In this document: piece after piece, positions 1 through 64,000 of the stretch | How positions within the stretch are numbered: the first letter of the stretch is position 1 | Layout: each line of letters opens with the position of its first letter | Assembly (NCBI GenBank): GCA_964016885.1 | Contig: OZ024741.1 | Location: 198,524,001 to 198,588,000 of the forward strand | Length of the DNA: 64,000 bases | DNA from: Eledone cirrhosa | Taxonomy: Eukaryota | Direction: 5' to 3' | The notes under the pieces: generated by a model | The model's input: only the letters and a program-made list of their open reading frames with translations | The model's database searches: none | Told to the model about the DNA's origin: nothing | Position numbers and translations under genes: made by a program

Positions 1-369
1 AGCAACAATATACGCACACACATATACAACACACATCCCAACAACAACAGACACACAGACACAAAAAACAACAATAACAACAACAATAGCAACATACCCA
101 GATACAACAACAACAATAGCAACATACCCAGATACAACAGACACGCAGACACAAACAACAATAACAACACACACGGAGACAACAATAACAACAACACACA
201 CATCAACAACAACAACAGTAGCAACATACCCAGATACAACAACAACAGACACGCAAACACAAACAACAATAACAACACACACAACAACGATAACATACAC
301 ACACACGGAGACAACAACAACACACATCAACAACAACACACATCAACAACAACAACACACACGCATTCA

Positions 370-3078
370 ATGCCTCTCACCACCACCACAATCTTAACAA
401 ACACACAGACACAGAAAACAAGTAATGACAGTAGCACAGAAATCAGAGAAATAAGAGAAAGTAATAGGATTAAAAGGAAAAGGAGATGGGAGACTAAGGA
501 CAAAGAGAATAACCAAGACGAACACACAGACACACAAAATAGGGTAGATAACAACATTGAGCCAGTGGAAAGAGACAGGAGTAATTATGAGAGACATAGA
601 AACAACCATGAAGCTGAGACTGCTGCTGTTGGTGGAAATAGAAACAACACAACTAACAATAACAATAGCACTAGTACACATAAAGCAGCAGCCTGGAACT
701 CTCCGTTTTATAACCCCTCCGATAAATCATTCGACCTACGACGAGTCCACGCCACGACTTTGCCATTTAACAAACGCACGCAGTTGCCGTCGCAGGTCGA
801 TGAACAAACAGAAGCACAATTTAGTATAGCTAAATCCGAACTTAGAAATATTATAGAACAGTATAGCAAGAAGCATAATAGAATAGAGGCCCAGCAACTG
901 GGAGAAAAATCTGCAAATGGCTTGCGTAAGCTCATGCAGCGCTCGCGTAATGGAGAGATAGCATGCTTTCCAACAGACAAGTCTGGCAGAATGTCGGTTG
1001 ACAGCCTGCCAAACTACATCCAGGCAATGCAACCCCACATCACTAACACAAGAGAGGTAACACCACAGGAGCATGAGGATAGAGAAAAAACCCTCAATGC
1101 CCATATGGTGATGTGGACAAATATAATGCAGCCCAACAAAAGGACTGCCAATAACTTCCAGGCCTGGAACAATGACGTACCAGCGTTGTATGGGCTTCGA
1201 AAAGACCATAAAACGGGCTGGGACCCTGTCGCGGGACCACCAACACGGCCAGTCTGTGGGGCTAACATTGCTAGTAACTACAGACTGTCCTACTTCCTCT
1301 CCCTGATCATACGCCCCATCATTGAGATGTCCCCAGATGTGTGTGACAGCACGGAGGACCTCCTCAGCAGAATCGACGCGGGTAACCGATCTGGGGACCT
1401 AACAAACTGCATAATAGGCAGTATGGATGTTGTGTCCCTGTATCCATCTATTGACGTGGATTTTGCTGTGGAGAAATGCGTCGAAATGATCAGCGAGAGC
1501 AAGGTTGAGTTCCGTGGGATTGATACCAGTGAGCTGGGAATTCTACTTAAGCTTACCCATAGTAATAGTTACCTAGACACTTATGACCTTAGCAACCTGT
1601 GCCCTACAAGACCAGCAAGAGGCAGACCACCTACCATTACCTCAATGGCCAAGAAAACCCACACAGATAGATGGAACGGGTGGACCAGAGCCATACGGAC
1701 ACCCGAAAACCACGATGAACTGAAGAAAATGATTGCACATGCGGTAGGGGCCAGCATAAAATTAACCCTTAAGGAACATATGTTCAAATTTAATGGTAAA
1801 ACATATGCCCAAGAGGAAGGAGCAGCCATTGGTGTTAGCATTGCAGGCGACATAGCTAACTTATTCATGGTATGGTGGGACGGTAGACTTAAACAAAAAC
1901 TTAATGAACAATTAGAAGACAGCTTAACCCTGATAATGTACTCCCGCTACGTAGATGATATAAATATCGTAGTTAAGACACCCCCACTAAAGAACAGTCA
2001 GGAACTAGAGAAAAACACAATGGAAAGCATCCAGCAAATAGCAAACTCCATCCACCAGAGCATTAGAGTTACTATAGACTACCCAAGTAGACACCCCAAC
2101 CATCGATTACCTGTACTAGACACAGAGCTCTGGTTAGATACAATTAACAACCAAAAACAAATCCTCCATTCCCATTATGCCAAACCCATGACTTCCAAAT
2201 ATCTGATCCACCGAAACTCGGCCATTTCGGACCATACCAAAATCAACATACTGATTGCGGATTTGGTACGGGTGATGAGAAATGTGTCCCGCATGTGCAA
2301 CCCCGAAGAACTAGAGAGACACATACAACACTTCATCCACCGTATGCAGTTCTCTGGCTACAATCAGAGAGATAGAATCAGAGTGTATAAAGGAGCCAGA
2401 ACCAAATGGGAAAAAATGGTAAATAATGACATAAATGGGACCTGCCCCTTGTATAGGAGCAAATTTTGGAATAGAATAGAAAGAACTAAGAAAAAGGCCA
2501 ATAGAATAAACTCATGGTATGATAGCAATAAATACCAGAGTGTAATGTTCATCAATACAACCCCTAGAGGCGAACTAGCCTACAAATTTAGAAGGGCCCT
2601 AAAGAAACATAATCTCAATATTAAGATAGTAGAAAGACCTGGTACCTCCGTAAAAACACTTATTAGCAAGACATACCCGTTCCAAAGACCCTCATGTATA
2701 GATAAGAAATGTATAACCTGTAAAATAAGCCCCCATATTAACTGTAAAACTAGAAATGTAGTATATAGCATAAGATGTACTGAAGGACAATGTAGAAACA
2801 AAAATATAGTGTACATAGGTGAGACAGCTCGTAGTATAGGGGAACGAATAAATGAACACTGGCGAGACCTCCAAGATAATAAAGAATCATCTGTGCTCTA
2901 CCAACATGCTAAGATAGAACACAGGGGTAAATTAGAGAGCATAGAAATAAAAATAGAATCCACACACAAGAAAGACGCAATGTTTAGGCAAATTACAGAG
3001 GCAGTAAGCATAAAAGAATTAAAACCAAAATTAAATAGAAAATATGAGTGGAACAGCAACATCACAACTTACAATTAA
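370..3078 (+). CDS. PLE polyprotein: reverse transcriptase + Cys-knuckle linker + C-terminal GIY-YIG endonuclease (>=902 aa; frame open back to base 1)
   Basis: Motifs PTDKSG, LYGLRKDHK, TRPVC, GSMDVVSLYPSI, QEEGAAIG, YSRYVDD, LPVLDT; linker CIDKKCITC; endonuclease NVVYSIRC..C..VYIGETARSIGERINEH..H..RQITEA..LNR. No stops or frameshifts. Confidence 0.95.
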   Translation: MPLTTTTILTNTQTQKTSNDSSTEIREIRESNRIKRKRRWETKDKENNQDEHTDTQNRVDNNIEPVERDRSNYERHRNNHEAETAAVGGNRNNTTNNNNSTSTHKAAAWNSPFYNPSDKSFDLRRVHATTLPFNKRTQLPSQVDEQTEAQFSIAKSELRNIIEQYSKKHNRIEAQQLGEKSANGLRKLMQRSRNGEIACFPTDKSGRMSVDSLPNYIQAMQPHITNTREVTPQEHEDREKTLNAHMVMWTNIMQPNKRTANNFQAWNNDVPALYGLRKDHKTGWDPVAGPPTRPVCGANIASNYRLSYFLSLIIRPIIEMSPDVCDSTEDLLSRIDAGNRSGDLTNCIIGSMDVVSLYPSIDVDFAVEKCVEMISESKVEFRGIDTSELGILLKLTHSNSYLDTYDLSNLCPTRPARGRPPTITSMAKKTHTDRWNGWTRAIRTPENHDELKKMIAHAVGASIKLTLKEHMFKFNGKTYAQEEGAAIGVSIAGDIANLFMVWWDGRLKQKLNEQLEDSLTLIMYSRYVDDINIVVKTPPLKNSQELEKNTMESIQQIANSIHQSIRVTIDYPSRHPNHRLPVLDTELWLDTINNQKQILHSHYAKPMTSKYLIHRNSAISDHTKINILIADLVRVMRNVSRMCNPEELERHIQHFIHRMQFSGYNQRDRIRVYKGARTKWEKMVNNDINGTCPLYRSKFWNRIERTKKKANRINSWYDSNKYQSVMFINTTPRGELAYKFRRALKKHNLNIKIVERPGTSVKTLISKTYPFQRPSCIDKKCITCKISPHINCKTRNVVYSIRCTEGQCRNKNIVYIGETARSIGERINEHWRDLQDNKESSVLYQHAKIEHRGKLESIEIKIESTHKKDAMFRQITEAVSIKELKPKLNRKYEWNSNITTYN

Positions 3079-3300
3079 GGACAAAATGAAAACACACACA
3101 GGACAAAATGAAAACACACACACACATAGAACAAACAACTTACAATTGAAAACACACACAAAATGAAAACACACACAAGACAAAATGAAAACACACACAC
3201 ACATAGAACAAACAACCAACCAACAATAAATAAATAAATAAACAAACAAATAGAAAAATAGAAATAGAAAAATAGAAAAATGAACACAAACACAGACAGA
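3079..3300 (+). repeat. Imperfect tandem repeats (acaaaatgaaaacacacaca)n and (aaaaatag)n in the PLE 3' UTR
   Basis: About five copies of caaaatgaaaacacaca directly after the stop codon. Confidence 0.8.
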
Positions 3301-3405
3301 CACCCGGATGTGGCGCATGCGCAAACTGAGCACGCAACCCACACACAAACAAAATGGCATAGGATAGAAGAAAGGAAAGGCACAGAAACGAAGAAAGAAA
3401 TCCCC

Positions 3406-3450
3406 AGTCACTGAAGAGGTCACAGAGTGTGTGACGAAAGAACTATGACT
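3406..3450 (+). ncRNA. Minimal type I hammerhead ribozyme in the PLE 3' UTR
   Basis: agtca-CTGAAGA-g-gtcac-agagtgt-gtgac-GAAA-gaac-TA-tgact: stem I agtca/tgact, stem II gtcac/gtgac, conserved core, rudimentary stem III as in PLE hammerheads. Confidence 0.85.
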
Positions 3451-3601
3451 ATATATATATAAACAACTATCTGGTTGTGGAACCAACCAACCAACCAGAA
3501 ATTTATAAATTTGTAAATTTATAAATATATAATAAATTAAATTGAAGTGAAAGCAACTGGTGCGTGTGTTTCTTATTGGCAACATGACCCTCCCTAAGTA
3601 T

Positions 3602-3606
<5 letters not shown>

Positions 3607-3677
<71 letters not shown>
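3607..3677. repeat. (TA)n microsatellite at the PLE 3' junction
   Basis: Direct observation. Confidence 0.95.
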
Positions 3678-3682
<5 letters not shown>

Positions 3683-4206
3683 TAACAGATTAAAGTTTAA
3701 GCCAAGAATCGCTGCTTTCACCCTTAACGGGATCTTTTGAAACTAAAATTTAAAAAAATCAATCTGTCAACGCAGATATAAATATTTCGAAAAACGTTGC
3801 AACCGAAGGAAAACAGGAAGATGATACTTTGGTTCGTGAAGACGTTCCCTGGCATAAGAATATATATATACACACTATATATATACATATATACACACAC
3901 ACACACTGATCGCGTCATAATGACGTAATGCAGACAGCCAGGCATACAGACAGATATTATAAGGACGCGACGTTATATCTATGTATCTATCTAAAAAGAG
4001 AAAGACTAAGAATTATAGACAGAGATCGCTAAATTGCCTAATGCAGTGCCTAGAGCATTGAAAATTTGAATTTTTTTTTGTTCAAAACACGCACGGGACC
4101 ATAAGTATTACATGTGTAAAGTTTGAAAAAACTCGGTTGGGTGGTTCTCGAGTTTTAGTGATTGGACAGACAGACAAACAGACATTCTCTGCTTTAGCAA
4201 TATAGA
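3678..4206 (-). mobile_element. Non-autonomous Helitron-like element, 5' portion
   Basis: Homologous to 13578-13822; ends gacagacagacaaacagac...tatagat, i.e. an A|TC 5' terminus on the minus strand like the complete element at 45633. Confidence 0.7.
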
Positions 4207-4446
4207 TAATAATTGTTTCTACTTTTGGCACAAGGCCAGCAATTACCCAGTACATTACTGGTACTTTATTTTAGATAATATAGATAATTTAGATAATATA
4301 GATAATAATGAAATTATTGTATACAGTGCTCAGGTGCACTACAACTCATCAAAGGTGCATGTATAATACATAGAATAATATACAAATGTCAGAGAAGTGA
4401 ATAGTTTATGAGTCATGATATACATGTGTGTGTATGTGTATGGAGG

Positions 4447-5175
4447 GGGAATATTAGGTGTAGTGTTGGCGAATCTCAGGAAGCATGGAGGTTTTAAAGG
4501 ATGCAGTGTCTCAACAGCTAATAACTGATGCAGGTAGTTTGTTCTATGCTTCAGTACCTCTGAGCGTGAACAAATGTTTCCGAAAGTCATGGGAGCTGTG
4601 CTGTTTTCTGACTTTGTTGGCATGCCCACGTGTGTTAGACACATGGAAATCAAAAAGGTACTCAGAGTTGTTGTTGGCAAGATGATTAATAATTTTGTGG
4701 GTGTTTACCAAGTCAGTTGCCAGGTGTCAGAGATTCAATGTACATGCCCAGGGAAGCAAGGCGTTCAGAGTATGGTAGATGCCTGATGGAGGGTATTCGC
4801 TTGGTTGCACGTCTCTGAACAGTTTCCAGGCGATCAATGTTCTGAGCAAGATAGAGGTTCCAGACAGGTGATGCAAATTCTAAGTGTGGCCGCACCATAG
4901 CTGTATACAGCTTTAAATAGATGGCTGGAGAGTGGCTGACAAAGGTCTTGCTGAGTGATGCTAAGACACCCTCGGTCTTCTTGACAATTTTAGAGACGTG
5001 CTTCGTCCAATGCAAATCGCTGCTGACAGTAATGCTCAGGTTACGTTCACAAGAAGACTTCTTGATATTAGTGTTGTGGAGGGAGTATGTGGAGGCTGGG
5101 TTTTTACTCCCAAAATGCATGGTGGTACACTTGTCCACAGCCAGCTTGAGTTGCCCGTCCGTGATCCATTGTTGC
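4447..5175 (-). mobile_element. CR1-clade LINE 3' fragment (decayed)
   Basis: ORF 4713-5321 has W...LKLAVDKCTTMHFG, ERNLSITVSSDLHWTKHV, LYTAMVRPHLEFASPVWN, LETVQRRATKRIP...LPYSERL. Confidence 0.9.
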
Positions 5176-6939
5176 ATTTTATAATGCGGTATTGATTTAA
5201 ATATATTAGAACTTTTAGATACTTTTGCATTGCATTTAACCCACTTTTTGTTTTTATTTTTTCTCATGCATGTATAAATGAAAAATTGGCTTTTGATTCG
5301 GTGAAGATTCTCATCCAACATCTGCTAACCCAATGAGTTAGTTTTTCGAAGCCCCAAGTTCAAGCAGCGATTCGGCAGTCTTGGAAAAGTGAAACCTATA
5401 TAAGTGGATATAATTCAGACTAAGCGTCAGACCTGCAGTAATCAAATGAATTTCTCCACAATTTAGCTGTTCATATTATAGACGACCTTGCCTGTGTTCA
5501 AATGTGGAATCACAGAAGCATCACTGTCGAAACCCTGGTCCTTTTTCAGCCACACCACATGCTTAACGCATCGACCATCAGCTTGTACACAACGACCAAC
5601 ACGACACCCAACCAGAATAGAAGAAATCGAGCATTTTTGTCTACAACCTCTTAACTATATGGTCAATTAATCAATTAACACTTTTTGCTTTCTCAACGTT
5701 TTTGTTAAAAAAACCCAACAAAAACACTTCATCCACTATCTTCAGTTAATTTCAAAATTCTTTCCACAATTCCAACTTCTTCTCTCCAATGTTTTAATAT
5801 CTCACTGTCCTATTCTTGCACCTCTATATTAAATATTTACTCACACACAACATCCATCTCTACATCTCACACACATTTCCCTCTATTTAGTACACCTCAT
5901 AATTCTTTTTTTTCTTTTTCTTTGCTTTTTCTCCTTGTTTTCTTTCTTTTTTTTTCTCAGCCCCCCATATTTCAATATCACCTCTCTATCTTTGCTATCC
6001 TTTTACAATTATAACATTTACTGCAGTCTTGCCCATGTGGAATATTACCCAAACTCACAGCCTTTGAATTTTTACTTCTAATGTTTTTTCCTTCTCTTTC
6101 CATGTTCATTGCTCTTTCTCTTCCACTGTATTTACTTGCCTCTCACATGACCACACTCATCTCCACACACTCATCATCCTCCTCCCTGTCCCCCCTTCTC
6201 CACTTTCTATCTCTCCCTCTGCTCACCCCTTACTTCATCCTCACGCGCAGCCCACCTATGTCTTTGCTCGACCCGTTAGTGACCCGATGTTTCGATCAAA
6301 CTATCACTGGTGATTGCCGATTAATAAAGTTGCCACCACTTTAACCTAATCCACTCTAGGTGGTGGAGGTATGCGTTGAACGACCAAGAGACTTGCTTCG
6401 TGGAATGACTATGTCAGCCTTCGACCTCTCATTCTCCACCAACTTCGGCACGCACGAGAGGAGCTAACTTGTCTCCACCTATCCCCACCTCCTCTCCACC
6501 GCAGGTTCCGAACGGAATTAACCCTGCCAACCCCACCACTTCTACAACTGGTAGCCCACCCCTAGCACCACCCAACCTCTGCCCTAGTCCCACCGTTAGA
6601 ACCAATGCTGCTTACACTGCCTCTTTTACTAGTTTACTCCCTCGATTGAATTCTAACGCTGGCCCTCTACTGTCGGCCGCTGCCAGCCCCCCCCCCCCCC
6701 CCCCCCCCACCTGACTGTGCTCTCTGTGCCGGCACTAGCCGGTACCTAAAGACAATCAAATATCACGTGTGCTACCAAAACTACCACAAGAGCTGTGTCG
6801 CCATCACCAAGGCTCAAGCCAAAAGACTTCAATACTGGACCTATAATCAGTGCTACTTTAGCTCCGACGTTCTTGGTGGAGACGTCCCACGCTTCGACGA
6901 CTAACTCTCTACGAGGACATTGCTGCAGCCCTCCAGGGT

Positions 6940-8560
6940 TTATCAAAATCGAAACTAATCAACCGGATCCCTAAGGGAGCTCGGAATAGCTTTGCACGTG
7001 CCCTCCCCAATCTATTGAAAAGCATCCTCTCAAGCGGTAGTTCCAGCTGTTTGAGTCCTCCCCAACCACTTCTCACCTCACTTTGACATCGAGTTGGTGC
7101 CTGCCAACAGACAACCGATAAACCTCAAGCATGCGGTTAATGCCAAATTCAACGAATTTGACATTAAAGGGGCTGTCTGCCTCATCTCTTCTCTGTCCTC
7201 CCTTGCTCCGTGTAACTTTGATTCTTTTGAGCGACTGAAAGAGAACCACCAGAATACTCCAGACCGGTCTATACCACAGATGACATCAGAAAGGCGATTC
7301 CATCCTTCCCTGCTGGTTCAGGCGTGGGAATTGACGGCCTTCGACCTCAGCACCTCAAGGATGGTATCTCCTTATCGGCTGGTGGCGCCGGACTCGAGTT
7401 CTAGGAGAGTCTGACTCAGTTTGTGAATCAGTTCTTTTGAGCGAACGCTCTACCCTATATCCGCCCACTGTTCTTCGGTGCGAAATTATTCGGTCTCTAT
7501 AAACCCAACGGAGACCCATTGCGGTTGGTTGCACCCTTCACCGTCTCATTGCAAAGGTCTGTTTGCTATCGGTCTCTGACGCGTTGTTGGAGGAATTTTC
7601 CCCCATCCAGCTAGGGGTGAGTATCAATCTGGGATGTGAGGCTGCTGCCAACGCTATCAGAGCCTTTACCAACTTGCTCTCCATGCTTCCGAGGGTCATT
7701 CTCAAATTTGACCTCAAGAACGCATTCAACTCCGTCAGCTACGATGTCGTCCTGAGCTCAGTAAGAGAGAGGGTCCCACAACTCTACCACTTTGCTTGGC
7801 AGGCTTATCAGGAGCCCTCCCACCTCTCTTTTGGTGACCAAATCATCATCTCAGCCTCAGAAGTCCAACAGGGTGACCCACTCAGGCCCGTTCTGTTTGC
7901 ACTGAGCATTGATGACATCACCAAGATGGGGGTTGAGTTGGACCTCAACGTCTGGTATCTCAACGACGCTTGTTTGTTCCGGATAGAGTTCTCGCCACTA
8001 ACAAAATGATTCAGAAGCTTGGCCGTCGGGGTCTCCAGGTCAATAGCTCCAAATGTGAGCTCTGGATCTTCAACCACCTGACTTCTCAACATCAACAGAC
8101 AATTGACGTGTTTACGGAGTCCTTCACTTCCATTGCAGTCCCTCCCCCGCCGGCTTGGCACTCCTTGGGAGCCCCAATTACAGACCTTGCCTTCCAGTCA
8201 ATCTTCCAATCGAAGATGGTTGGCTTTGATCAGCTGCTGAAGAATATTGAAGCAATCGAACCACATCAGGTTTTTTCATACTCAGAAACCACCTTTCGAT
8301 TCCTAAGCTTCTATATCTGCTCAGGGTCAGCCCTTCTCACCGATTTCCGTCATGCCTCTAATGCTTCGATGACCTAATCTTCGAGAGACTCGAGTGCTTG
8401 GTCAATGTTAGAATCCCCAGAGTCCCGCAATCAGGCTGCGTTGCCCAAGCGATTTGGGAGTCTTGGTCTTCATAAGTGTTCGTCCCTCTCTCTCTCCCCT
8501 GCTTCCTTTCCTTCACCCTGGTGAGCAAGATCCTCTCCTCTCCAATATGTTTTCCTTTTC
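6940..8560 (+). mobile_element. CRE-clade non-LTR retrotransposon RT region (pseudogenised)
   Basis: Frameshifted pieces RIPKGAR, LFFGAKLFGLYKPNG, QLGV..GCEAA, KFDLKNAFNSV, VQQGDPL..VLFAL, WYLND. Confidence 0.85.
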
Positions 8561-9102
8561 CCTTTCCTTTATATTATATTGTGCTTTCGTTCTGTAAGTA
8601 TTCGATAAAATAAAGTACCAGTAATGCACTGGGATAATTGCTGGCCTTGTGCCAAAAGTAGAAACAATTATTATATTTCTTTTTATACAACTGTGAATAA
8701 AATTAATTTTAGTAAAAAAAAAAGAAAAACTATTTTTTTTTTTTTATTTTGCAAACAATAAATATTCAAATATTTTTGTTTACATGTATATGGAAAAAAT
8801 ACACTCAAATTGGAGATAAGGAAAGATCTTTGTATTCATTAACTTTTATACGTCTTTCTGCTAGAGTTAGTTTACAAAATCTAAGTTGGGTAAAACCCAA
8901 CTTGCTAAGAGCTTGTGCTACAGTGTGTATGAATAGGCTTTTGACTACGAGCCTGACATAGCAAATAATGCAATAAATAGATTTAAAAAAAACCTGCTGA
9001 CACGTAACTAGGACTGGTTAGTTTTCTAACACGTTAATTATGAGAATGAAATTTACATTGTATCATCGCTTACATTCGAACCGATACATATCTTATTATT
9101 AT

Positions 9103-9552
9103 AGGGCGGTGGATTGGCAGTATCTATAGAGGGTCGGACGTCATGCTTTGACGCATAAAGTTACGGGCCTTTCCATTCTGTAGAAACAATTATTATATTA
9201 CGGCCCTTGCCATTCTGAGTTCAAATCCCGCCGAGGTTAACTTTGCCTTTCATCCTTACGGCGTCGATAAAATAAAGTACCAGTCACGCACTGGGGTCGC
9301 CATGCTTTGAAGCAAAGAGTTAAGGCCTTTATGGTCTGAGTTCAAATCCCGCCGAGGTTAACTTTGCCTTTCATCCTTACGGGGTCGATAAAATAAAGTA
9401 CCAGTAATGTACTGAGTAATTGCTGGCCTTGTGCCAAAAGTAGAAACAATTATTACATTAATAGGGCGGTGGATTGGCAGTATCGGTAGAGGGTCGGACG
9501 CCATGCTTTGCAGCAAAGAGTTACGGCTCTTTATGGTTAAATTTGCCTTTCA
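9103..9552 (+). mobile_element. Cluster of tandem/partial tRNA-derived SINEs (Deu/Nin-type central domain)
   Basis: A-box tggcagtatcgg, B-box gagttcaaatcc, central ctttgcctttcatccttacggggtcgataaaataaagtacc and tail ctggccttgtgccaaaagtagaaacaattatt repeated 2-3 times. Confidence 0.85.
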
Positions 9553-12500
9553 TTCTCTATATCTATTACTCACTTATTTTCTCTCACTCTCCATCCTTCT
9601 AGGAAGAAATCTGCTGTACTAAGGTGTGGAGAGGTAATGGGCTCCGCCTGTTTTTGAAATGTCATACAAAACGCCGTATGTCAATATGGCGTCACTTCCT
9701 CATATTAAGTATGTTACCACTCACTTTACTATGTAGTCGAAGTCCCTGGTATTTTCTTTCCGTCATTTTTAATGTTTGCTTACGCAACGTGTAGAAAAGC
9801 TAATTGCAAATTAGAATGGTAGTGCATGATATGTATTTCAGCTGATAGCGATATAGTCGTTTTCAACTTTATGCATAGTCTTATCCAATTGTGCAAAAGG
9901 TTCTCCGTGCCAGAGCCAATTACAAGCTGTTTGAGAGGGCAATGTTTCTGCTGCAGTACACATGGTGACCTCGATTGACACAGTACATCCACACAGGTTG
10001 TCCTAGCCATAGTATAATTGCTAACTTCATGGATATTCTACGCTTTAATTTAAGATATAGCATTTAAAATGTTATATTTATAAGTTATATATACACTCGT
10101 ATATAATATAATTTAGCTTTAGTTAAGCTATATGAAAAATAACAACAAACAGTGATCTGTCGAACTGTTTAGTTGTCAGAACTAAAACCAAGCTCTTGCA
10201 ACCCGCCTCACCGAAAGTGCCTTCACTCCCGACCAGTTCAGTAACAAGTCTGCAGTAAATGCGTTTCCGTCAAGAGTTCAACTTTATGAAAAAAAGGAAA
10301 AGAATGACTTCACTTGTAGTGAATAACAATTTAATTTTATAATTTTACAATTTTATAATTTTGCAATGTAGGTCTAATAAGTCTTTTGTTAACTTAGGTG
10401 GAAAGTTGTTTTTTTTATTCTGGATAACTTTCTCGCATTCGTCGATGGCGATTGTCAAACTGATCTAAAGTTGTAATATGTAGGTGTATATATAAAGAAT
10501 TTTAGTGTGTCTGGGGAAGTGGTAATGAGGTGTAAAGTACACACATATATATATATATAGAGAGAGAGAGGGAGAGAGCGCGCGAGAAGATAACAAATCA
10601 AATCGAATAAATTTAACAAATGACTGAAACTACCAAAATGGAATATTTTCCTAAAAAATAATTCCTCTTTTAGTTCTTTCTTTTCTTTTTTCCTTTCCTT
10701 CTCCCCTCCACTCCCTCTCTCTCTCTTTCACACACACACTCTTCTTCCCTTTTCCAGCGTGACAAACTTTTTATATGACATATACAACAGCTTTAATATA
10801 ATGGAAGACTAATGCCTAATTCTTCAGATGTCCACGAAGAATGGAACGTTGGCTTAATTCAACTTGAAAAGTGGTTTCCAATTGTTTGTTGGCAAGCTGG
10901 TCTCGCCTTTAATATCTCCGGTTACGTGGTATGATTAACTGCTACTTAGATCAATGCGAGATGCAAGATAGATAAAACTGCCGAGATTAAAATCGTTAGT
11001 AAATGAGGTAACTCCTTGATTCTGCTTGGGATTATTTATCGGATTGGTTAGTTAGAACTGAACCATTACAAAGGATTGTCTGTGACATCAAAAGGAAAAC
11101 TGCAGTTTGCAGACATACAAGGCTAGAAGTTATGCGATTCTCCGGAATATGAAAAGGCACTGTTAATACAATGTTATTGTAGGGCAGCTATGTCATTGTT
11201 CTAGAAGCTGTCAAATGAAACGGAACACGGAAATGAGCCCCCGTATAGTTCCTTTGGATAATACCAGAAGGAATGGGCCATACGAGAGTTTTATAAAAGT
11301 AGCTCCTCTTCAGTTTGCTAATGGCTTTATCTCAACAATTACAGGTGGGTTATTGGAGTAGAAGCAGTACCGATATGTGTATTTAGGCGTAGTGGGCAAT
11401 GGTGGAAGTGGTGTTCACTAGGCAAGAATAATTCGCCTTAATATTATCCACATTGAAAGGTTTGTGATACATAGGTGTAGTCGGAATGTGACGCATTATG
11501 AGCAATAGAAATTATCTGGCAATATTAGTAGTACGCCTAGGGAGGTGGATTAACAGGATCTGAAGGGCGCCGAACAACATGATTTGCGGCATATAGTTAC
11601 GCCCCAAAATGGTTGGCCTTGTGCCTAAATCAGAAACCAATATTAGTAGTACGTCTAAGTTCAAATCCCACCAAGGTCAGCTGTGCCTTTCAACCTTCCA
11701 GGGTCGATAAAATAAAGTATTAGATAAGTACTAGGATTAATTTAACCAACATTGTCCTTCCTCCGAATATGCTGGCCTTGTGTCTAAATTAGAAATTAAT
11801 ACATAACGTAAGCAGTATGCCTACGTTATGTAATGGGTTACATCATCTACTTTCTTGTTCTTGAATCTGATGTGGGAAGGAGTTCTCCATAATGACTAAC
11901 TTTTCACTAAAGCCACTCCTGATTTGAATCGCATTAAATTGAAATGCTACCCTGCCGAATATTTCACAGTCATTGAATAAATAGGACTTTCTCCTGCTTA
12001 CACCTACTACTTAGTTCTTAATTATAGTTAAGTAATGGGGCACTAGGAATTTTGTGGGTAATACCTAAAACAAATTAGCTATCATTAGATTGACAGGGAA
12101 TAGTTATTCGCCTTTAATATTGAATGAGACTGACGTCATTTCTATACAAATCTGAGATGTGTGGTGAAGATCACTTTTATGAGGATATCAAAGGTAAATA
12201 ATCCCACAAAGCCCGCCACCTCAACATCCAATGGCCATGGTATAACAATTACATCTTCACATTCATTGTTATTCGAAGTATCGTTATAGCGACCGACAAA
12301 ATACTTTATGACATATAATTACGGCCATTTACGTTTTGAATTCAAATCTCACCGTGGCCAACTTTACCTTTCATCCTTTCGATTAAAATAAGTACCCTTC
12401 AAATACTGGGGCCGATTTAATCGACTTTTCCCTCCCTTCAAACTGCCAGTCTTGTGCCTATATTAGAAACTAATGTTATTCTAATATCAATTTTTTTTTT

Positions 12501-13396
12501 GTTGGGAGAAATTATTTCCCCAAATATAGGGTTCTCAGTAGAAAAGTCTTCAATATGAATGAAGGAATGTGCCAATCCAAGAGAGAGAGAGAGAGAGATG
12601 AGTGGGGGAATAGCAGAGATTGCCACAAACGATTTAAAATTTAATATAATCAACAACTGACTTTGTTTAGATACAGAGATAGAGGGATAGGAGGCTCCAC
12701 TTTCCTGTCGCATTTCATCTGGATTCTTAGAGATGCGAAACATGACTGCCCTACTATAATATAGAGTATTGTTGATAATGTCCTGGGTTCAATCCCACTG
12801 TGTGGCGCTTTAGGCAAATATCTTTATCAGAGATTTAGGTTGACCATAGCCTTGTTAGTAAAATTGGCTACACGGAAACTATGTGAAAGCTCATCTGATG
12901 GAATGCAGCTGTAATTCAAAGGCCCAGCCTAGACATACACTGTATCATGTTGATTCTGCCTTACAGTTATATGAAATGATTACGTGTGTATAGATGCAAA
13001 AAGGTCAATTGATCAAACAACTAAACACTCATTGTCGAAACCGATTTCATATTCCAACGGATCGTGTAACTGTCAAGCTTTGCTCGGCTGTAAATTTACA
13101 CCTCTTATATCAGTCTGCGGTATCCTTCAACAAGAAATCCAAAAAGACCTCCTTCTTTTGTCACAGACTTGTCTTTATACTGGTTCAGTTACAATCATTC
13201 CGGAAAATAATTCAAAACAAAATAAAGGAGTTACCTCCCTTATATCTATAATTTGCAATAGGAATTTTATATCACTTAGCAGATGTATCCAGGTTACCAA
13301 TGATGAAAAAGCAACCACTTTTCAAGTTAAACACGGCCAAAAGTTCGTTCCTCTTTAACATTTAAGTATAATATATATATATATATATGGCATACG

Positions 13397-13429
<33 letters not shown>

Positions 13430-13430
<1 letters not shown>

Positions 13431-13822
13431 TAGCAGAATGGCCCGGCGTTGCTCGGGATTTGTTCTAGGGTTCTTATATATATCTATCCTTATCGATCGT
13501 AAAATAAATACGTTTGTTTATATTTTGTTATTGTGTATGCAAAAATATCTGTACACGAATATATAATTATATATATATCAAAATAACAGATTAAAGTTTA
13601 AGCAAAGAATCGCTGCTTTCACCTTTAATGGGATCTTCTGAAACTTAAAAAATTAATGTGAACGCTGTAGTAAATATTTCGAAAAACGTTACACACTATA
13701 TACACACACAGCGTCATAATGTCGCAATGCAGACAGCCAGCCATAGACAGATATTATAAGGGCGCAACGTTATATCAATGTATCTTCCCTATCTTTCTAA
13801 AAAAAAAAGACTAAGAATTATA
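13430..13822 (-). mobile_element. Non-autonomous Helitron-like element, 3' portion
   Basis: CTAG terminus at 13430-13433 with subterminal hairpin cccggcgttgctcggg; body homologous to 3678-4018. Confidence 0.75.
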
Positions 13823-13829
13823 AAATTGT

Positions 13830-14890
13830 GTGTTGAAACAAATATTGCTATATTTGGGGAGGGTCATTTTATAATATTGCCAGAAATATATAGTAAAACA
13901 CTCTCGCTGTTTGGTTTAGGTTGGTTTTCGCTTCAGTATATTTTATATTTTTTAAATTAATTCAGCTGGCAATCAAAGTTTATCATTGATTTATCAAGTT
14001 AAAAATATAAATATAGTCTCTCAGTTCTTTCGCCACACACCTATGACATCATCATTGTTTCCCTCGTTATATTGCTGCAATATTTTCTTATTCTATTTAA
14101 TTTATTTATGTTTTTTTCTGTTTGGTATGTGTTCATGTCTGAGTCTGGCGTGTTTATACTCTATCTTTGGTCACTAGTGTGTTTATGTGTGGGTGTTGTT
14201 GTATCTGTGTATATTTATCTCAGCTCACTATTGTGTGTTTGTGTATGGTTGTTGTTACTCCATTCATGTTTTCTGTTCAGCTTCGATTTTCTTAGTTCTA
14301 TTTCAGTTGCTTCCCTAATTTGTCTACTTGTGGAGTCATTCCTATATTTAGATATTATTTTAATTTCTATGTTGTCTCTATTACCATCTTGTCTTAGTCT
14401 GGCGTATTCATATAGTACCCAACTGTCTTGTTGTCCTCCCCAGTGTTTGTCTATGCTACAGGCTGTCTCTCCTATATATGTCGACATGTTTCTCCAAGCA
14501 CCTTCTGTACATTTTATGCTATAGACATTTCTAGTTTTACAATTTATTTGTGGATTTATTCTACATTTCTTATTCGTACAGTGGGTTTTCTTAAAGGGGT
14601 ATCGGGGATTTTATGGTAGTTCCTGGTTTTTCTACCACTTCAATCTTTAGATGGGTCTTTCTGAATTGGTTAGCTAGTTCACCTCCACGAACACGACACT
14701 GGTTGTCGTACCATGAAGTGGCTTTCCCTATCCTTTGTTTAGTCCTACCTGTGCTATTCCATGATTTTCTCCTATACAATGGGTAAATCCCTTTCATGAC
14801 CATATCTGAAGGTCTTATATTTCTCCATGGCTCTTTTGTACACCCTGATTATTTCGCTTTGGTTGTAGCCAGAGAACTGCACACGATTGA
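13830..14890 (-). mobile_element. Decayed 5'-truncated PLE related to the element at 1-3606
   Basis: ORF remnants YPLYRRKSWN..GGELANQFRK..VVEKPGTTIK and YIGETACSI..RQIREA..LNRKHEW align to the C-terminus of 370-3078; degenerate hammerhead at ~14015-14056. Confidence 0.88.
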
Positions 14891-17800
14891 TTATGTATAT
14901 ATATATATATTATTGAATCATTAATTCACATGTACGTTCATAATAAAAAAAGTCTCACAATTATTATTTGATAAGGGAGGCAACTCCAAACACTTTGGGG
15001 GGGAGCTTTCCCTAAATATTGATTTTTAATTCAAACACAAGGCCAGCAATTTTCTTTTTTAGGTTGATTAAATTCAAATCCAGTACTTAATTGATACTTT
15101 ATTTTATGAACCCCAGAAGAATGAAAGCCAAAGTTGACATCTAACTTGCCATACGTATTAAAAAGCACCTCCCTTTTTATAAAATTATAAATTAGAAGTA
15201 AACATTCCTCGTACGACATTTACATGATGCAGTTGTTGTTTGGCTCTGGTGATGAAGGCCTATGAGCCAAGTCATTCTAGCTACGATCCATCTTACTTTT
15301 TACTTGTATCTTACGGCTACATTGCCGCATACTTGTTTTTCCAGCTGCTGAGCACCTTTGCATGTTGGATTTGCATAATGTAAAGAAAAAGCATATTTTA
15401 ACCCGCCCAAATTGGCTTTGACTACTTAAATTAAAACCTAACATAATGTTACTTATGTTACAAATACCATATTTTATAAATACTTCTGAATCTTCAATAA
15501 GTAATTCAAACGGTATTTCATTTGAAAATTGGAACTGTACCCTGCCTGAGGAAAAAATCCTGAGGTGGAGTGGCTGATGCAGTGTATGTTGCTGGCCGTC
15601 ATCCATGGGAATGCCTTTGCCATTTTGTCCATGATGCAAAGCTGGGGGGGGGGGGGGGGTAGTGTTTGCAGCTACCCTTCGCCGTTTCACTTTTTATTTT
15701 CCTCAGATCTGAGTTGTATTTCAGACTTAACTGGCTAAAATGATTCCACTGTGTAATTGTGGAATATAAATACTTAGAAATGAATATGGATCAAGGATAT
15801 TGCTACAAAAAAAAAAATTTATTAATGAATGGGTTGTTTACATTACTCAGCAGTTATTTCCCCTACTTCATGAGGATAAAATATTTAGTTACTTAATGCC
15901 ATCACATTCATAACAATCTGATTACATTGCAGATGATGTCGATGTCTAAAGCAACAAAAGGAAACCTAGATCTAAATCTATGTCAATAAAAATAGCAACA
16001 TTTCACAATACTAAATATATTATATCTACAGTAAACACTTAAACCAAACATTTTCAATCCTACAAAAAATATTCTTTCAGTCAAAACTAGATTTAGTTTT
16101 TTTGGTAGTCAAATGAGTCGATCCTAGCATAAAGACAGGAAATACAATAAATGACAAAAATATACAAGCAAATTCAAACAAAAAAGTTCAAATATTTTAT
16201 TTATATTCAACTTGTTTTATTTATTCAATAATTTTTTTGCACTGAATTCAGAAGCAATGCTATGAAATAGTTCCTCTTAGATATCAGTGGTGACCCATGA
16301 GGATAGCAATGAAATTCCAGGTTAAAATTTGAAAATATTTGGCCTAATAGACAAAGTGAATAAAGCAAACTATGTTCTGTTTACCCCATTCAGGTTAGTC
16401 TATAGATAAATATGAATTATTTACCAGGTACCAACAACTGCACAACTGTTTTAAATTTCTTCTATCCTCAGTTTGTATCTGTATTATTCATGAAGACTAT
16501 ATCACTAATTCCTCTCCAAAATTTGGTAACCAGACAAATAAAAATCAATTCAAAGCTCCATTAGCTTTATCAAATTAAATTAATTGCTTCCAGAAAGTGT
16601 TTACAACTTTTATTGCCCTGCTGAACAAAAGCTTTCAGTAAAGATGAAATGAAAATTAATTTACAGAAATACTCATATTGGTTTCTTTTACCTAGGTGCA
16701 AGGCTAACTTTTATAGGTGAGAAGTTCATTCAATTAAATCAACTTCAAACAAAAGTGATGACAGGTGAAGTTAATACCATTGGGATTGAATTCAGAATAC
16801 ATAGGGATAAAACTAAATATTGCACTATTCCAGTTAACCCACCACTCCAAGAAAAAATTCAAACTGTCAGTGATAATTCGTTTTTTTTCCTAAGGTCAAT
16901 GGTTTACCAACCAACTCTCTTCTGTGTGTTAATTATCTCAACAATTAGCCAGTATAAGAGTTCTGAATATGCATAAAGAAAATACATTTTGTTCAGAATA
17001 TTTCAATACTAGATTTCCAAAAGGAAGCCACTTGTTTAGAGGTAGATAATTCAAATTTCCACTTCTTGAGGGGCAGATAATTTAAAGTTCATAAAATGGC
17101 GTGTTTCCTTTTTAATATTACATAAAATTCTTAATACAAAAGCTTTGTGTTGATGCAGAACTAGCAGCAATATTATAGCTAATGTAATGTAAATAATTTA
17201 TATAGTCAACAATCTATTTCACTGACCATAAAAACCCTGGTAAGTACCATCAAACTAAACATATTTGTGAATCATTGCAGATTTTATTTTGAAGTTTATA
17301 TAAGTAACATTATTTTACAAAATAACACCATTCTTGTCTTCACACGATTTATATTTAAATTATAAATATTTAAAGGTAGAAAGGCACATATTTAGAAGAC
17401 CCATATGCAAAAGTTTATTTGCTTTTTACTTAGAATATGTCTTGGATATTTCATATAGTGAAAATACAAACCTAAATAAGGTATTGATATGAAATACAAC
17501 TTCACCAGGCCTCTGGGCTGTGAAGAGCATGGTAGTGCAGTTCACAACCTAGTAAGATTTAATAACAGCCACAAGTTAATAGTATCATTAATACAACCAT
17601 CAACAAAGTTTCAACAAGAAAATTCAACAAGGAAGTTTTTCAACTGTGCTATTTCAATGTATTAAACGTTTTATATAAATAAAAACGTTTATGAAAGTAA
17701 AGTCTAACACAATAACAAGCAAAATTTTGCTTTTTTTTCTACTCAGATAAACTAGAAATCAGTATTTTAGTTTGAACAGTAATTCAGGATTATTTTTGTT

Positions 17801-18534
17801 ACAAGACTTGAAATCATAAGAAATCTAAAATCAAGCAACAAAAGTCAAGATAATTATACCAAATATGTATAGATCTTCACTGTTAAATGTTTTATTTAAA
17901 TATTATTTCTTATAAAAGGTAAATATACTTATTGAGTATTTTGACAATAAACCTAAACAAGTATGTTATTTTTTGGATCTGTAATTATTATCTCTTTCAG
18001 AAAACTAATGTTCTCTAATGTCTAAACAAAGATTGCAAATTTAAGGAGAAAATATCAAGAAGAGTTTTAAATAAAAGTAGTTTTTTATTTTTATTTTTCT
18101 CAAAATTGTATCTCTTTAATATTCAAATTAAGAAACCTGTTGATTTGCTTTCAAACATTCTACAAAGTACAACTTGTTTTATGCTTAACAAATCTAAAAA
18201 TTCTTATCTTAGTGCCAATATCATTATTATTGTAGTTGTTGTTATTATCCTGAAGTAATTGCAATGAGTTTTCCACCAGGATGTTTTGGATATTGCTAAG
18301 TTCGAAAATAACTCATTGTGTCAACATTCCCAGTGGTTCAAAGGCACCAGTAAGATTTCAAATAAACCAATGAATTGTTTGAATAAAAAGTTAAAATTTT
18401 AATAGTACTCTAAGTAGCTTTGGTATATTGCAGTTATAGCAAGTTTAAATTAAAACTTAGAACAAAGAGAATAAAAGGAATAAGTAGAAGACAATTTGTG
18501 CTGAAGGTGGTTGGTATAGTTCAAGCCATGAATA

Positions 18535-18697
18535 TCATTGTGATTTGTCACGGCACTTCTCTAAAAGAATCGACTGTTCCAATTCGGAATCATCTGTTGC
18601 CTGAATTTCAACACCAATTCCCTGAAGTTTTGTCTTTAGAGAAGACTTACTGCTTGTATATACCATTTTCTGTTTTATTGTAGCATTCTCTGGACTC
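18535..18697 (-). CDS. cfl: ADF/cofilin last coding exon ((W)SPENATIKQKMVYTSSKSSLKTKLQGIGVEIQATDDSELEQSILLEKCRDKSQ*)
   Basis: Acceptor ttttcag|G; phase-2 join with the preceding exon gives the conserved Trp; WSPE.A.IK.KM.Y.SSK is the ADF-H signature; TGA at 18535-18537. Not in the ORF track. Confidence 0.93.
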
Positions 18698-19327
18698 CTG
18701 AAAAAAAGAAAAACAGATTTAGCTACAGTTGAAATGACAAATAGTTACCAATATTTAATGTTCAAAATTTTTATTAAAATTTGGAAAATATACTGTACGT
18801 AGATCAACTATATAATTACAAGATATCACTGTAGGTTAGAACTGTTTTTCCAAGTACTATCCACTCTGAATTTTCCCTATCATATTCAATCATGAGAAAT
18901 TAATAATTATCAATATTACAAAACACAAATTTATGAGTTTGGGTTTTTGCTTTTGTTTTTTTGTACTTCTTTGTGGAAATTACTTATTTCATAGAACCAG
19001 CAACAGCAAGTTGAAGAACAGCACAAAATTTTAATTTTTCAAATCAGAACTATACAATTATGGTTCCTAATTTAGGCACAAGTCTGCAATTTTGAGGAAG
19101 AGTAAAGTTGATTATTGACCAGTACTTCACTGGTACTTTATTTTAGAAACCATGGAAGGATGAAAGACAAAATTGTCATCAATAGGATTTAACTCAGAAC
19201 AAAAAGAACTAGAACAAATAATGCAAAGTATTTATCCAATGCTCTAACAATTCTGCCCAATGCACTGCCATATACAACTTTTATAATAATTTTAAACAAT
19301 AAATTTAATAATAATTTTAGTTTAATA

Positions 19328-19645
19328 CTAGACTACCCGTAAACCATTGGGTCATGTTCCCTTCAAAATAATTTTTAAATAATTAAAATATAGACATGTG
19401 GCCGTGTAGGTAACATGGTAAAAAGCGGTGGTGGTTGGTGTTAGGAAGGCCATCCAGCCGTAGAAAACCTGCCAAATAGTCCTATACGAGCGAGACATGG
19501 TCACTCGACCAATCTTGCCTCAAGTGGGACAATTCCCGTCTAACCCATGCTAGGTTGGAAGATAGACGTTAAACGACAATGATGATGATGTATATAATGT
19601 AAAATGAAATTGGAAGGCCCATATATATATGTGTGTAGGTCTGTG

Positions 19646-19694
<49 letters not shown>

Positions 19695-20076
19695 CACGCA
19701 CACTTAGAAACCCTTTCTATTTTTTCTAGCAGGATATAGTAATACTGTATTCGTTTCTTTGAAGGGACCAGTTATAATTTCATTCAACAACACCACCAGC
19801 TCCCTCTCTTCCATTTTCTTGCTCTGTCTCTCTATGTCTCTTTCAATCTACTCTCTCACATACACTATCTCTCTCTGTCTATGAAAGTACCCGGAAAAAC
19901 TCCGTATCTCGAGAACCCAGGCATCAATTTACGCGAAACTTGTTTTATTCCATTTGTATTCGCATTTCAGGGTCAACTTTCTTTCAAATTATTTTCCCAT
20001 TATGTGCCCTTTTAGCTGTATTACATTACAGACAAGAGCAAGCAAACAATCAAGCAGAGTTTTAGTAGTATATAGA
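19328..20076 (-). mobile_element. Non-autonomous Helitron-like element with a nested RTE-tailed short repeat (~19398-19590)
   Basis: CTAG at 19328 with imperfect hairpin acccg..gggt; other end agttttagtagtatatagat. The nested repeat ends aacccatgc..gacgttaaacga(tga)n and recurs at 33390-33473 and 55925-56045. Confidence 0.6.
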
Positions 20077-20219
20077 TAGATTTACATTTTTCAGTGATAT
20101 ACATATTAGCTCTAATGTTTATTTCAGTCTAGCACTTATTTTATATTGGTAGATAGATATGTGCGTGTATGTTATTAATGATATCAGAATAATAATGATG
20201 TATATGTTGAGAGAGAGGG

Positions 20220-22145
20220 TTGGGGGGTAAATATGATAGAGGACAGTTGAAAGATTTTAGAAGACAATCTGCTGCAAGTGATTGGAGCAAGGTACCAGCC
20301 AGATGAAAGGTGACTTGGTGATAGAATAGTGTGAGAGACAGAACTATTAAAGCTATGACACAGTCATGGAAAGACTGGAAAAATGAGGACAGCAAAGAAC
20401 AATATCAAATAGCTAAAAGAGAAGCTAGACAAGTTTACATAGCAAACACAGAAACTGAGCTTTGCCAATGTGCTTGTGACATGAGTATCAGAGATGAGGT
20501 ATTCTGCATTGCAGTGTGAATCAGGATGTGTGTTTCAAAATGGCACCAGTACACTTAGCCTCACAGATACCCAGAAGAAAGAGGCTTTGTTTTGTGCCAG
20601 CAAGGAGCACCACAGATGCTCTTCTTAGTGAGATAATTATAAAAAAAGTTCCTAATTAAGTCAAGCTGCTATATCTAGCTTTTGTAGATCAGGAAAAGGC
20701 TTTTGATAGAGTATTATAATTACTTATCAGGCAGTCCTTAAGGAAACTGATATAGAAGAGTGGCTTGGGAGAGTAGTGCAAGCCATGTATGAAGGTGCTG
20801 CCAGAAAAGTGAGACTAAGTAATGAGTTTAGTGTGAAATTCAATGTGGAAGTAGATGTTCAACAGAGATCAGTTTTCATCCCACTCAAGGTTATTATAGA
20901 TCTCCAGGTTATAACAGAAGACTTTAAGACAGGTTGTCCATGAGAGCTGCTGTATGCTGATGACCACGTTCTTATAAATCTATGGAAGAGCTACAGAGGA
21001 AATCTTTGGTGTGGAAACAGAACTCAAAAGCAAAGAGATTTAGGGTAAACTTAAAGACCAAAATGTTGGTAAGTTGGAAAGGCAAGACTGATCCCATTAG
21101 GGAAGTGGCTGTGCTCAGTATGTATAATGTAAATTTGGGGTACACAAGAGATGTAGTAAGAGAGCAAATAGACTAACAGAAAAGGTAAACTTTGTATGTG
21201 GCAGATGTACAAGGACAATTGGTAGTAAGAGCAATTAACAATTCCAATCTCAGGAAGGTAATATAAAAGTAGTTGATAGTTTCTGCTACCTAGGTGATAT
21301 AACTAGCAGTGGAAAATGTGGCTCTGAAAACATAGTAGCTAGAATAAGAATGAGTTGGAAAGTATCCAAAGAACTACAACCTCTTGACAACAAAGATTTT
21401 CACTATGAGCAAAAGGTAGATTGTATAACTGCATAAAAGTGCAATGCATTGAGATATAGGCAGAAATGTGTAGAATATGTGAAGGCTGGAGTAAAATCAT
21501 TGGATGTGTAATGTGTGTGAATAACAAAGTTTGGATCGGCTGAAAGTAAAACTGGGTATAAGAGGAATCAAATGTAGTGTGCAAGAGAAAAGGCTGCACT
21601 AGTTTAGACATATAATGCATGTGGATGATGATTGTTATGTAAAGAATTGCCAAGAGATCCAAGTGGAAGAAAGCTACAATAGATGAAGATCTGGGAAAAG
21701 GTACTTAGCGCTGATCTTAAGATGAAGGAATGCAATGAGTGAAGAGAGGCTGTCTTGCTGAAGACCCATTCAACTTATGCAAGCATGAAAAGGTAGACTC
21801 AAAATGGTGATGAATTAGATGATGATGGTATGTTAAAGGCCTTTGATAGAATACCATGATTTGTAATCTAGTGATCTGTAAAAAAAAAATAGGATTAGAT
21901 GAATGGTTCATGAGAGCAGTGCAAGCCATGTACAAAGATGCTGCTAGTAAAGTGAGGTTGAACAATGAGTTTAGTAGGAAATTCAGCACACGGGTCAGTG
22001 TCCATCATGACTTGGTCCTCAACTTGCTCCTGTTCACTATAGTTCTTCAGGTCATAACAGAGGAATTTATGACAAGCTGTCCACCGGAACTCCTATATGC
22101 TGATAACCTAGTAATTATAGCAGAGAATGCTAGAAAGAACAGAAA
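20220..22145 (+). mobile_element. RTE-clade LINE fragments, family A (two decayed copies)
   Basis: RT remnants (AFVD.EKAFDRV, AVQAMY, ELLYADN/D), YLGD, 3' aacccatgcaagcatggaaaa-like end with (gat)n tail. Confidence 0.8.
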
Positions 22146-24149
22146 TTAGAACGGTGTAATGAATGAGCAGAGTACTGTAGAGAGAAAGGAAGAAAAACAA
22201 TGAATAGCAGAAGATGGGACTAGAACCAGTGATGAATGGTGGGAAGAAATATGAAATGAAATGGCTAGATCAGAATGAAAATAACTGGGTGAGAAGGGTG
22301 ATGGAAATGAATGTAGAGAGAAGTAAATGAAAAAGAAGACCAAGAAAGACATAGCTAAAGATGGAGGAACTGAAAGTTAGAGGGTAGGTGAGGAGGGTTG
22401 CAGAGGATAGGGTAAAATAGAGAAGCTGGTCATGGGTCTCGCATGACTATCCCCTGCTTTAGAAAGGGCAATGGCCCTTAAAAAATTGCTGATATGTGAC
22501 ATAACTAGTACAGGAAGAGGTTGTAGCTAAAATAAGTTAACATTGTAAGAAAGCAGTGGAATAATGAAGACGTTTTAGGAAAACAACTAAATCTCTCAAA
22601 TTACATTCATCCATCTTAGAAAAGAACACATTGAATGATGTGGTCGTAACTACACTATGCCTGGAAAAAGAGACTGAATGATCATATGTGATTATAGCTC
22701 TGTTCAATCAAAGCTGACTTAAGGTTTACACAGCAGGCAGACTTTATGAAACATGTCTAAAGAAAGCAATGATATATGTTAATGGAACTTGGACATTGAA
22801 TGTAGAAGATATGCAGGGGCTGAAAAAAATATTTCAATTATGATCCATTGAATGTGTCAATTTGAATTAACACTTTTGATAGCAAAATGCCCCCAGTTCT
22901 AAGAAACAAAACCACTCATCTTAAAACCTTCCAACATAATTTTATATAAGAACTACAAATGCCATCTTAATGAAATTATAATTTTAGTAAATCCTTCCCA
23001 AATTCTTCATTAATTAATCAAAATAAAGTATTTCATTAGGTAATGAAAGGGTTAAATGCAAAGAGCTGGAATAGCAGTTGGATATTAAAAACAGCAGTCA
23101 AAATGTGCAATGAAGCAACTGGGCATGAATTATCAAAGTCTTTTGCAAAAGCACTGGTATCATGCCAAGGCAGACAGTAAGAGGAAAAATTATGTAATCT
23201 TGTCCAAAAATATATTTAGAAATAGATATATGTATTTCTTCACACACCTAGAACAATGAAATACAACTTCATTCCTGCAATACATCAGGAATTTGAAGGA
23301 GAAATATGTTGAAAATATCAATACAGACTGCTGTTATTGAAACAGCAGAAATAACAAGCATTTTAATCCATTTGTGACTGTATTTCTAATGAAATACACT
23401 ATTTCAATCAATTAATGAAGAATTTTGAGGGATTTACTAAAATCGTTAATTATTACATTACTAATTTAATGTAAAGTTCTTATATAAAAATATGTTGGAA
23501 GATTTTAATTTAAATTGGAAACCCTTAAAATAGGTGGTTTTATTTCATAGTCCCAGAGCGCTTTTGACCGGATTGATAACTAAAGTGTTATGGCTATCTT
23601 CCTTGCCATGAATTGAGAAGCATGTCATGGAGCCAATAACAAGCTTGTCCATTTTGCTATCCTGTGTACCCCTTTCACCAACCCGCTAGCTTTCATTTCC
23701 TTCTCCATTGTCTTTCTTGGCGTTCCCCCTTTTCTAGTTCCTTCTACATTCATTTCACTCATACAGCTAGTTTCATCCTTCGTCAACACATGACCTAACC
23801 ATTTCTCTTCACAATATTCATTACTGACTTTATTCCATCATGCTGTGTAATTCATTGTTTGTTTTCTTATCGCTCACTGATATTCCACTCATTTACCAGA
23901 CTATTCGTTTTTTCTTTTCTTTGCAGCCTTCTCTACTACTCCATATCTATCACCTGCTTTGCTACTATAAATCATGGCACTTCTCACACATGTAACATAT
24001 GCCTTTCTCTTCAATTTTAGCAACACTGCAGATAAATAGCTTTAAGAGATGCCTTTACTTTAATGCCACATTTTGGTATATTGAATAATGTTGAAATGTT
24101 AATATCTTCTAAGACAGTTTCAATTATAAGTAACGACTTTTTAAACACA

Positions 24150-24900
24150 GTTTAAGCCAGATACTTCAGTGTCTTCAAGCACGCCTTCCAGCGGATCCTG
24201 TCAGAAGCAACTGTCTCCAATTGATCTGGCTGGATCCCCAAGCAAGATCAGCAAAGCTCATGAATGTTATCCAACCATCTTGCATGGGTCTCCAGCCAGT
24301 TCGTTTTGCCTGTAAAATCTGACAAGTTCTTTCCTTAGACATTCTAACCACATGTCTGCAGTAACAGAACTGTAATCTCTCAATTCCAAGAAGTAGTGAC
24401 TCTACCTGGAGTCTCCAATATCTGAGCTATGCACCCTATCAAGTAACATTACTCCAAGAACTCTTTAGTTCATATTCTTTCAGTTATTACCCAAGATTCA
24501 TATACTGCACAGGCTTCTTTGAGAGGACAAGGGTCTCAGTCATCGCAGCACTGATTTTCATTCCTGATGTGCAGCAAACCTATCAAGTGCATGTTGGAGA
24601 TCACCTTCTGATGAGTTAAGTTCAATGTTGTTCACAAATTTCATCCGACTGATCCTATACCTGCCAATCTTGATACTACTTGCAACACAGCTGAGCAAGT
24701 CAATCCTGTCCATGAAGATTATGTACCAGAGAGGTGACAGTACAAATCTTTGGCAGAGTCCAACACCCACTGTTCTTAGCACCATTTATCCAAACATAAA
24801 TACTAGGGATTTTGTATAGAGACATCAAGTAATTGTTCATTGATCCCATACTCCTGCAGAACCTTCCATAACAGGTCCCTTTTTGAGGTCTACGGAACAA
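24150..24900 (-). mobile_element. RTE LINE family B (Rex3/Expander-like) fragment
   Basis: VGLCQRFVLSPLWYIIFMDRI..DLQHALDRFAA; homologous to 25240-26545. Confidence 0.8.
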
Positions 24901-25239
24901 GCTTGTGTGTGTACATTAGAGTGTTTCATATTTATAGGAAAAATTATTTTTTGTTGAAATCACCTTATGTCAATTGTGTCCTGAATCCATTTCACATAAA
25001 AGCTACACAGGTGAAAATATAAGGATATGACTATACTTAGAGGTTGCACAGTTTGGTGTTTTTTGAATGGTATGCCAAAAATATGCAAACAATTTACTTC
25101 AACCCTTGTTGATTGTAGCTAGGTTGCAGTATAACCAGGAGACATTTCTACCATTTATAGGACCCTAAATGAAAAAGAAATAAACCATAAACTTAAACTA
25201 AGTGTGTAGAAATAATTTTCTATCTCTAGCTGACTTGTG

Positions 25240-26545
25240 TGTGCTAGGTGGCCTGAGTCTCTGGAAGAACACCTAAGCAATGGCAATCAGGAATGATAAT
25301 CCTAATTTTCAAAAAGGGAGACAAGAGAGGTTGTTCCAATTACTGAGGGATCTCCTTGTTAAACCTCCCTAGTAAAGTCTATGCTAAGTGTCTGTCAAAG
25401 AGATGCAGGGAGATTGTCGAGTCCAAGCTAGCTGATGAACAGTGCGGTTTTTGCCCCAGATGCAGCACAGCCGACCAAATATTCACACTGCGGCAGGTCT
25501 TCAAGAAATTTCAGGAGTATTGCCAAGATGTATATTCTTGTTTTGTCAACGTTGAGAAGGCATACTACTGCATTCTTTGGGACCTGCCGTAGAAGGCTGT
25601 GCAGGAGTATGGGATCGATGGTCAGCTTCTTGCTGCCCTGATGTCTCTATAAGAATGCTCAATTATTTGTGTTCGGATAAATGATGATAAATCGAAATCA
25701 TTCAATTTGGTAGTCGGACTCCACCAAGGGTGCGTGCTGTCAACTCTCCTGTATATTATTTACATGAACAGGATTGACATGCGCAGCCGGGTTGGAAGTG
25801 GTATCATGACTTGCACTTGATGTTTGATGCCGAATGCTGCATAGCTGGAATGAAAATCAGTACTACGAAAACTGAGACACCCGTCCTCTCAAAGAAGCCT
25901 GTGTAGTGCACTCTACATGTGAATGGAGTTCCATTGTAGCAGGTAGAGAAGTATCTTGGGGTCATGTTCATGAGGCAGGAGGCTGATTAAGTGCAAGAAT
26001 TGCAAAAGCTGGTGCAGTAATGCACCAGCTTTAGCATTCAGTAATCAGAAGAAGGGAGGTAGACGTAAAAGCCAAATTCGCTGTCTTCAATTCGGTTTCC
26101 GTGCCAACCCTTACCTATGGTCATGAATCCTGGGTAATGACCGAAAGAATACAATCGCAAATGCAAGCGGCCAAAATAGAGTTACTCCGAAGGGTCTTTG
26201 GAGTAACATCCCTCAATAAAGTGCATAGCTCAGCAAGTTACTGCAGGTAGAGCTGCTACTTCTCTGAATTGAGAAATCACAGCTCCGATACTATGAGCAT
26301 GTGGTTAGAATGTCTCAGGAAAGAATCGCTGGACAGATTTTAAGGACAAAACCAAAAGGTAGGAGACCCAGGAGTAGACCCCGAGCAAGATGGTTGGATA
26401 ACATCCATGAGCTTGGCAGGTCATGTTTGGGGATTCATCCAGATCAATTGGAGAGGGTTGCTTCTGAAAGAACCCACAGGAGGGAGTGTTTGAGGACTCT
26501 AGCCCCACAACTATCAAGAATAAGTGGGCGAAGATGACAAAAAAG
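25240..26545 (+). mobile_element. RTE LINE family B 3' portion
   Basis: PSKVYAKCL..EQCGFCP..TADQIFTLRQ..CFVNVEKAY; MVRMSQER..GRRPRSRPRARWLD. Confidence 0.88.
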
Positions 26546-27919
26546 AACAACTAGGAATGTGGAATCTTATAAAAAGCTGTTTGAGCAGTATAGGCGTGAA
26601 AAGAGTGTTTTGTTACCATATTCATAATGAACTATACAACTTATGATTTAATTAATGGAAGATTTGGAGGAATTTACTTAAATTATTAATTATTTCATTA
26701 CTAAGACATAACATAAGGTTCTTATATCAAATAATGTTGGAAGGTTTTAGTTTAAATATGAATCTTTAAAAATGGGTGGTTGTATTTCATAAAACCATAG
26801 GCAGTTTTGGACAGGTTAGCATCAAAAGGGTTAAAGAAAGTAGATAATATGGTTATGAATTGACGAAAACATTGTTAGAGTTACTATAAAATATAATTAT
26901 AGATCAAGAAAATTTAAAATGAAATTAATGTAGTTAGAAAACCAAAGCATACTTGAAAAAGTAGATCTATAATATATGAATATAGCAAGTATGGAAAATT
27001 TAAATTGTGTTAAAATAGATAAAAATCAGAGCTTATTGGAATATGTTTAGGTAAATACTAGACTAAAAAAAAAAATAGCTGTGAACAAAGAGTTTAAAAC
27101 TTACCATAAAAAGAAGGCCAGCTTCTGTCTATCCATATCATTATGTTTATATTCTACATCAAAAACTCCGTAGCGGCACTGTTTATCAGCAGCAGCTTCT
27201 TGAAGTTTCTGAACAAAATCTTGGTATGTTTTATCTTTATAAAATAAAATGCAAAAAAATTTGAGTACTTTGTATAAAGTCATTTCAATTTAGCTGAAAA
27301 TAAATATTACAACTGAACAAAGGGCTGAGGGTAAACTTAACCAAAACGAAAGTACTAGAAAGTAAGAAAGAAGATAGGACCCTGATTCCTTCAGAGAAGT
27401 GGCCCTGCTCAATATATAGAAAAGGAGTAGGCATAAATTCTATACGATGTACACAATGTAAATTTGGGATACATAAGAGATGTAGTGTGATAACAGGAAA
27501 GACTTTGTATGTAGAAGATGCACAGGGGTAATCAACAGAAAGAGTATCAGTGATATAAATCTTTTCCAATCACATGAAGGATCCATAGAAGTGATTGATA
27601 GCTTCTGCTACCTAGGTTACCTAATTAGCAGTGGTGGAAGGTACTCCAAGAGTATAATAGCTAAATAAGGATAGGATAGAAGAAATTTTCAGAGCTACTC
27701 CCACTGTTGACAGCAAAAGGCTTCTCACTATGTACAAAAGGATGGTTGTACAACTGTGTGAAGTGTGATGCTCTATGGTACTGAAACATGGACAGTGACT
27801 GCAGAGGACATGCGTAGACTGGAGAGAAATGAAGCAACCATGCTTCATTGGATGTACAATGTAAATGTAAGAGAAAGGCAGATCTTGGATGAACTGAGGT
27901 AGAAACTGGGTTTAAGAGG
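26469..27919. repeat. Left arm of a ~1.4-kb near-identical inverted duplication (contains cofilin exon 27105-27234)
   Basis: Reverse complement matches 35152-36573 with scattered substitutions and two small indels; the ORF track shows twin ORFs on opposite strands. Confidence 0.95.
27105..27234 (-). CDS. cfl: ADF/cofilin internal exon ((N)KTYQDFVQKLQEAAADKQCRYGVFDVEYKHNDMDRQKLAFFL(W))
   Basis: Acceptor tttataaag|, donor TG|gtaagt; phases 1 and 2 match both neighbours; CRYGVFD and KLAFFLW are cofilin motifs. Confidence 0.93.
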
Positions 27920-28145
27920 AAGAGAGAAGACTGTTGTGATGTGCATGGATGATGATTGTTGGGTGAAAAAGTGCCAGCAAATCCCAGTAGAAGTAAACGA
28001 AGGAAGACTTGGACAGAGCTGGTAAGAGCAGATTTCAAATCACTGAGACTCACAGAGGAGATGATGAAAGAATGCAGTGAATGAAGAGATGCTGTGCAAC
28101 CCATGCAGGCATGGAAAAACAGATGTAAAAATAAGATGATAATGT
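27315..28145 (+). mobile_element. RTE LINE family A 3' fragment with Cys/His finger
   Basis: KGLRVNLTKTKV, KWPCSI.RKGVGINSIRCTQCK..IHKRCS, DSFCYLG; (gat)n tail. Confidence 0.85.
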
Positions 28146-29164
28146 TGGTATTACATATATAGCAGTATACAAAAATAACCAGAAAAAAAGCATTGGAGGG
28201 GAAAATATTTTGATGATCAATAAAATAAGATAATCATGTTATTAAACATTACAGTTGCGAAATTCACTAAAGTATGGCAGAATCAGAAAAATTGGATAAA
28301 ATGCTTTATGATACTTATTCTATCTCTTTACCTTCTAAGTTCAAATCCTACTGATGTTGACTTTACCTTTTATCCATCCAGGGTCGATAAAATACGAGCC
28401 AAGTAATCAACTTTCCCCTCCCCACATAATTGCTAGCCTTGTACCAGAAGTAGAAACAATTATTAGTTACAGTTTATGAGTTTCTACTGTACCACCAGAT
28501 GTAGTTTTGTGTTCCTGAAATATGTGCAGCATTGCATATATTGACCCATGTATAGTATACTGTATCAATTGTCTTGCGCTACACATGTGGAAGTAAGGGC
28601 TATTTTAGAGCTTGCTGCCCTGAGGAGCTGCAATATCAGAGGCGAGAGAATGACAAAGACTAAGTCCCAAAAGTTTCTGTTTTCACAATACCACTAGTTG
28701 CAACATCAAGGATAACCAAAACATTTACCTCATCCTCAGAAAAAAAAGCCAATGGTTATGAACAGTAGTATCACCCCATCATCCTGCAACAGTGGAAAAC
28801 TGTTGGAGGTAATGTAAAAAGTAGAAAAATGACCCTAAAAAATTTACTCCCAACAGAAAGCTTGCAGAAGCAACAGAGGTTCATAACCTCTTCTAGAAAA
28901 AGTAAAAATCAAGAAGTCAACATGTTTGGAATCCATGAAGTTTACAGTGATGGATTTTCTGAATAACATGTTATAAGAGAATGGAACTAAGAAGGTGCTG
29001 GTTTGCAAAGAGATAACAGTAAAATATAAAGAACCCACAAAAGGTTTACACCAACAATCTATTGGCAGCCGTATAAGAGCAGTGAGCCTCTTCATTCCCA
29101 CTTTGATACTCAAACTGCACACGAAAACATCCAGGGTGAGTCACTTCAAATACTACAACAAGAA

Positions 29165-29325
29165 CAGGTAGTGGGGAGTGTTGTGGGGGTACCCTGATCC
29201 AAGCTGGGTAAACAATATGTACCAGGGAGCAGGTGGTAGTCTTGTGTGGGTACACTGATCCAACCCAGGTCAACAATATGTACCAAGGAGCAGGTAGTGA
29301 TGATTATTGTGGGGGACCCTGATGA
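29165..29325. repeat. Degenerate ~60-bp tandem repeat (2.5 copies)
   Basis: caggtagtg..gtggg..ccctgatccaa..ggt.aacaatatgtacca.ggag repeated. Confidence 0.7.
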
Positions 29326-31114
29326 TGATAATTATCTCTGCTCCTCCTCCTAATTTTTATAAAACTTCACCATGCATCCTCATGTGGGTTATTTGTATCA
29401 CCTTTATAACAAGTTGTCAGGGTTTGATTTCTGGGCTGGGTTATGTGCTGTGTTCTTGAGCAAAACACTTCATTTCATGTTACTCAGCTGAAAATGAATA
29501 CCAGCAATAGCTGGGGGCTTAACCCTGCAATGGACTAATATCGTATCCAGGAGAAAGACTTGAACTCTCAGTTGCTTAACACCATGAGACTGGGATAAGC
29601 ACTGACCAGATGAGCTTCTTGGCTTGAGATAGACTTTAGACTTTATAACAAGTCTATTGTATGAATGACTGGGTTGATGGTAGAATACTAGTACTAGAAA
29701 TATTATTATCATTATTAATATAGAGTGGCAGAATGGTAGAGTGCCAGACTAAATGTCAAACAGTAATTATATTTGTTTTCTTATATTCTGATGTGATCAG
29801 GCAGTGAATGCAGAGTTGTTAGAATGTTGGATAGAAAGTTTTGCGTTATTTGTTTTGGCGCCCTGAGTTCAATCCTACCAAGATCACTTTTGCCTTTCAT
29901 CCTTTCGAGGTTAATAAGAAAAAAGTACCAGTCAAGTACTAGTGTCAATTTTTCTTCCTACATCTTTTTCACTTTGTCTCTCTCCTTCTCTGGAAGGAAT
30001 CGGCTGTGTTCAAACCTGAAAAAGGAAGGTGTTCCAACAATTTTAAAGTACCCAAGGCAGCACCTCCATAATCCCATCAGGAGTTACGGGTCCATACATA
30101 CATGACATACATTCTGATGTGAAATTATTCAAGAATCAATTAGCTTTTCATCTTTTTGAGATCAACAAACTAAGTACCAGATAGGTACAGAGGAAAGTCA
30201 GTTTATTTGATTATACATGACACTCTGTATCAGCATTAAGAAATTATCAATCTCAATTATAATGCATTCCTTTTATAAGGCATATGTTTTTTGTAATTTA
30301 TATTTTAAATACTAGAATTAGATTTTTCCATAAATGCTACAATGCTTCATATTTGAGTCATCAGAAAAAATTTGATTCGGAAGATTTAATCATCAACATG
30401 GTAGCAAAAATGGTTATGAAACTTTTCACTGTTAAAGTAATAAAGGTATGTCAAATAAAAATATAGCTAACCATTAATATACAAAATATCAGTCACAGTA
30501 AGCAGAAGACAATTTTTTTGAAACATTTTCATAGATATCTCCTAGTTAGTATAGGATGCAAGAATCTGCATCATCAGATATTAGTATTGATTGCTCCTCA
30601 GTATTATTTCAATCAGATATTTGTTTTAGTGATCTGCAATGATTAAAATGTCAAGTTACTCTTCTTGACACCAGCATCAGCAAACATATGGATAAATACA
30701 CACATTACATGACCCTGTGAGTACACAGGAGAAACTCCAGCATAACAAGATTCAAACTTGGCCTTCATAATAAAAAAAAATTATATATATATCTACGATA
30801 TATTTGAGAATGTATGTGTGTATGAAAGACTCTGAAATAGTGCATCCTAAAGAAAAATGGATTTAATTTTCAAAATCTGCGTCCTAAGGAGAAAGGTTTT
30901 GGGCACATGGAGTTTCTTAATTCTGAAAAGAATAAAAGAAAAACAAAAGAAAAACAGAAAATAGCAAAGATGCTCACACTAAAGTACACAACAAGCCACT
31001 GATACCACTTCAACATACAGCTCCACTGAGTAAATTTCCATAGAAACCACCTTGCGGACTATCCATGGAGAATAAATAACAGGAGATGAGGCACGGAAGA
31101 TATATTTCATTTCC

Positions 31115-31490
31115 CTATAAAACAAACTTGCTAGTTTCAATTCAGTATTCGTGCCTATCCTAACCTATAGTCATGAATCTTGGATAGTGACTGAAGGAAT
31201 ACAATCATTAATACAAGTAGTTGAAATGAGGTTCCTCCAGATAGAGCCACTGCATTAAGAGATCAGAGCTATGGTACAACAGACTCATAGTTAAAATGTC
31301 TAAAGAAAGAATTGCAGATTTGCTTTTATGAGCAAAGCCAACAGGCAAGAGACCTAGAGGTAGACCACAAGGAAGATGGTTGGATAACATCCATAACCTC
31401 AGTGGATCTCATTTGGGGATGGCTGCTTCTGATATGACCCTCTGGAAGGCGTGTCTGAGGACTCTGCTCCCACAACCCCCAAGAAGAAGA
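31115..31490 (+). mobile_element. RTE family B 3' fragment whose (gaa)n tail abuts the cofilin donor site
   Basis: acctatagtcatgaatcttgg..ggcaagagacctagaggtagacca..aagaagaaga. Confidence 0.8.
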
Positions 31491-31498
31491 TTACTTAC

Positions 31499-31634
31499 TC
31501 TTGTCAGCTCGCTCCTCCACAACAATTTTCGATAAATCTGGGGATAGTCTGAATATGACATATCTGTGTTTATGCTTCAATTTGATTTCTTGAAAAGCAT
31601 CTAATACTTCCTCTGCAACGGTTACCCCAGATGA
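31499..31634 (-). CDS. cfl: ADF/cofilin exon encoding SSGVTVAEEVLDAFQEIKLKHKHRYVIFRLSPDLSKIVVEERADK
   Basis: Acceptor tttcag|TCA (phase 0, consistent with the ATG-only first exon common in ADF/cofilin genes), donor A|gtaagt; (M)SSGV N-terminus with the regulatory Ser. Confidence 0.93.
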
Positions 31635-32136
31635 CTGAAAATAAAAATATAAAGGATAAGTTTTTGTTTTTTTTAATTTTGTAACTAGAATAAATAAATC
31701 AAACAATTCTGGCGTCAGCATTTTGAAAAATATGTATCGTAAGAGGTGACTAAAATGGTTGGTATCGGGAAGGGCATCTGGGTGTAAAAACGATGATGAA
31801 GATAGAAAATTTAAAAAAAATAACAGTTAATAAAAATGATGGAAATAAAAACAGCACACAGCCATGGTGAACTTTCATCCTTCTAAGACCGATAAGGTAC
31901 CAGTCAAGTATTGGAGTTAACACCCTTCCCCTTAAATTAATATTTACGAAAAACAAATTTGAAAAATATATGTCAACTGAAACAAGGAGTTTCAACAAAA
32001 CTATGTTCCAAGGCATTCCAGTTGTGTAAAGCAAACCTAGGACCATATCCAACCTGTTATTTTAAGTGTGTCTCCTTCATTGGCTTCCAGACATTAGGCA
32101 GACTATAAAAAGCAATAAAGAATAATTGCAGCAATT

Positions 32137-32645
32137 ATCATCATCATCCTTTTTACATCTGTTTTTCCATACTTGCATGGGTTAGACAAGTCTTTTCCAG
32201 CACAGCTTCCCTTTGTCATCATCTCTTTGAGGTCGGCTATCATCACCTCTGCCCAGGTTTTTAACCATGGGCTTCTACTACAGCTTCCTTCCACTGGGAT
32301 GTCTTCACCCAACGATTATTCTCCATGTGTATCACATGTTTATACCAGTGCAGTCTTCTCTCTTGCACACTACATCTGATTCTGTTTGTACTCAGCTTTT
32401 CTCTCAGTTTGACACCTCATCATTCATGCACACTAACATTGCCCCTCCAACAGAGCATGCATACATCATTTCTCTCCAGTCCCCTCTGCATTTACTGCCC
32501 ATGTATGTGTCACTGTCACTCATAAAGAAAATCCCTTTGTTAACAGTAGTGGTAGCTACCTAAACGTTTTTGAACATATTCTGATTCTAGTGACTATGCT
32601 TTCAGAGCAATCCTTCCCACTGCTTATTAAGTCACCTAAGTAACA
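32137..32645 (-). mobile_element. RTE family A 3' fragment
   Basis: IPVEGSCSR..KTWAEVMIADLK; (cat)n tail on the plus strand. Confidence 0.75.
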
Positions 32646-33060
32646 GAAACATTAGTATGTATTTTATTGGTCCTGGAAGGGTAAGAAGGAAAAGTTAACC
32701 CAGGAGTATTTAGACACAGAATTTAGAAAGATGGAACTAAATAGTAAAAAGCAGTTAGTTAATCCAATATTCTAATTCAACAACATATGAATGACAACCT
32801 ATATATATATATATAAATAAATATACACACACACTGAAGTGTGTATCTGGTTTAGAATAGATACACTGTATCCTTAGTGTTATAAAAGGCAACTGAAAGG
32901 GTCAGTGTCTAGAAAAGCATTCAGTTGTAAAGCACTGTCTCAAAACATTCCATCCAGCCCATGCCAGCATGGAAAAGTCATCATAGACTCAATTATCATC
33001 ATCATCATTTAACGTCTATCTTCCACGGTAGCATGGGTTGTTATATATATATATATAGCG

Positions 33061-33220
<160 letters not shown>

Positions 33221-33472
33221 AAACAGATAGACAACACCATTAGAAGCAATATTAAAATGTTTGCAAGTAATTAAATAGTATTTAATTCTATTTTTTTTAT
33301 TCTTTCATTCTTTTAGAGGCTTCAGTCATTAGTCTGTGGACATGCAGGGACACCAGCATAAAGGGATTTAGTTGATTACTAGCAAGACAGTCACCCAATC
33401 AATCTTACTTCAAGTGGGACAATTCCCATCTAACCCATGCTAGCGTGGAAGATAGACGTTAAACGATGATGA

Positions 33473-33512
<40 letters not shown>

Positions 33513-34515
33513 CATCATCGTTTAATGTCTATCTTCCATATGTATGTATATATACATATTCCTTTTTTTAAATTTAATTTGTCCTTTAGTGAAATAATAT
33601 GAAGAAATATAATACAAAATAGTTTTAATTTTTAATATCCTGTAATGATTTAGCAGAAAATGTCTAAAAAGAGGCTTGTTAATTCAAATGTGCAGTTAAC
33701 TAAAGTAAAGATGTAAATTTTTCATGTGATGCAGTCATAGTACTTTTAAAGAATGTCTTGCTAATGTGGTACAGGACGTTTTAATAGACATTATCCCCAA
33801 CCCTCCCACCTCTAAAATGCATGAATGTCCCAACATCGCATTCCTCCTCCTATAAATATGAAAATTTGGGGCAGAAAATGTATTATTTTAATAAATATAA
33901 GTTTTGAAGAAATGACAATGAAAGGAATTAAAATAACATTATCAGAAATATGCACAATATAGGAGGTAGGCAATGGTCTAAAATAGAAAAATCTGAAATA
34001 ATCTGTTAGCCTTTAAAGGAGATGTAAACAGCAACAATTTAGTGGTGAGAGAGTTGGAAGGGGAATTACTGAAAGCAATGGCATCAGTGAGGGAAGATGA
34101 GCAGCATTCATAACTGTTATTGTTGCCAGCATACACACAGACACATACAGTTTTTCAATAAGCAAATAATACAAAGAGAACTTTGAATGAGTAAGCCTAG
34201 TTAGTAGCAGCTTACTTTGTAAGTGTTGAGAGACTACAGCATTACTTCAAATTTAGTATGCTAGAGAAATAAATACACAAGCTGCAGAAACTTACCACAC
34301 TTTTAAAAATTCACCCAGCATTCCTATACAGACTTTTTTGAATAGGCAGCAGGCTGTATATTTTTGGGAGAAGGAAAACATGCTGGCTATGATAATCCTG
34401 CCTTTCCTAAAGATATTTACTCTAGTAGAAGTGAATTACTTGAATGGGGAACTGAAACTACATTATGAATTAAACCTGCCAGTAACTTATCACATATTCT
34501 CATGATATACATTAC

Positions 34516-34721
34516 AGTATTGGTGACTTAAGGTGAAAAATCCTACTCAACAAAAATATCAAATAAATACAGTAAATTAGAAACACACATCATCATCATT
34601 GTTTAATGTTCATCTTCCACGTTAAACGAAGATGATGAAGATGATGATGTGTGTTTCTAATTTACTGTATTTATTTCATATTTTCATTGAGTAGGATTTT
34701 TCACCTTAAGTTACCAATACT
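34516..34721. repeat. Fold-back inverted repeat, ~80-bp arms
   Basis: agtattggtgacttaaggtgaaaaatcctactcaa...acacacatcatcatc mirrored by gatgatgatgtgtgt...ttgagtaggatttttcaccttaagttaccaatact. Confidence 0.9.
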
Positions 34722-34746
34722 CACTTATTACTATTTATAACTTAAA

Positions 34747-34896
34747 GGGCGGTGAATTGGCAGTATCGGTAGAGGGTCGGACGCCATGCTTTCCAGCATA
34801 GTTACGTCCCTTTACCGTCTGAGTTCAAATCCCGTTGAGGTTAACTTTGCCTTTCATCCTTACGGGGTCGATAAAATAAAGTACCAGTAATGTACT
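34747..34896 (+). mobile_element. tRNA-derived SINE (same family as 9103-9552; further copies e.g. 39236-39411 minus, 60563-60663, 62030-62265)
   Basis: A box, B box and central domain nearly identical to the 9.1-9.5 kb copies. Confidence 0.88.
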
Positions 34897-35151
34897 AATC
34901 AACTTATCAATCCATACATATACACAATATATCAAAGTTGCATTGCAGTGTAATTTTAATATGTAACATCATTTTTATGTCCATTTTTCTACGCTTGCAT
35001 GGGTTGGACATCTCTCCACTCGTTATATCCTCTGTGAGTCTCCTTTACTGCAGCTTCCTTTTAGTGAGATTTCCTGGCACTTCTTCACCCAACGATCATC
35101 ATCCATGCACATCACAATACTGTCTTCTCTCTTGCACACCACTTCGGATCC

Positions 35152-36573
35152 CTCTTAAACCCAGTTTCTACCTCAGTTCATCCAAGATCTGCCTTTCTCT
35201 TACATTTACATTGTACATCCAATGAAGCATGGTTGCTTCATTTCTCTCCAGTCTACGCATGTCCTCTGCAGTCACTGTCCATGTTTCAGTACCATAGAGC
35301 ATCACACTTCACACAGTTGTACAACCATCCTTTTGTACATAGTGAGAAGCCTTTTGCTGTCAACAGTGGGAGTAGCTCTGAAAATTTCTTCTATCCTATC
35401 CTTATTTAACTATTATACTCTTGGAGTACCTTCCACCACTGCTAATTAGGTAACCTAGGTAGCAGAAGCTATCAATCACTTCTATGGATCCTTCATGTGA
35501 TTGGAAAAGATGTATATCACTGATACTCTTTCTGTTGATTACCCCTGTGCATCTTCTACATACAAAGTCTTTCCTGTTATCACACTACATCTCTTGTGTA
35601 TCCCAAATTTACATTGTGTAGAATTTATGCCTACTCCTTTTCTATATATTGAGCAGGGCCACTTCTCTGAAGGAATCAGGGCCCTATCTTCTTACTTACT
35701 TTCTAGTACTTTCGTTTTGGTTAAGTTTACCCTCAGCCCTTTGTTCAGTTGTAATATTTATTTTCAGCTAAATTGAAATGACTTTATACAAAGTACTCAA
35801 ATTTTTTTGCATTTTATTTTATAAAGATAAAACATACCAAAATTTTGTTCAGAAACTTCAAGAAGCTGCTGCTGATAAACAGTGCCGCTACGGAGTTTTT
35901 GATGTAGAATATAAACATAATGATATGGATAGACAGAAGCTGGCCTTCTTTTTATGGTAAGTTTTAAACTCTTTGTTCACAACTATTTTTTTTTTTTTAA
36001 GTCTAGTATTTACCTAAACATATTCCAATAAGCTCTGATTTTTATCTATTTTAACACAATTTAAATTTTCCATACTTGCTATATTCATATATTATAGATC
36101 TATTTTTCAAGTATGCTTTGGTTTTCTAACTACATTAATTTCATTTCAAATTTTCTTGATCTATAATTATATTTTATAGTAACTCTAACAATGTTTTCGT
36201 CAATTCATAACCATATTATCTACTTTCTTTAACCCTTTCGATGCTAACCTGTCCAAAACTGCCTATGGTTCTATGAAATCCAACCACCCATTTTTAAAAA
36301 TTCATATTTAAACTAAAACCTTCCAACATTATTTGATATAAGAACCTTATGTTATGTCTTAAGTAAATTCCTCCAAATCTTCCATTAATTAAATCATAAG
36401 TTGTATAGTTCATTATGAATATGGTAACAAAACAAACTCTTTTCACGCCTATACTGCTCAAACAGCTTTTTATAAGATTCCACATTCCTAGTTGTTCTTT
36501 TTTGTCATCTTCGCCCACTTATTTTTGATAGTCATGGGGCTAAAGTCCTCAAACACTCCCTCCTGTGGGTTCT
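35152..36573. repeat. Right arm of the inverted duplication
   Basis: Near-identical reverse complement of 26469-27919. Confidence 0.95.
35827..35956 (+). pseudogene. Inverted orphan copy of the cofilin internal exon
   Basis: AG/GT intact; one visible substitution (GAT to AAT, D to N, at 35841); no plus-strand copies of the other cofilin exons in the window. Confidence 0.85.
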
Positions 36574-37756
36574 ATCAGTTTTTCCTTCCTGTTTGTCTGC
36601 CTGTTATCTCACTACATCTCTTGTGTGCTCAAGATGTACATTGTGTACATCATATAGAGTTTATACCTACTCCTTTTCTACATATTGAGTAAGGCCAATT
36701 CACTGAAATAATATAATAAAGCAAAGAATATATATAATTATTTTTATCTCCACTTTCCCATGTTGGCATGGGTTTAACAAAACTTCTTAAGGTAGTTTTT
36801 CTATGACCAAATGCTCTTCCTGACACCTGTCTATCATCATCATCATTTAACAACCTTTTTCCCAGGTAGCAAAGGTTCAATGGGTCATCAGCATACATTA
36901 TTTTGGATTGGCAGTCCATGTTTTTTTTTTCTTCTTTGTTAAGTGTGGTGTAGCAAAACCAACCAACATGAGACACGAGGGTAAACCCCAAGCAAGATGG
37001 TTGGTTAACATCCTTGAGCTCAGCTGCTCTCACTTGGAGATCCAGCCAGATCAATTGGAAACAGTAGACATGTTTGAGTACTGTGCCCCCACGACCATCC
37101 CAGGAGTAAGTGGGCAAAGAAGAGAAGTAGAAGAGAGAAGTGTGGTGTATATCGATAGCCTCTATTAAGCTGTAAGCTATGGAATGCATTGTTTTTATGC
37201 ACAACATAAACGTCTGTGCTTGCTTTAAAAAGATGTGTTTGCCATGAGAGGCCATCAGTGAGAGTGGGGCATGGTATTGTGGAGTGGAGCAAATGTAAGA
37301 ACTCTTCTAATTGGGTGCTGTTCATGTTTAAGAGTGGCAAGGTGCAGTAATGTTTTAGTTCCATACATATACAATAAACAAAGTAAAAGAACAATAAAGA
37401 TAAATCAAGCAGATCTTTCACTGATTTGGTTTCAATCATTCAACTGGTCTACAGCCATACAGTTAAAGAATTTCAGTGATCATATCAATGTCAGTATTTA
37501 TCAATCTCTATTTGCCAAACTACTGTTACAGGAGAAAAGCAAGAACACACATACCCACTAAATATGAACATGTTTCAAATTATATATTTAAGCAGAGTTG
37601 CAATTATTCCTTTTCAAAAGATTGTCAACTTTCCCAAGCAACATCAAGCATTACTGCTGATACACATGTTCCTACTATATCAATCGTTAAACTAATATAT
37701 TTTTCAATGTACTGTATTGTTTTCGTTTACTTTTTTGTATACACACACATTATATC

Positions 37757-38533
37757 ATCATCATCATTTTACGTCCGCTTTTCCTTGCTTGCAAGGGTTG
37801 GATGGGTCCTATTCAGCACAGCATCTCTCCACTTGTCACGGTCCTTCGTCATCTCCTCCGTGAGTTTCAGCGATCTGAGGTCTGCTCTCACCACCTCCGC
37901 CCATGTTTTTTGTGGTCTACCTTTACTGCGTCTTCCCTCCACTGGGACTTCCTGGCACTTCTTTACCCAGCAGTCATCCTCCATGCGCATCACATATCCA
38001 TACCATCTCAGCCTTCTCTCCTGCACACCACAACTTATCCCTCTTATACCCAGTTTCTTTCTCAACTCGTCTATGCTTGGTCGTTCACGCACATTGACAT
38101 TGCACATCCAACGGAGCATACTTGCTTCATTTCTCTCAAGCCGTCACATATCTTCTGCAGTTGCTGCCCATGTCTCACTACCATGCAGCATCGCGCATCT
38201 CACACAGGCATCATATAACCATCCTTTTGTACGCAGGGAGAAACCCTTCTATGTCAAGAAGAAACAGCTCCCTAAACTTCTTCCAACCCGTCCTTATTCT
38301 AGATACTATGGCCTCAGAACACCCCCCTCCCATGCTAATCTGATCACCTAGGTACCGGAAGCTATCAACCACTTCTATAGAACCCACCTGCATTGGAAAA
38401 ATGAGTCTATCATAGCGATTACTACTGCCAACTTTCCCTGTACATCTACTGCATATGTAGTTTTCCCTACCTGTTATTTGCCTGCTATCCAACTACATCT
38501 CATTGTGTACCCAAGATCTGCATTGCGTACATT
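37757..38533 (-). mobile_element. RTE family A 3' fragment (best preserved copy)
   Basis: YICSRC..VVDSFRYLGDQI..RIRTGWKKFREL; MLRWMCNV..ERRLRWYGYVMR..GRRSKGRPQKTW; (gat)n tail. Confidence 0.92.
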
Positions 38534-38607
38534 TTATATCTTATATATTTATATATAAATATGCCTATCAAGCATGATTGTCTGTAACCATCAGTATATA
38601 GTCTTTA

Positions 38608-38806
38608 ACCCTTTAGCATTCACATTACTCTATATATACTATTGTATTTTCACGGTAAAGGCTTTATCTCACATAATATCAAATCTATGAGAATTTGATA
38701 TTTATTTTGAAAACAATAGCTTAACATCAATATGAGTGGCTGGTTACAGCTTGTTTGACCAGAAAGAGATGAGAGCCGGATATGGCTGGTTTAAATGCTA
38801 AAGGGT
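38608..38806. mobile_element. TTAA-type (piggyBac-like) MITE
   Basis: ttaa|ccctttagcatt...aatgctaaaggg|tcaa; inverted homologue of 57482-57701. Confidence 0.7.
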
Positions 38807-40879
38807 CAAGTGCAGGTAGGTATTAAAAATAGGAAAAATTTACCAAAAAAGTATTTTATAAGGTGATCTATGAATTGTACAGAAAATCCTTTATGAAGAT
38901 AAGGATTAACAGTGATGAAATGTTTTAAGAAGCATGTTTGGTTATTACTTCCAATGTTAGGTAAAAAATATTTTACAGGTTTTGTAATTACAGATTTTAC
39001 TTAAATGTAATTTAGTAAGAGGTTCTCCTTTTGTCAAGGTGGTGAATAGGCAGAATCACTAGAATGTCAGATATAATGGTTTGCGGTATTTGTTCCAGCT
39101 CTCTTCTCTCTGAGTTCAAATCCCGCTAGGGATATTGTAACAAAAGGTTACCAGCAAATTTGGGGGAAAGAGAAAGTTGATTAAATTAACCCCAGTATTT
39201 GACTGGTGCTTTAGTGACCCCAGACATATTTCAAATAATTGTTTCTACTTTTTTGGCACAAGGCCAGCAATTACTCAGTACATTACTGGTACTTTATTTT
39301 ATTGACCCCATAAGGATGAAAGGCAAAGTTAACCTCGGCGGGATTTGAACTCAGAACGTAAAGGGACGTAACTATGCTGGTAAGCATGTCCTACCCTCTA
39401 TCGATACTGCCCAAATAATGATTTCAGATTTAGGGACAAGGCCAACAGTTTTGAAGGAGGGGAAAATTGATTAAATCAACCCGTGTGTGTTTATTTTATC
39501 AACCCAGTAAGGATAAAAGGCGAAGCTAACTTCAGTGAGATTTGAAATCAGAATATAAAGGGCTGTAACTGTATGCTGCAAAGCATATTGTCCTATGCTC
39601 TACCGATAAATCCACCACCCTTCCATACATCAAATAATATTAAATGCTGGTCTCTTGTATTTTCTATATTTAGTATGGGGGGAGGGGGGAACGTGTCTTT
39701 GATGAGAACATTCCTTGTTGGTTGCTGCCTTATTATTTTGTTTTATATATTTTAGCCTGATGGAGAAAAAGTTCCATTAGTCTTTCCAAAGTAGACATAT
39801 TTCTTTACATATCATCTTGGTATGAAGGAGGGATTATGTGTATGTTTCAAAAATACCATATCATGATATTATATCATTCCTTTCATTACCATATTTCTAA
39901 TGAAAGACACTGCCTATGATTTTGAAAATAATTGTTTCTACTTTTGGCACAAGGCCAGCAATTACCCAGTAATGAAGAATTTCGTTATATAATAATACAA
40001 CTAAATTTGTTATTATTAAGATGGTGTTTGGAAGGTTTTTAGATAATATAAATACTGTAAAACAAGCAGTTTTGTATTGTAGAACCAGGAATAGTTTGAA
40101 GGAGTCTAGTGTCAAAAAGTGTTGAACATTGAGTGCTTATTTAGGCATGGTATCATGAAAAAGAAGACACAAAAACAATGATGATGATATCAACAACAAT
40201 GAATTTAAAGTGGGTTGGTGAGCTGACTTACTAGAAGCTTTAACATATACAGTACAATGTTTGCCAATTAATATATTGATTACTCACACTGGCACAAGGC
40301 CAATAATTGTAAAGAGAGAGTATAGCTGATTTAATATTTCCCAGTAGATGACTGACAAATATCTTATTAGTCATATAGGGATGAAAGGCAAGGTCAACTG
40401 TATCAGGGTTTAACTAGGAATATAAAAAGATCTAGTGTTCTCATCAAACAAGTTAATGTCTACAATGAGCAAAAGTAATTATCACAAAGACAAATTGTTG
40501 TTACAGCTCACCTATGTATGATTCTTGAATATTTTAATGAAAGATATCTACTGATGAGTACACTAGTCCAAATAAATAATTTTATAATTTTTTCTAAAAT
40601 TTGCACAAGGCCAGAAATTGGGGGGGGGGGGGGGGATAAGTCGATTATATCAACCCTAGTACTTAACTGGTACTTTATTATATCAACCCCAGAAGAATGA
40701 AAGGAAAAGTTGATTTTGGTGTAGTTTGAACACTGAACATAAAGAGCTACAACAGATACTGCAAAGATTTTTGTCTGATCTAACAATTCTAACAATCCAA
40801 CATACTAGAAATTGAGAAAAGGCTAATTCACAATTTATTTTTTAATTAATATATTACTCATCATCATTTTTTAGCAGTT

Positions 40880-42785
40880 TTGCTCTGCTAGAGAACGGGT
40901 CGCAGGTAGTGATACAGCCACCAGATATGATGGTTAATTGCGATAAAAGCGGGCACCTGCCAGACGAATAAGCAACCCCCAGACCAATAGTGGTAAACTA
41001 CCAGGAAAAATGAAACAATGGGTGACACCTGCAGCTCTCAAGAAAACACTTACAACCCAGTGATGTATATATGATGAGGCGAGTAAAGGCCACCTCTAAA
41101 AAAGCCATTGCGCATCTGAGAAAAGTACCAGACTGGTGGTTGGCGCGAATAAGACCACCAATGCCGCAATATGGTGAGAGGTAACAAAAAGGATCATATT
41201 GCATTATCCTTCGCACTGGTTGACACGGCACACATTCAGACAATAGTAGAAAGACTTGTTCAAAAAATGTATTGTAGTCTCCATTTCATACTGTAAAAAC
41301 TGGCAATGGACCTGTGACCTATCTAGGGAGGCAGGAGATGGATGCACAAAGAATGCTTATCCTGAGACACCAAAGAAAGTTTGGAAGGAAGCAAACCATA
41401 ACAATTGGAACCTGGAACATCACAACCCTTACAGGTAAGGAACAGGAAATAGAGGAGGAGGCTAGATGCTACTGGCTAGATATAATTGAGGTTTCCTCAA
41501 CAAAGTTCCATGGCTCTAGTACTGTAGATTTGGATGGAAACTCCACTATTCAGGTATGGTACCAGAAATGACTGAACAAGTGTGAGTGGGGATACTCACA
41601 ATCTCCAGGCAGTCAGAATGTGTTATCGACTAGATGCCATTAGGAGGGAGGATTATACTCTTGAAGTTTAGGCTGAAAGATAGGTCTCTGTGGGTTGTGC
41701 AAGTTTATACACCAAAAAGGGAGTTTGAATACAGGTCCTTCCTTGATGAAGTCACTGTAGCATTATATGTAATTAAGACCGAATCATATATCCTAATGGG
41801 AAACTTCAATGCACATGTGTACCAACATGTGCATTGACTACGTGACAAAGAAAGGTGTGATTAGAAGGAACAGCAATCCTGATGTAAATATGAATGAAGA
41901 GACCTTATTAGACTTGTGTTCTAATAATGGGCTCTCTATTGTGAACTTCTTCCAGTACAAATATATCCATAGATACTCATGGTACAAGGGGAATCAGGGA
42001 CAGAGATCAATAATTGATTTTGTTATTGTCTCTGATCTCTTTGATTCTGTGTTGGATGCTTGTGTTAAGAGAGGGGCTGAGCTGTCAACTGATCACCATC
42101 TAGTTATCTGCAACTTGAGATGACCTAAAGCCAAAAAAAGTTCACAAAACTGGCAGGTCCAGCTCAACCTACAGGATAAAGTGGGAAGTGTTGGTGGATA
42201 AGGAAGTCAGGACCATGAATGCAGATATTGTTACATCCAAATTCAGAGAATTTCCTGAGCAAACTGAGGATGTTGAGACGGAGTGGAGACTGTCCAGCTT
42301 GGCAGTTTCTGCTTCAGCTGTTAAATGCTGCAGGCGAAAGCAGCTTGGTGTGGCACCAGATGGCAGGAGGACCCTTGGTTCAATCAAGAGATAAAGGATG
42401 CCATCCAAGCAAAGGAGGCCTACAAAGCTTGACTTGAAAATAAGTCCTCTTTCTTGTACTTGCAGTACAAACAGACATGAAGAATCATCTTTAAAGTAAC
42501 ATTACTTGATAGAGTACGTAGCTCAGAGATCGGAGAGTTGCTCCAGATAGAGCCGCTACTTCTCTGAATTTAGAGATCACAGCTCCGATATTATGGGCAT
42601 GTGGTTAGAATGTCTCAGGAAAGAATCACTGGAGAGATTTTATGAGCAAAACCAACCAACAAGAGACCAGGGATAGATTCCGAGAAAAATAGTTGGATAA
42701 CATTCATGAGCTTGGCTGGTCTCGTTTGAGGATCCAGCTAGATCAATTGGTTTAGGTTACTTCTGATAGGATCTGCTAGGAAAAT
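40880..42785 (+). mobile_element. RTE family B copy with 5' region and APE endonuclease, internally deleted
   Basis: IGTWNITTLTGKE, LDIIEVSSTK, VVQVYTP, ILMGNFNAHV, RSIIDFVIV, LSTDHHLV, then a jump to the 3' end at ~42495. Confidence 0.88.
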
Positions 42786-43159
42786 TCAGATCCTCGTGCA
42801 TACATCAGAAATTATCATTATTGTAATTAATGCTTTTGATACTAAACAACCTAAAAATGCTCTGGCTTTATCACACAAAACTGAGCATTTCATACATCTA
42901 TTAAAAGATCCCACCGTAATTGTATTTTTTAAATTTATATTTAGATATAATGTTCCAAACATCAGCTTACTAATGAAATAATTAGTTATTTTATTAAATT
43001 CTTCCAAATTCTTGATAACTTTGAAAATTAATTGCCAGACATTAACTATACAACAACGTAAGAGTTAAAAAGGGGAGATGGTAGAATCGGTAGAACATCG
43101 AACAAACTGCTTTATGATATGTTGTGCCTTCATTGATTTTAAATTATATTAGAATTATT

Positions 43160-43920
43160 TTCAAGGTGAGAGTCAGATTCCGCCAAGGGTGTGTACTGTC
43201 ACCTCTCCTGTTCATTATTTTCATGAACAAGATTGACATGTGCAGCTGGGTTGTAACTGGCATTACAACTGGCAGGTATAAAATCAGTTGGATTACTTAA
43301 TGACAGAAAGTTGCACACGATAGGTTTGATGCCAAGTTCTGCATAGCTGGAATGAAAATCAGTGCTGCTAAAACGGACATTCGTCGTCTCAAGAAGCCTG
43401 TGCAGTGCACTCTACATGTGAATGGAGCTCCACTGAAGCAGGTGGAGAAGTTAAGTATCTAGGGACCGTGTTCATCAGTGATGGAAGGCCGGTCATGAAT
43501 CTTGGGTAATGACCAAAAGAATACGATCGCGAATACAAGCAGCCGAAATGGGGTTCCTCCGAAGGGTCTTTGGAGTAACGTTACTTGATAGCGTGTGTAA
43601 CTCAGAGATCGGTGAGTCATTCCAGGTAGAGCCACTACTTCTCTAAATTGAGAGATCACAGCTCCGATACTATAGGCATGTGGTTAGAATGTCACAGGAA
43701 AGAATCCCTGGACAGATTTTACAGGCAAAACCAACCGGCAGGAGACCCAAGGGGAAGACCCTGATCAAGATGATTGTATAACATCTATGAACTTGGCTGG
43801 TCCTGCTTGGGGATCCAGCCAGATCAGTTGGAGATGGTTGCTTCTGACAGAACTTGCTGAAAAGAGTGTTTGAGGCATCTTCCCCCATCACCCTCCCAGG
43901 AATAAGTAGGGGAAGAAGAT
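43160..43920 (+). mobile_element. RTE family B 3' fragment
   Basis: Homologous to 25720-26545. Confidence 0.85.
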
Positions 43921-44639
43921 ATATGGAAGGGTGATGAGGAAGGAGGATGATGATAAAGAAGTATAGAGGAATGGGAAGAGGTTCATAGGGATTGAATGGG
44001 GTGTATTGTCAGTGTGTATGGAGGGGTAGAGAGATTCAGTAGCACTAGGGAGGCTGTCATTGACTGACTGAAGAGTATAATACTTGAACTACCTATCTCT
44101 AGCCCTCACAGACCATAGTCAATACCATTGGCCACTCAAACCCAGCCTATCACTCACTCCAAGGAGCAAACAGAAAAAATGAATAGGAGAATAACGCAGT
44201 TAACTTTGTTGCTTACAGTTTTATCATAAATATTGTGATAAAAGAACTTATCATCATCATTGAATTTGTTCAACTATCATGCCACCCATCCTGATACTGC
44301 ATGGCTTTCACAAAGTCAGCAGAGCAACATCCTTTGTCCATTCAGAACTGTTTTTGCATGACATGATTTGTGTATATCCATATCATACTATCCAGAGGAG
44401 TATGTCACTAATGAGTTTGTGTTCTGCTCTCCAGCAATGTCCGGCAAAGTGCATGAATCTCACTCTAATGACATTAGAAAGATCTTACATGTATCTATGA
44501 AGTTAAACAACTGAAATATATTGAAGGCAATGAAACAATCTTCTCTAGCATGGCAAACAGCCAATGAAATTAGTGGCAGGAAAACAAATGTCAAAACTAA
44601 AAGAAGGAACAAAAAAATAAGTGAAAAGAATATTTCTAG

Positions 44640-45460
44640 AATCTTCTATGTAAATCCCCAAGTTGTTTCAGACATTTAGAAATTGCTAAAAAGATATCCT
44701 GAAAAAAGGGTTGGTGACCTTAAATATAAAGGTGATACCAGCCTGTTGGAGAATGAATTTAAAAGCAGTTAAAAACAACTTGATGCACTGGCCTTTAAAG
44801 GCTACAGAAGTAGGTCTGTAATTTAACAAAACAAAAGCCAAGGTGAAAAATACTGACCATGCTAATCCTAGATGGGACAACACAAAGATGGTTGATGATT
44901 TTCAGTATCTAGGGTCTTTTGTCAATGATACTATAAAATGTTTCAAATATAGACAGCCAAAAGGTTGGACAACCTTTTGGAAACTGAAAAATCTGAAAGA
45001 TGAGTGCCAACACCCCACTATAAATCAAATTTTTTAAAATATCAGTCTTCTATGTTTTCATCTACAAAACTGAGTCACACACCATTACAAAGACATTAGA
45101 GAAAAAATTAATGCCTTTCAAACTCGGTGTCTGAGAATCTTATTTAACATCAGCAGAACAGACCATGTCACCAATCAATATGTATACAAGCAAATAAACA
45201 CCTGCCCACTAGTTAACAGTGATTTATTGGCAATTATCATTCGTTGGACATTCTATTAGATGAAGCAAGAAAGATTTGATTCAGCAATACTGTCTGTATG
45301 TCCTATAACATGGGAAAAGAAGAAGAGGCAGACAGAAACCAAGCTATGTGAAGCATATTACTGGTTGCCTTCGTCATGACGTCAGACTCTAAGAGAATGA
45401 AATATGTGAAGTTGCCAGGCATGGAGATCTGTTGCTGAGGTCATCTCTTGTTTGTCCATA
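44640..45460 (+). mobile_element. Decayed LINE RT/thumb fragment (RTE-like, third family)
   Basis: VGL..N.TK, VDDFQYLGS, GWTTFWKL, NAFQTRCLRIL, GKRRRGRQ remnants. Confidence 0.7.
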
Positions 45461-45632
45461 TTAAAATGAGACAGAGCTGACCCATCATCTTCACAGCAAA
45501 ATTGGTGATTTTGCATTAAATGAACTCCGACATATTGAAAAAGACCCAAAACGAGGTAGCTGGTTCTGATAATATACCATCATAAATCTTGAAGACAAAG
45601 CCATTAAACAATATCTTCCTTCAATTTTGTAA

Positions 45633-46871
45633 TCTATATATATAAAACTGAGGTTGTCTGTCTGTCTATCGATTTTTGGCACACATCTCCTCTTAGAATC
45701 TCTCACGGAATTGCACCGAAATTGCTATACTTGTACATTGAGCCCTAGCGAAGACATCGGAAAAAAAATATTTCAAATTGACCCACCCTATCTGACGAAA
45801 TCGAATATAATGTATCGATTTTTGAGCGTAAGTGATCAGTTATTTCCCTTTGTTCTGTTTACATTCAGCGTAGCGTCTTACGTTCTCTTTACATTTTCTG
45901 CGTGCAAAAATTTAAAAAATGATTTCCCTTTGTTCTGTTTACATTCAGCGTAGCGTCTTACGTTCTGTTTACATTTTCTGCGTGCAAAAATTAAAAAAAT
46001 TACGCTGGCTTTCTCAGCGTTTAAAATGACATTAACACAATACACGAACAGTTGTCGAGCCAGCAAAATTTTGACCTGCAAAATTCATCAGTTCGAACAC
46101 TAAGCTTCCGTTTTGCTTCATTTCCATTTAAAAGCCTTTTAAAACAATATTTTTACTTGAAAACAAGTCTATTTAAAGACTACGTAAAACAAGCAAATAT
46201 TTCATAAAAAAAAGCAAAAATTATATAAGTTTATTTAAAATATATGTATTTGTAAATTTCGTTAGGCGTGCAGACAGACAGTCGTGCAGAGAGGTGATAT
46301 ACGCGTGCAGACAGACAGTCGTGCAGAGAGGTGATATAGGCGTGCAGACAGACAGTCATGCAGAGAGGTGATATAGGCATGCAGACAGACAGTCATGCAG
46401 AGAGGTGATATAGGCGATTATTTCCCTTTTATGGAATGAGCAGACGATTAGCGAATGTGCAGACGATTAAGTAAATCTTTAGTAGAGTGAATTGGAATCT
46501 CCAGTTTGTTTAATAGCTTCATTTGCACTGTACTGCCTTTGTATGCTACAACGCTTTAAAAGTTCGGCGAGTTCATTACTTCGTAAGTTATTGATATTTA
46601 TTTTTTTATTACGACGGTTAGCAAACTTTCCCTATTAAACGTTTAAATTAATTTTACGGTCTTATAAGGCTGAATTTACTTTAATTCGGGTTATCGTTAT
46701 GTTTTCTTAACTTCATAAGGCATATTGTTGGTTGAGGGAATATTAATCAAAAACACCACATGCAAGTCTGCACAGTAGACACTACAGTTTTTAAGCCAAA
46801 AAAGAAACTTAACATTGTAACTTTAACACAGCTACTGAGCGACCCCGAGCAACGCCGGGCTTTACTGCTAG
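45633..46871 (+). mobile_element. Complete non-autonomous Helitron (~1.24 kb) with internal minisatellites
   Basis: A|TC 5' end, CTAG|T 3' end, subterminal hairpin cccgagcaacgccggg (46844-46859), no TSD; 80-bp x2 (45842-46000) and 37-bp x4 (46266-46415) repeats. Confidence 0.9.
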
Positions 46872-47498
46872 TACAGTATAAAATATAAGCCCAACTGAAA
46901 AGTGAACTCTGTGTTGAATTCTCCCATTTCTCAAAAATGGGAGAATTAAAAAAAAATAAAATTAGAAAAATAAATAAACCAAAAAATAAATAAAATTTAA
47001 GTATGGTTAAAAATTACAGAGGATCACTCTTCCTGCAATAACAGCAAAAATTTACAACAAATTGTTACTGACCATACAGAGACAAATCGAGAAACCAGTG
47101 TATCTTCATTTTTAATTAAATTTTTTTATATCATTAAACTATTTGATACTACTGGTGAACATGGTTCCCACTGACTAATCATCAACCTTAACAGCTGTAG
47201 AAATGAGTCGCAATATCATTGGTGCTAAGCTGTATCGGCCTTTGCCTTTCCCCTGGACAACATCGGTAACGTTGAGAGGGGAGACTTTTATGTATGGGCA
47301 ACCGCTGGGCTTCCACGAAAACACATTGCCCAGACATACGCCACAGAGGGGAACTTTCTAGGTGTAAATCCCATGGTTATTTGTAACCAGGGGTGGTCTT
47401 TACTCTATATACATAAATATAATAATGCGTGCTTACATACACATTTCTCACAGCTCCAGCTAAAATAAGCCTTTACTGTTTGTACGGATATGAATTTA

Positions 47499-48728
47499 CA
47501 AGGTTTATCCCAAAAGTAAGGGCACCAATTTTCCTATGTATGACATGGTAATGAAGCACATCATTAATGAATATACTTGTTTCAACATGATTGATTCAGT
47601 CAGTCATGAATTATTGCTGTTTATGTACATATGTGTTTATAACCTGTTATGTTTGCAATGCAGGAAAATATCGAACAATGGTACACAATCAAATTTTGTG
47701 TGAAACTCAACAAATCTGCCACAAAATCATTTAATTATTTAACACATGCTTATGGAGGTGCCACTCTATCGAGAAGTAAGGATTTTAAGCGGCACAAAGC
47801 TTTCAAAGAGGGCTAAGGAAATGTTGAAGACAAACCTCCTTCTGGAAGGCTAATCTTAACAAATGAACAAAATGTGGAAATGGTGCAAGCAGTGATGGCA
47901 AAAGATCGATGATTAAATGTTATGATAATTGCAGAAGAAACGGACTTGGATAAAAATGCAGTTCACAGAATTTTAACAAGCCGTTTGCACATGCAAAAAA
48001 TTTGTGCAAAATTAGTGCCCAAACACTCATCTGTGGAGAAAAAAGTGAACCAGTTGGAAATTTATCAGGATTTGCTAGAAAGACTCGAAACTGAGCCAAA
48101 TTTCTTGGTTAAAGTGATAACAGGAGATGAATCATGGGTGTTCGAGTACGATCCAGACATAAAATGGCAAAGTGAGAAGTGGCATACGAAAAATTCTCCT
48201 CATCGAAAGAATGCACGCATGAGCAGATCCAGGGTAAAATTGATGATTAATATTTTTTTCAACAGCCGTGGTAGTGTTCACAAAAGATTTTCACCACCAG
48301 GACAGACAGTTAATCTCAGCTTCTACAAAGATGCCTGAATGACTTTGAAAACAAGTCCAGCGAGTCTCAAAGAACATTGCAAGAGATTGGGTAATGCATC
48401 GCGATAACGCGCCCACTTACACAATACTTTCAATTAAACAATTTTGGGCGAGATCTAGCTCCATTTGCTTTCTACCTCTTCCATAAGTTGTAATCAAAGT
48501 TAAAAGGCCATCATTTTGGGACTGTGGAAACATACAAAAAATTGTAACTGGCGCATTAAGGACACTCACAGAAAATGACTTCCAGTACTACTATGATCAA
48601 TGGAAAAACCATTGGAACTACTGTGACTTCCCAAGGGAAGTTTTTGAAGGAGGTAACTTGTAATTTAATGAACATCTAATATACATTTAAATAAAACATC
48701 AGTACCCTTACTTTTGGGACAAACCTTA
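47499..48728 (+). mobile_element. Mariner DNA transposon, near full length, dead transposase
   Basis: 27-bp TIRs caaggtttatcccaaaagtaagggcac / gtacccttacttttgggacaaacctta flanked by TA; EQWYTIKFCVKL, AKLVPK, ITGDESWVFEYDP, HRDNAP, DLAP motifs with stops and frameshifts. Confidence 0.93.
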
Positions 48729-50947
48729 TATAACTATCAAATGCAGTCTTTATATTCATCATAAGATCCTTTTTGAACGAATTTTTATAGATGGATTGCC
48801 CTTCCTGGATCAAGCATTTAGTTGCCTCATAATATGCAGGGATATGTTGTACCTATTCTAAACTAGACAGGCACAGCTTAATGAATGTATTCAACTATTT
48901 ATATTCTAGATTATGCTTCTGATATAATTCTATAGTTAAAGTTGATGATGGTATTTACCAGTAAAGATGACATTGGACCATTAAAAAAAGCTATCACAAG
49001 TCTATGTGCTTATAAATTGTTGTGTTAAGCAGGTGGCATGTACTATCACAAATTACTGGTATCAGATTTTTGGATAAAATCAAAGTGTAACACTTTACAA
49101 TCTTTAGTGTATAATCTTTAGTTGGATTCATTTTTGGCTGAGATCAAATAGTAATATTTTACCATTAATACAAAATCTGCAATCATGTTTGAAAAGACTT
49201 TTGAAAGTGGTATTTTAATCAGATGCCCTTCTTGATACTAACTAATACTTTATTTTAAAGTGTGGGACTTATTCTCCACTGATTTTTGTTGACTAAACTG
49301 ATGATATTTTGTTAATGTAGCAAATAAACAACACTACTTCTCCAGTTTATGTCTACCAAATTCACTCAGAAAGCATTAGTCAATCCACATGCAGTGCAAT
49401 CAAACTCAAAACCACCTAGAAAACTTAACCACACAGCCAGCCATATAATTCTTTATATTGAATGTAAAAAAGCTAGGATGTCCATTGAGCTTACCAAGGA
49501 TATATAAATTTTTACCTCAGTGTCTCTTGAGAGAGTTGGACTTCCATATATGTACTGTGCTTGGTCAAATGTTTTAATTCTTTTCCCAAACTCCAAACCA
49601 TGTATTTGCAAAGTAATGGCAACCAAGGTGCCCTAGTCCTTGAAGGGAAGTGATCTTTATTGTGTCTTTCTATACAACTCAGCTGTAGAAATGAGTTGCA
49701 ACATTACTGGTGCCAAACTGTATCGACCTTTGCCTGTGGAGAGGGGAGACTAGTATGCATGATCTTCCACAAACAATTGCCTGGATTTGTGCTTTGGAAG
49801 GGAACTTTCTAGGTGCAAACCCCATGGTCATTCATGACTGAAGAGGGTCTTTACCCTAACCCTTACAACAACTCAACATTAGCAGAATTTATATTAACAA
49901 TTTGTCTGAACAGTTAATAGTCAAAAGTAAGATAGAGCAAACCTAAAAAATGACAATTTCAAACAAGCATGAAGAATCTTGCATCAGGTTGTGTTAAAAT
50001 GTATGTGTGTGTAATCATTTTACATCTGCTTTCCATGCTTGCATGGTTTGGACAGGTTGTCACACTAGAGAGGCCCAATTTTGCACTCTTATTATTGCCA
50101 TCGTCTTTATTATTTTGCACTCTTATTATTGCCATCGTCTTTATTATTATTCTGCTCATCACAGGAATCTAATTGTGTGTGCTTGTCTGTGATGAGTACC
50201 AACATTTTTATTTCTTCTTTTTTGTTCAATTCCAGTGATTCAATGTTTTCAGCGCACGGGAGGCTTTATATAATATCCAACTAACATTCTACAGCCTACT
50301 ACCATTATTAGAATACTTTCACTCTTTAACACTTCATCCTATTTCTAATGAAATAATTTGTATTTTAATTAATTAATGAAGAATTAAGGACATATTTACT
50401 CAATTTTATTAAGATGGTATTTGTAATATATAACAAAATATTCTCATATAAAATTATGTTGGAAGGTTTTAACTTAAGTATGAACCCTTTAAAATGGGCA
50501 GTTTTGGGTTAATAATTTCATTTTCTCAGAAACTATCACTTTTTTTTCAAATATCTAATAAAATACCTATTTTAATTAATTTACTCAAGATTTTGGGAAG
50601 TATTCATTAAAATTATAATTTTACATTTTACAAAGGAAAACACTTTCACCTCTTTTGACAAGGTAAACACTTTCATTGAGCAACAGATAATGATTCTTTT
50701 ATCTTTTTACATTTCTGAAAATTTCCACACTACATATACTCACAGTTGCAAAGAACTCCATGCTCATTGCAGAGCAAAATATATCAATAATTTATCAGAT
50801 TTTGAAAATTTTCCAAATTAAACTGCAGTTAATCATAATCAAAGACTATCTCAACTTGATTTAAACTATATATATATACGTTATTCCGAGTTGAATTGGA
50901 GGTAACCACAGTAAGTAAAGTACTCAATACATAGAGTATAAAAGTTT

Positions 50948-50988
50948 TAATATAGATGAGATTCTACAGGTAGTCCTGTAGAATCTCA

Positions 50989-50997
<9 letters not shown>
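50948..50997. repeat. Perfect 23-bp-arm palindrome between (TA)n tracts
   Basis: taatatagatgagattctacagg-tagt-cctgtagaatctcatctatatta. Confidence 0.92.
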
Positions 50998-51050
<53 letters not shown>

Positions 51051-51354
51051 AAGAATGAAACAAAATTTCATTTCTCACTCTTAGTACGGCTGATACTTAA
51101 ATGAAAGTATGTATGTATACGTACATACATATATGTATACAGATGTACAGTAGTATGTATATATATATACATACATGCACACATATATATATATGTATGT
51201 ATCGGTTTACCGAACATTTATTATAATGTTCGGTTTGTTTGTAAACAAACAAACAGCCCGAATTACGCTGTGACAGTGACAATGATGATGGTTATATACA
51301 TATATATATAATGATGATGCTTATATACATATATATATATATAATGATGATGGT

Positions 51355-51386
<32 letters not shown>

Positions 51387-52619
51387 ATGTGAGGCAGTAA
51401 ATTGGCAGAATTATTAGGATGTCAGATAGAATGCTTTGCAGTATTTGTTCCTACTCTCCATACCACTGATGTTTACCAAGTGCTTATACAGTTTGGCAGT
51501 AGTGATGGTGCAGGCTGTAACATCAGAATGCAAAAATTTAGAACACAACAGGATTTGAAATCAGGGTGCAGAGACCTAGAACAAATAACACACTATTTTA
51601 TCTGACACTAATGACTGTACAAACTTCCATATAATTATATTCTTTTGTTACAGATTTTCTAAAGAAATACAAATACCATATGTTTCAATAAATTTTGAAA
51701 CTAATCAAAAGTTTGGAGGATTTTAATTAAATAACTGACTTTTTGGAGCAAAACACAAGTTTCTTAAAGTAATTCTGAATAAAACAAGAAGAACCCGATA
51801 ATTTGGTCCTACTGTAGGCAACCTCTCCAGTGTTGATAGCATGATAAAGTCCACCCAGGGCATACTGTACAGTATTTTCTAATAGAAAGAGAGCATCCAA
51901 TCATAAAACACATGCCAGAGATGACTACCCAAATACACAATCACTACTATCCCTTTATATATACACACAACACTATATATATATATTAGGTGACTGTGAG
52001 GTTAGAAGTTTGCTTCTTGACTACTTGCTCTTTAAGCAAGACTCTTCTAGTATAGCTTTGAGCTGACCAATGTTTTGAGAGTGAAATTAGTCAACAAAAA
52101 CTGTGTGGAAACCCACTGTCATTTGTTTATGCCCCATATAAACAATATATCTTGCAGTTCGATGTGCAAAGATCAATACAGTACTTCAAAGAAAGGTTTC
52201 CTTCAGGATGTGCATCTGGTCATAGATACCGACTCAAGTCTCATCCAACTCATGCCAGCATGGAAAAGCAGATGTAAAAATGATAATGATATGCACACAT
52301 ACTATACATAAATAGTTATATATATATTACACGCATACAAATGCACATAAATACACTTGCATACATACATTATGTTACCAACTGACTAAATAATATTTGC
52401 AATGGTTTTCAAGCAAAAAAAAAAGTGAATAAGCTAACACATGCATTTCAAGTACAATCTGTAAGCAGATCAGTAAAAATAGGCAAAACTTTTCTAAAAT
52501 TTAACATGTAACTCCTCAGCGTTATTTTTACTTAAATTCCAGTATTAGAGCTTTGTTTCATTTTTAGAAACAAGTTCCTTCTTTGTAGAAAGAATTAAAA
52601 AAAGATATATATATATACA

Positions 52620-53076
52620 CTACCTCTGTTGACAAGAAAATATTTCTCTATATGAATGAAAGGTCAGCTGCATGATGACTGTGAGCAATGTGTGATACTG
52701 TATGGTAGTAAGACATGGGCAGTGAATGCAGAGAATATGTGAAAGCTGGAGAAAAATGAAGCAAGCATACTTCAGTGGATGTGCAATGTTAATATGTGTG
52801 AAGGACAAAGCATGGATGAACTGAGAGAAAGTAGGTGTAAGAGGAATCAGATGTAGTATGCAGGAGAGATGACTGTGCTGGTATGAACATGTGATGCACA
52901 TGGATGATGATTGCTGGGTGAAGAAGTCCCAAGAAATCCCAGTGGAAGGAAGTTGCAGTAGAGGAAGATCTGGGTGGAAGTGGTAAGAGCTAACAAACGA
53001 TTGCAATGAGTGGAGAGGTGTTGTGCTGAAAAAAAGCCATGCAAGCATCGAAGAATGGATGTAAAATGATGATGAT
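52620..53076 (+). mobile_element. RTE family A 3' fragment
   Basis: Homologous to 37757-38280. Confidence 0.8.
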
Positions 53077-53514
53077 ATACCCAATACACTATGCAAAGCA
53101 GTTGGCGTTAGGCATCCAGTAGTAGAAACCGTGTCAAAATGAAATGTGTAAGACATGGTCATCTGACATGCCTAGTTTCAGAATGTGACAACACTTCCCA
53201 CCCTTGGCAGCTTGGAAAACAAATGTAAAACAGTAATGATGATGATACTCACACACACACAGAGTTAGTTTGCTTGCTATCCCACTACTCCTCATGTGTA
53301 CCCAGGATCTGCATTGCGTACATTCTAGAGTTTATGCCAGCTCCTTTACATATCAAGCATTTAATGATTTAATGTTAATGATTTGTATTAAACGTTGTAA
53401 CCCTTAACATTAAAAATGTACAGAAAGAAGCAAACACACATGGGCCAACGCTGGGAGAGAGGGGGCACTGCACTGTAATTTTCTCAGGCACATCTTTATT
53501 CATAAAAGTGTCGA

Positions 53515-53607
53515 GACCCCGATGGCTGAGCTCTTGCCGTTTCAACAGCTATTTCGAAACTATTTGGAAATAGCTGTTGAAACAGCAAGAGCTCAGCCGT
53601 CGGGGTC
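53515..53607. repeat. Hairpin with 41-bp arms (39/41 complementary) and 11-nt loop
   Basis: gaccccgatggctgagctcttgccgtttcaacagctatttc / gaaatagctgttgaaacagcaagagctcagccgtcggggtc. Confidence 0.92.
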
Positions 53608-55396
53608 CCAACTCTTTCATATTACCACACTCCACTACCCCAAGTATCAAGTACTCAGGTGTGTAACAGGTTTTTACTGCATCCATTCAGAGTTTATATA
53701 TATATATATAACACAAAATTTCTTTGTACTTACATTATTGTAAAAAGTCTAGAATGATACTACTTCTGTTTACCAGAATTTGTACTTTCAGTTGAAATTA
53801 GTTGAATGCATTTTTCAGTTTAAAATCATTTACATCTAGCTGCATTCTAGTCAGATTTCAACATTCTCTACTTTAGTCATCCACATAACTTATTTTTATT
53901 TTACAAAAAAAAAAAAAAAAAAAAAAAAATTTCTTTTTAAAGATAAATCATAGAAAAAAATATGAAGTTTAACAAAAATCCTTTGGTCAAATATGCAAAG
54001 TAACATTTAGAAAAATAGCTGAAATTCTGAGAATTTTGCAAATGAGCAAAGAAACTAATAGAACTCTGATGTGTGGTGGAAGTGACTATTAGGTCTGGGA
54101 AAATCTGCTGCTGCTGGATTCTTCTGTAGAGTGATAATAGGGAGTTAGGTCTTGTAAAAAAAAAAAAAAAGCATGTTAAGAGGAGAATGGTATATAAATA
54201 GAACTAGCAGTATTCAATTATTTCTCAGCCTAAAAAAAGCAACAACCAAAGATGTATTATGATATTTGCTTTTCAAATAAAGGGGTTAACCCATTCTTTA
54301 ACATATTTCTAATAAAATACACTGTATTTAATCAATAAAGAACTTGAAATTATTTAAATTATCAGGGTTTTTTTGTTATATGCTATTCGTAACATAACTT
54401 GGATGATTTTAATTTAAGCCTTTCATTAACATATTTTTAATAGAATACACTGCATCTGAGTTTGTTATTGAAGTATTTGGGATTTATTAAAGTTATGGAT
54501 TATTTCATTATTGAGATGGTATTTGTAACAGTACAAAATTGTTGAAAGGTTTCAATTTAAATAGAACCAGAGGAACTTTTGGGTGGGTTGGTATCAAAAA
54601 GAACCCTTTATAATAAGTGGTTTTGTTCGGATTGGTATCAAAAAAGTCAAGAAGAAAAACAACTGGGTAGAATTACATTTAACCAAAGTTTTTAAACAAG
54701 ACTTTCAGGCATTTTGTTAATATTTTAGGGTAAACCAAACCTTAGCTCAAGATTAAATAAATGCAAGAAATTGGTATAACATTTCTTTAAATTGATTGTT
54801 TTACTAAGGAACATTAAACTATTCTCCTCCTTAATAACAGATGATGTCTAGTTGTTTTTATATTTATGCTGTTATTTCAATATCAACATTTATCTTTTGT
54901 TTATCTGGACTGTAGTTTTCCTCCACCAAATCAGGTGGGTATCACTCACAAGGAAAGATCCTCACTAGGTGGAATGGCTGATGCAATATCACTGGTTGTT
55001 CTACATGGTAATGCTTTCACTATCTTCTTCATAGGGCATAACTGAGAGTGTACAATGTTCTCCCTCCCTGTTTCTTCCTTTTTTTGTGTGTATTTTTAAA
55101 ATTTGAAATAAATTCTATTGTTCATATAAAACACAAAATGAGACAGTCAACAGTCTCAAGGTTGAAATGTAAGATGAGGGACTATGAACATCAATTTTCT
55201 GTAAGAAGTTAAGAGTTTAAAAGTTAACTAACTAGTAAAATATCATATGAGCCAGAAAAAAATGTATTCCTGTCTATATTATAGTAATTGTCTGTCACAT
55301 GAATGCCACAATCTGTCAAAAATGTTCATACTAGAAACGAGTGTTCTCTGTCTATTTCTATTTTGGTAGCAAAACTGATTATTACTCATTGTTTGT

Positions 55397-55477
55397 ATAA
55401 CCATGGGTTGTGTACTAGTAGCGATAACCATGGGTTATGTACTAGTAGCAATAACTATGGGTTATGTACTAGTAACA
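55397..55477. repeat. 27-bp tandem repeat x3
   Basis: ataaccatgggttrtgtactagtarcr. Confidence 0.88.
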
Positions 55478-57481
55478 ATAACAATTTCTGACATCAATTA
55501 AATTGCAAATAGTAGTTGGCAAATACAAATGTTATTGGCCTAGGAGAGATGTAAGGCAAAGTCTACTTTAACTGGATTTGAACTCAAACATATAGGAGCA
55601 TAACTAAATATCACAAAATATTATCTAATGCATTAAATATATACTTCAATTCTCCTCTGCACTTTAGATTTTAAGTACACTGCAATTATTGTGAGAAGAG
55701 TATATTTGTTGGTTACTTTCAATTTTTTTCTTATGAAGGAATAAAAAAGATACAGTGGGCTGACATTGCTTGTGATGTTCTGGAACTGACATTAAAAAGG
55801 CCCTGTGGTTGACTGTGTGTACTCTCATATTCATACTTTAAACTACACAGTATTTTGTTGACCATGCCAGAGACAGTGGTTGACTGTGTACTCTCTCTCA
55901 CATTCATACTGCAAACTATATTGACACTGTAGAAAACCTGCCAGATAGTCCTATACGAATGAGACACGGTCACCCGACCAATCTTGCCTCAAGTGGGACA
56001 ATTCCCGTCTAACCAATGCTAGCGTGGAAGCTAGACGTTAAACGGAGAGAGAGAGAGAGGCAGACAGTGGTTTTTGTGAGAAACTAGAAAGCATGTTTCT
56101 ATATGTCTTTCCGCACCACTAAGGATACACTCAACTATATAAATTTTATTAATTCGTTCAAATGATTCTAAGATATAAAATCTCTCATTTTACCTTGGTC
56201 TATATTAAAACTTTCCTTCATAATTTTATGTAAGGACTTTTTGCTCCAAATACTAGTTTAATAATGAGACATTAGATATTTTATTAAACCCATCTAAATT
56301 CTTGGTTATATTGAAAATTATTTTGAAACACATAAGCAATGTCTTTCATTAAAAATATGGTAAAGAAAGGGTTCAACCAACAAATATCTGCATTAAGGCT
56401 AGAACAGTTTTCATTGTTATCACTTCTAACATCCCTCCATTTTTATGAATAATGCACAAGATACATCAGTACATCATATCTGCACGGGAAAAATATAGTT
56501 AGGAATGTAATAGTAAAAAGATACTGCAAACAGTAGATACATCAAAAAATGACAAAACACCTAGTGATAAAACAAAGAGCTTTTGAACTTGACCAACATA
56601 CACTATCAAATGAAAACATTTTTTGCCTGAAGTACAAATTAATTTCTGATATTTAGAGGACAAATAAAGCTACAAAAACCAAAACTACTGAAAGAGGGGA
56701 GTATGATGTGAATAAAAATAATTATGATTAGTATAAATGAGTTGAAGGAAGGACTACAATTAAGAGGAATCATATACAGTATGCAAGATGAAAGATGTCA
56801 TTGGAATGGACACATGAAGCATAAGGATGATGATCATTGGGTAAAGAAGAGCCAGAAGCTTCAAAAGGAAACCAAGGAAGACGTGAGTAGCTGATCTCAG
56901 GACACTGAACCTCAAGGATGAAAAAACACAACATTTGGAGGAAAGCCGAGCTGGAGAAGATTCATTCAAACATGAAAAGGTGGACATAAAAATGATCCTG
57001 ATGATGAAGGGCAGCAGAAAACTAAAGATATTAAATGCAAGTTGGAGTTCAACCTCGTTCAGCTTTATTCAATTAACACCAGACTCTTCTCCCAGTTTTT
57101 GGGGTTTTTTCCACTCTGTAATTATGGACAAAATCCTTGACAATAGAGCTTTAATGATCTTTTAATTTTCTTGTTCCTGACAAAGTGTTGCTAATTATAA
57201 CAGTAACATCTTTGATGTTCATTTAACATGAGGTTAAAAGTTTGTGTATATGTTATATGTAGTTCAAAATACCAAATGGCCATAAAGTAAGTTAAAAGCA
57301 ACATATGGTATACTTTTGATTCTATATTAAAAGCAGTTAATACATGGTTATTTCATTAATTTTATTTAAACATCAAAAGTGATTGACAGTACAAGTGTCA
57401 TAAAACAGTTTTATCATGACTCAGGTAAACCAATATAGAAATTAGATGAAACATGAAAATGTTTATCAAATACACAATTAA

Positions 57482-57701
57482 CCCTTTAGTGTTCAAACCA
57501 GCCAAAACCAGTCAGAATTCTCTACCTCTTTCTGTTGAAACTGGCTGTAACCGGTCGCTCAAACTGATGTTAAGGTATTGTTCTCAAAAGAAATACTTTC
57601 AAAATCTCATAGATTCGATATTATGTGAGATAATTATGCGAGGTAAAGCCTTTACCATGAAAATATAATAGTAAATATAAAATAATGTGAATGCTAAAGG
57701 G
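57482..57701. mobile_element. TTAA-type (piggyBac-like) MITE
   Basis: TTAA|ccctttag...ctaaaggg|TTAA. A second related family occurs at e.g. 22870-23051, 26610-26830 and 62839-63064. Confidence 0.8.
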
Positions 57702-58544
57702 TTAATACATTTGTTCTTGTGATTGCCTATATTATTCAAAGGAAGAAGTCTCTTTGAAAGTCTTCAAAAACAATTTATTAAACAAGGGAGCTATTGAGAA
57801 GCTTGTAAATGGTGAAATGCACATTATTAAATATATTATTTACAATCTTCATTTGAACCTCTATAATAGTGTGGAAATGGCTAGACAAATTTCTGAGTAA
57901 TAAAATAGTTAATGAAAAATAGAAACTTTCCTATTATAAACAAGAGTTTAATGGAAAACTGAAAAAGTTAGTGAAAAACAACATTCCTAGTTTAAAGCTA
58001 GTTTTTAGTAGGTAATTTTCTAGTAATAATAGTAAACAGATACTGAAATATGTCTATTGTGTTGAAAATATTTCACAATATACATCATTACTTGGGTAGC
58101 TTGATGTAAACATTTCAATAAAACTGTCAGCTGTAACAGGGCGAGAAGTTGGATTAAATTCCATAAAAATATATTTTAGAAAAAGCTAAATATTGCTACG
58201 ATTGGTTTCCTTTGTAGAGGTTCACAGCTAGAACCATAACAGTTGGAACAGACTAAAAAAGCTAAATAACCACACACATACAAAGTCATTCAAAATGAAA
58301 GAAATTTTTTTGCAAACTTTATATGGAGGAGGGGCACCATAATCTAAGTGCTTGGGGCCTCAAAAGAACTTTCTGCCCTTGCACACACATAATATTACCT
58401 GAAAATAATGGATGAAAAAACATTACTATTTCCCTCACATTATTTTAACTAGCAGAAGAACTGCCCTTTGGGCGGTTTTCTGCTAGCATATGTACTGTGT
58501 GTATTGGTATTATACGCAAATATATATGCATATAGATATTATTT

Positions 58545-59140
58545 CTGAGAGGATCGTGGAGGCAGAGTTTTCCTCAAACACTCCTTCCAGAGTCTGTCAG
58601 AAGCAAACATCTCTAACTGATCCAGCTGGATCCCAAAGCGTGACCAGTCAAGCTCATGGATATTATCCAACTATCTTGCTCAGGGTCTACCTCTGGGTCT
58701 CCTGCCAGTTGGTTTTGCCTGTAAAATCTGTCCAGCGATTCTTTCCTGAGACATTCTAACCACATGTCCATAGTATCGGAGCTGTGATCTCTCAATCTAG
58801 AGAAGTAGCGGCTCTACCTGGAGTGACTCTCTGATCTCGGAGCTATGCACTTTATTGACTAAAGTTAATCCAAAGACCCTTGGCTGCTTGTATTTGCAAT
58901 CATATTTTCGGTCATTACCCAAGATTCATGACCATAGTTGGCAGGAATACCAGGAAGACAGCAAGTTTGGCTTTTACACCTACCTCCCTTCTGATTACTG
59001 AATGCTAAAGCTGGCGCATTACTGCATCAACTTTTGCAATTTTTGCACTTAATTCAGCCTCCTGGATTCCATCACACTTGAATACGGCTCCAAGATACTT
59101 GAACTTCTCTAGCTGCTTCAGTGGAACTCCATTCACATTT
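58545..59140 (-). mobile_element. RTE family B 3' fragment
   Basis: VNGVPLKQLEKFKYLGAVF..AKIAKVDAVMRQL. Confidence 0.85.
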
Positions 59141-59311
59141 ATATAAATTTGAGCGTCTGTCACACAATGTGTGTTTGTGTGAATGTATGTGTGTGTAAAA
59201 GGAAGGAAGTGGATACACATGTCTAACTTAAAAACGGTGACACACACAAACACGCGCGAGTCTCTAATTTAAGAATGCTGACAAACTCATGCATGCGCAC
59301 ATACACACACT

Positions 59312-59885
59312 GTTCTATTACCACTTAAGAGCTTTGGTCCAGGCAAACATCCCCTCAATTTTGGAACCATCTGGGTTGTCCAGAATTGATGGGAGAAGAC
59401 CTGACAGTTTTAACCTGTGCCCCTGGTCAAGAGGCAGGTGCCTTATCTGGGACACCACAGTTAGTGACTCTTTTGCATCTTCCGTGATCCTCGATGCAGT
59501 GGTGAGGGCAAGAGCTACTGTATCCACAGCCGAACAGAATAAAATCCTAAAATACCGTGATCTGTTAGCTAACTACCTTTTCTAGGCAGTGGCGTTTGAG
59601 ATGTTTGAGGTAATTGGGCTACTGACTGTAAGGTTCTTATCTTCACTGGCGGCTCACCTAACCCAGGTAACTGGTGATGCTCGATGGGTGCTTGGTTGTT
59701 CCAGCACCTCAGCCTTGTGTGCTGACTTGCCTCAAAAAATATTTTTTGCTCTGGTAGCGGTTCGTTTGTCCACCCCTTTCGTCTGCCTTTCGTTGTATGT
59801 GGTCCTAGATGTAAGTGCTATCTGCTTCTGTGTTTTTTCTTTCTTTTTTTCCTTTCCCTTTGTTTGTGTTTTCGTTCTATAAGCA
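59312..59885 (+). mobile_element. CRE-clade 3' fragment with restriction-like endonuclease
   Basis: RAL..ANIPSILEPSGLSRIDGRRPD...PWSRGRCLIWDTTV..AEQNKILKY..AFE; 3' end similar to 8540-8600. Confidence 0.85.
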
Positions 59886-59983
59886 TTATATTATTATATT
59901 TTTTATACATATAAATGTATGTATATGCACATACACACATACATGACAGTGTGTTGGAAAAAATCCTAATCTCTTCATCTCTT

Positions 59984-60024
<41 letters not shown>

Positions 60025-60028
60025 TATA

Positions 60029-60284
60029 TCACCTTGACCGACCAGTCTGTCGGGCACCAATCGGCGCCGCTGGTCACAGCACGTTGTGCTGTTTTAGCCA
60101 TACGATAACGCCATCCAACTGGCTGGGCAGGCAGGCCGGTACTCATTTCTACAACTGAGTAAACTGGAGCAATGTGAAATAAAGTGTCTTGCTCAAGGAA
60201 ACAACACATCACCCGGTTCGCGAATTGAACTCACAACCTTTCGATTGCAAGCCCAATGCTTTAACCACTAAGCCATGCGCCTTC
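60029..60284 (-). mobile_element. Second tRNA-derived SINE family (CORE-like central domain), inserted in (TA)n
   Basis: ggcgcatggcttagtggtta..gtgagttcaattc head and gttgtttccttgagcaagacacttt; decayed relatives at 29410-29640 and 62435-62530. Confidence 0.8.
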
Positions 60285-60353
60285 ATATATATATATATAT
60301 CTGTCACAGTCACTATCTCTCTCTTCATACACTCTCTCTTTCTTTCTCGTTCC

Positions 60354-60397
<44 letters not shown>

Positions 60398-62045
60398 TAG
60401 TTGAAGTGGTGGCGGTGGCGGCAATATACCGGAAGTTGAAATTTGAAACATTTAAAAAAAGTGAATCTTGAAATAAGCAATACATTAAATAATTTGTTTA
60501 ATCATGTGCTACAAAATTTAGTAGATAAATTATATAATATTCATTCATTATTTATTCAAAGTAAGGTTGACTTTGCCTTTCATCCTTACGGGGTCGATAA
60601 AATAAAGTACCAGTAATGCACTGGGTAATTGCTGGCCTTGTGCCTAAAGTAGAAACAATTATTTATTCAAAGTAATCCAACTTATTTTACTAATGGGATA
60701 AAAAAAATTTTAAATGGACATTCTCACGCACTCCTCCCTATATTATATTATTTTAATATGGATCAACAAGTAGAGTGTTACAATATTTAGGATATACTAT
60801 GGAGGATAACTTTTTCAAGCCACACAATGAAAAGAATTTTTTGTAGATGTACAGCCAAACTACAATTTACAATTGATTTTCATATCTTTTTCAGTGGAAA
60901 ACAACTCTTAGCATGGTAATTTAGTTAACCTTTTCATTACCATATTTCTAACAAGGATATATGGCCTATGAAAGTAATCAATAATTATGAAAGGGTGTAG
61001 TGAAATATCTAACTTTCAATTCAATAATAAAAGACAAATATTTAACCATTGAAATTTAATATTATTTACTATGTAATAAAATTTAATATTATTTACTATG
61101 TAATAATAAGATTTCAGTCAAAGATATATATTTACATTTGAACACTATAATACAGCCAGTTTTGAGCAGGTTGGTGTTTAAATGGTTAAACTATCAAATA
61201 TATGAGATACTTTGACATTGACAGATAAATTATAGTTACTCAAACATAAGTATGTATATCCCAACATCCATATTTCATTGAAATACTACAGATGGTGTTT
61301 ATAAGAGTTAAAATGCTCTTCCAATGTAACATACTTAAATATTATATTTTATTCCTTCCTAGTAAAGCCGTGTTCATGTAAACTCTTGTATACATGAACA
61401 CGGCTTTTATTCATGAATTTAACATAGATAAAGAAACAGGTCAGGTACTTTTCTTTTTCCTGATTTCTTTCACCGACTAACCCTTTTAGCAAGGTTTATA
61501 AGAGAAATTGTGCATAACCATGATCTGCTATCACAGTCACTTCTCATTAAAAGCTGTTCTCTAACTACATAATGAAGAACTGATATATTTTTAATTAAAA
61601 ATTCCTGTTTAATCAAAATTACTATTTTTGTAATAATATGGTTTTAGGTTCAGTCTCATTGCCTAGTATCTTCAGCTACCATCTATTTACTATAGCTTCA
61701 GGTTGACCAGTGTCTTGTAAGTGAAATTTGATTAACAGAAATTGTATGAAAAGTACAATCAACTAAGAGCATTAGTGAGCACAACAAAAATAAACCATGA
61801 TTCACCAATCCCTTTGCCTACAATGGATTACATTTTATAAAACAAATCTTATCACAATAAAAAAAATTATTTAATTTTATAACAAAATAAATAGTATTTA
61901 GAAAGGTTAATTTACTAACAGTACATCAGATCTATCTAGGATCTCAATAATACTGCATGCACCTTCAAACTACTTAACCTAAAACATAACAGGGTATAAA
62001 ATATTCTAAATAAAACCTTGAATATCAAGGCAGCCAATTGGCAGT

Positions 62046-62205
62046 CGTTAGAATGTCAGATTGAATGCTTTTCAGTATTTATTTATGTGCTCTGCTCTCT
62101 GTGTTCAAATCCCACCGGTGCTAACCGTTAGAATGTCAGATTGAATGCTTTTCAGTATTTATTTATGTGCTCTGCTCTCTGTGTTCAAATCCCACCGGTG
62201 CTAAC
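62046..62205. repeat. Exact 80-bp tandem duplication inside a SINE head
   Basis: cgttagaatgtcagattgaatgc...ggtgctaac twice. Confidence 0.9.
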
Positions 62206-64000
62206 CTTGCTTTTCACCCTACCGAGGTTGATAAAATAAAAAGTACCAGTCAGGTACTGGGTTGATTCTTCCTCACTTCTATTCTCCCACTCTCTCTATC
62301 CTTCGCTATATTCAGACCGAAAGAGATGGGATCTGCCAGATTTTAAAAATGCTCTAGAAATGCCATAGATCAATGCAGTGCCCCCATGACTCCCTCAGAG
62401 GTTACATGCTTTGAAAATCATAACACATTCAATTGTGAGGTTGTGAGTTCAATTCCCAGATCAGACACTGCATTGAGTCCTTGATCAAGACACTGTTTTA
62501 TGTTGCTCTATTTCACTCAACTGGAAGAATATAGGTCTTCCACAAAAGCACTTTGCTTAAGCTTGTGCATAAAAGAGGAACTTTCTAAATGTAAATCAAT
62601 GGTCAGCTATGACCTAAGAGAGCCTCTTCCTTTTCTCACAACATAACTTCTCTAACTACATCACCAATACCTAGACAAACTACTATAACACTAATAAAAG
62701 TTCACATTTCTATTTAATTCAGTCAGGGATAAGACAACCTATAAATCAAAATAATTACACCAACAAAATACTGTAGTGTTGATCCTCTAAAAATTCTAAA
62801 GAGAATTTAAACACCCATATATATAAAAGGTTAATAACCTTTTCAATACCAACCTGCTTAAAACTGCCTCTTGTTCTATGGAACTAAACCATCTATTTAG
62901 AAGGTTCTTGTTTAAATTAAAATCATCCAACATAATTTTATATAAAAACATTTTTTTAATGTAAGAAATACCATCATAATTGAAATAATTTTAATAAATC
63001 CCTCCAAATTCTTTATATATTAATTCAAATAGTGTATTTAATTAGAATTATGGTGACGAAAGGGTTAAATCCAGTTTCTCAGTAATAACCATCAAAATAT
63101 CAAAATATCAAAATATACAAAATTTATATAAGAGACTAAATTGGATAAAGAAAATTGTCACATAGCACTCTAAACAAACACTGCAATGTAGTCCCAGTTC
63201 AGATCCAAAAATAACATTCTGTTTGTAAAACTGAATAACATATGTGCTTGCTAACATATATACACTATAGGTTTGCTTAAGCAAAATTTATGAGAACTAC
63301 TTGACAATAGTACAGCACTAAAAAGAAAGGAAGGAAAGAAGCTGATCATAAGATTGGACCTAGGAAACTCAGTTTTAATTATCTTTTCATTGTTAATAAT
63401 ATCTTTTTTTACACCCACTTATTTCTGAGAGGATCATGGAAGCAGAATTTTCAGAGGGTCCTATCAGAAGCAACTGTAACTGAATGATCCAGCTGAATCC
63501 TGAAATGAGACCAACTGAGGTTATGAACGTTATATCTGTTAGTCACTCCTGGTAGAAATACACTAATAACATCCCTACAAATGGCAAACGATGACGCTTC
63601 AGACTTGCAAACATTTTGATCAATCTTGCTTCTTTCTTAACAGTTTATCCTTTGAACTTATTTCAACTAAAGTAGAAGTCTCTTCTGGAGCATAGTATAT
63701 ATGCTCATATTGATTGCTATCTGCAAAATATGTAAAATCCAAGTATTTATGTTCTTGCAGGATTTCTTCTGTGTACCAATGATTTTTTTTACTCTCTAAC
63801 AGTTTTATACTGATAACAATGCTCCACCTGTATTTTTCTTGTCTTATGCTCTGTCTACTATACACATCAGCAGACCCCTAACAATCCACATGATACAATG
63901 GAGATTGACAATCTGCTAACATTTAACTCTTTTGATACCAGCCAACTCCAAAACAGCCCTGGTTCTATAAAACAAAAACCAGTCATTTTAAAGGGTTTCT

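What the first reader, a model, noticed from the sequence alone, without database searches (positions are those of the whole stretch)
26469..36573. Cofilin carries an antisense copy of its own exon 3 and flanks: a potential 1.4-kb pre-mRNA duplex
Seen: 35152-36573 is a near-identical inverted copy of 26469-27919, covering the whole 130-nt coding exon, both splice sites and roughly 0.65 kb of each flanking intron. The ~7.2-kb loop between the arms holds exon 2. Inference: if exon 1 lies above 36.6 kb, the pre-mRNA can fold into a long duplex that hides the exon 3 splice sites, acts as a complementary sequence for ADAR A-to-I editing of a coding exon (widespread recoding is established in coleoid cephalopods), favours back-splicing of exon 2, or yields endo-siRNAs. 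The one exonic difference (35841) would be a G-U wobble in the minus-strand transcript. This would be an exon-specific regulatory duplex created in one step.
Basis: partly seen in the sequence, partly recalled or inferred. Interest (0 to 1): 0.8.

Follow-up and report, generated by a model that had tools for sequence, protein, structure and literature searches.

The report
Inverted exon copy in cofilin gene
An octopus-like genome carries a real backwards 1.4-kb copy of a cofilin exon and its flanks, likely young, likely inside the gene's first intron and likely left by DNA repair between two retrotransposon relics; it could pair with the original in unspliced RNA, but the RNA contigs seen show normal, unedited mRNA, so it is probably a harmless scar.

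Summary
35151-36573 is an inverted copy of 26469-27919 (16 substitutions in 1418 columns, 5 indels) covering cofilin exon 3. A short-read DNA contig bridges the outer junction and depth fits two copies. Exon 1 was not located by reads, but CpG depletion, strand-biased mutation and the lack of a usable ATG exon below 35.2 kb put the copy in intron 1, so a duplex is possible.

Origin: the copy replaces about 395 nt of a LINE relic homologous to the LINE at the donor's end. One junction lies in homology, the other in a few shared bases, as in homology-primed repair copying.

Function is unsupported. The RNA run splices exons 2-3-4 with no consensus edits in exon 3 or in intronic arm contigs. Skipping either exon shifts the frame. 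The exon copy decays at the flank rate. The G-U excess (11 of 13) fits the gene's mutation bias (p=0.07). Thirteen other local inverted pairs lie in 1.27 Mb sampled. Minority editing, skipping and small RNAs remain untested. This scan noted similar intronic antisense exon copies on other DNA.

The parts
26469..27919 (.). Left arm: the original (donor) segment, with the end of intron 2, exon 3 and the start of intron 3
   Evidence: 10 of 12 polarisable changes fall in the other arm
35151..36573 (.). Right arm: inverted copy, antisense to the original in the cofilin transcript
   Evidence: outer junction bridged by DNA contig X1 record 7
27105..27234 (-). Cofilin/ADF (actophorin-like) exon 3, 130 nt
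   Evidence: spliced to exons 2 and 4 in X4 record 13
35827..35956 (+). Copy of exon 3 with both splice signals intact on the + strand; one change, at 35841
31499..31634 (-). Cofilin exon 2, 136 nt, in the loop between the arms (3517 and 3580 nt from them)
16325..18697 (-). Cofilin exon 4: coding part 18535-18697 plus 3' UTR (lower end inferred from the length of X4 record 17)
27370..28150 (+). Donor-side LINE relic (3' part of a reverse transcriptase + PHD-finger non-LTR element); the inner breakpoint 27919 lies in it
36574..36712 (-). Recipient LINE relic, 5' remnant, 84% identical to the donor LINE; cut by the outer junction
34960..35150 (-). Recipient LINE relic, 3' remnant, 86% identical to the donor LINE beyond 27919; about 395 nt of this relic are missing between the two remnants
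26119..26537 (+). Relic of a second repeat family that holds the donor's outer breakpoint (26464-26469)
31635..64000 (-). Inferred intron 1, running past the window; best exon-1 candidate ends at G000:C2:198602854 (L004:4854), not verified by reads

Best explanation
The inverted copy of cofilin exon 3 is real, and is likely a young, selectively neutral scar of DNA repair lying in the gene's first intron. SHOWN: two relics of one LINE family lay in opposite orientation about 7 kb apart, on either side of exon 2. At the recipient site about 395 nt of the relic are gone and the 1.42-kb copy stands in their place. One junction is inside LINE homology; the other joins unrelated sequences that share 2-4 bases. 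INFERRED: a break or stalled fork in the intron-1 LINE let one end invade the homologous intron-2 LINE. Synthesis ran through the LINE, exon 3 and 636 nt beyond, and the strand rejoined the other end by microhomology (one-sided invasion or template switch). The copy has since decayed like intron DNA. In RNA the arms could pair only while intron 1 is still attached when the left arm is transcribed. That probably happens in a minority of nascent transcripts and may give incidental editing or a little skipping or exon-2 circle. The bulk mRNA seen is exon 2-3-4 and unedited.
For: Junction anatomy: the recipient's outer remnant aligns to reference-copy positions 67186-67315 and its inner remnant resumes at about 67710, while donor and recipient relics are 84-86% alike; shared bases at the outer junction; family has RVT_1 and PHD domains. 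Direction: 10 of 12 polarisable changes are in the copy, p=0.04; 6 substitutions and 3 small indels could not be polarised. Youth: 1.1% between arms against 4.5% (81 of 1794) in exon 4/UTR and 7-8% in two intron pieces between this species and organism B. Neutral decay: 1 substitution in the exon, 1.5 expected; 3 events in exon +/-50 nt, 3.3 expected; no long conversion-like block, p=0.34. Common class: 13 other inverted pairs of 400 nt or more, 90% or more alike, within 15 kb, in 1.27 Mb outside the window (one 27.5-kb array left out); 7 of the 13 are mostly not young transposon pairs; 2 are 800 nt or more and 98% or more alike. RNA: X4 record 13 splices exons 2-3-4 with only the left-arm letter at 35841; three intronic contigs (538 nt) show only left-arm letters in the rows displayed. 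In intron 1: CpG o/e 0.24-0.35 from 16.3 to 64 kb against 0.63-0.75 outside; coding-strand transition bias 75:45 in introns 2-3 and 42:25 in 36.6-50 kb; the 3 ATG|GT sites below 35151, of 132 scanned, all score below zero as donors.
Against: Transitions between the arms favour G-U pairs 11 to 2 (p=0.02 against 50:50; p=0.07 one-sided against the gene's own 61% bias), so weak selection for pairing is not excluded. The RNA evidence is one run of unknown tissue held as contigs, which drop minority variants, and heavily edited reads would fail to assemble. X4 depth is zero in three arm bins (35991-36116, 36432-36494). Exon 1 is not shown by reads. The strand bias is reversed in 31.6-35.15 kb (1:8) and in 64-78.8 kb (20:31), and not significant in 50-64 kb (32:22). 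Organism B had no cover over most of the exon copy (35865-36179), so absence in the relative is not shown. The inner junction is not bridged by a listed contig. Of 7 other pairs inspected, several adjoin homologous or simple-repeat flanks at one end, but none was shown to have this LINE anatomy.
Confidence: 0.72

Rival explanations
1. The copy has been co-opted as a regulatory complement: in some tissue (most plausibly neural) it pairs with exon 3, drives ADAR recoding or unproductive skipping, and so tunes cofilin dose or sequence under selection.
For: The copy covers the whole exon and both splice sites. Predicted duplex: 1406 Watson-Crick pairs, 11 G-U, 6 mismatches, about -2470 kcal/mol against about -570 for the arms folded alone. 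32 of 45 adenosines in exon 3 would recode. G-U excess 11 of 13. Depth fits a homozygous copy in the one DNA sample (16.9 and 13.6 observed; 18.1 and 15.4 expected). Octopus has an exceptionally high hyper-editing rate (PMC5625713, passages). 21% of captured human intronic duplexes span one or more exons (PMC13019944, results part 1). BLCAP uses an upstream-intron complement (PMC10404624, passages).
Against: No consensus edit in exon 3 or in 538 nt of intronic arm contigs. No conservation of the exon part over the flanks. Most derived changes, including 23- and 9-nt deletions, are in the copy and break pairing. Skips are out of frame. [quoted passage not shown] Background strand bias explains most of the G-U excess.
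Confidence: 0.1
2. The copy lies upstream of the transcription start, so both arms are never in one RNA and no duplex forms.
For: Exon 1 was not seen in reads. No listed X4 contig carries right-arm letters or bridges a junction. No long X4 intron contig was listed in 31.6-37 kb (the table is cut). Strand bias is reversed in 31.6-35.15 kb, 1:8.
Against: The orthologues begin MSSGV and are 143 aa like the predicted protein, so exon 1 ends in ATG. The three ATG|GT sites below 35151 score -2.4 to -6.8 against 4.7 for the gene's known donors (approximate recalled weights). X4 record 13 carries 477 nt upstream of exon 2, and no piece of that size is listed in 17-37 kb although 296-nt pieces are. CpG depletion and strand bias continue to 50-64 kb.
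Confidence: 0.08
3. The right arm is an assembly artefact: the other haplotype of the exon-3 region placed backwards.
For: 1.1% divergence is within a plausible allelic range (recalled). The inner junction is not bridged by a listed contig. X1 may be the assembly's own sample. The one RAD run laid gave no cover of the unique part.
Against: A short-read contig bridges the outer junction with right-arm letters. Depth 16.9 fits two copies, not 11.3. The junctions cut a LINE relic in a coherent way with 395 nt lost. Derived changes are concentrated in one arm.
Confidence: 0.03

Closest known systems
Homology-primed templated insertion (one-sided invasion / long-tract gene conversion / FoSTeS-MMBIR template switch; PMC4888836, passages; the term 'one-sided invasion' is recalled, its passage was not displayed)
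   Same: Nearby template copied in inverted orientation; one junction in repeat homology, the other in a few shared bases; loss of sequence at the recipient; donor intact; introns retained.
   Different: Germline event inferred from one genome; the donor happens to include a whole coding exon of the host gene.
Young partial, inverted, adjacent gene duplicates of C. elegans (PMC2728529, passages: median span 1.4 kb, about half partial or chimeric, newborn copies often adjacent and inverted)
   Same: Size, inverted orientation, proximity and partial nature.
   Different: Here the copy sits inside the parent gene and has no promoter or second exon of its own.
Inverted Alu pairs that loop out or circularise exons (PMC13019944, abstract and results part 1; PMC6376117, passages)
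   Same: Complementary arms in the introns on both sides of exon 2, a long upstream intron, exon 2 as possible back-splice acceptor.
   Different: Arms are 1.4 kb and 99% alike, about 3.5 kb from the splice sites, and one arm contains exon 3. Exon 2 (136 nt) is shorter than the 169-253 nt medians of single-exon circles. No skipping or circle was seen.
ADAR editing-complementary sequences (BLCAP upstream intron; GluA2 Q/R downstream intron; PMC10404624, passages)
   Same: Intronic antisense complement of a coding exon, upstream as in BLCAP.
   Different: Two introns away, near-perfect and long rather than short and imperfect (recalled feature), no editing shown, no conservation shown.

Membership tests
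Homology-primed templated insertion | One junction inside homology between donor and recipient | tested here: met
   27919/35151 lies in two relics of one LINE, 86% alike beyond the junction
Homology-primed templated insertion | Other junction blunt or with microhomology | tested here: met
   2-4 shared bases at 26464-26469/36574-36578, unrelated sequence beyond
Homology-primed templated insertion | Recipient loses the tract homologous to the copied one; donor stays intact; not a spliced retrocopy | tested here: met
   About 395 nt of the recipient LINE missing; both intron flanks copied
Homology-primed templated insertion | Empty ancestral site seen in a relative or another haplotype | tested here: inconclusive
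   Organism B contigs do not cover the site; one B contig joins 27673 to 28183 at the donor side
ADAR editing-complementary sequence | Complement of the exon in the same pre-mRNA | tested here: inconclusive
   Complement shown; same transcript inferred only
ADAR editing-complementary sequence | A-to-I changes in the paired exon | tested here: not met
   At consensus level in one RNA run: X4 record 13 matches exon 3. Minority editing is not visible in contigs
ADAR editing-complementary sequence | Selection on the pairing | tested here: not met
   Exon part decays at the flank rate; G-U excess p=0.07 against background; low power
ADAR editing-complementary sequence | Deleting the complement abolishes editing | not testable with these tools
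   Needs a minigene
Exon-looping or circle-promoting inverted repeat pair | Inverted arms in the introns flanking one exon | tested here: met
   Arms 3517 and 3580 nt from exon 2, if intron 1 extends as inferred
Exon-looping or circle-promoting inverted repeat pair | Skipped or back-spliced RNA observed | tested here: inconclusive
   Only the 2-3-4 path is listed; joint tables are cut and contigs drop minor paths
Hairpin endo-siRNA locus | Small RNAs from both arms | not testable with these tools
   No small-RNA run offered
Haplotype mis-assembly | Single-copy read depth and no reads across the junction | tested here: not met
   Depth 16.9 against 11.3; outer junction bridged

The most novel reading that the evidence does not exclude
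A single repair event created a ready-made editing and splicing complement for a whole cofilin exon, and in the heavily editing coleoid nervous system it now recodes or silences cofilin in one lineage. The thousands of similar young inverted copies in the genome would then be a standing source of new, species-specific recoding clusters, and this locus would catch the birth of one.
Probability: 0.1. Interest if true: 0.65.

Novelty: new member of a known kind. Interest (0 to 1): 0.27.

Why it matters
As a neutral scar it is ordinary, though its breakpoints read unusually clearly. It has some value as a natural test: a 99% complement to a coding exon of a well-expressed gene, in an animal group with very high ADAR activity, asks whether a duplex across one splicing event forms in time to edit or mask an exon. 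A positive result would show how new recoding clusters can arise in one step. A negative one would bound how far complementary sequences act across introns.

Tried and rejected
No RNA holder was listed on record; X4 was recognised as RNA only because its contigs stop at and join exon borders. Organism B gave no cover of 35865-36179, which proves nothing. X4's excess of T>C places (18 against 9 A>G) is matched in DNA runs (19 against 13 in X1), so it comes from paralogous repeats, not editing. Depth 7.6-7.7 of two intronic arm contigs, against 3.6-5.0 for seven other intron contigs, might mean both arms are transcribed, but a third arm contig has depth 3; not used. A homologue search with exon 2 alone found nothing. 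The G-U excess as proof of selection was rejected after measuring background bias; 2 of 14 pairs in the first survey, this one included, reached p<0.05. Gene conversion between arms: no sign. Retrocopy origin rejected, as introns are copied. Use of the copy as a + strand exon: the only X4 contig at 35841 has the left-arm letter. Rfam: 0 matches in 16-64 kb. A first genome-wide-sample BLAST timed out, and a hard-masked rerun missed known pairs, so one search is the count used. The repeated 31-mer test on the exon-1 candidate was uninformative. No paper on this locus was seen in searches (listings only). The one supplement file held for PMC8382921 has no cofilin or actophorin entry; full editing-site tables of coleoid studies were not seen and may bear on whether this gene is edited in other species.
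Full report
OBSERVATION. The inverted repeat is there. 26469-27919 pairs with 35151-36573 over 1418 columns with 16 substitutions (98.9%) and 5 indels, around a 7231-nt loop. A genome search with the exon-3 region scored 2 candidates and matched both, the two arms. The gene is an ADF/cofilin on the minus strand: exon 2 at 31499-31634, exon 3 at 27105-27234, exon 4 from 18697, giving 143 aa with an added start codon. Pfam Cofilin_ADF matches all three exons and the copy. The two homologues found for exon 3 are 143-aa actophorin-like proteins of Argonauta hians (86%) and Octopus vulgaris (83%), both starting MSSGV, so the genome is octopod-like and exon 1 supplies only the ATG (inference).

IS IT REAL? 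Five of 8 listed runs were laid. In DNA run X1, one contig spans 36359-36659 with no substitution and bridges the outer junction. Another, 35672-36343, carries left-arm letters at depth 16.9. From 10 single-copy contigs (mean 11.3, SD 1.75) two copies predict 18.1 and one copy 11.3. X1 may be the assembly's own sample, so this is a different kind of data but not an independent animal. No listed contig bridges the inner junction. The RAD run did not cover the unique part.

IS IT IN THE TRANSCRIPT? Not shown by reads, but likely. (a) Of 132 ATG|GT sites between 31.6 and 164 kb, 3 lie below 35151 and score -2.4 to -6.8, against 4.7 for the gene's own donors (weights approximate and recalled). (b) RNA contig X4 record 13 has 477 nt upstream of exon 2, and no piece of that size is listed in 17-37 kb although 296-nt pieces are (the table is cut). 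(c) CpG o/e is 0.24-0.35 from 16.3 to 64 kb, 0.67 from 64 to 78.9 kb and 0.63-0.75 outside. [quoted passage not shown] (d) Repeat copies show a coding-strand excess of C>T plus A>G over G>A plus T>C in introns 2-3 (75:45, p=0.014) and in 36.6-50 kb (42:25, p=0.014), and none in four outside regions. It is weaker in 50-64 kb (32:22) and reversed in 31.6-35.15 kb (1:8) and 64-78.8 kb (20:31). The best exon-1 candidate ends at G000:C2:198602854: A at -3, 8 CpG in 153 nt, a CCAAT box upstream (motif label recalled), near the CpG boundary; its donor is only moderate (0.28), 19th in the ranking. All stronger candidates are also above 36.6 kb.

ORIGIN. Both ends of the copy sit in one relic of a reverse transcriptase + PHD-finger retroelement family ('LINE' is my label from those domains). 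Against a third copy, the recipient's outer remnant covers positions 67186-67315 and its inner remnant resumes near 67710, so about 395 nt are missing. The donor has an oppositely oriented relic of the same family, 84-86% alike. The inner junction falls in this homology, at a 17-nt gap in the donor. The outer junction joins unrelated sequence sharing 2-4 bases. This is the anatomy expected if one broken end invaded the neighbouring relic, copied 1.45 kb and rejoined by microhomology; template-switch models give the same product (PMC4888836, passages). Ten of 12 polarisable changes are in the copy (p=0.04), including the 23- and 9-nt deletions and the Asp-to-Asn change; 6 substitutions and 3 small indels could not be polarised. 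Arm divergence (1.1%) is well below the distance to organism B (81 of 1794 in exon 4/UTR; 14 of 182 and 16 of 233 in intron pieces), so the event likely postdates that split. One B contig also joins 27673 to 28183, lacking the stretch with the inner breakpoint. B's recipient site was not covered.

HOW ORDINARY? In six blocks (1,336,300 nt after leaving out one 27.5-kb array) there are 14 inverted pairs of 400 nt or more, 90% or more alike, within 15 kb: this one and 13 others. Seven of the 13 have 30% or less of the arm matched closely elsewhere in the sample, and 2 are 800 nt or more and 98% or more alike. Scaled up, that is about 4,700 (570-17,000) comparable young pairs genome-wide, so some will cover exons by chance (inference). 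Porath et al. found an exceptionally high share of loci able to form long, near-perfect dsRNA in octopus (PMC5625713, passages). Young worm duplicates are often adjacent, inverted and partial, with a 1.4-kb median span (PMC2728529, passages). This scan's earlier notes list several intronic antisense exon copies in other genomes, mostly read as relics (unchecked).

FUNCTION. For: the minus-strand duplex would have 1406 Watson-Crick pairs, 11 G-U and 6 mismatches, about -2470 kcal/mol against -300 and -267 for the arms alone; 32 of 45 exon-3 adenosines would recode. In human cells 7.9% of captured intronic duplexes span one exon and 13.2% two or more (PMC13019944, results part 1 of 2). BLCAP editing uses an upstream-intron complement (PMC10404624, passages). 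Eleven of 13 transitions give G-U rather than A-C (p=0.02). Against: the gene's background gives 61% of that class (148 of 243), so p=0.07. The exon copy has 1 substitution against 1.5 expected, and exon +/-50 nt has 3 events against 3.3. The RNA contig splices exons 2-3-4 at depth 283 with only the left-arm letter at 35841. Three intronic arm contigs (538 nt) have 6 differences from the right arm; the 4 displayed are left-arm letters and the other 2 equal the number of remaining arm differences in that interval. Skipping exon 3 gives a 53-aa product and skipping exon 2 a 27-aa product. Exon 2 is short for a single-exon circle (medians 169-253 nt; PMC6376117, passages). [quoted passage not shown] Limits: one RNA run, tissue unknown, contigs only. 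Minor isoforms and partial editing are dropped, and heavily edited reads may not assemble, so incidental editing of the arms in nascent RNA remains plausible (my estimate: about even).

VERDICT. Real, clearly built, and of a common kind: a LINE-primed inverted repair copy that happens to cover an exon. It could work like an inverted-Alu pair or an editing complement, but failed the two membership tests that could be run for the latter. Neutral scar 0.72, co-opted regulator 0.10, outside the transcript 0.08, artefact 0.03. Interest 0.27. No paper on this locus was seen in searches (listings only); searches served for background.

Noticed in passing
window 16000-64000: CpG o/e is 0.15-0.36 in 11 of 12 4-kb bins (0.58 in the bin with a young repeat) against about 0.6-0.9 on either side, with a coding-strand mutation bias; probably the gene-body methylation and transcription footprint, usable to map gene extent without RNA.
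   Followed up: yes
L004:4854 (G000:C2:198602854): Candidate ATG-only exon 1 of cofilin, 47 kb upstream of exon 2, preceded by a CT-rich tract; not verified by reads.
   Followed up: partly
G000:C2:198458693-198459520 and 198464907-198465726: A second local inverted copy, 828 nt, 98.4% alike, 5.4 kb apart, mostly unique sequence, about 90 kb from this one.
   Followed up: partly
G000:C2:300118707-300121770: Inverted pair of 1354 nt, 99% alike, 363 nt apart.
   Followed up: partly
G000:C6:30044050-30070130: Array of about 4.1-kb units, 99.9% alike, with two halves in opposite orientation.
   Followed up: no
G000:C19:9283904-9284200: A distant ADF/cofilin paralogue, 37% identical, matching residues 1-91 in one stretch.
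   Followed up: no
window 34516-34721: A 206-nt self-palindrome (83%) between exon 2 and the copy; could form a local hairpin in the inferred intron 1.
   Followed up: no
window 53502-53620: A 119-nt self-palindrome (86%), possibly a miniature inverted-repeat element.
   Followed up: no
window 47600-48660: Looks like a decayed mariner-type transposase (label recalled from reading; not tested).
   Followed up: no
window 1-3400 and 6300-8530: Two decayed retroelement-like stretches with long open frames or CpG-rich sequence downstream of the gene (not tested).
   Followed up: no
window 16325-18535: The 3' UTR is about 2.2 kb and 95.5% alike in organism B, more than the intron pieces (92-93%).
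   Followed up: no
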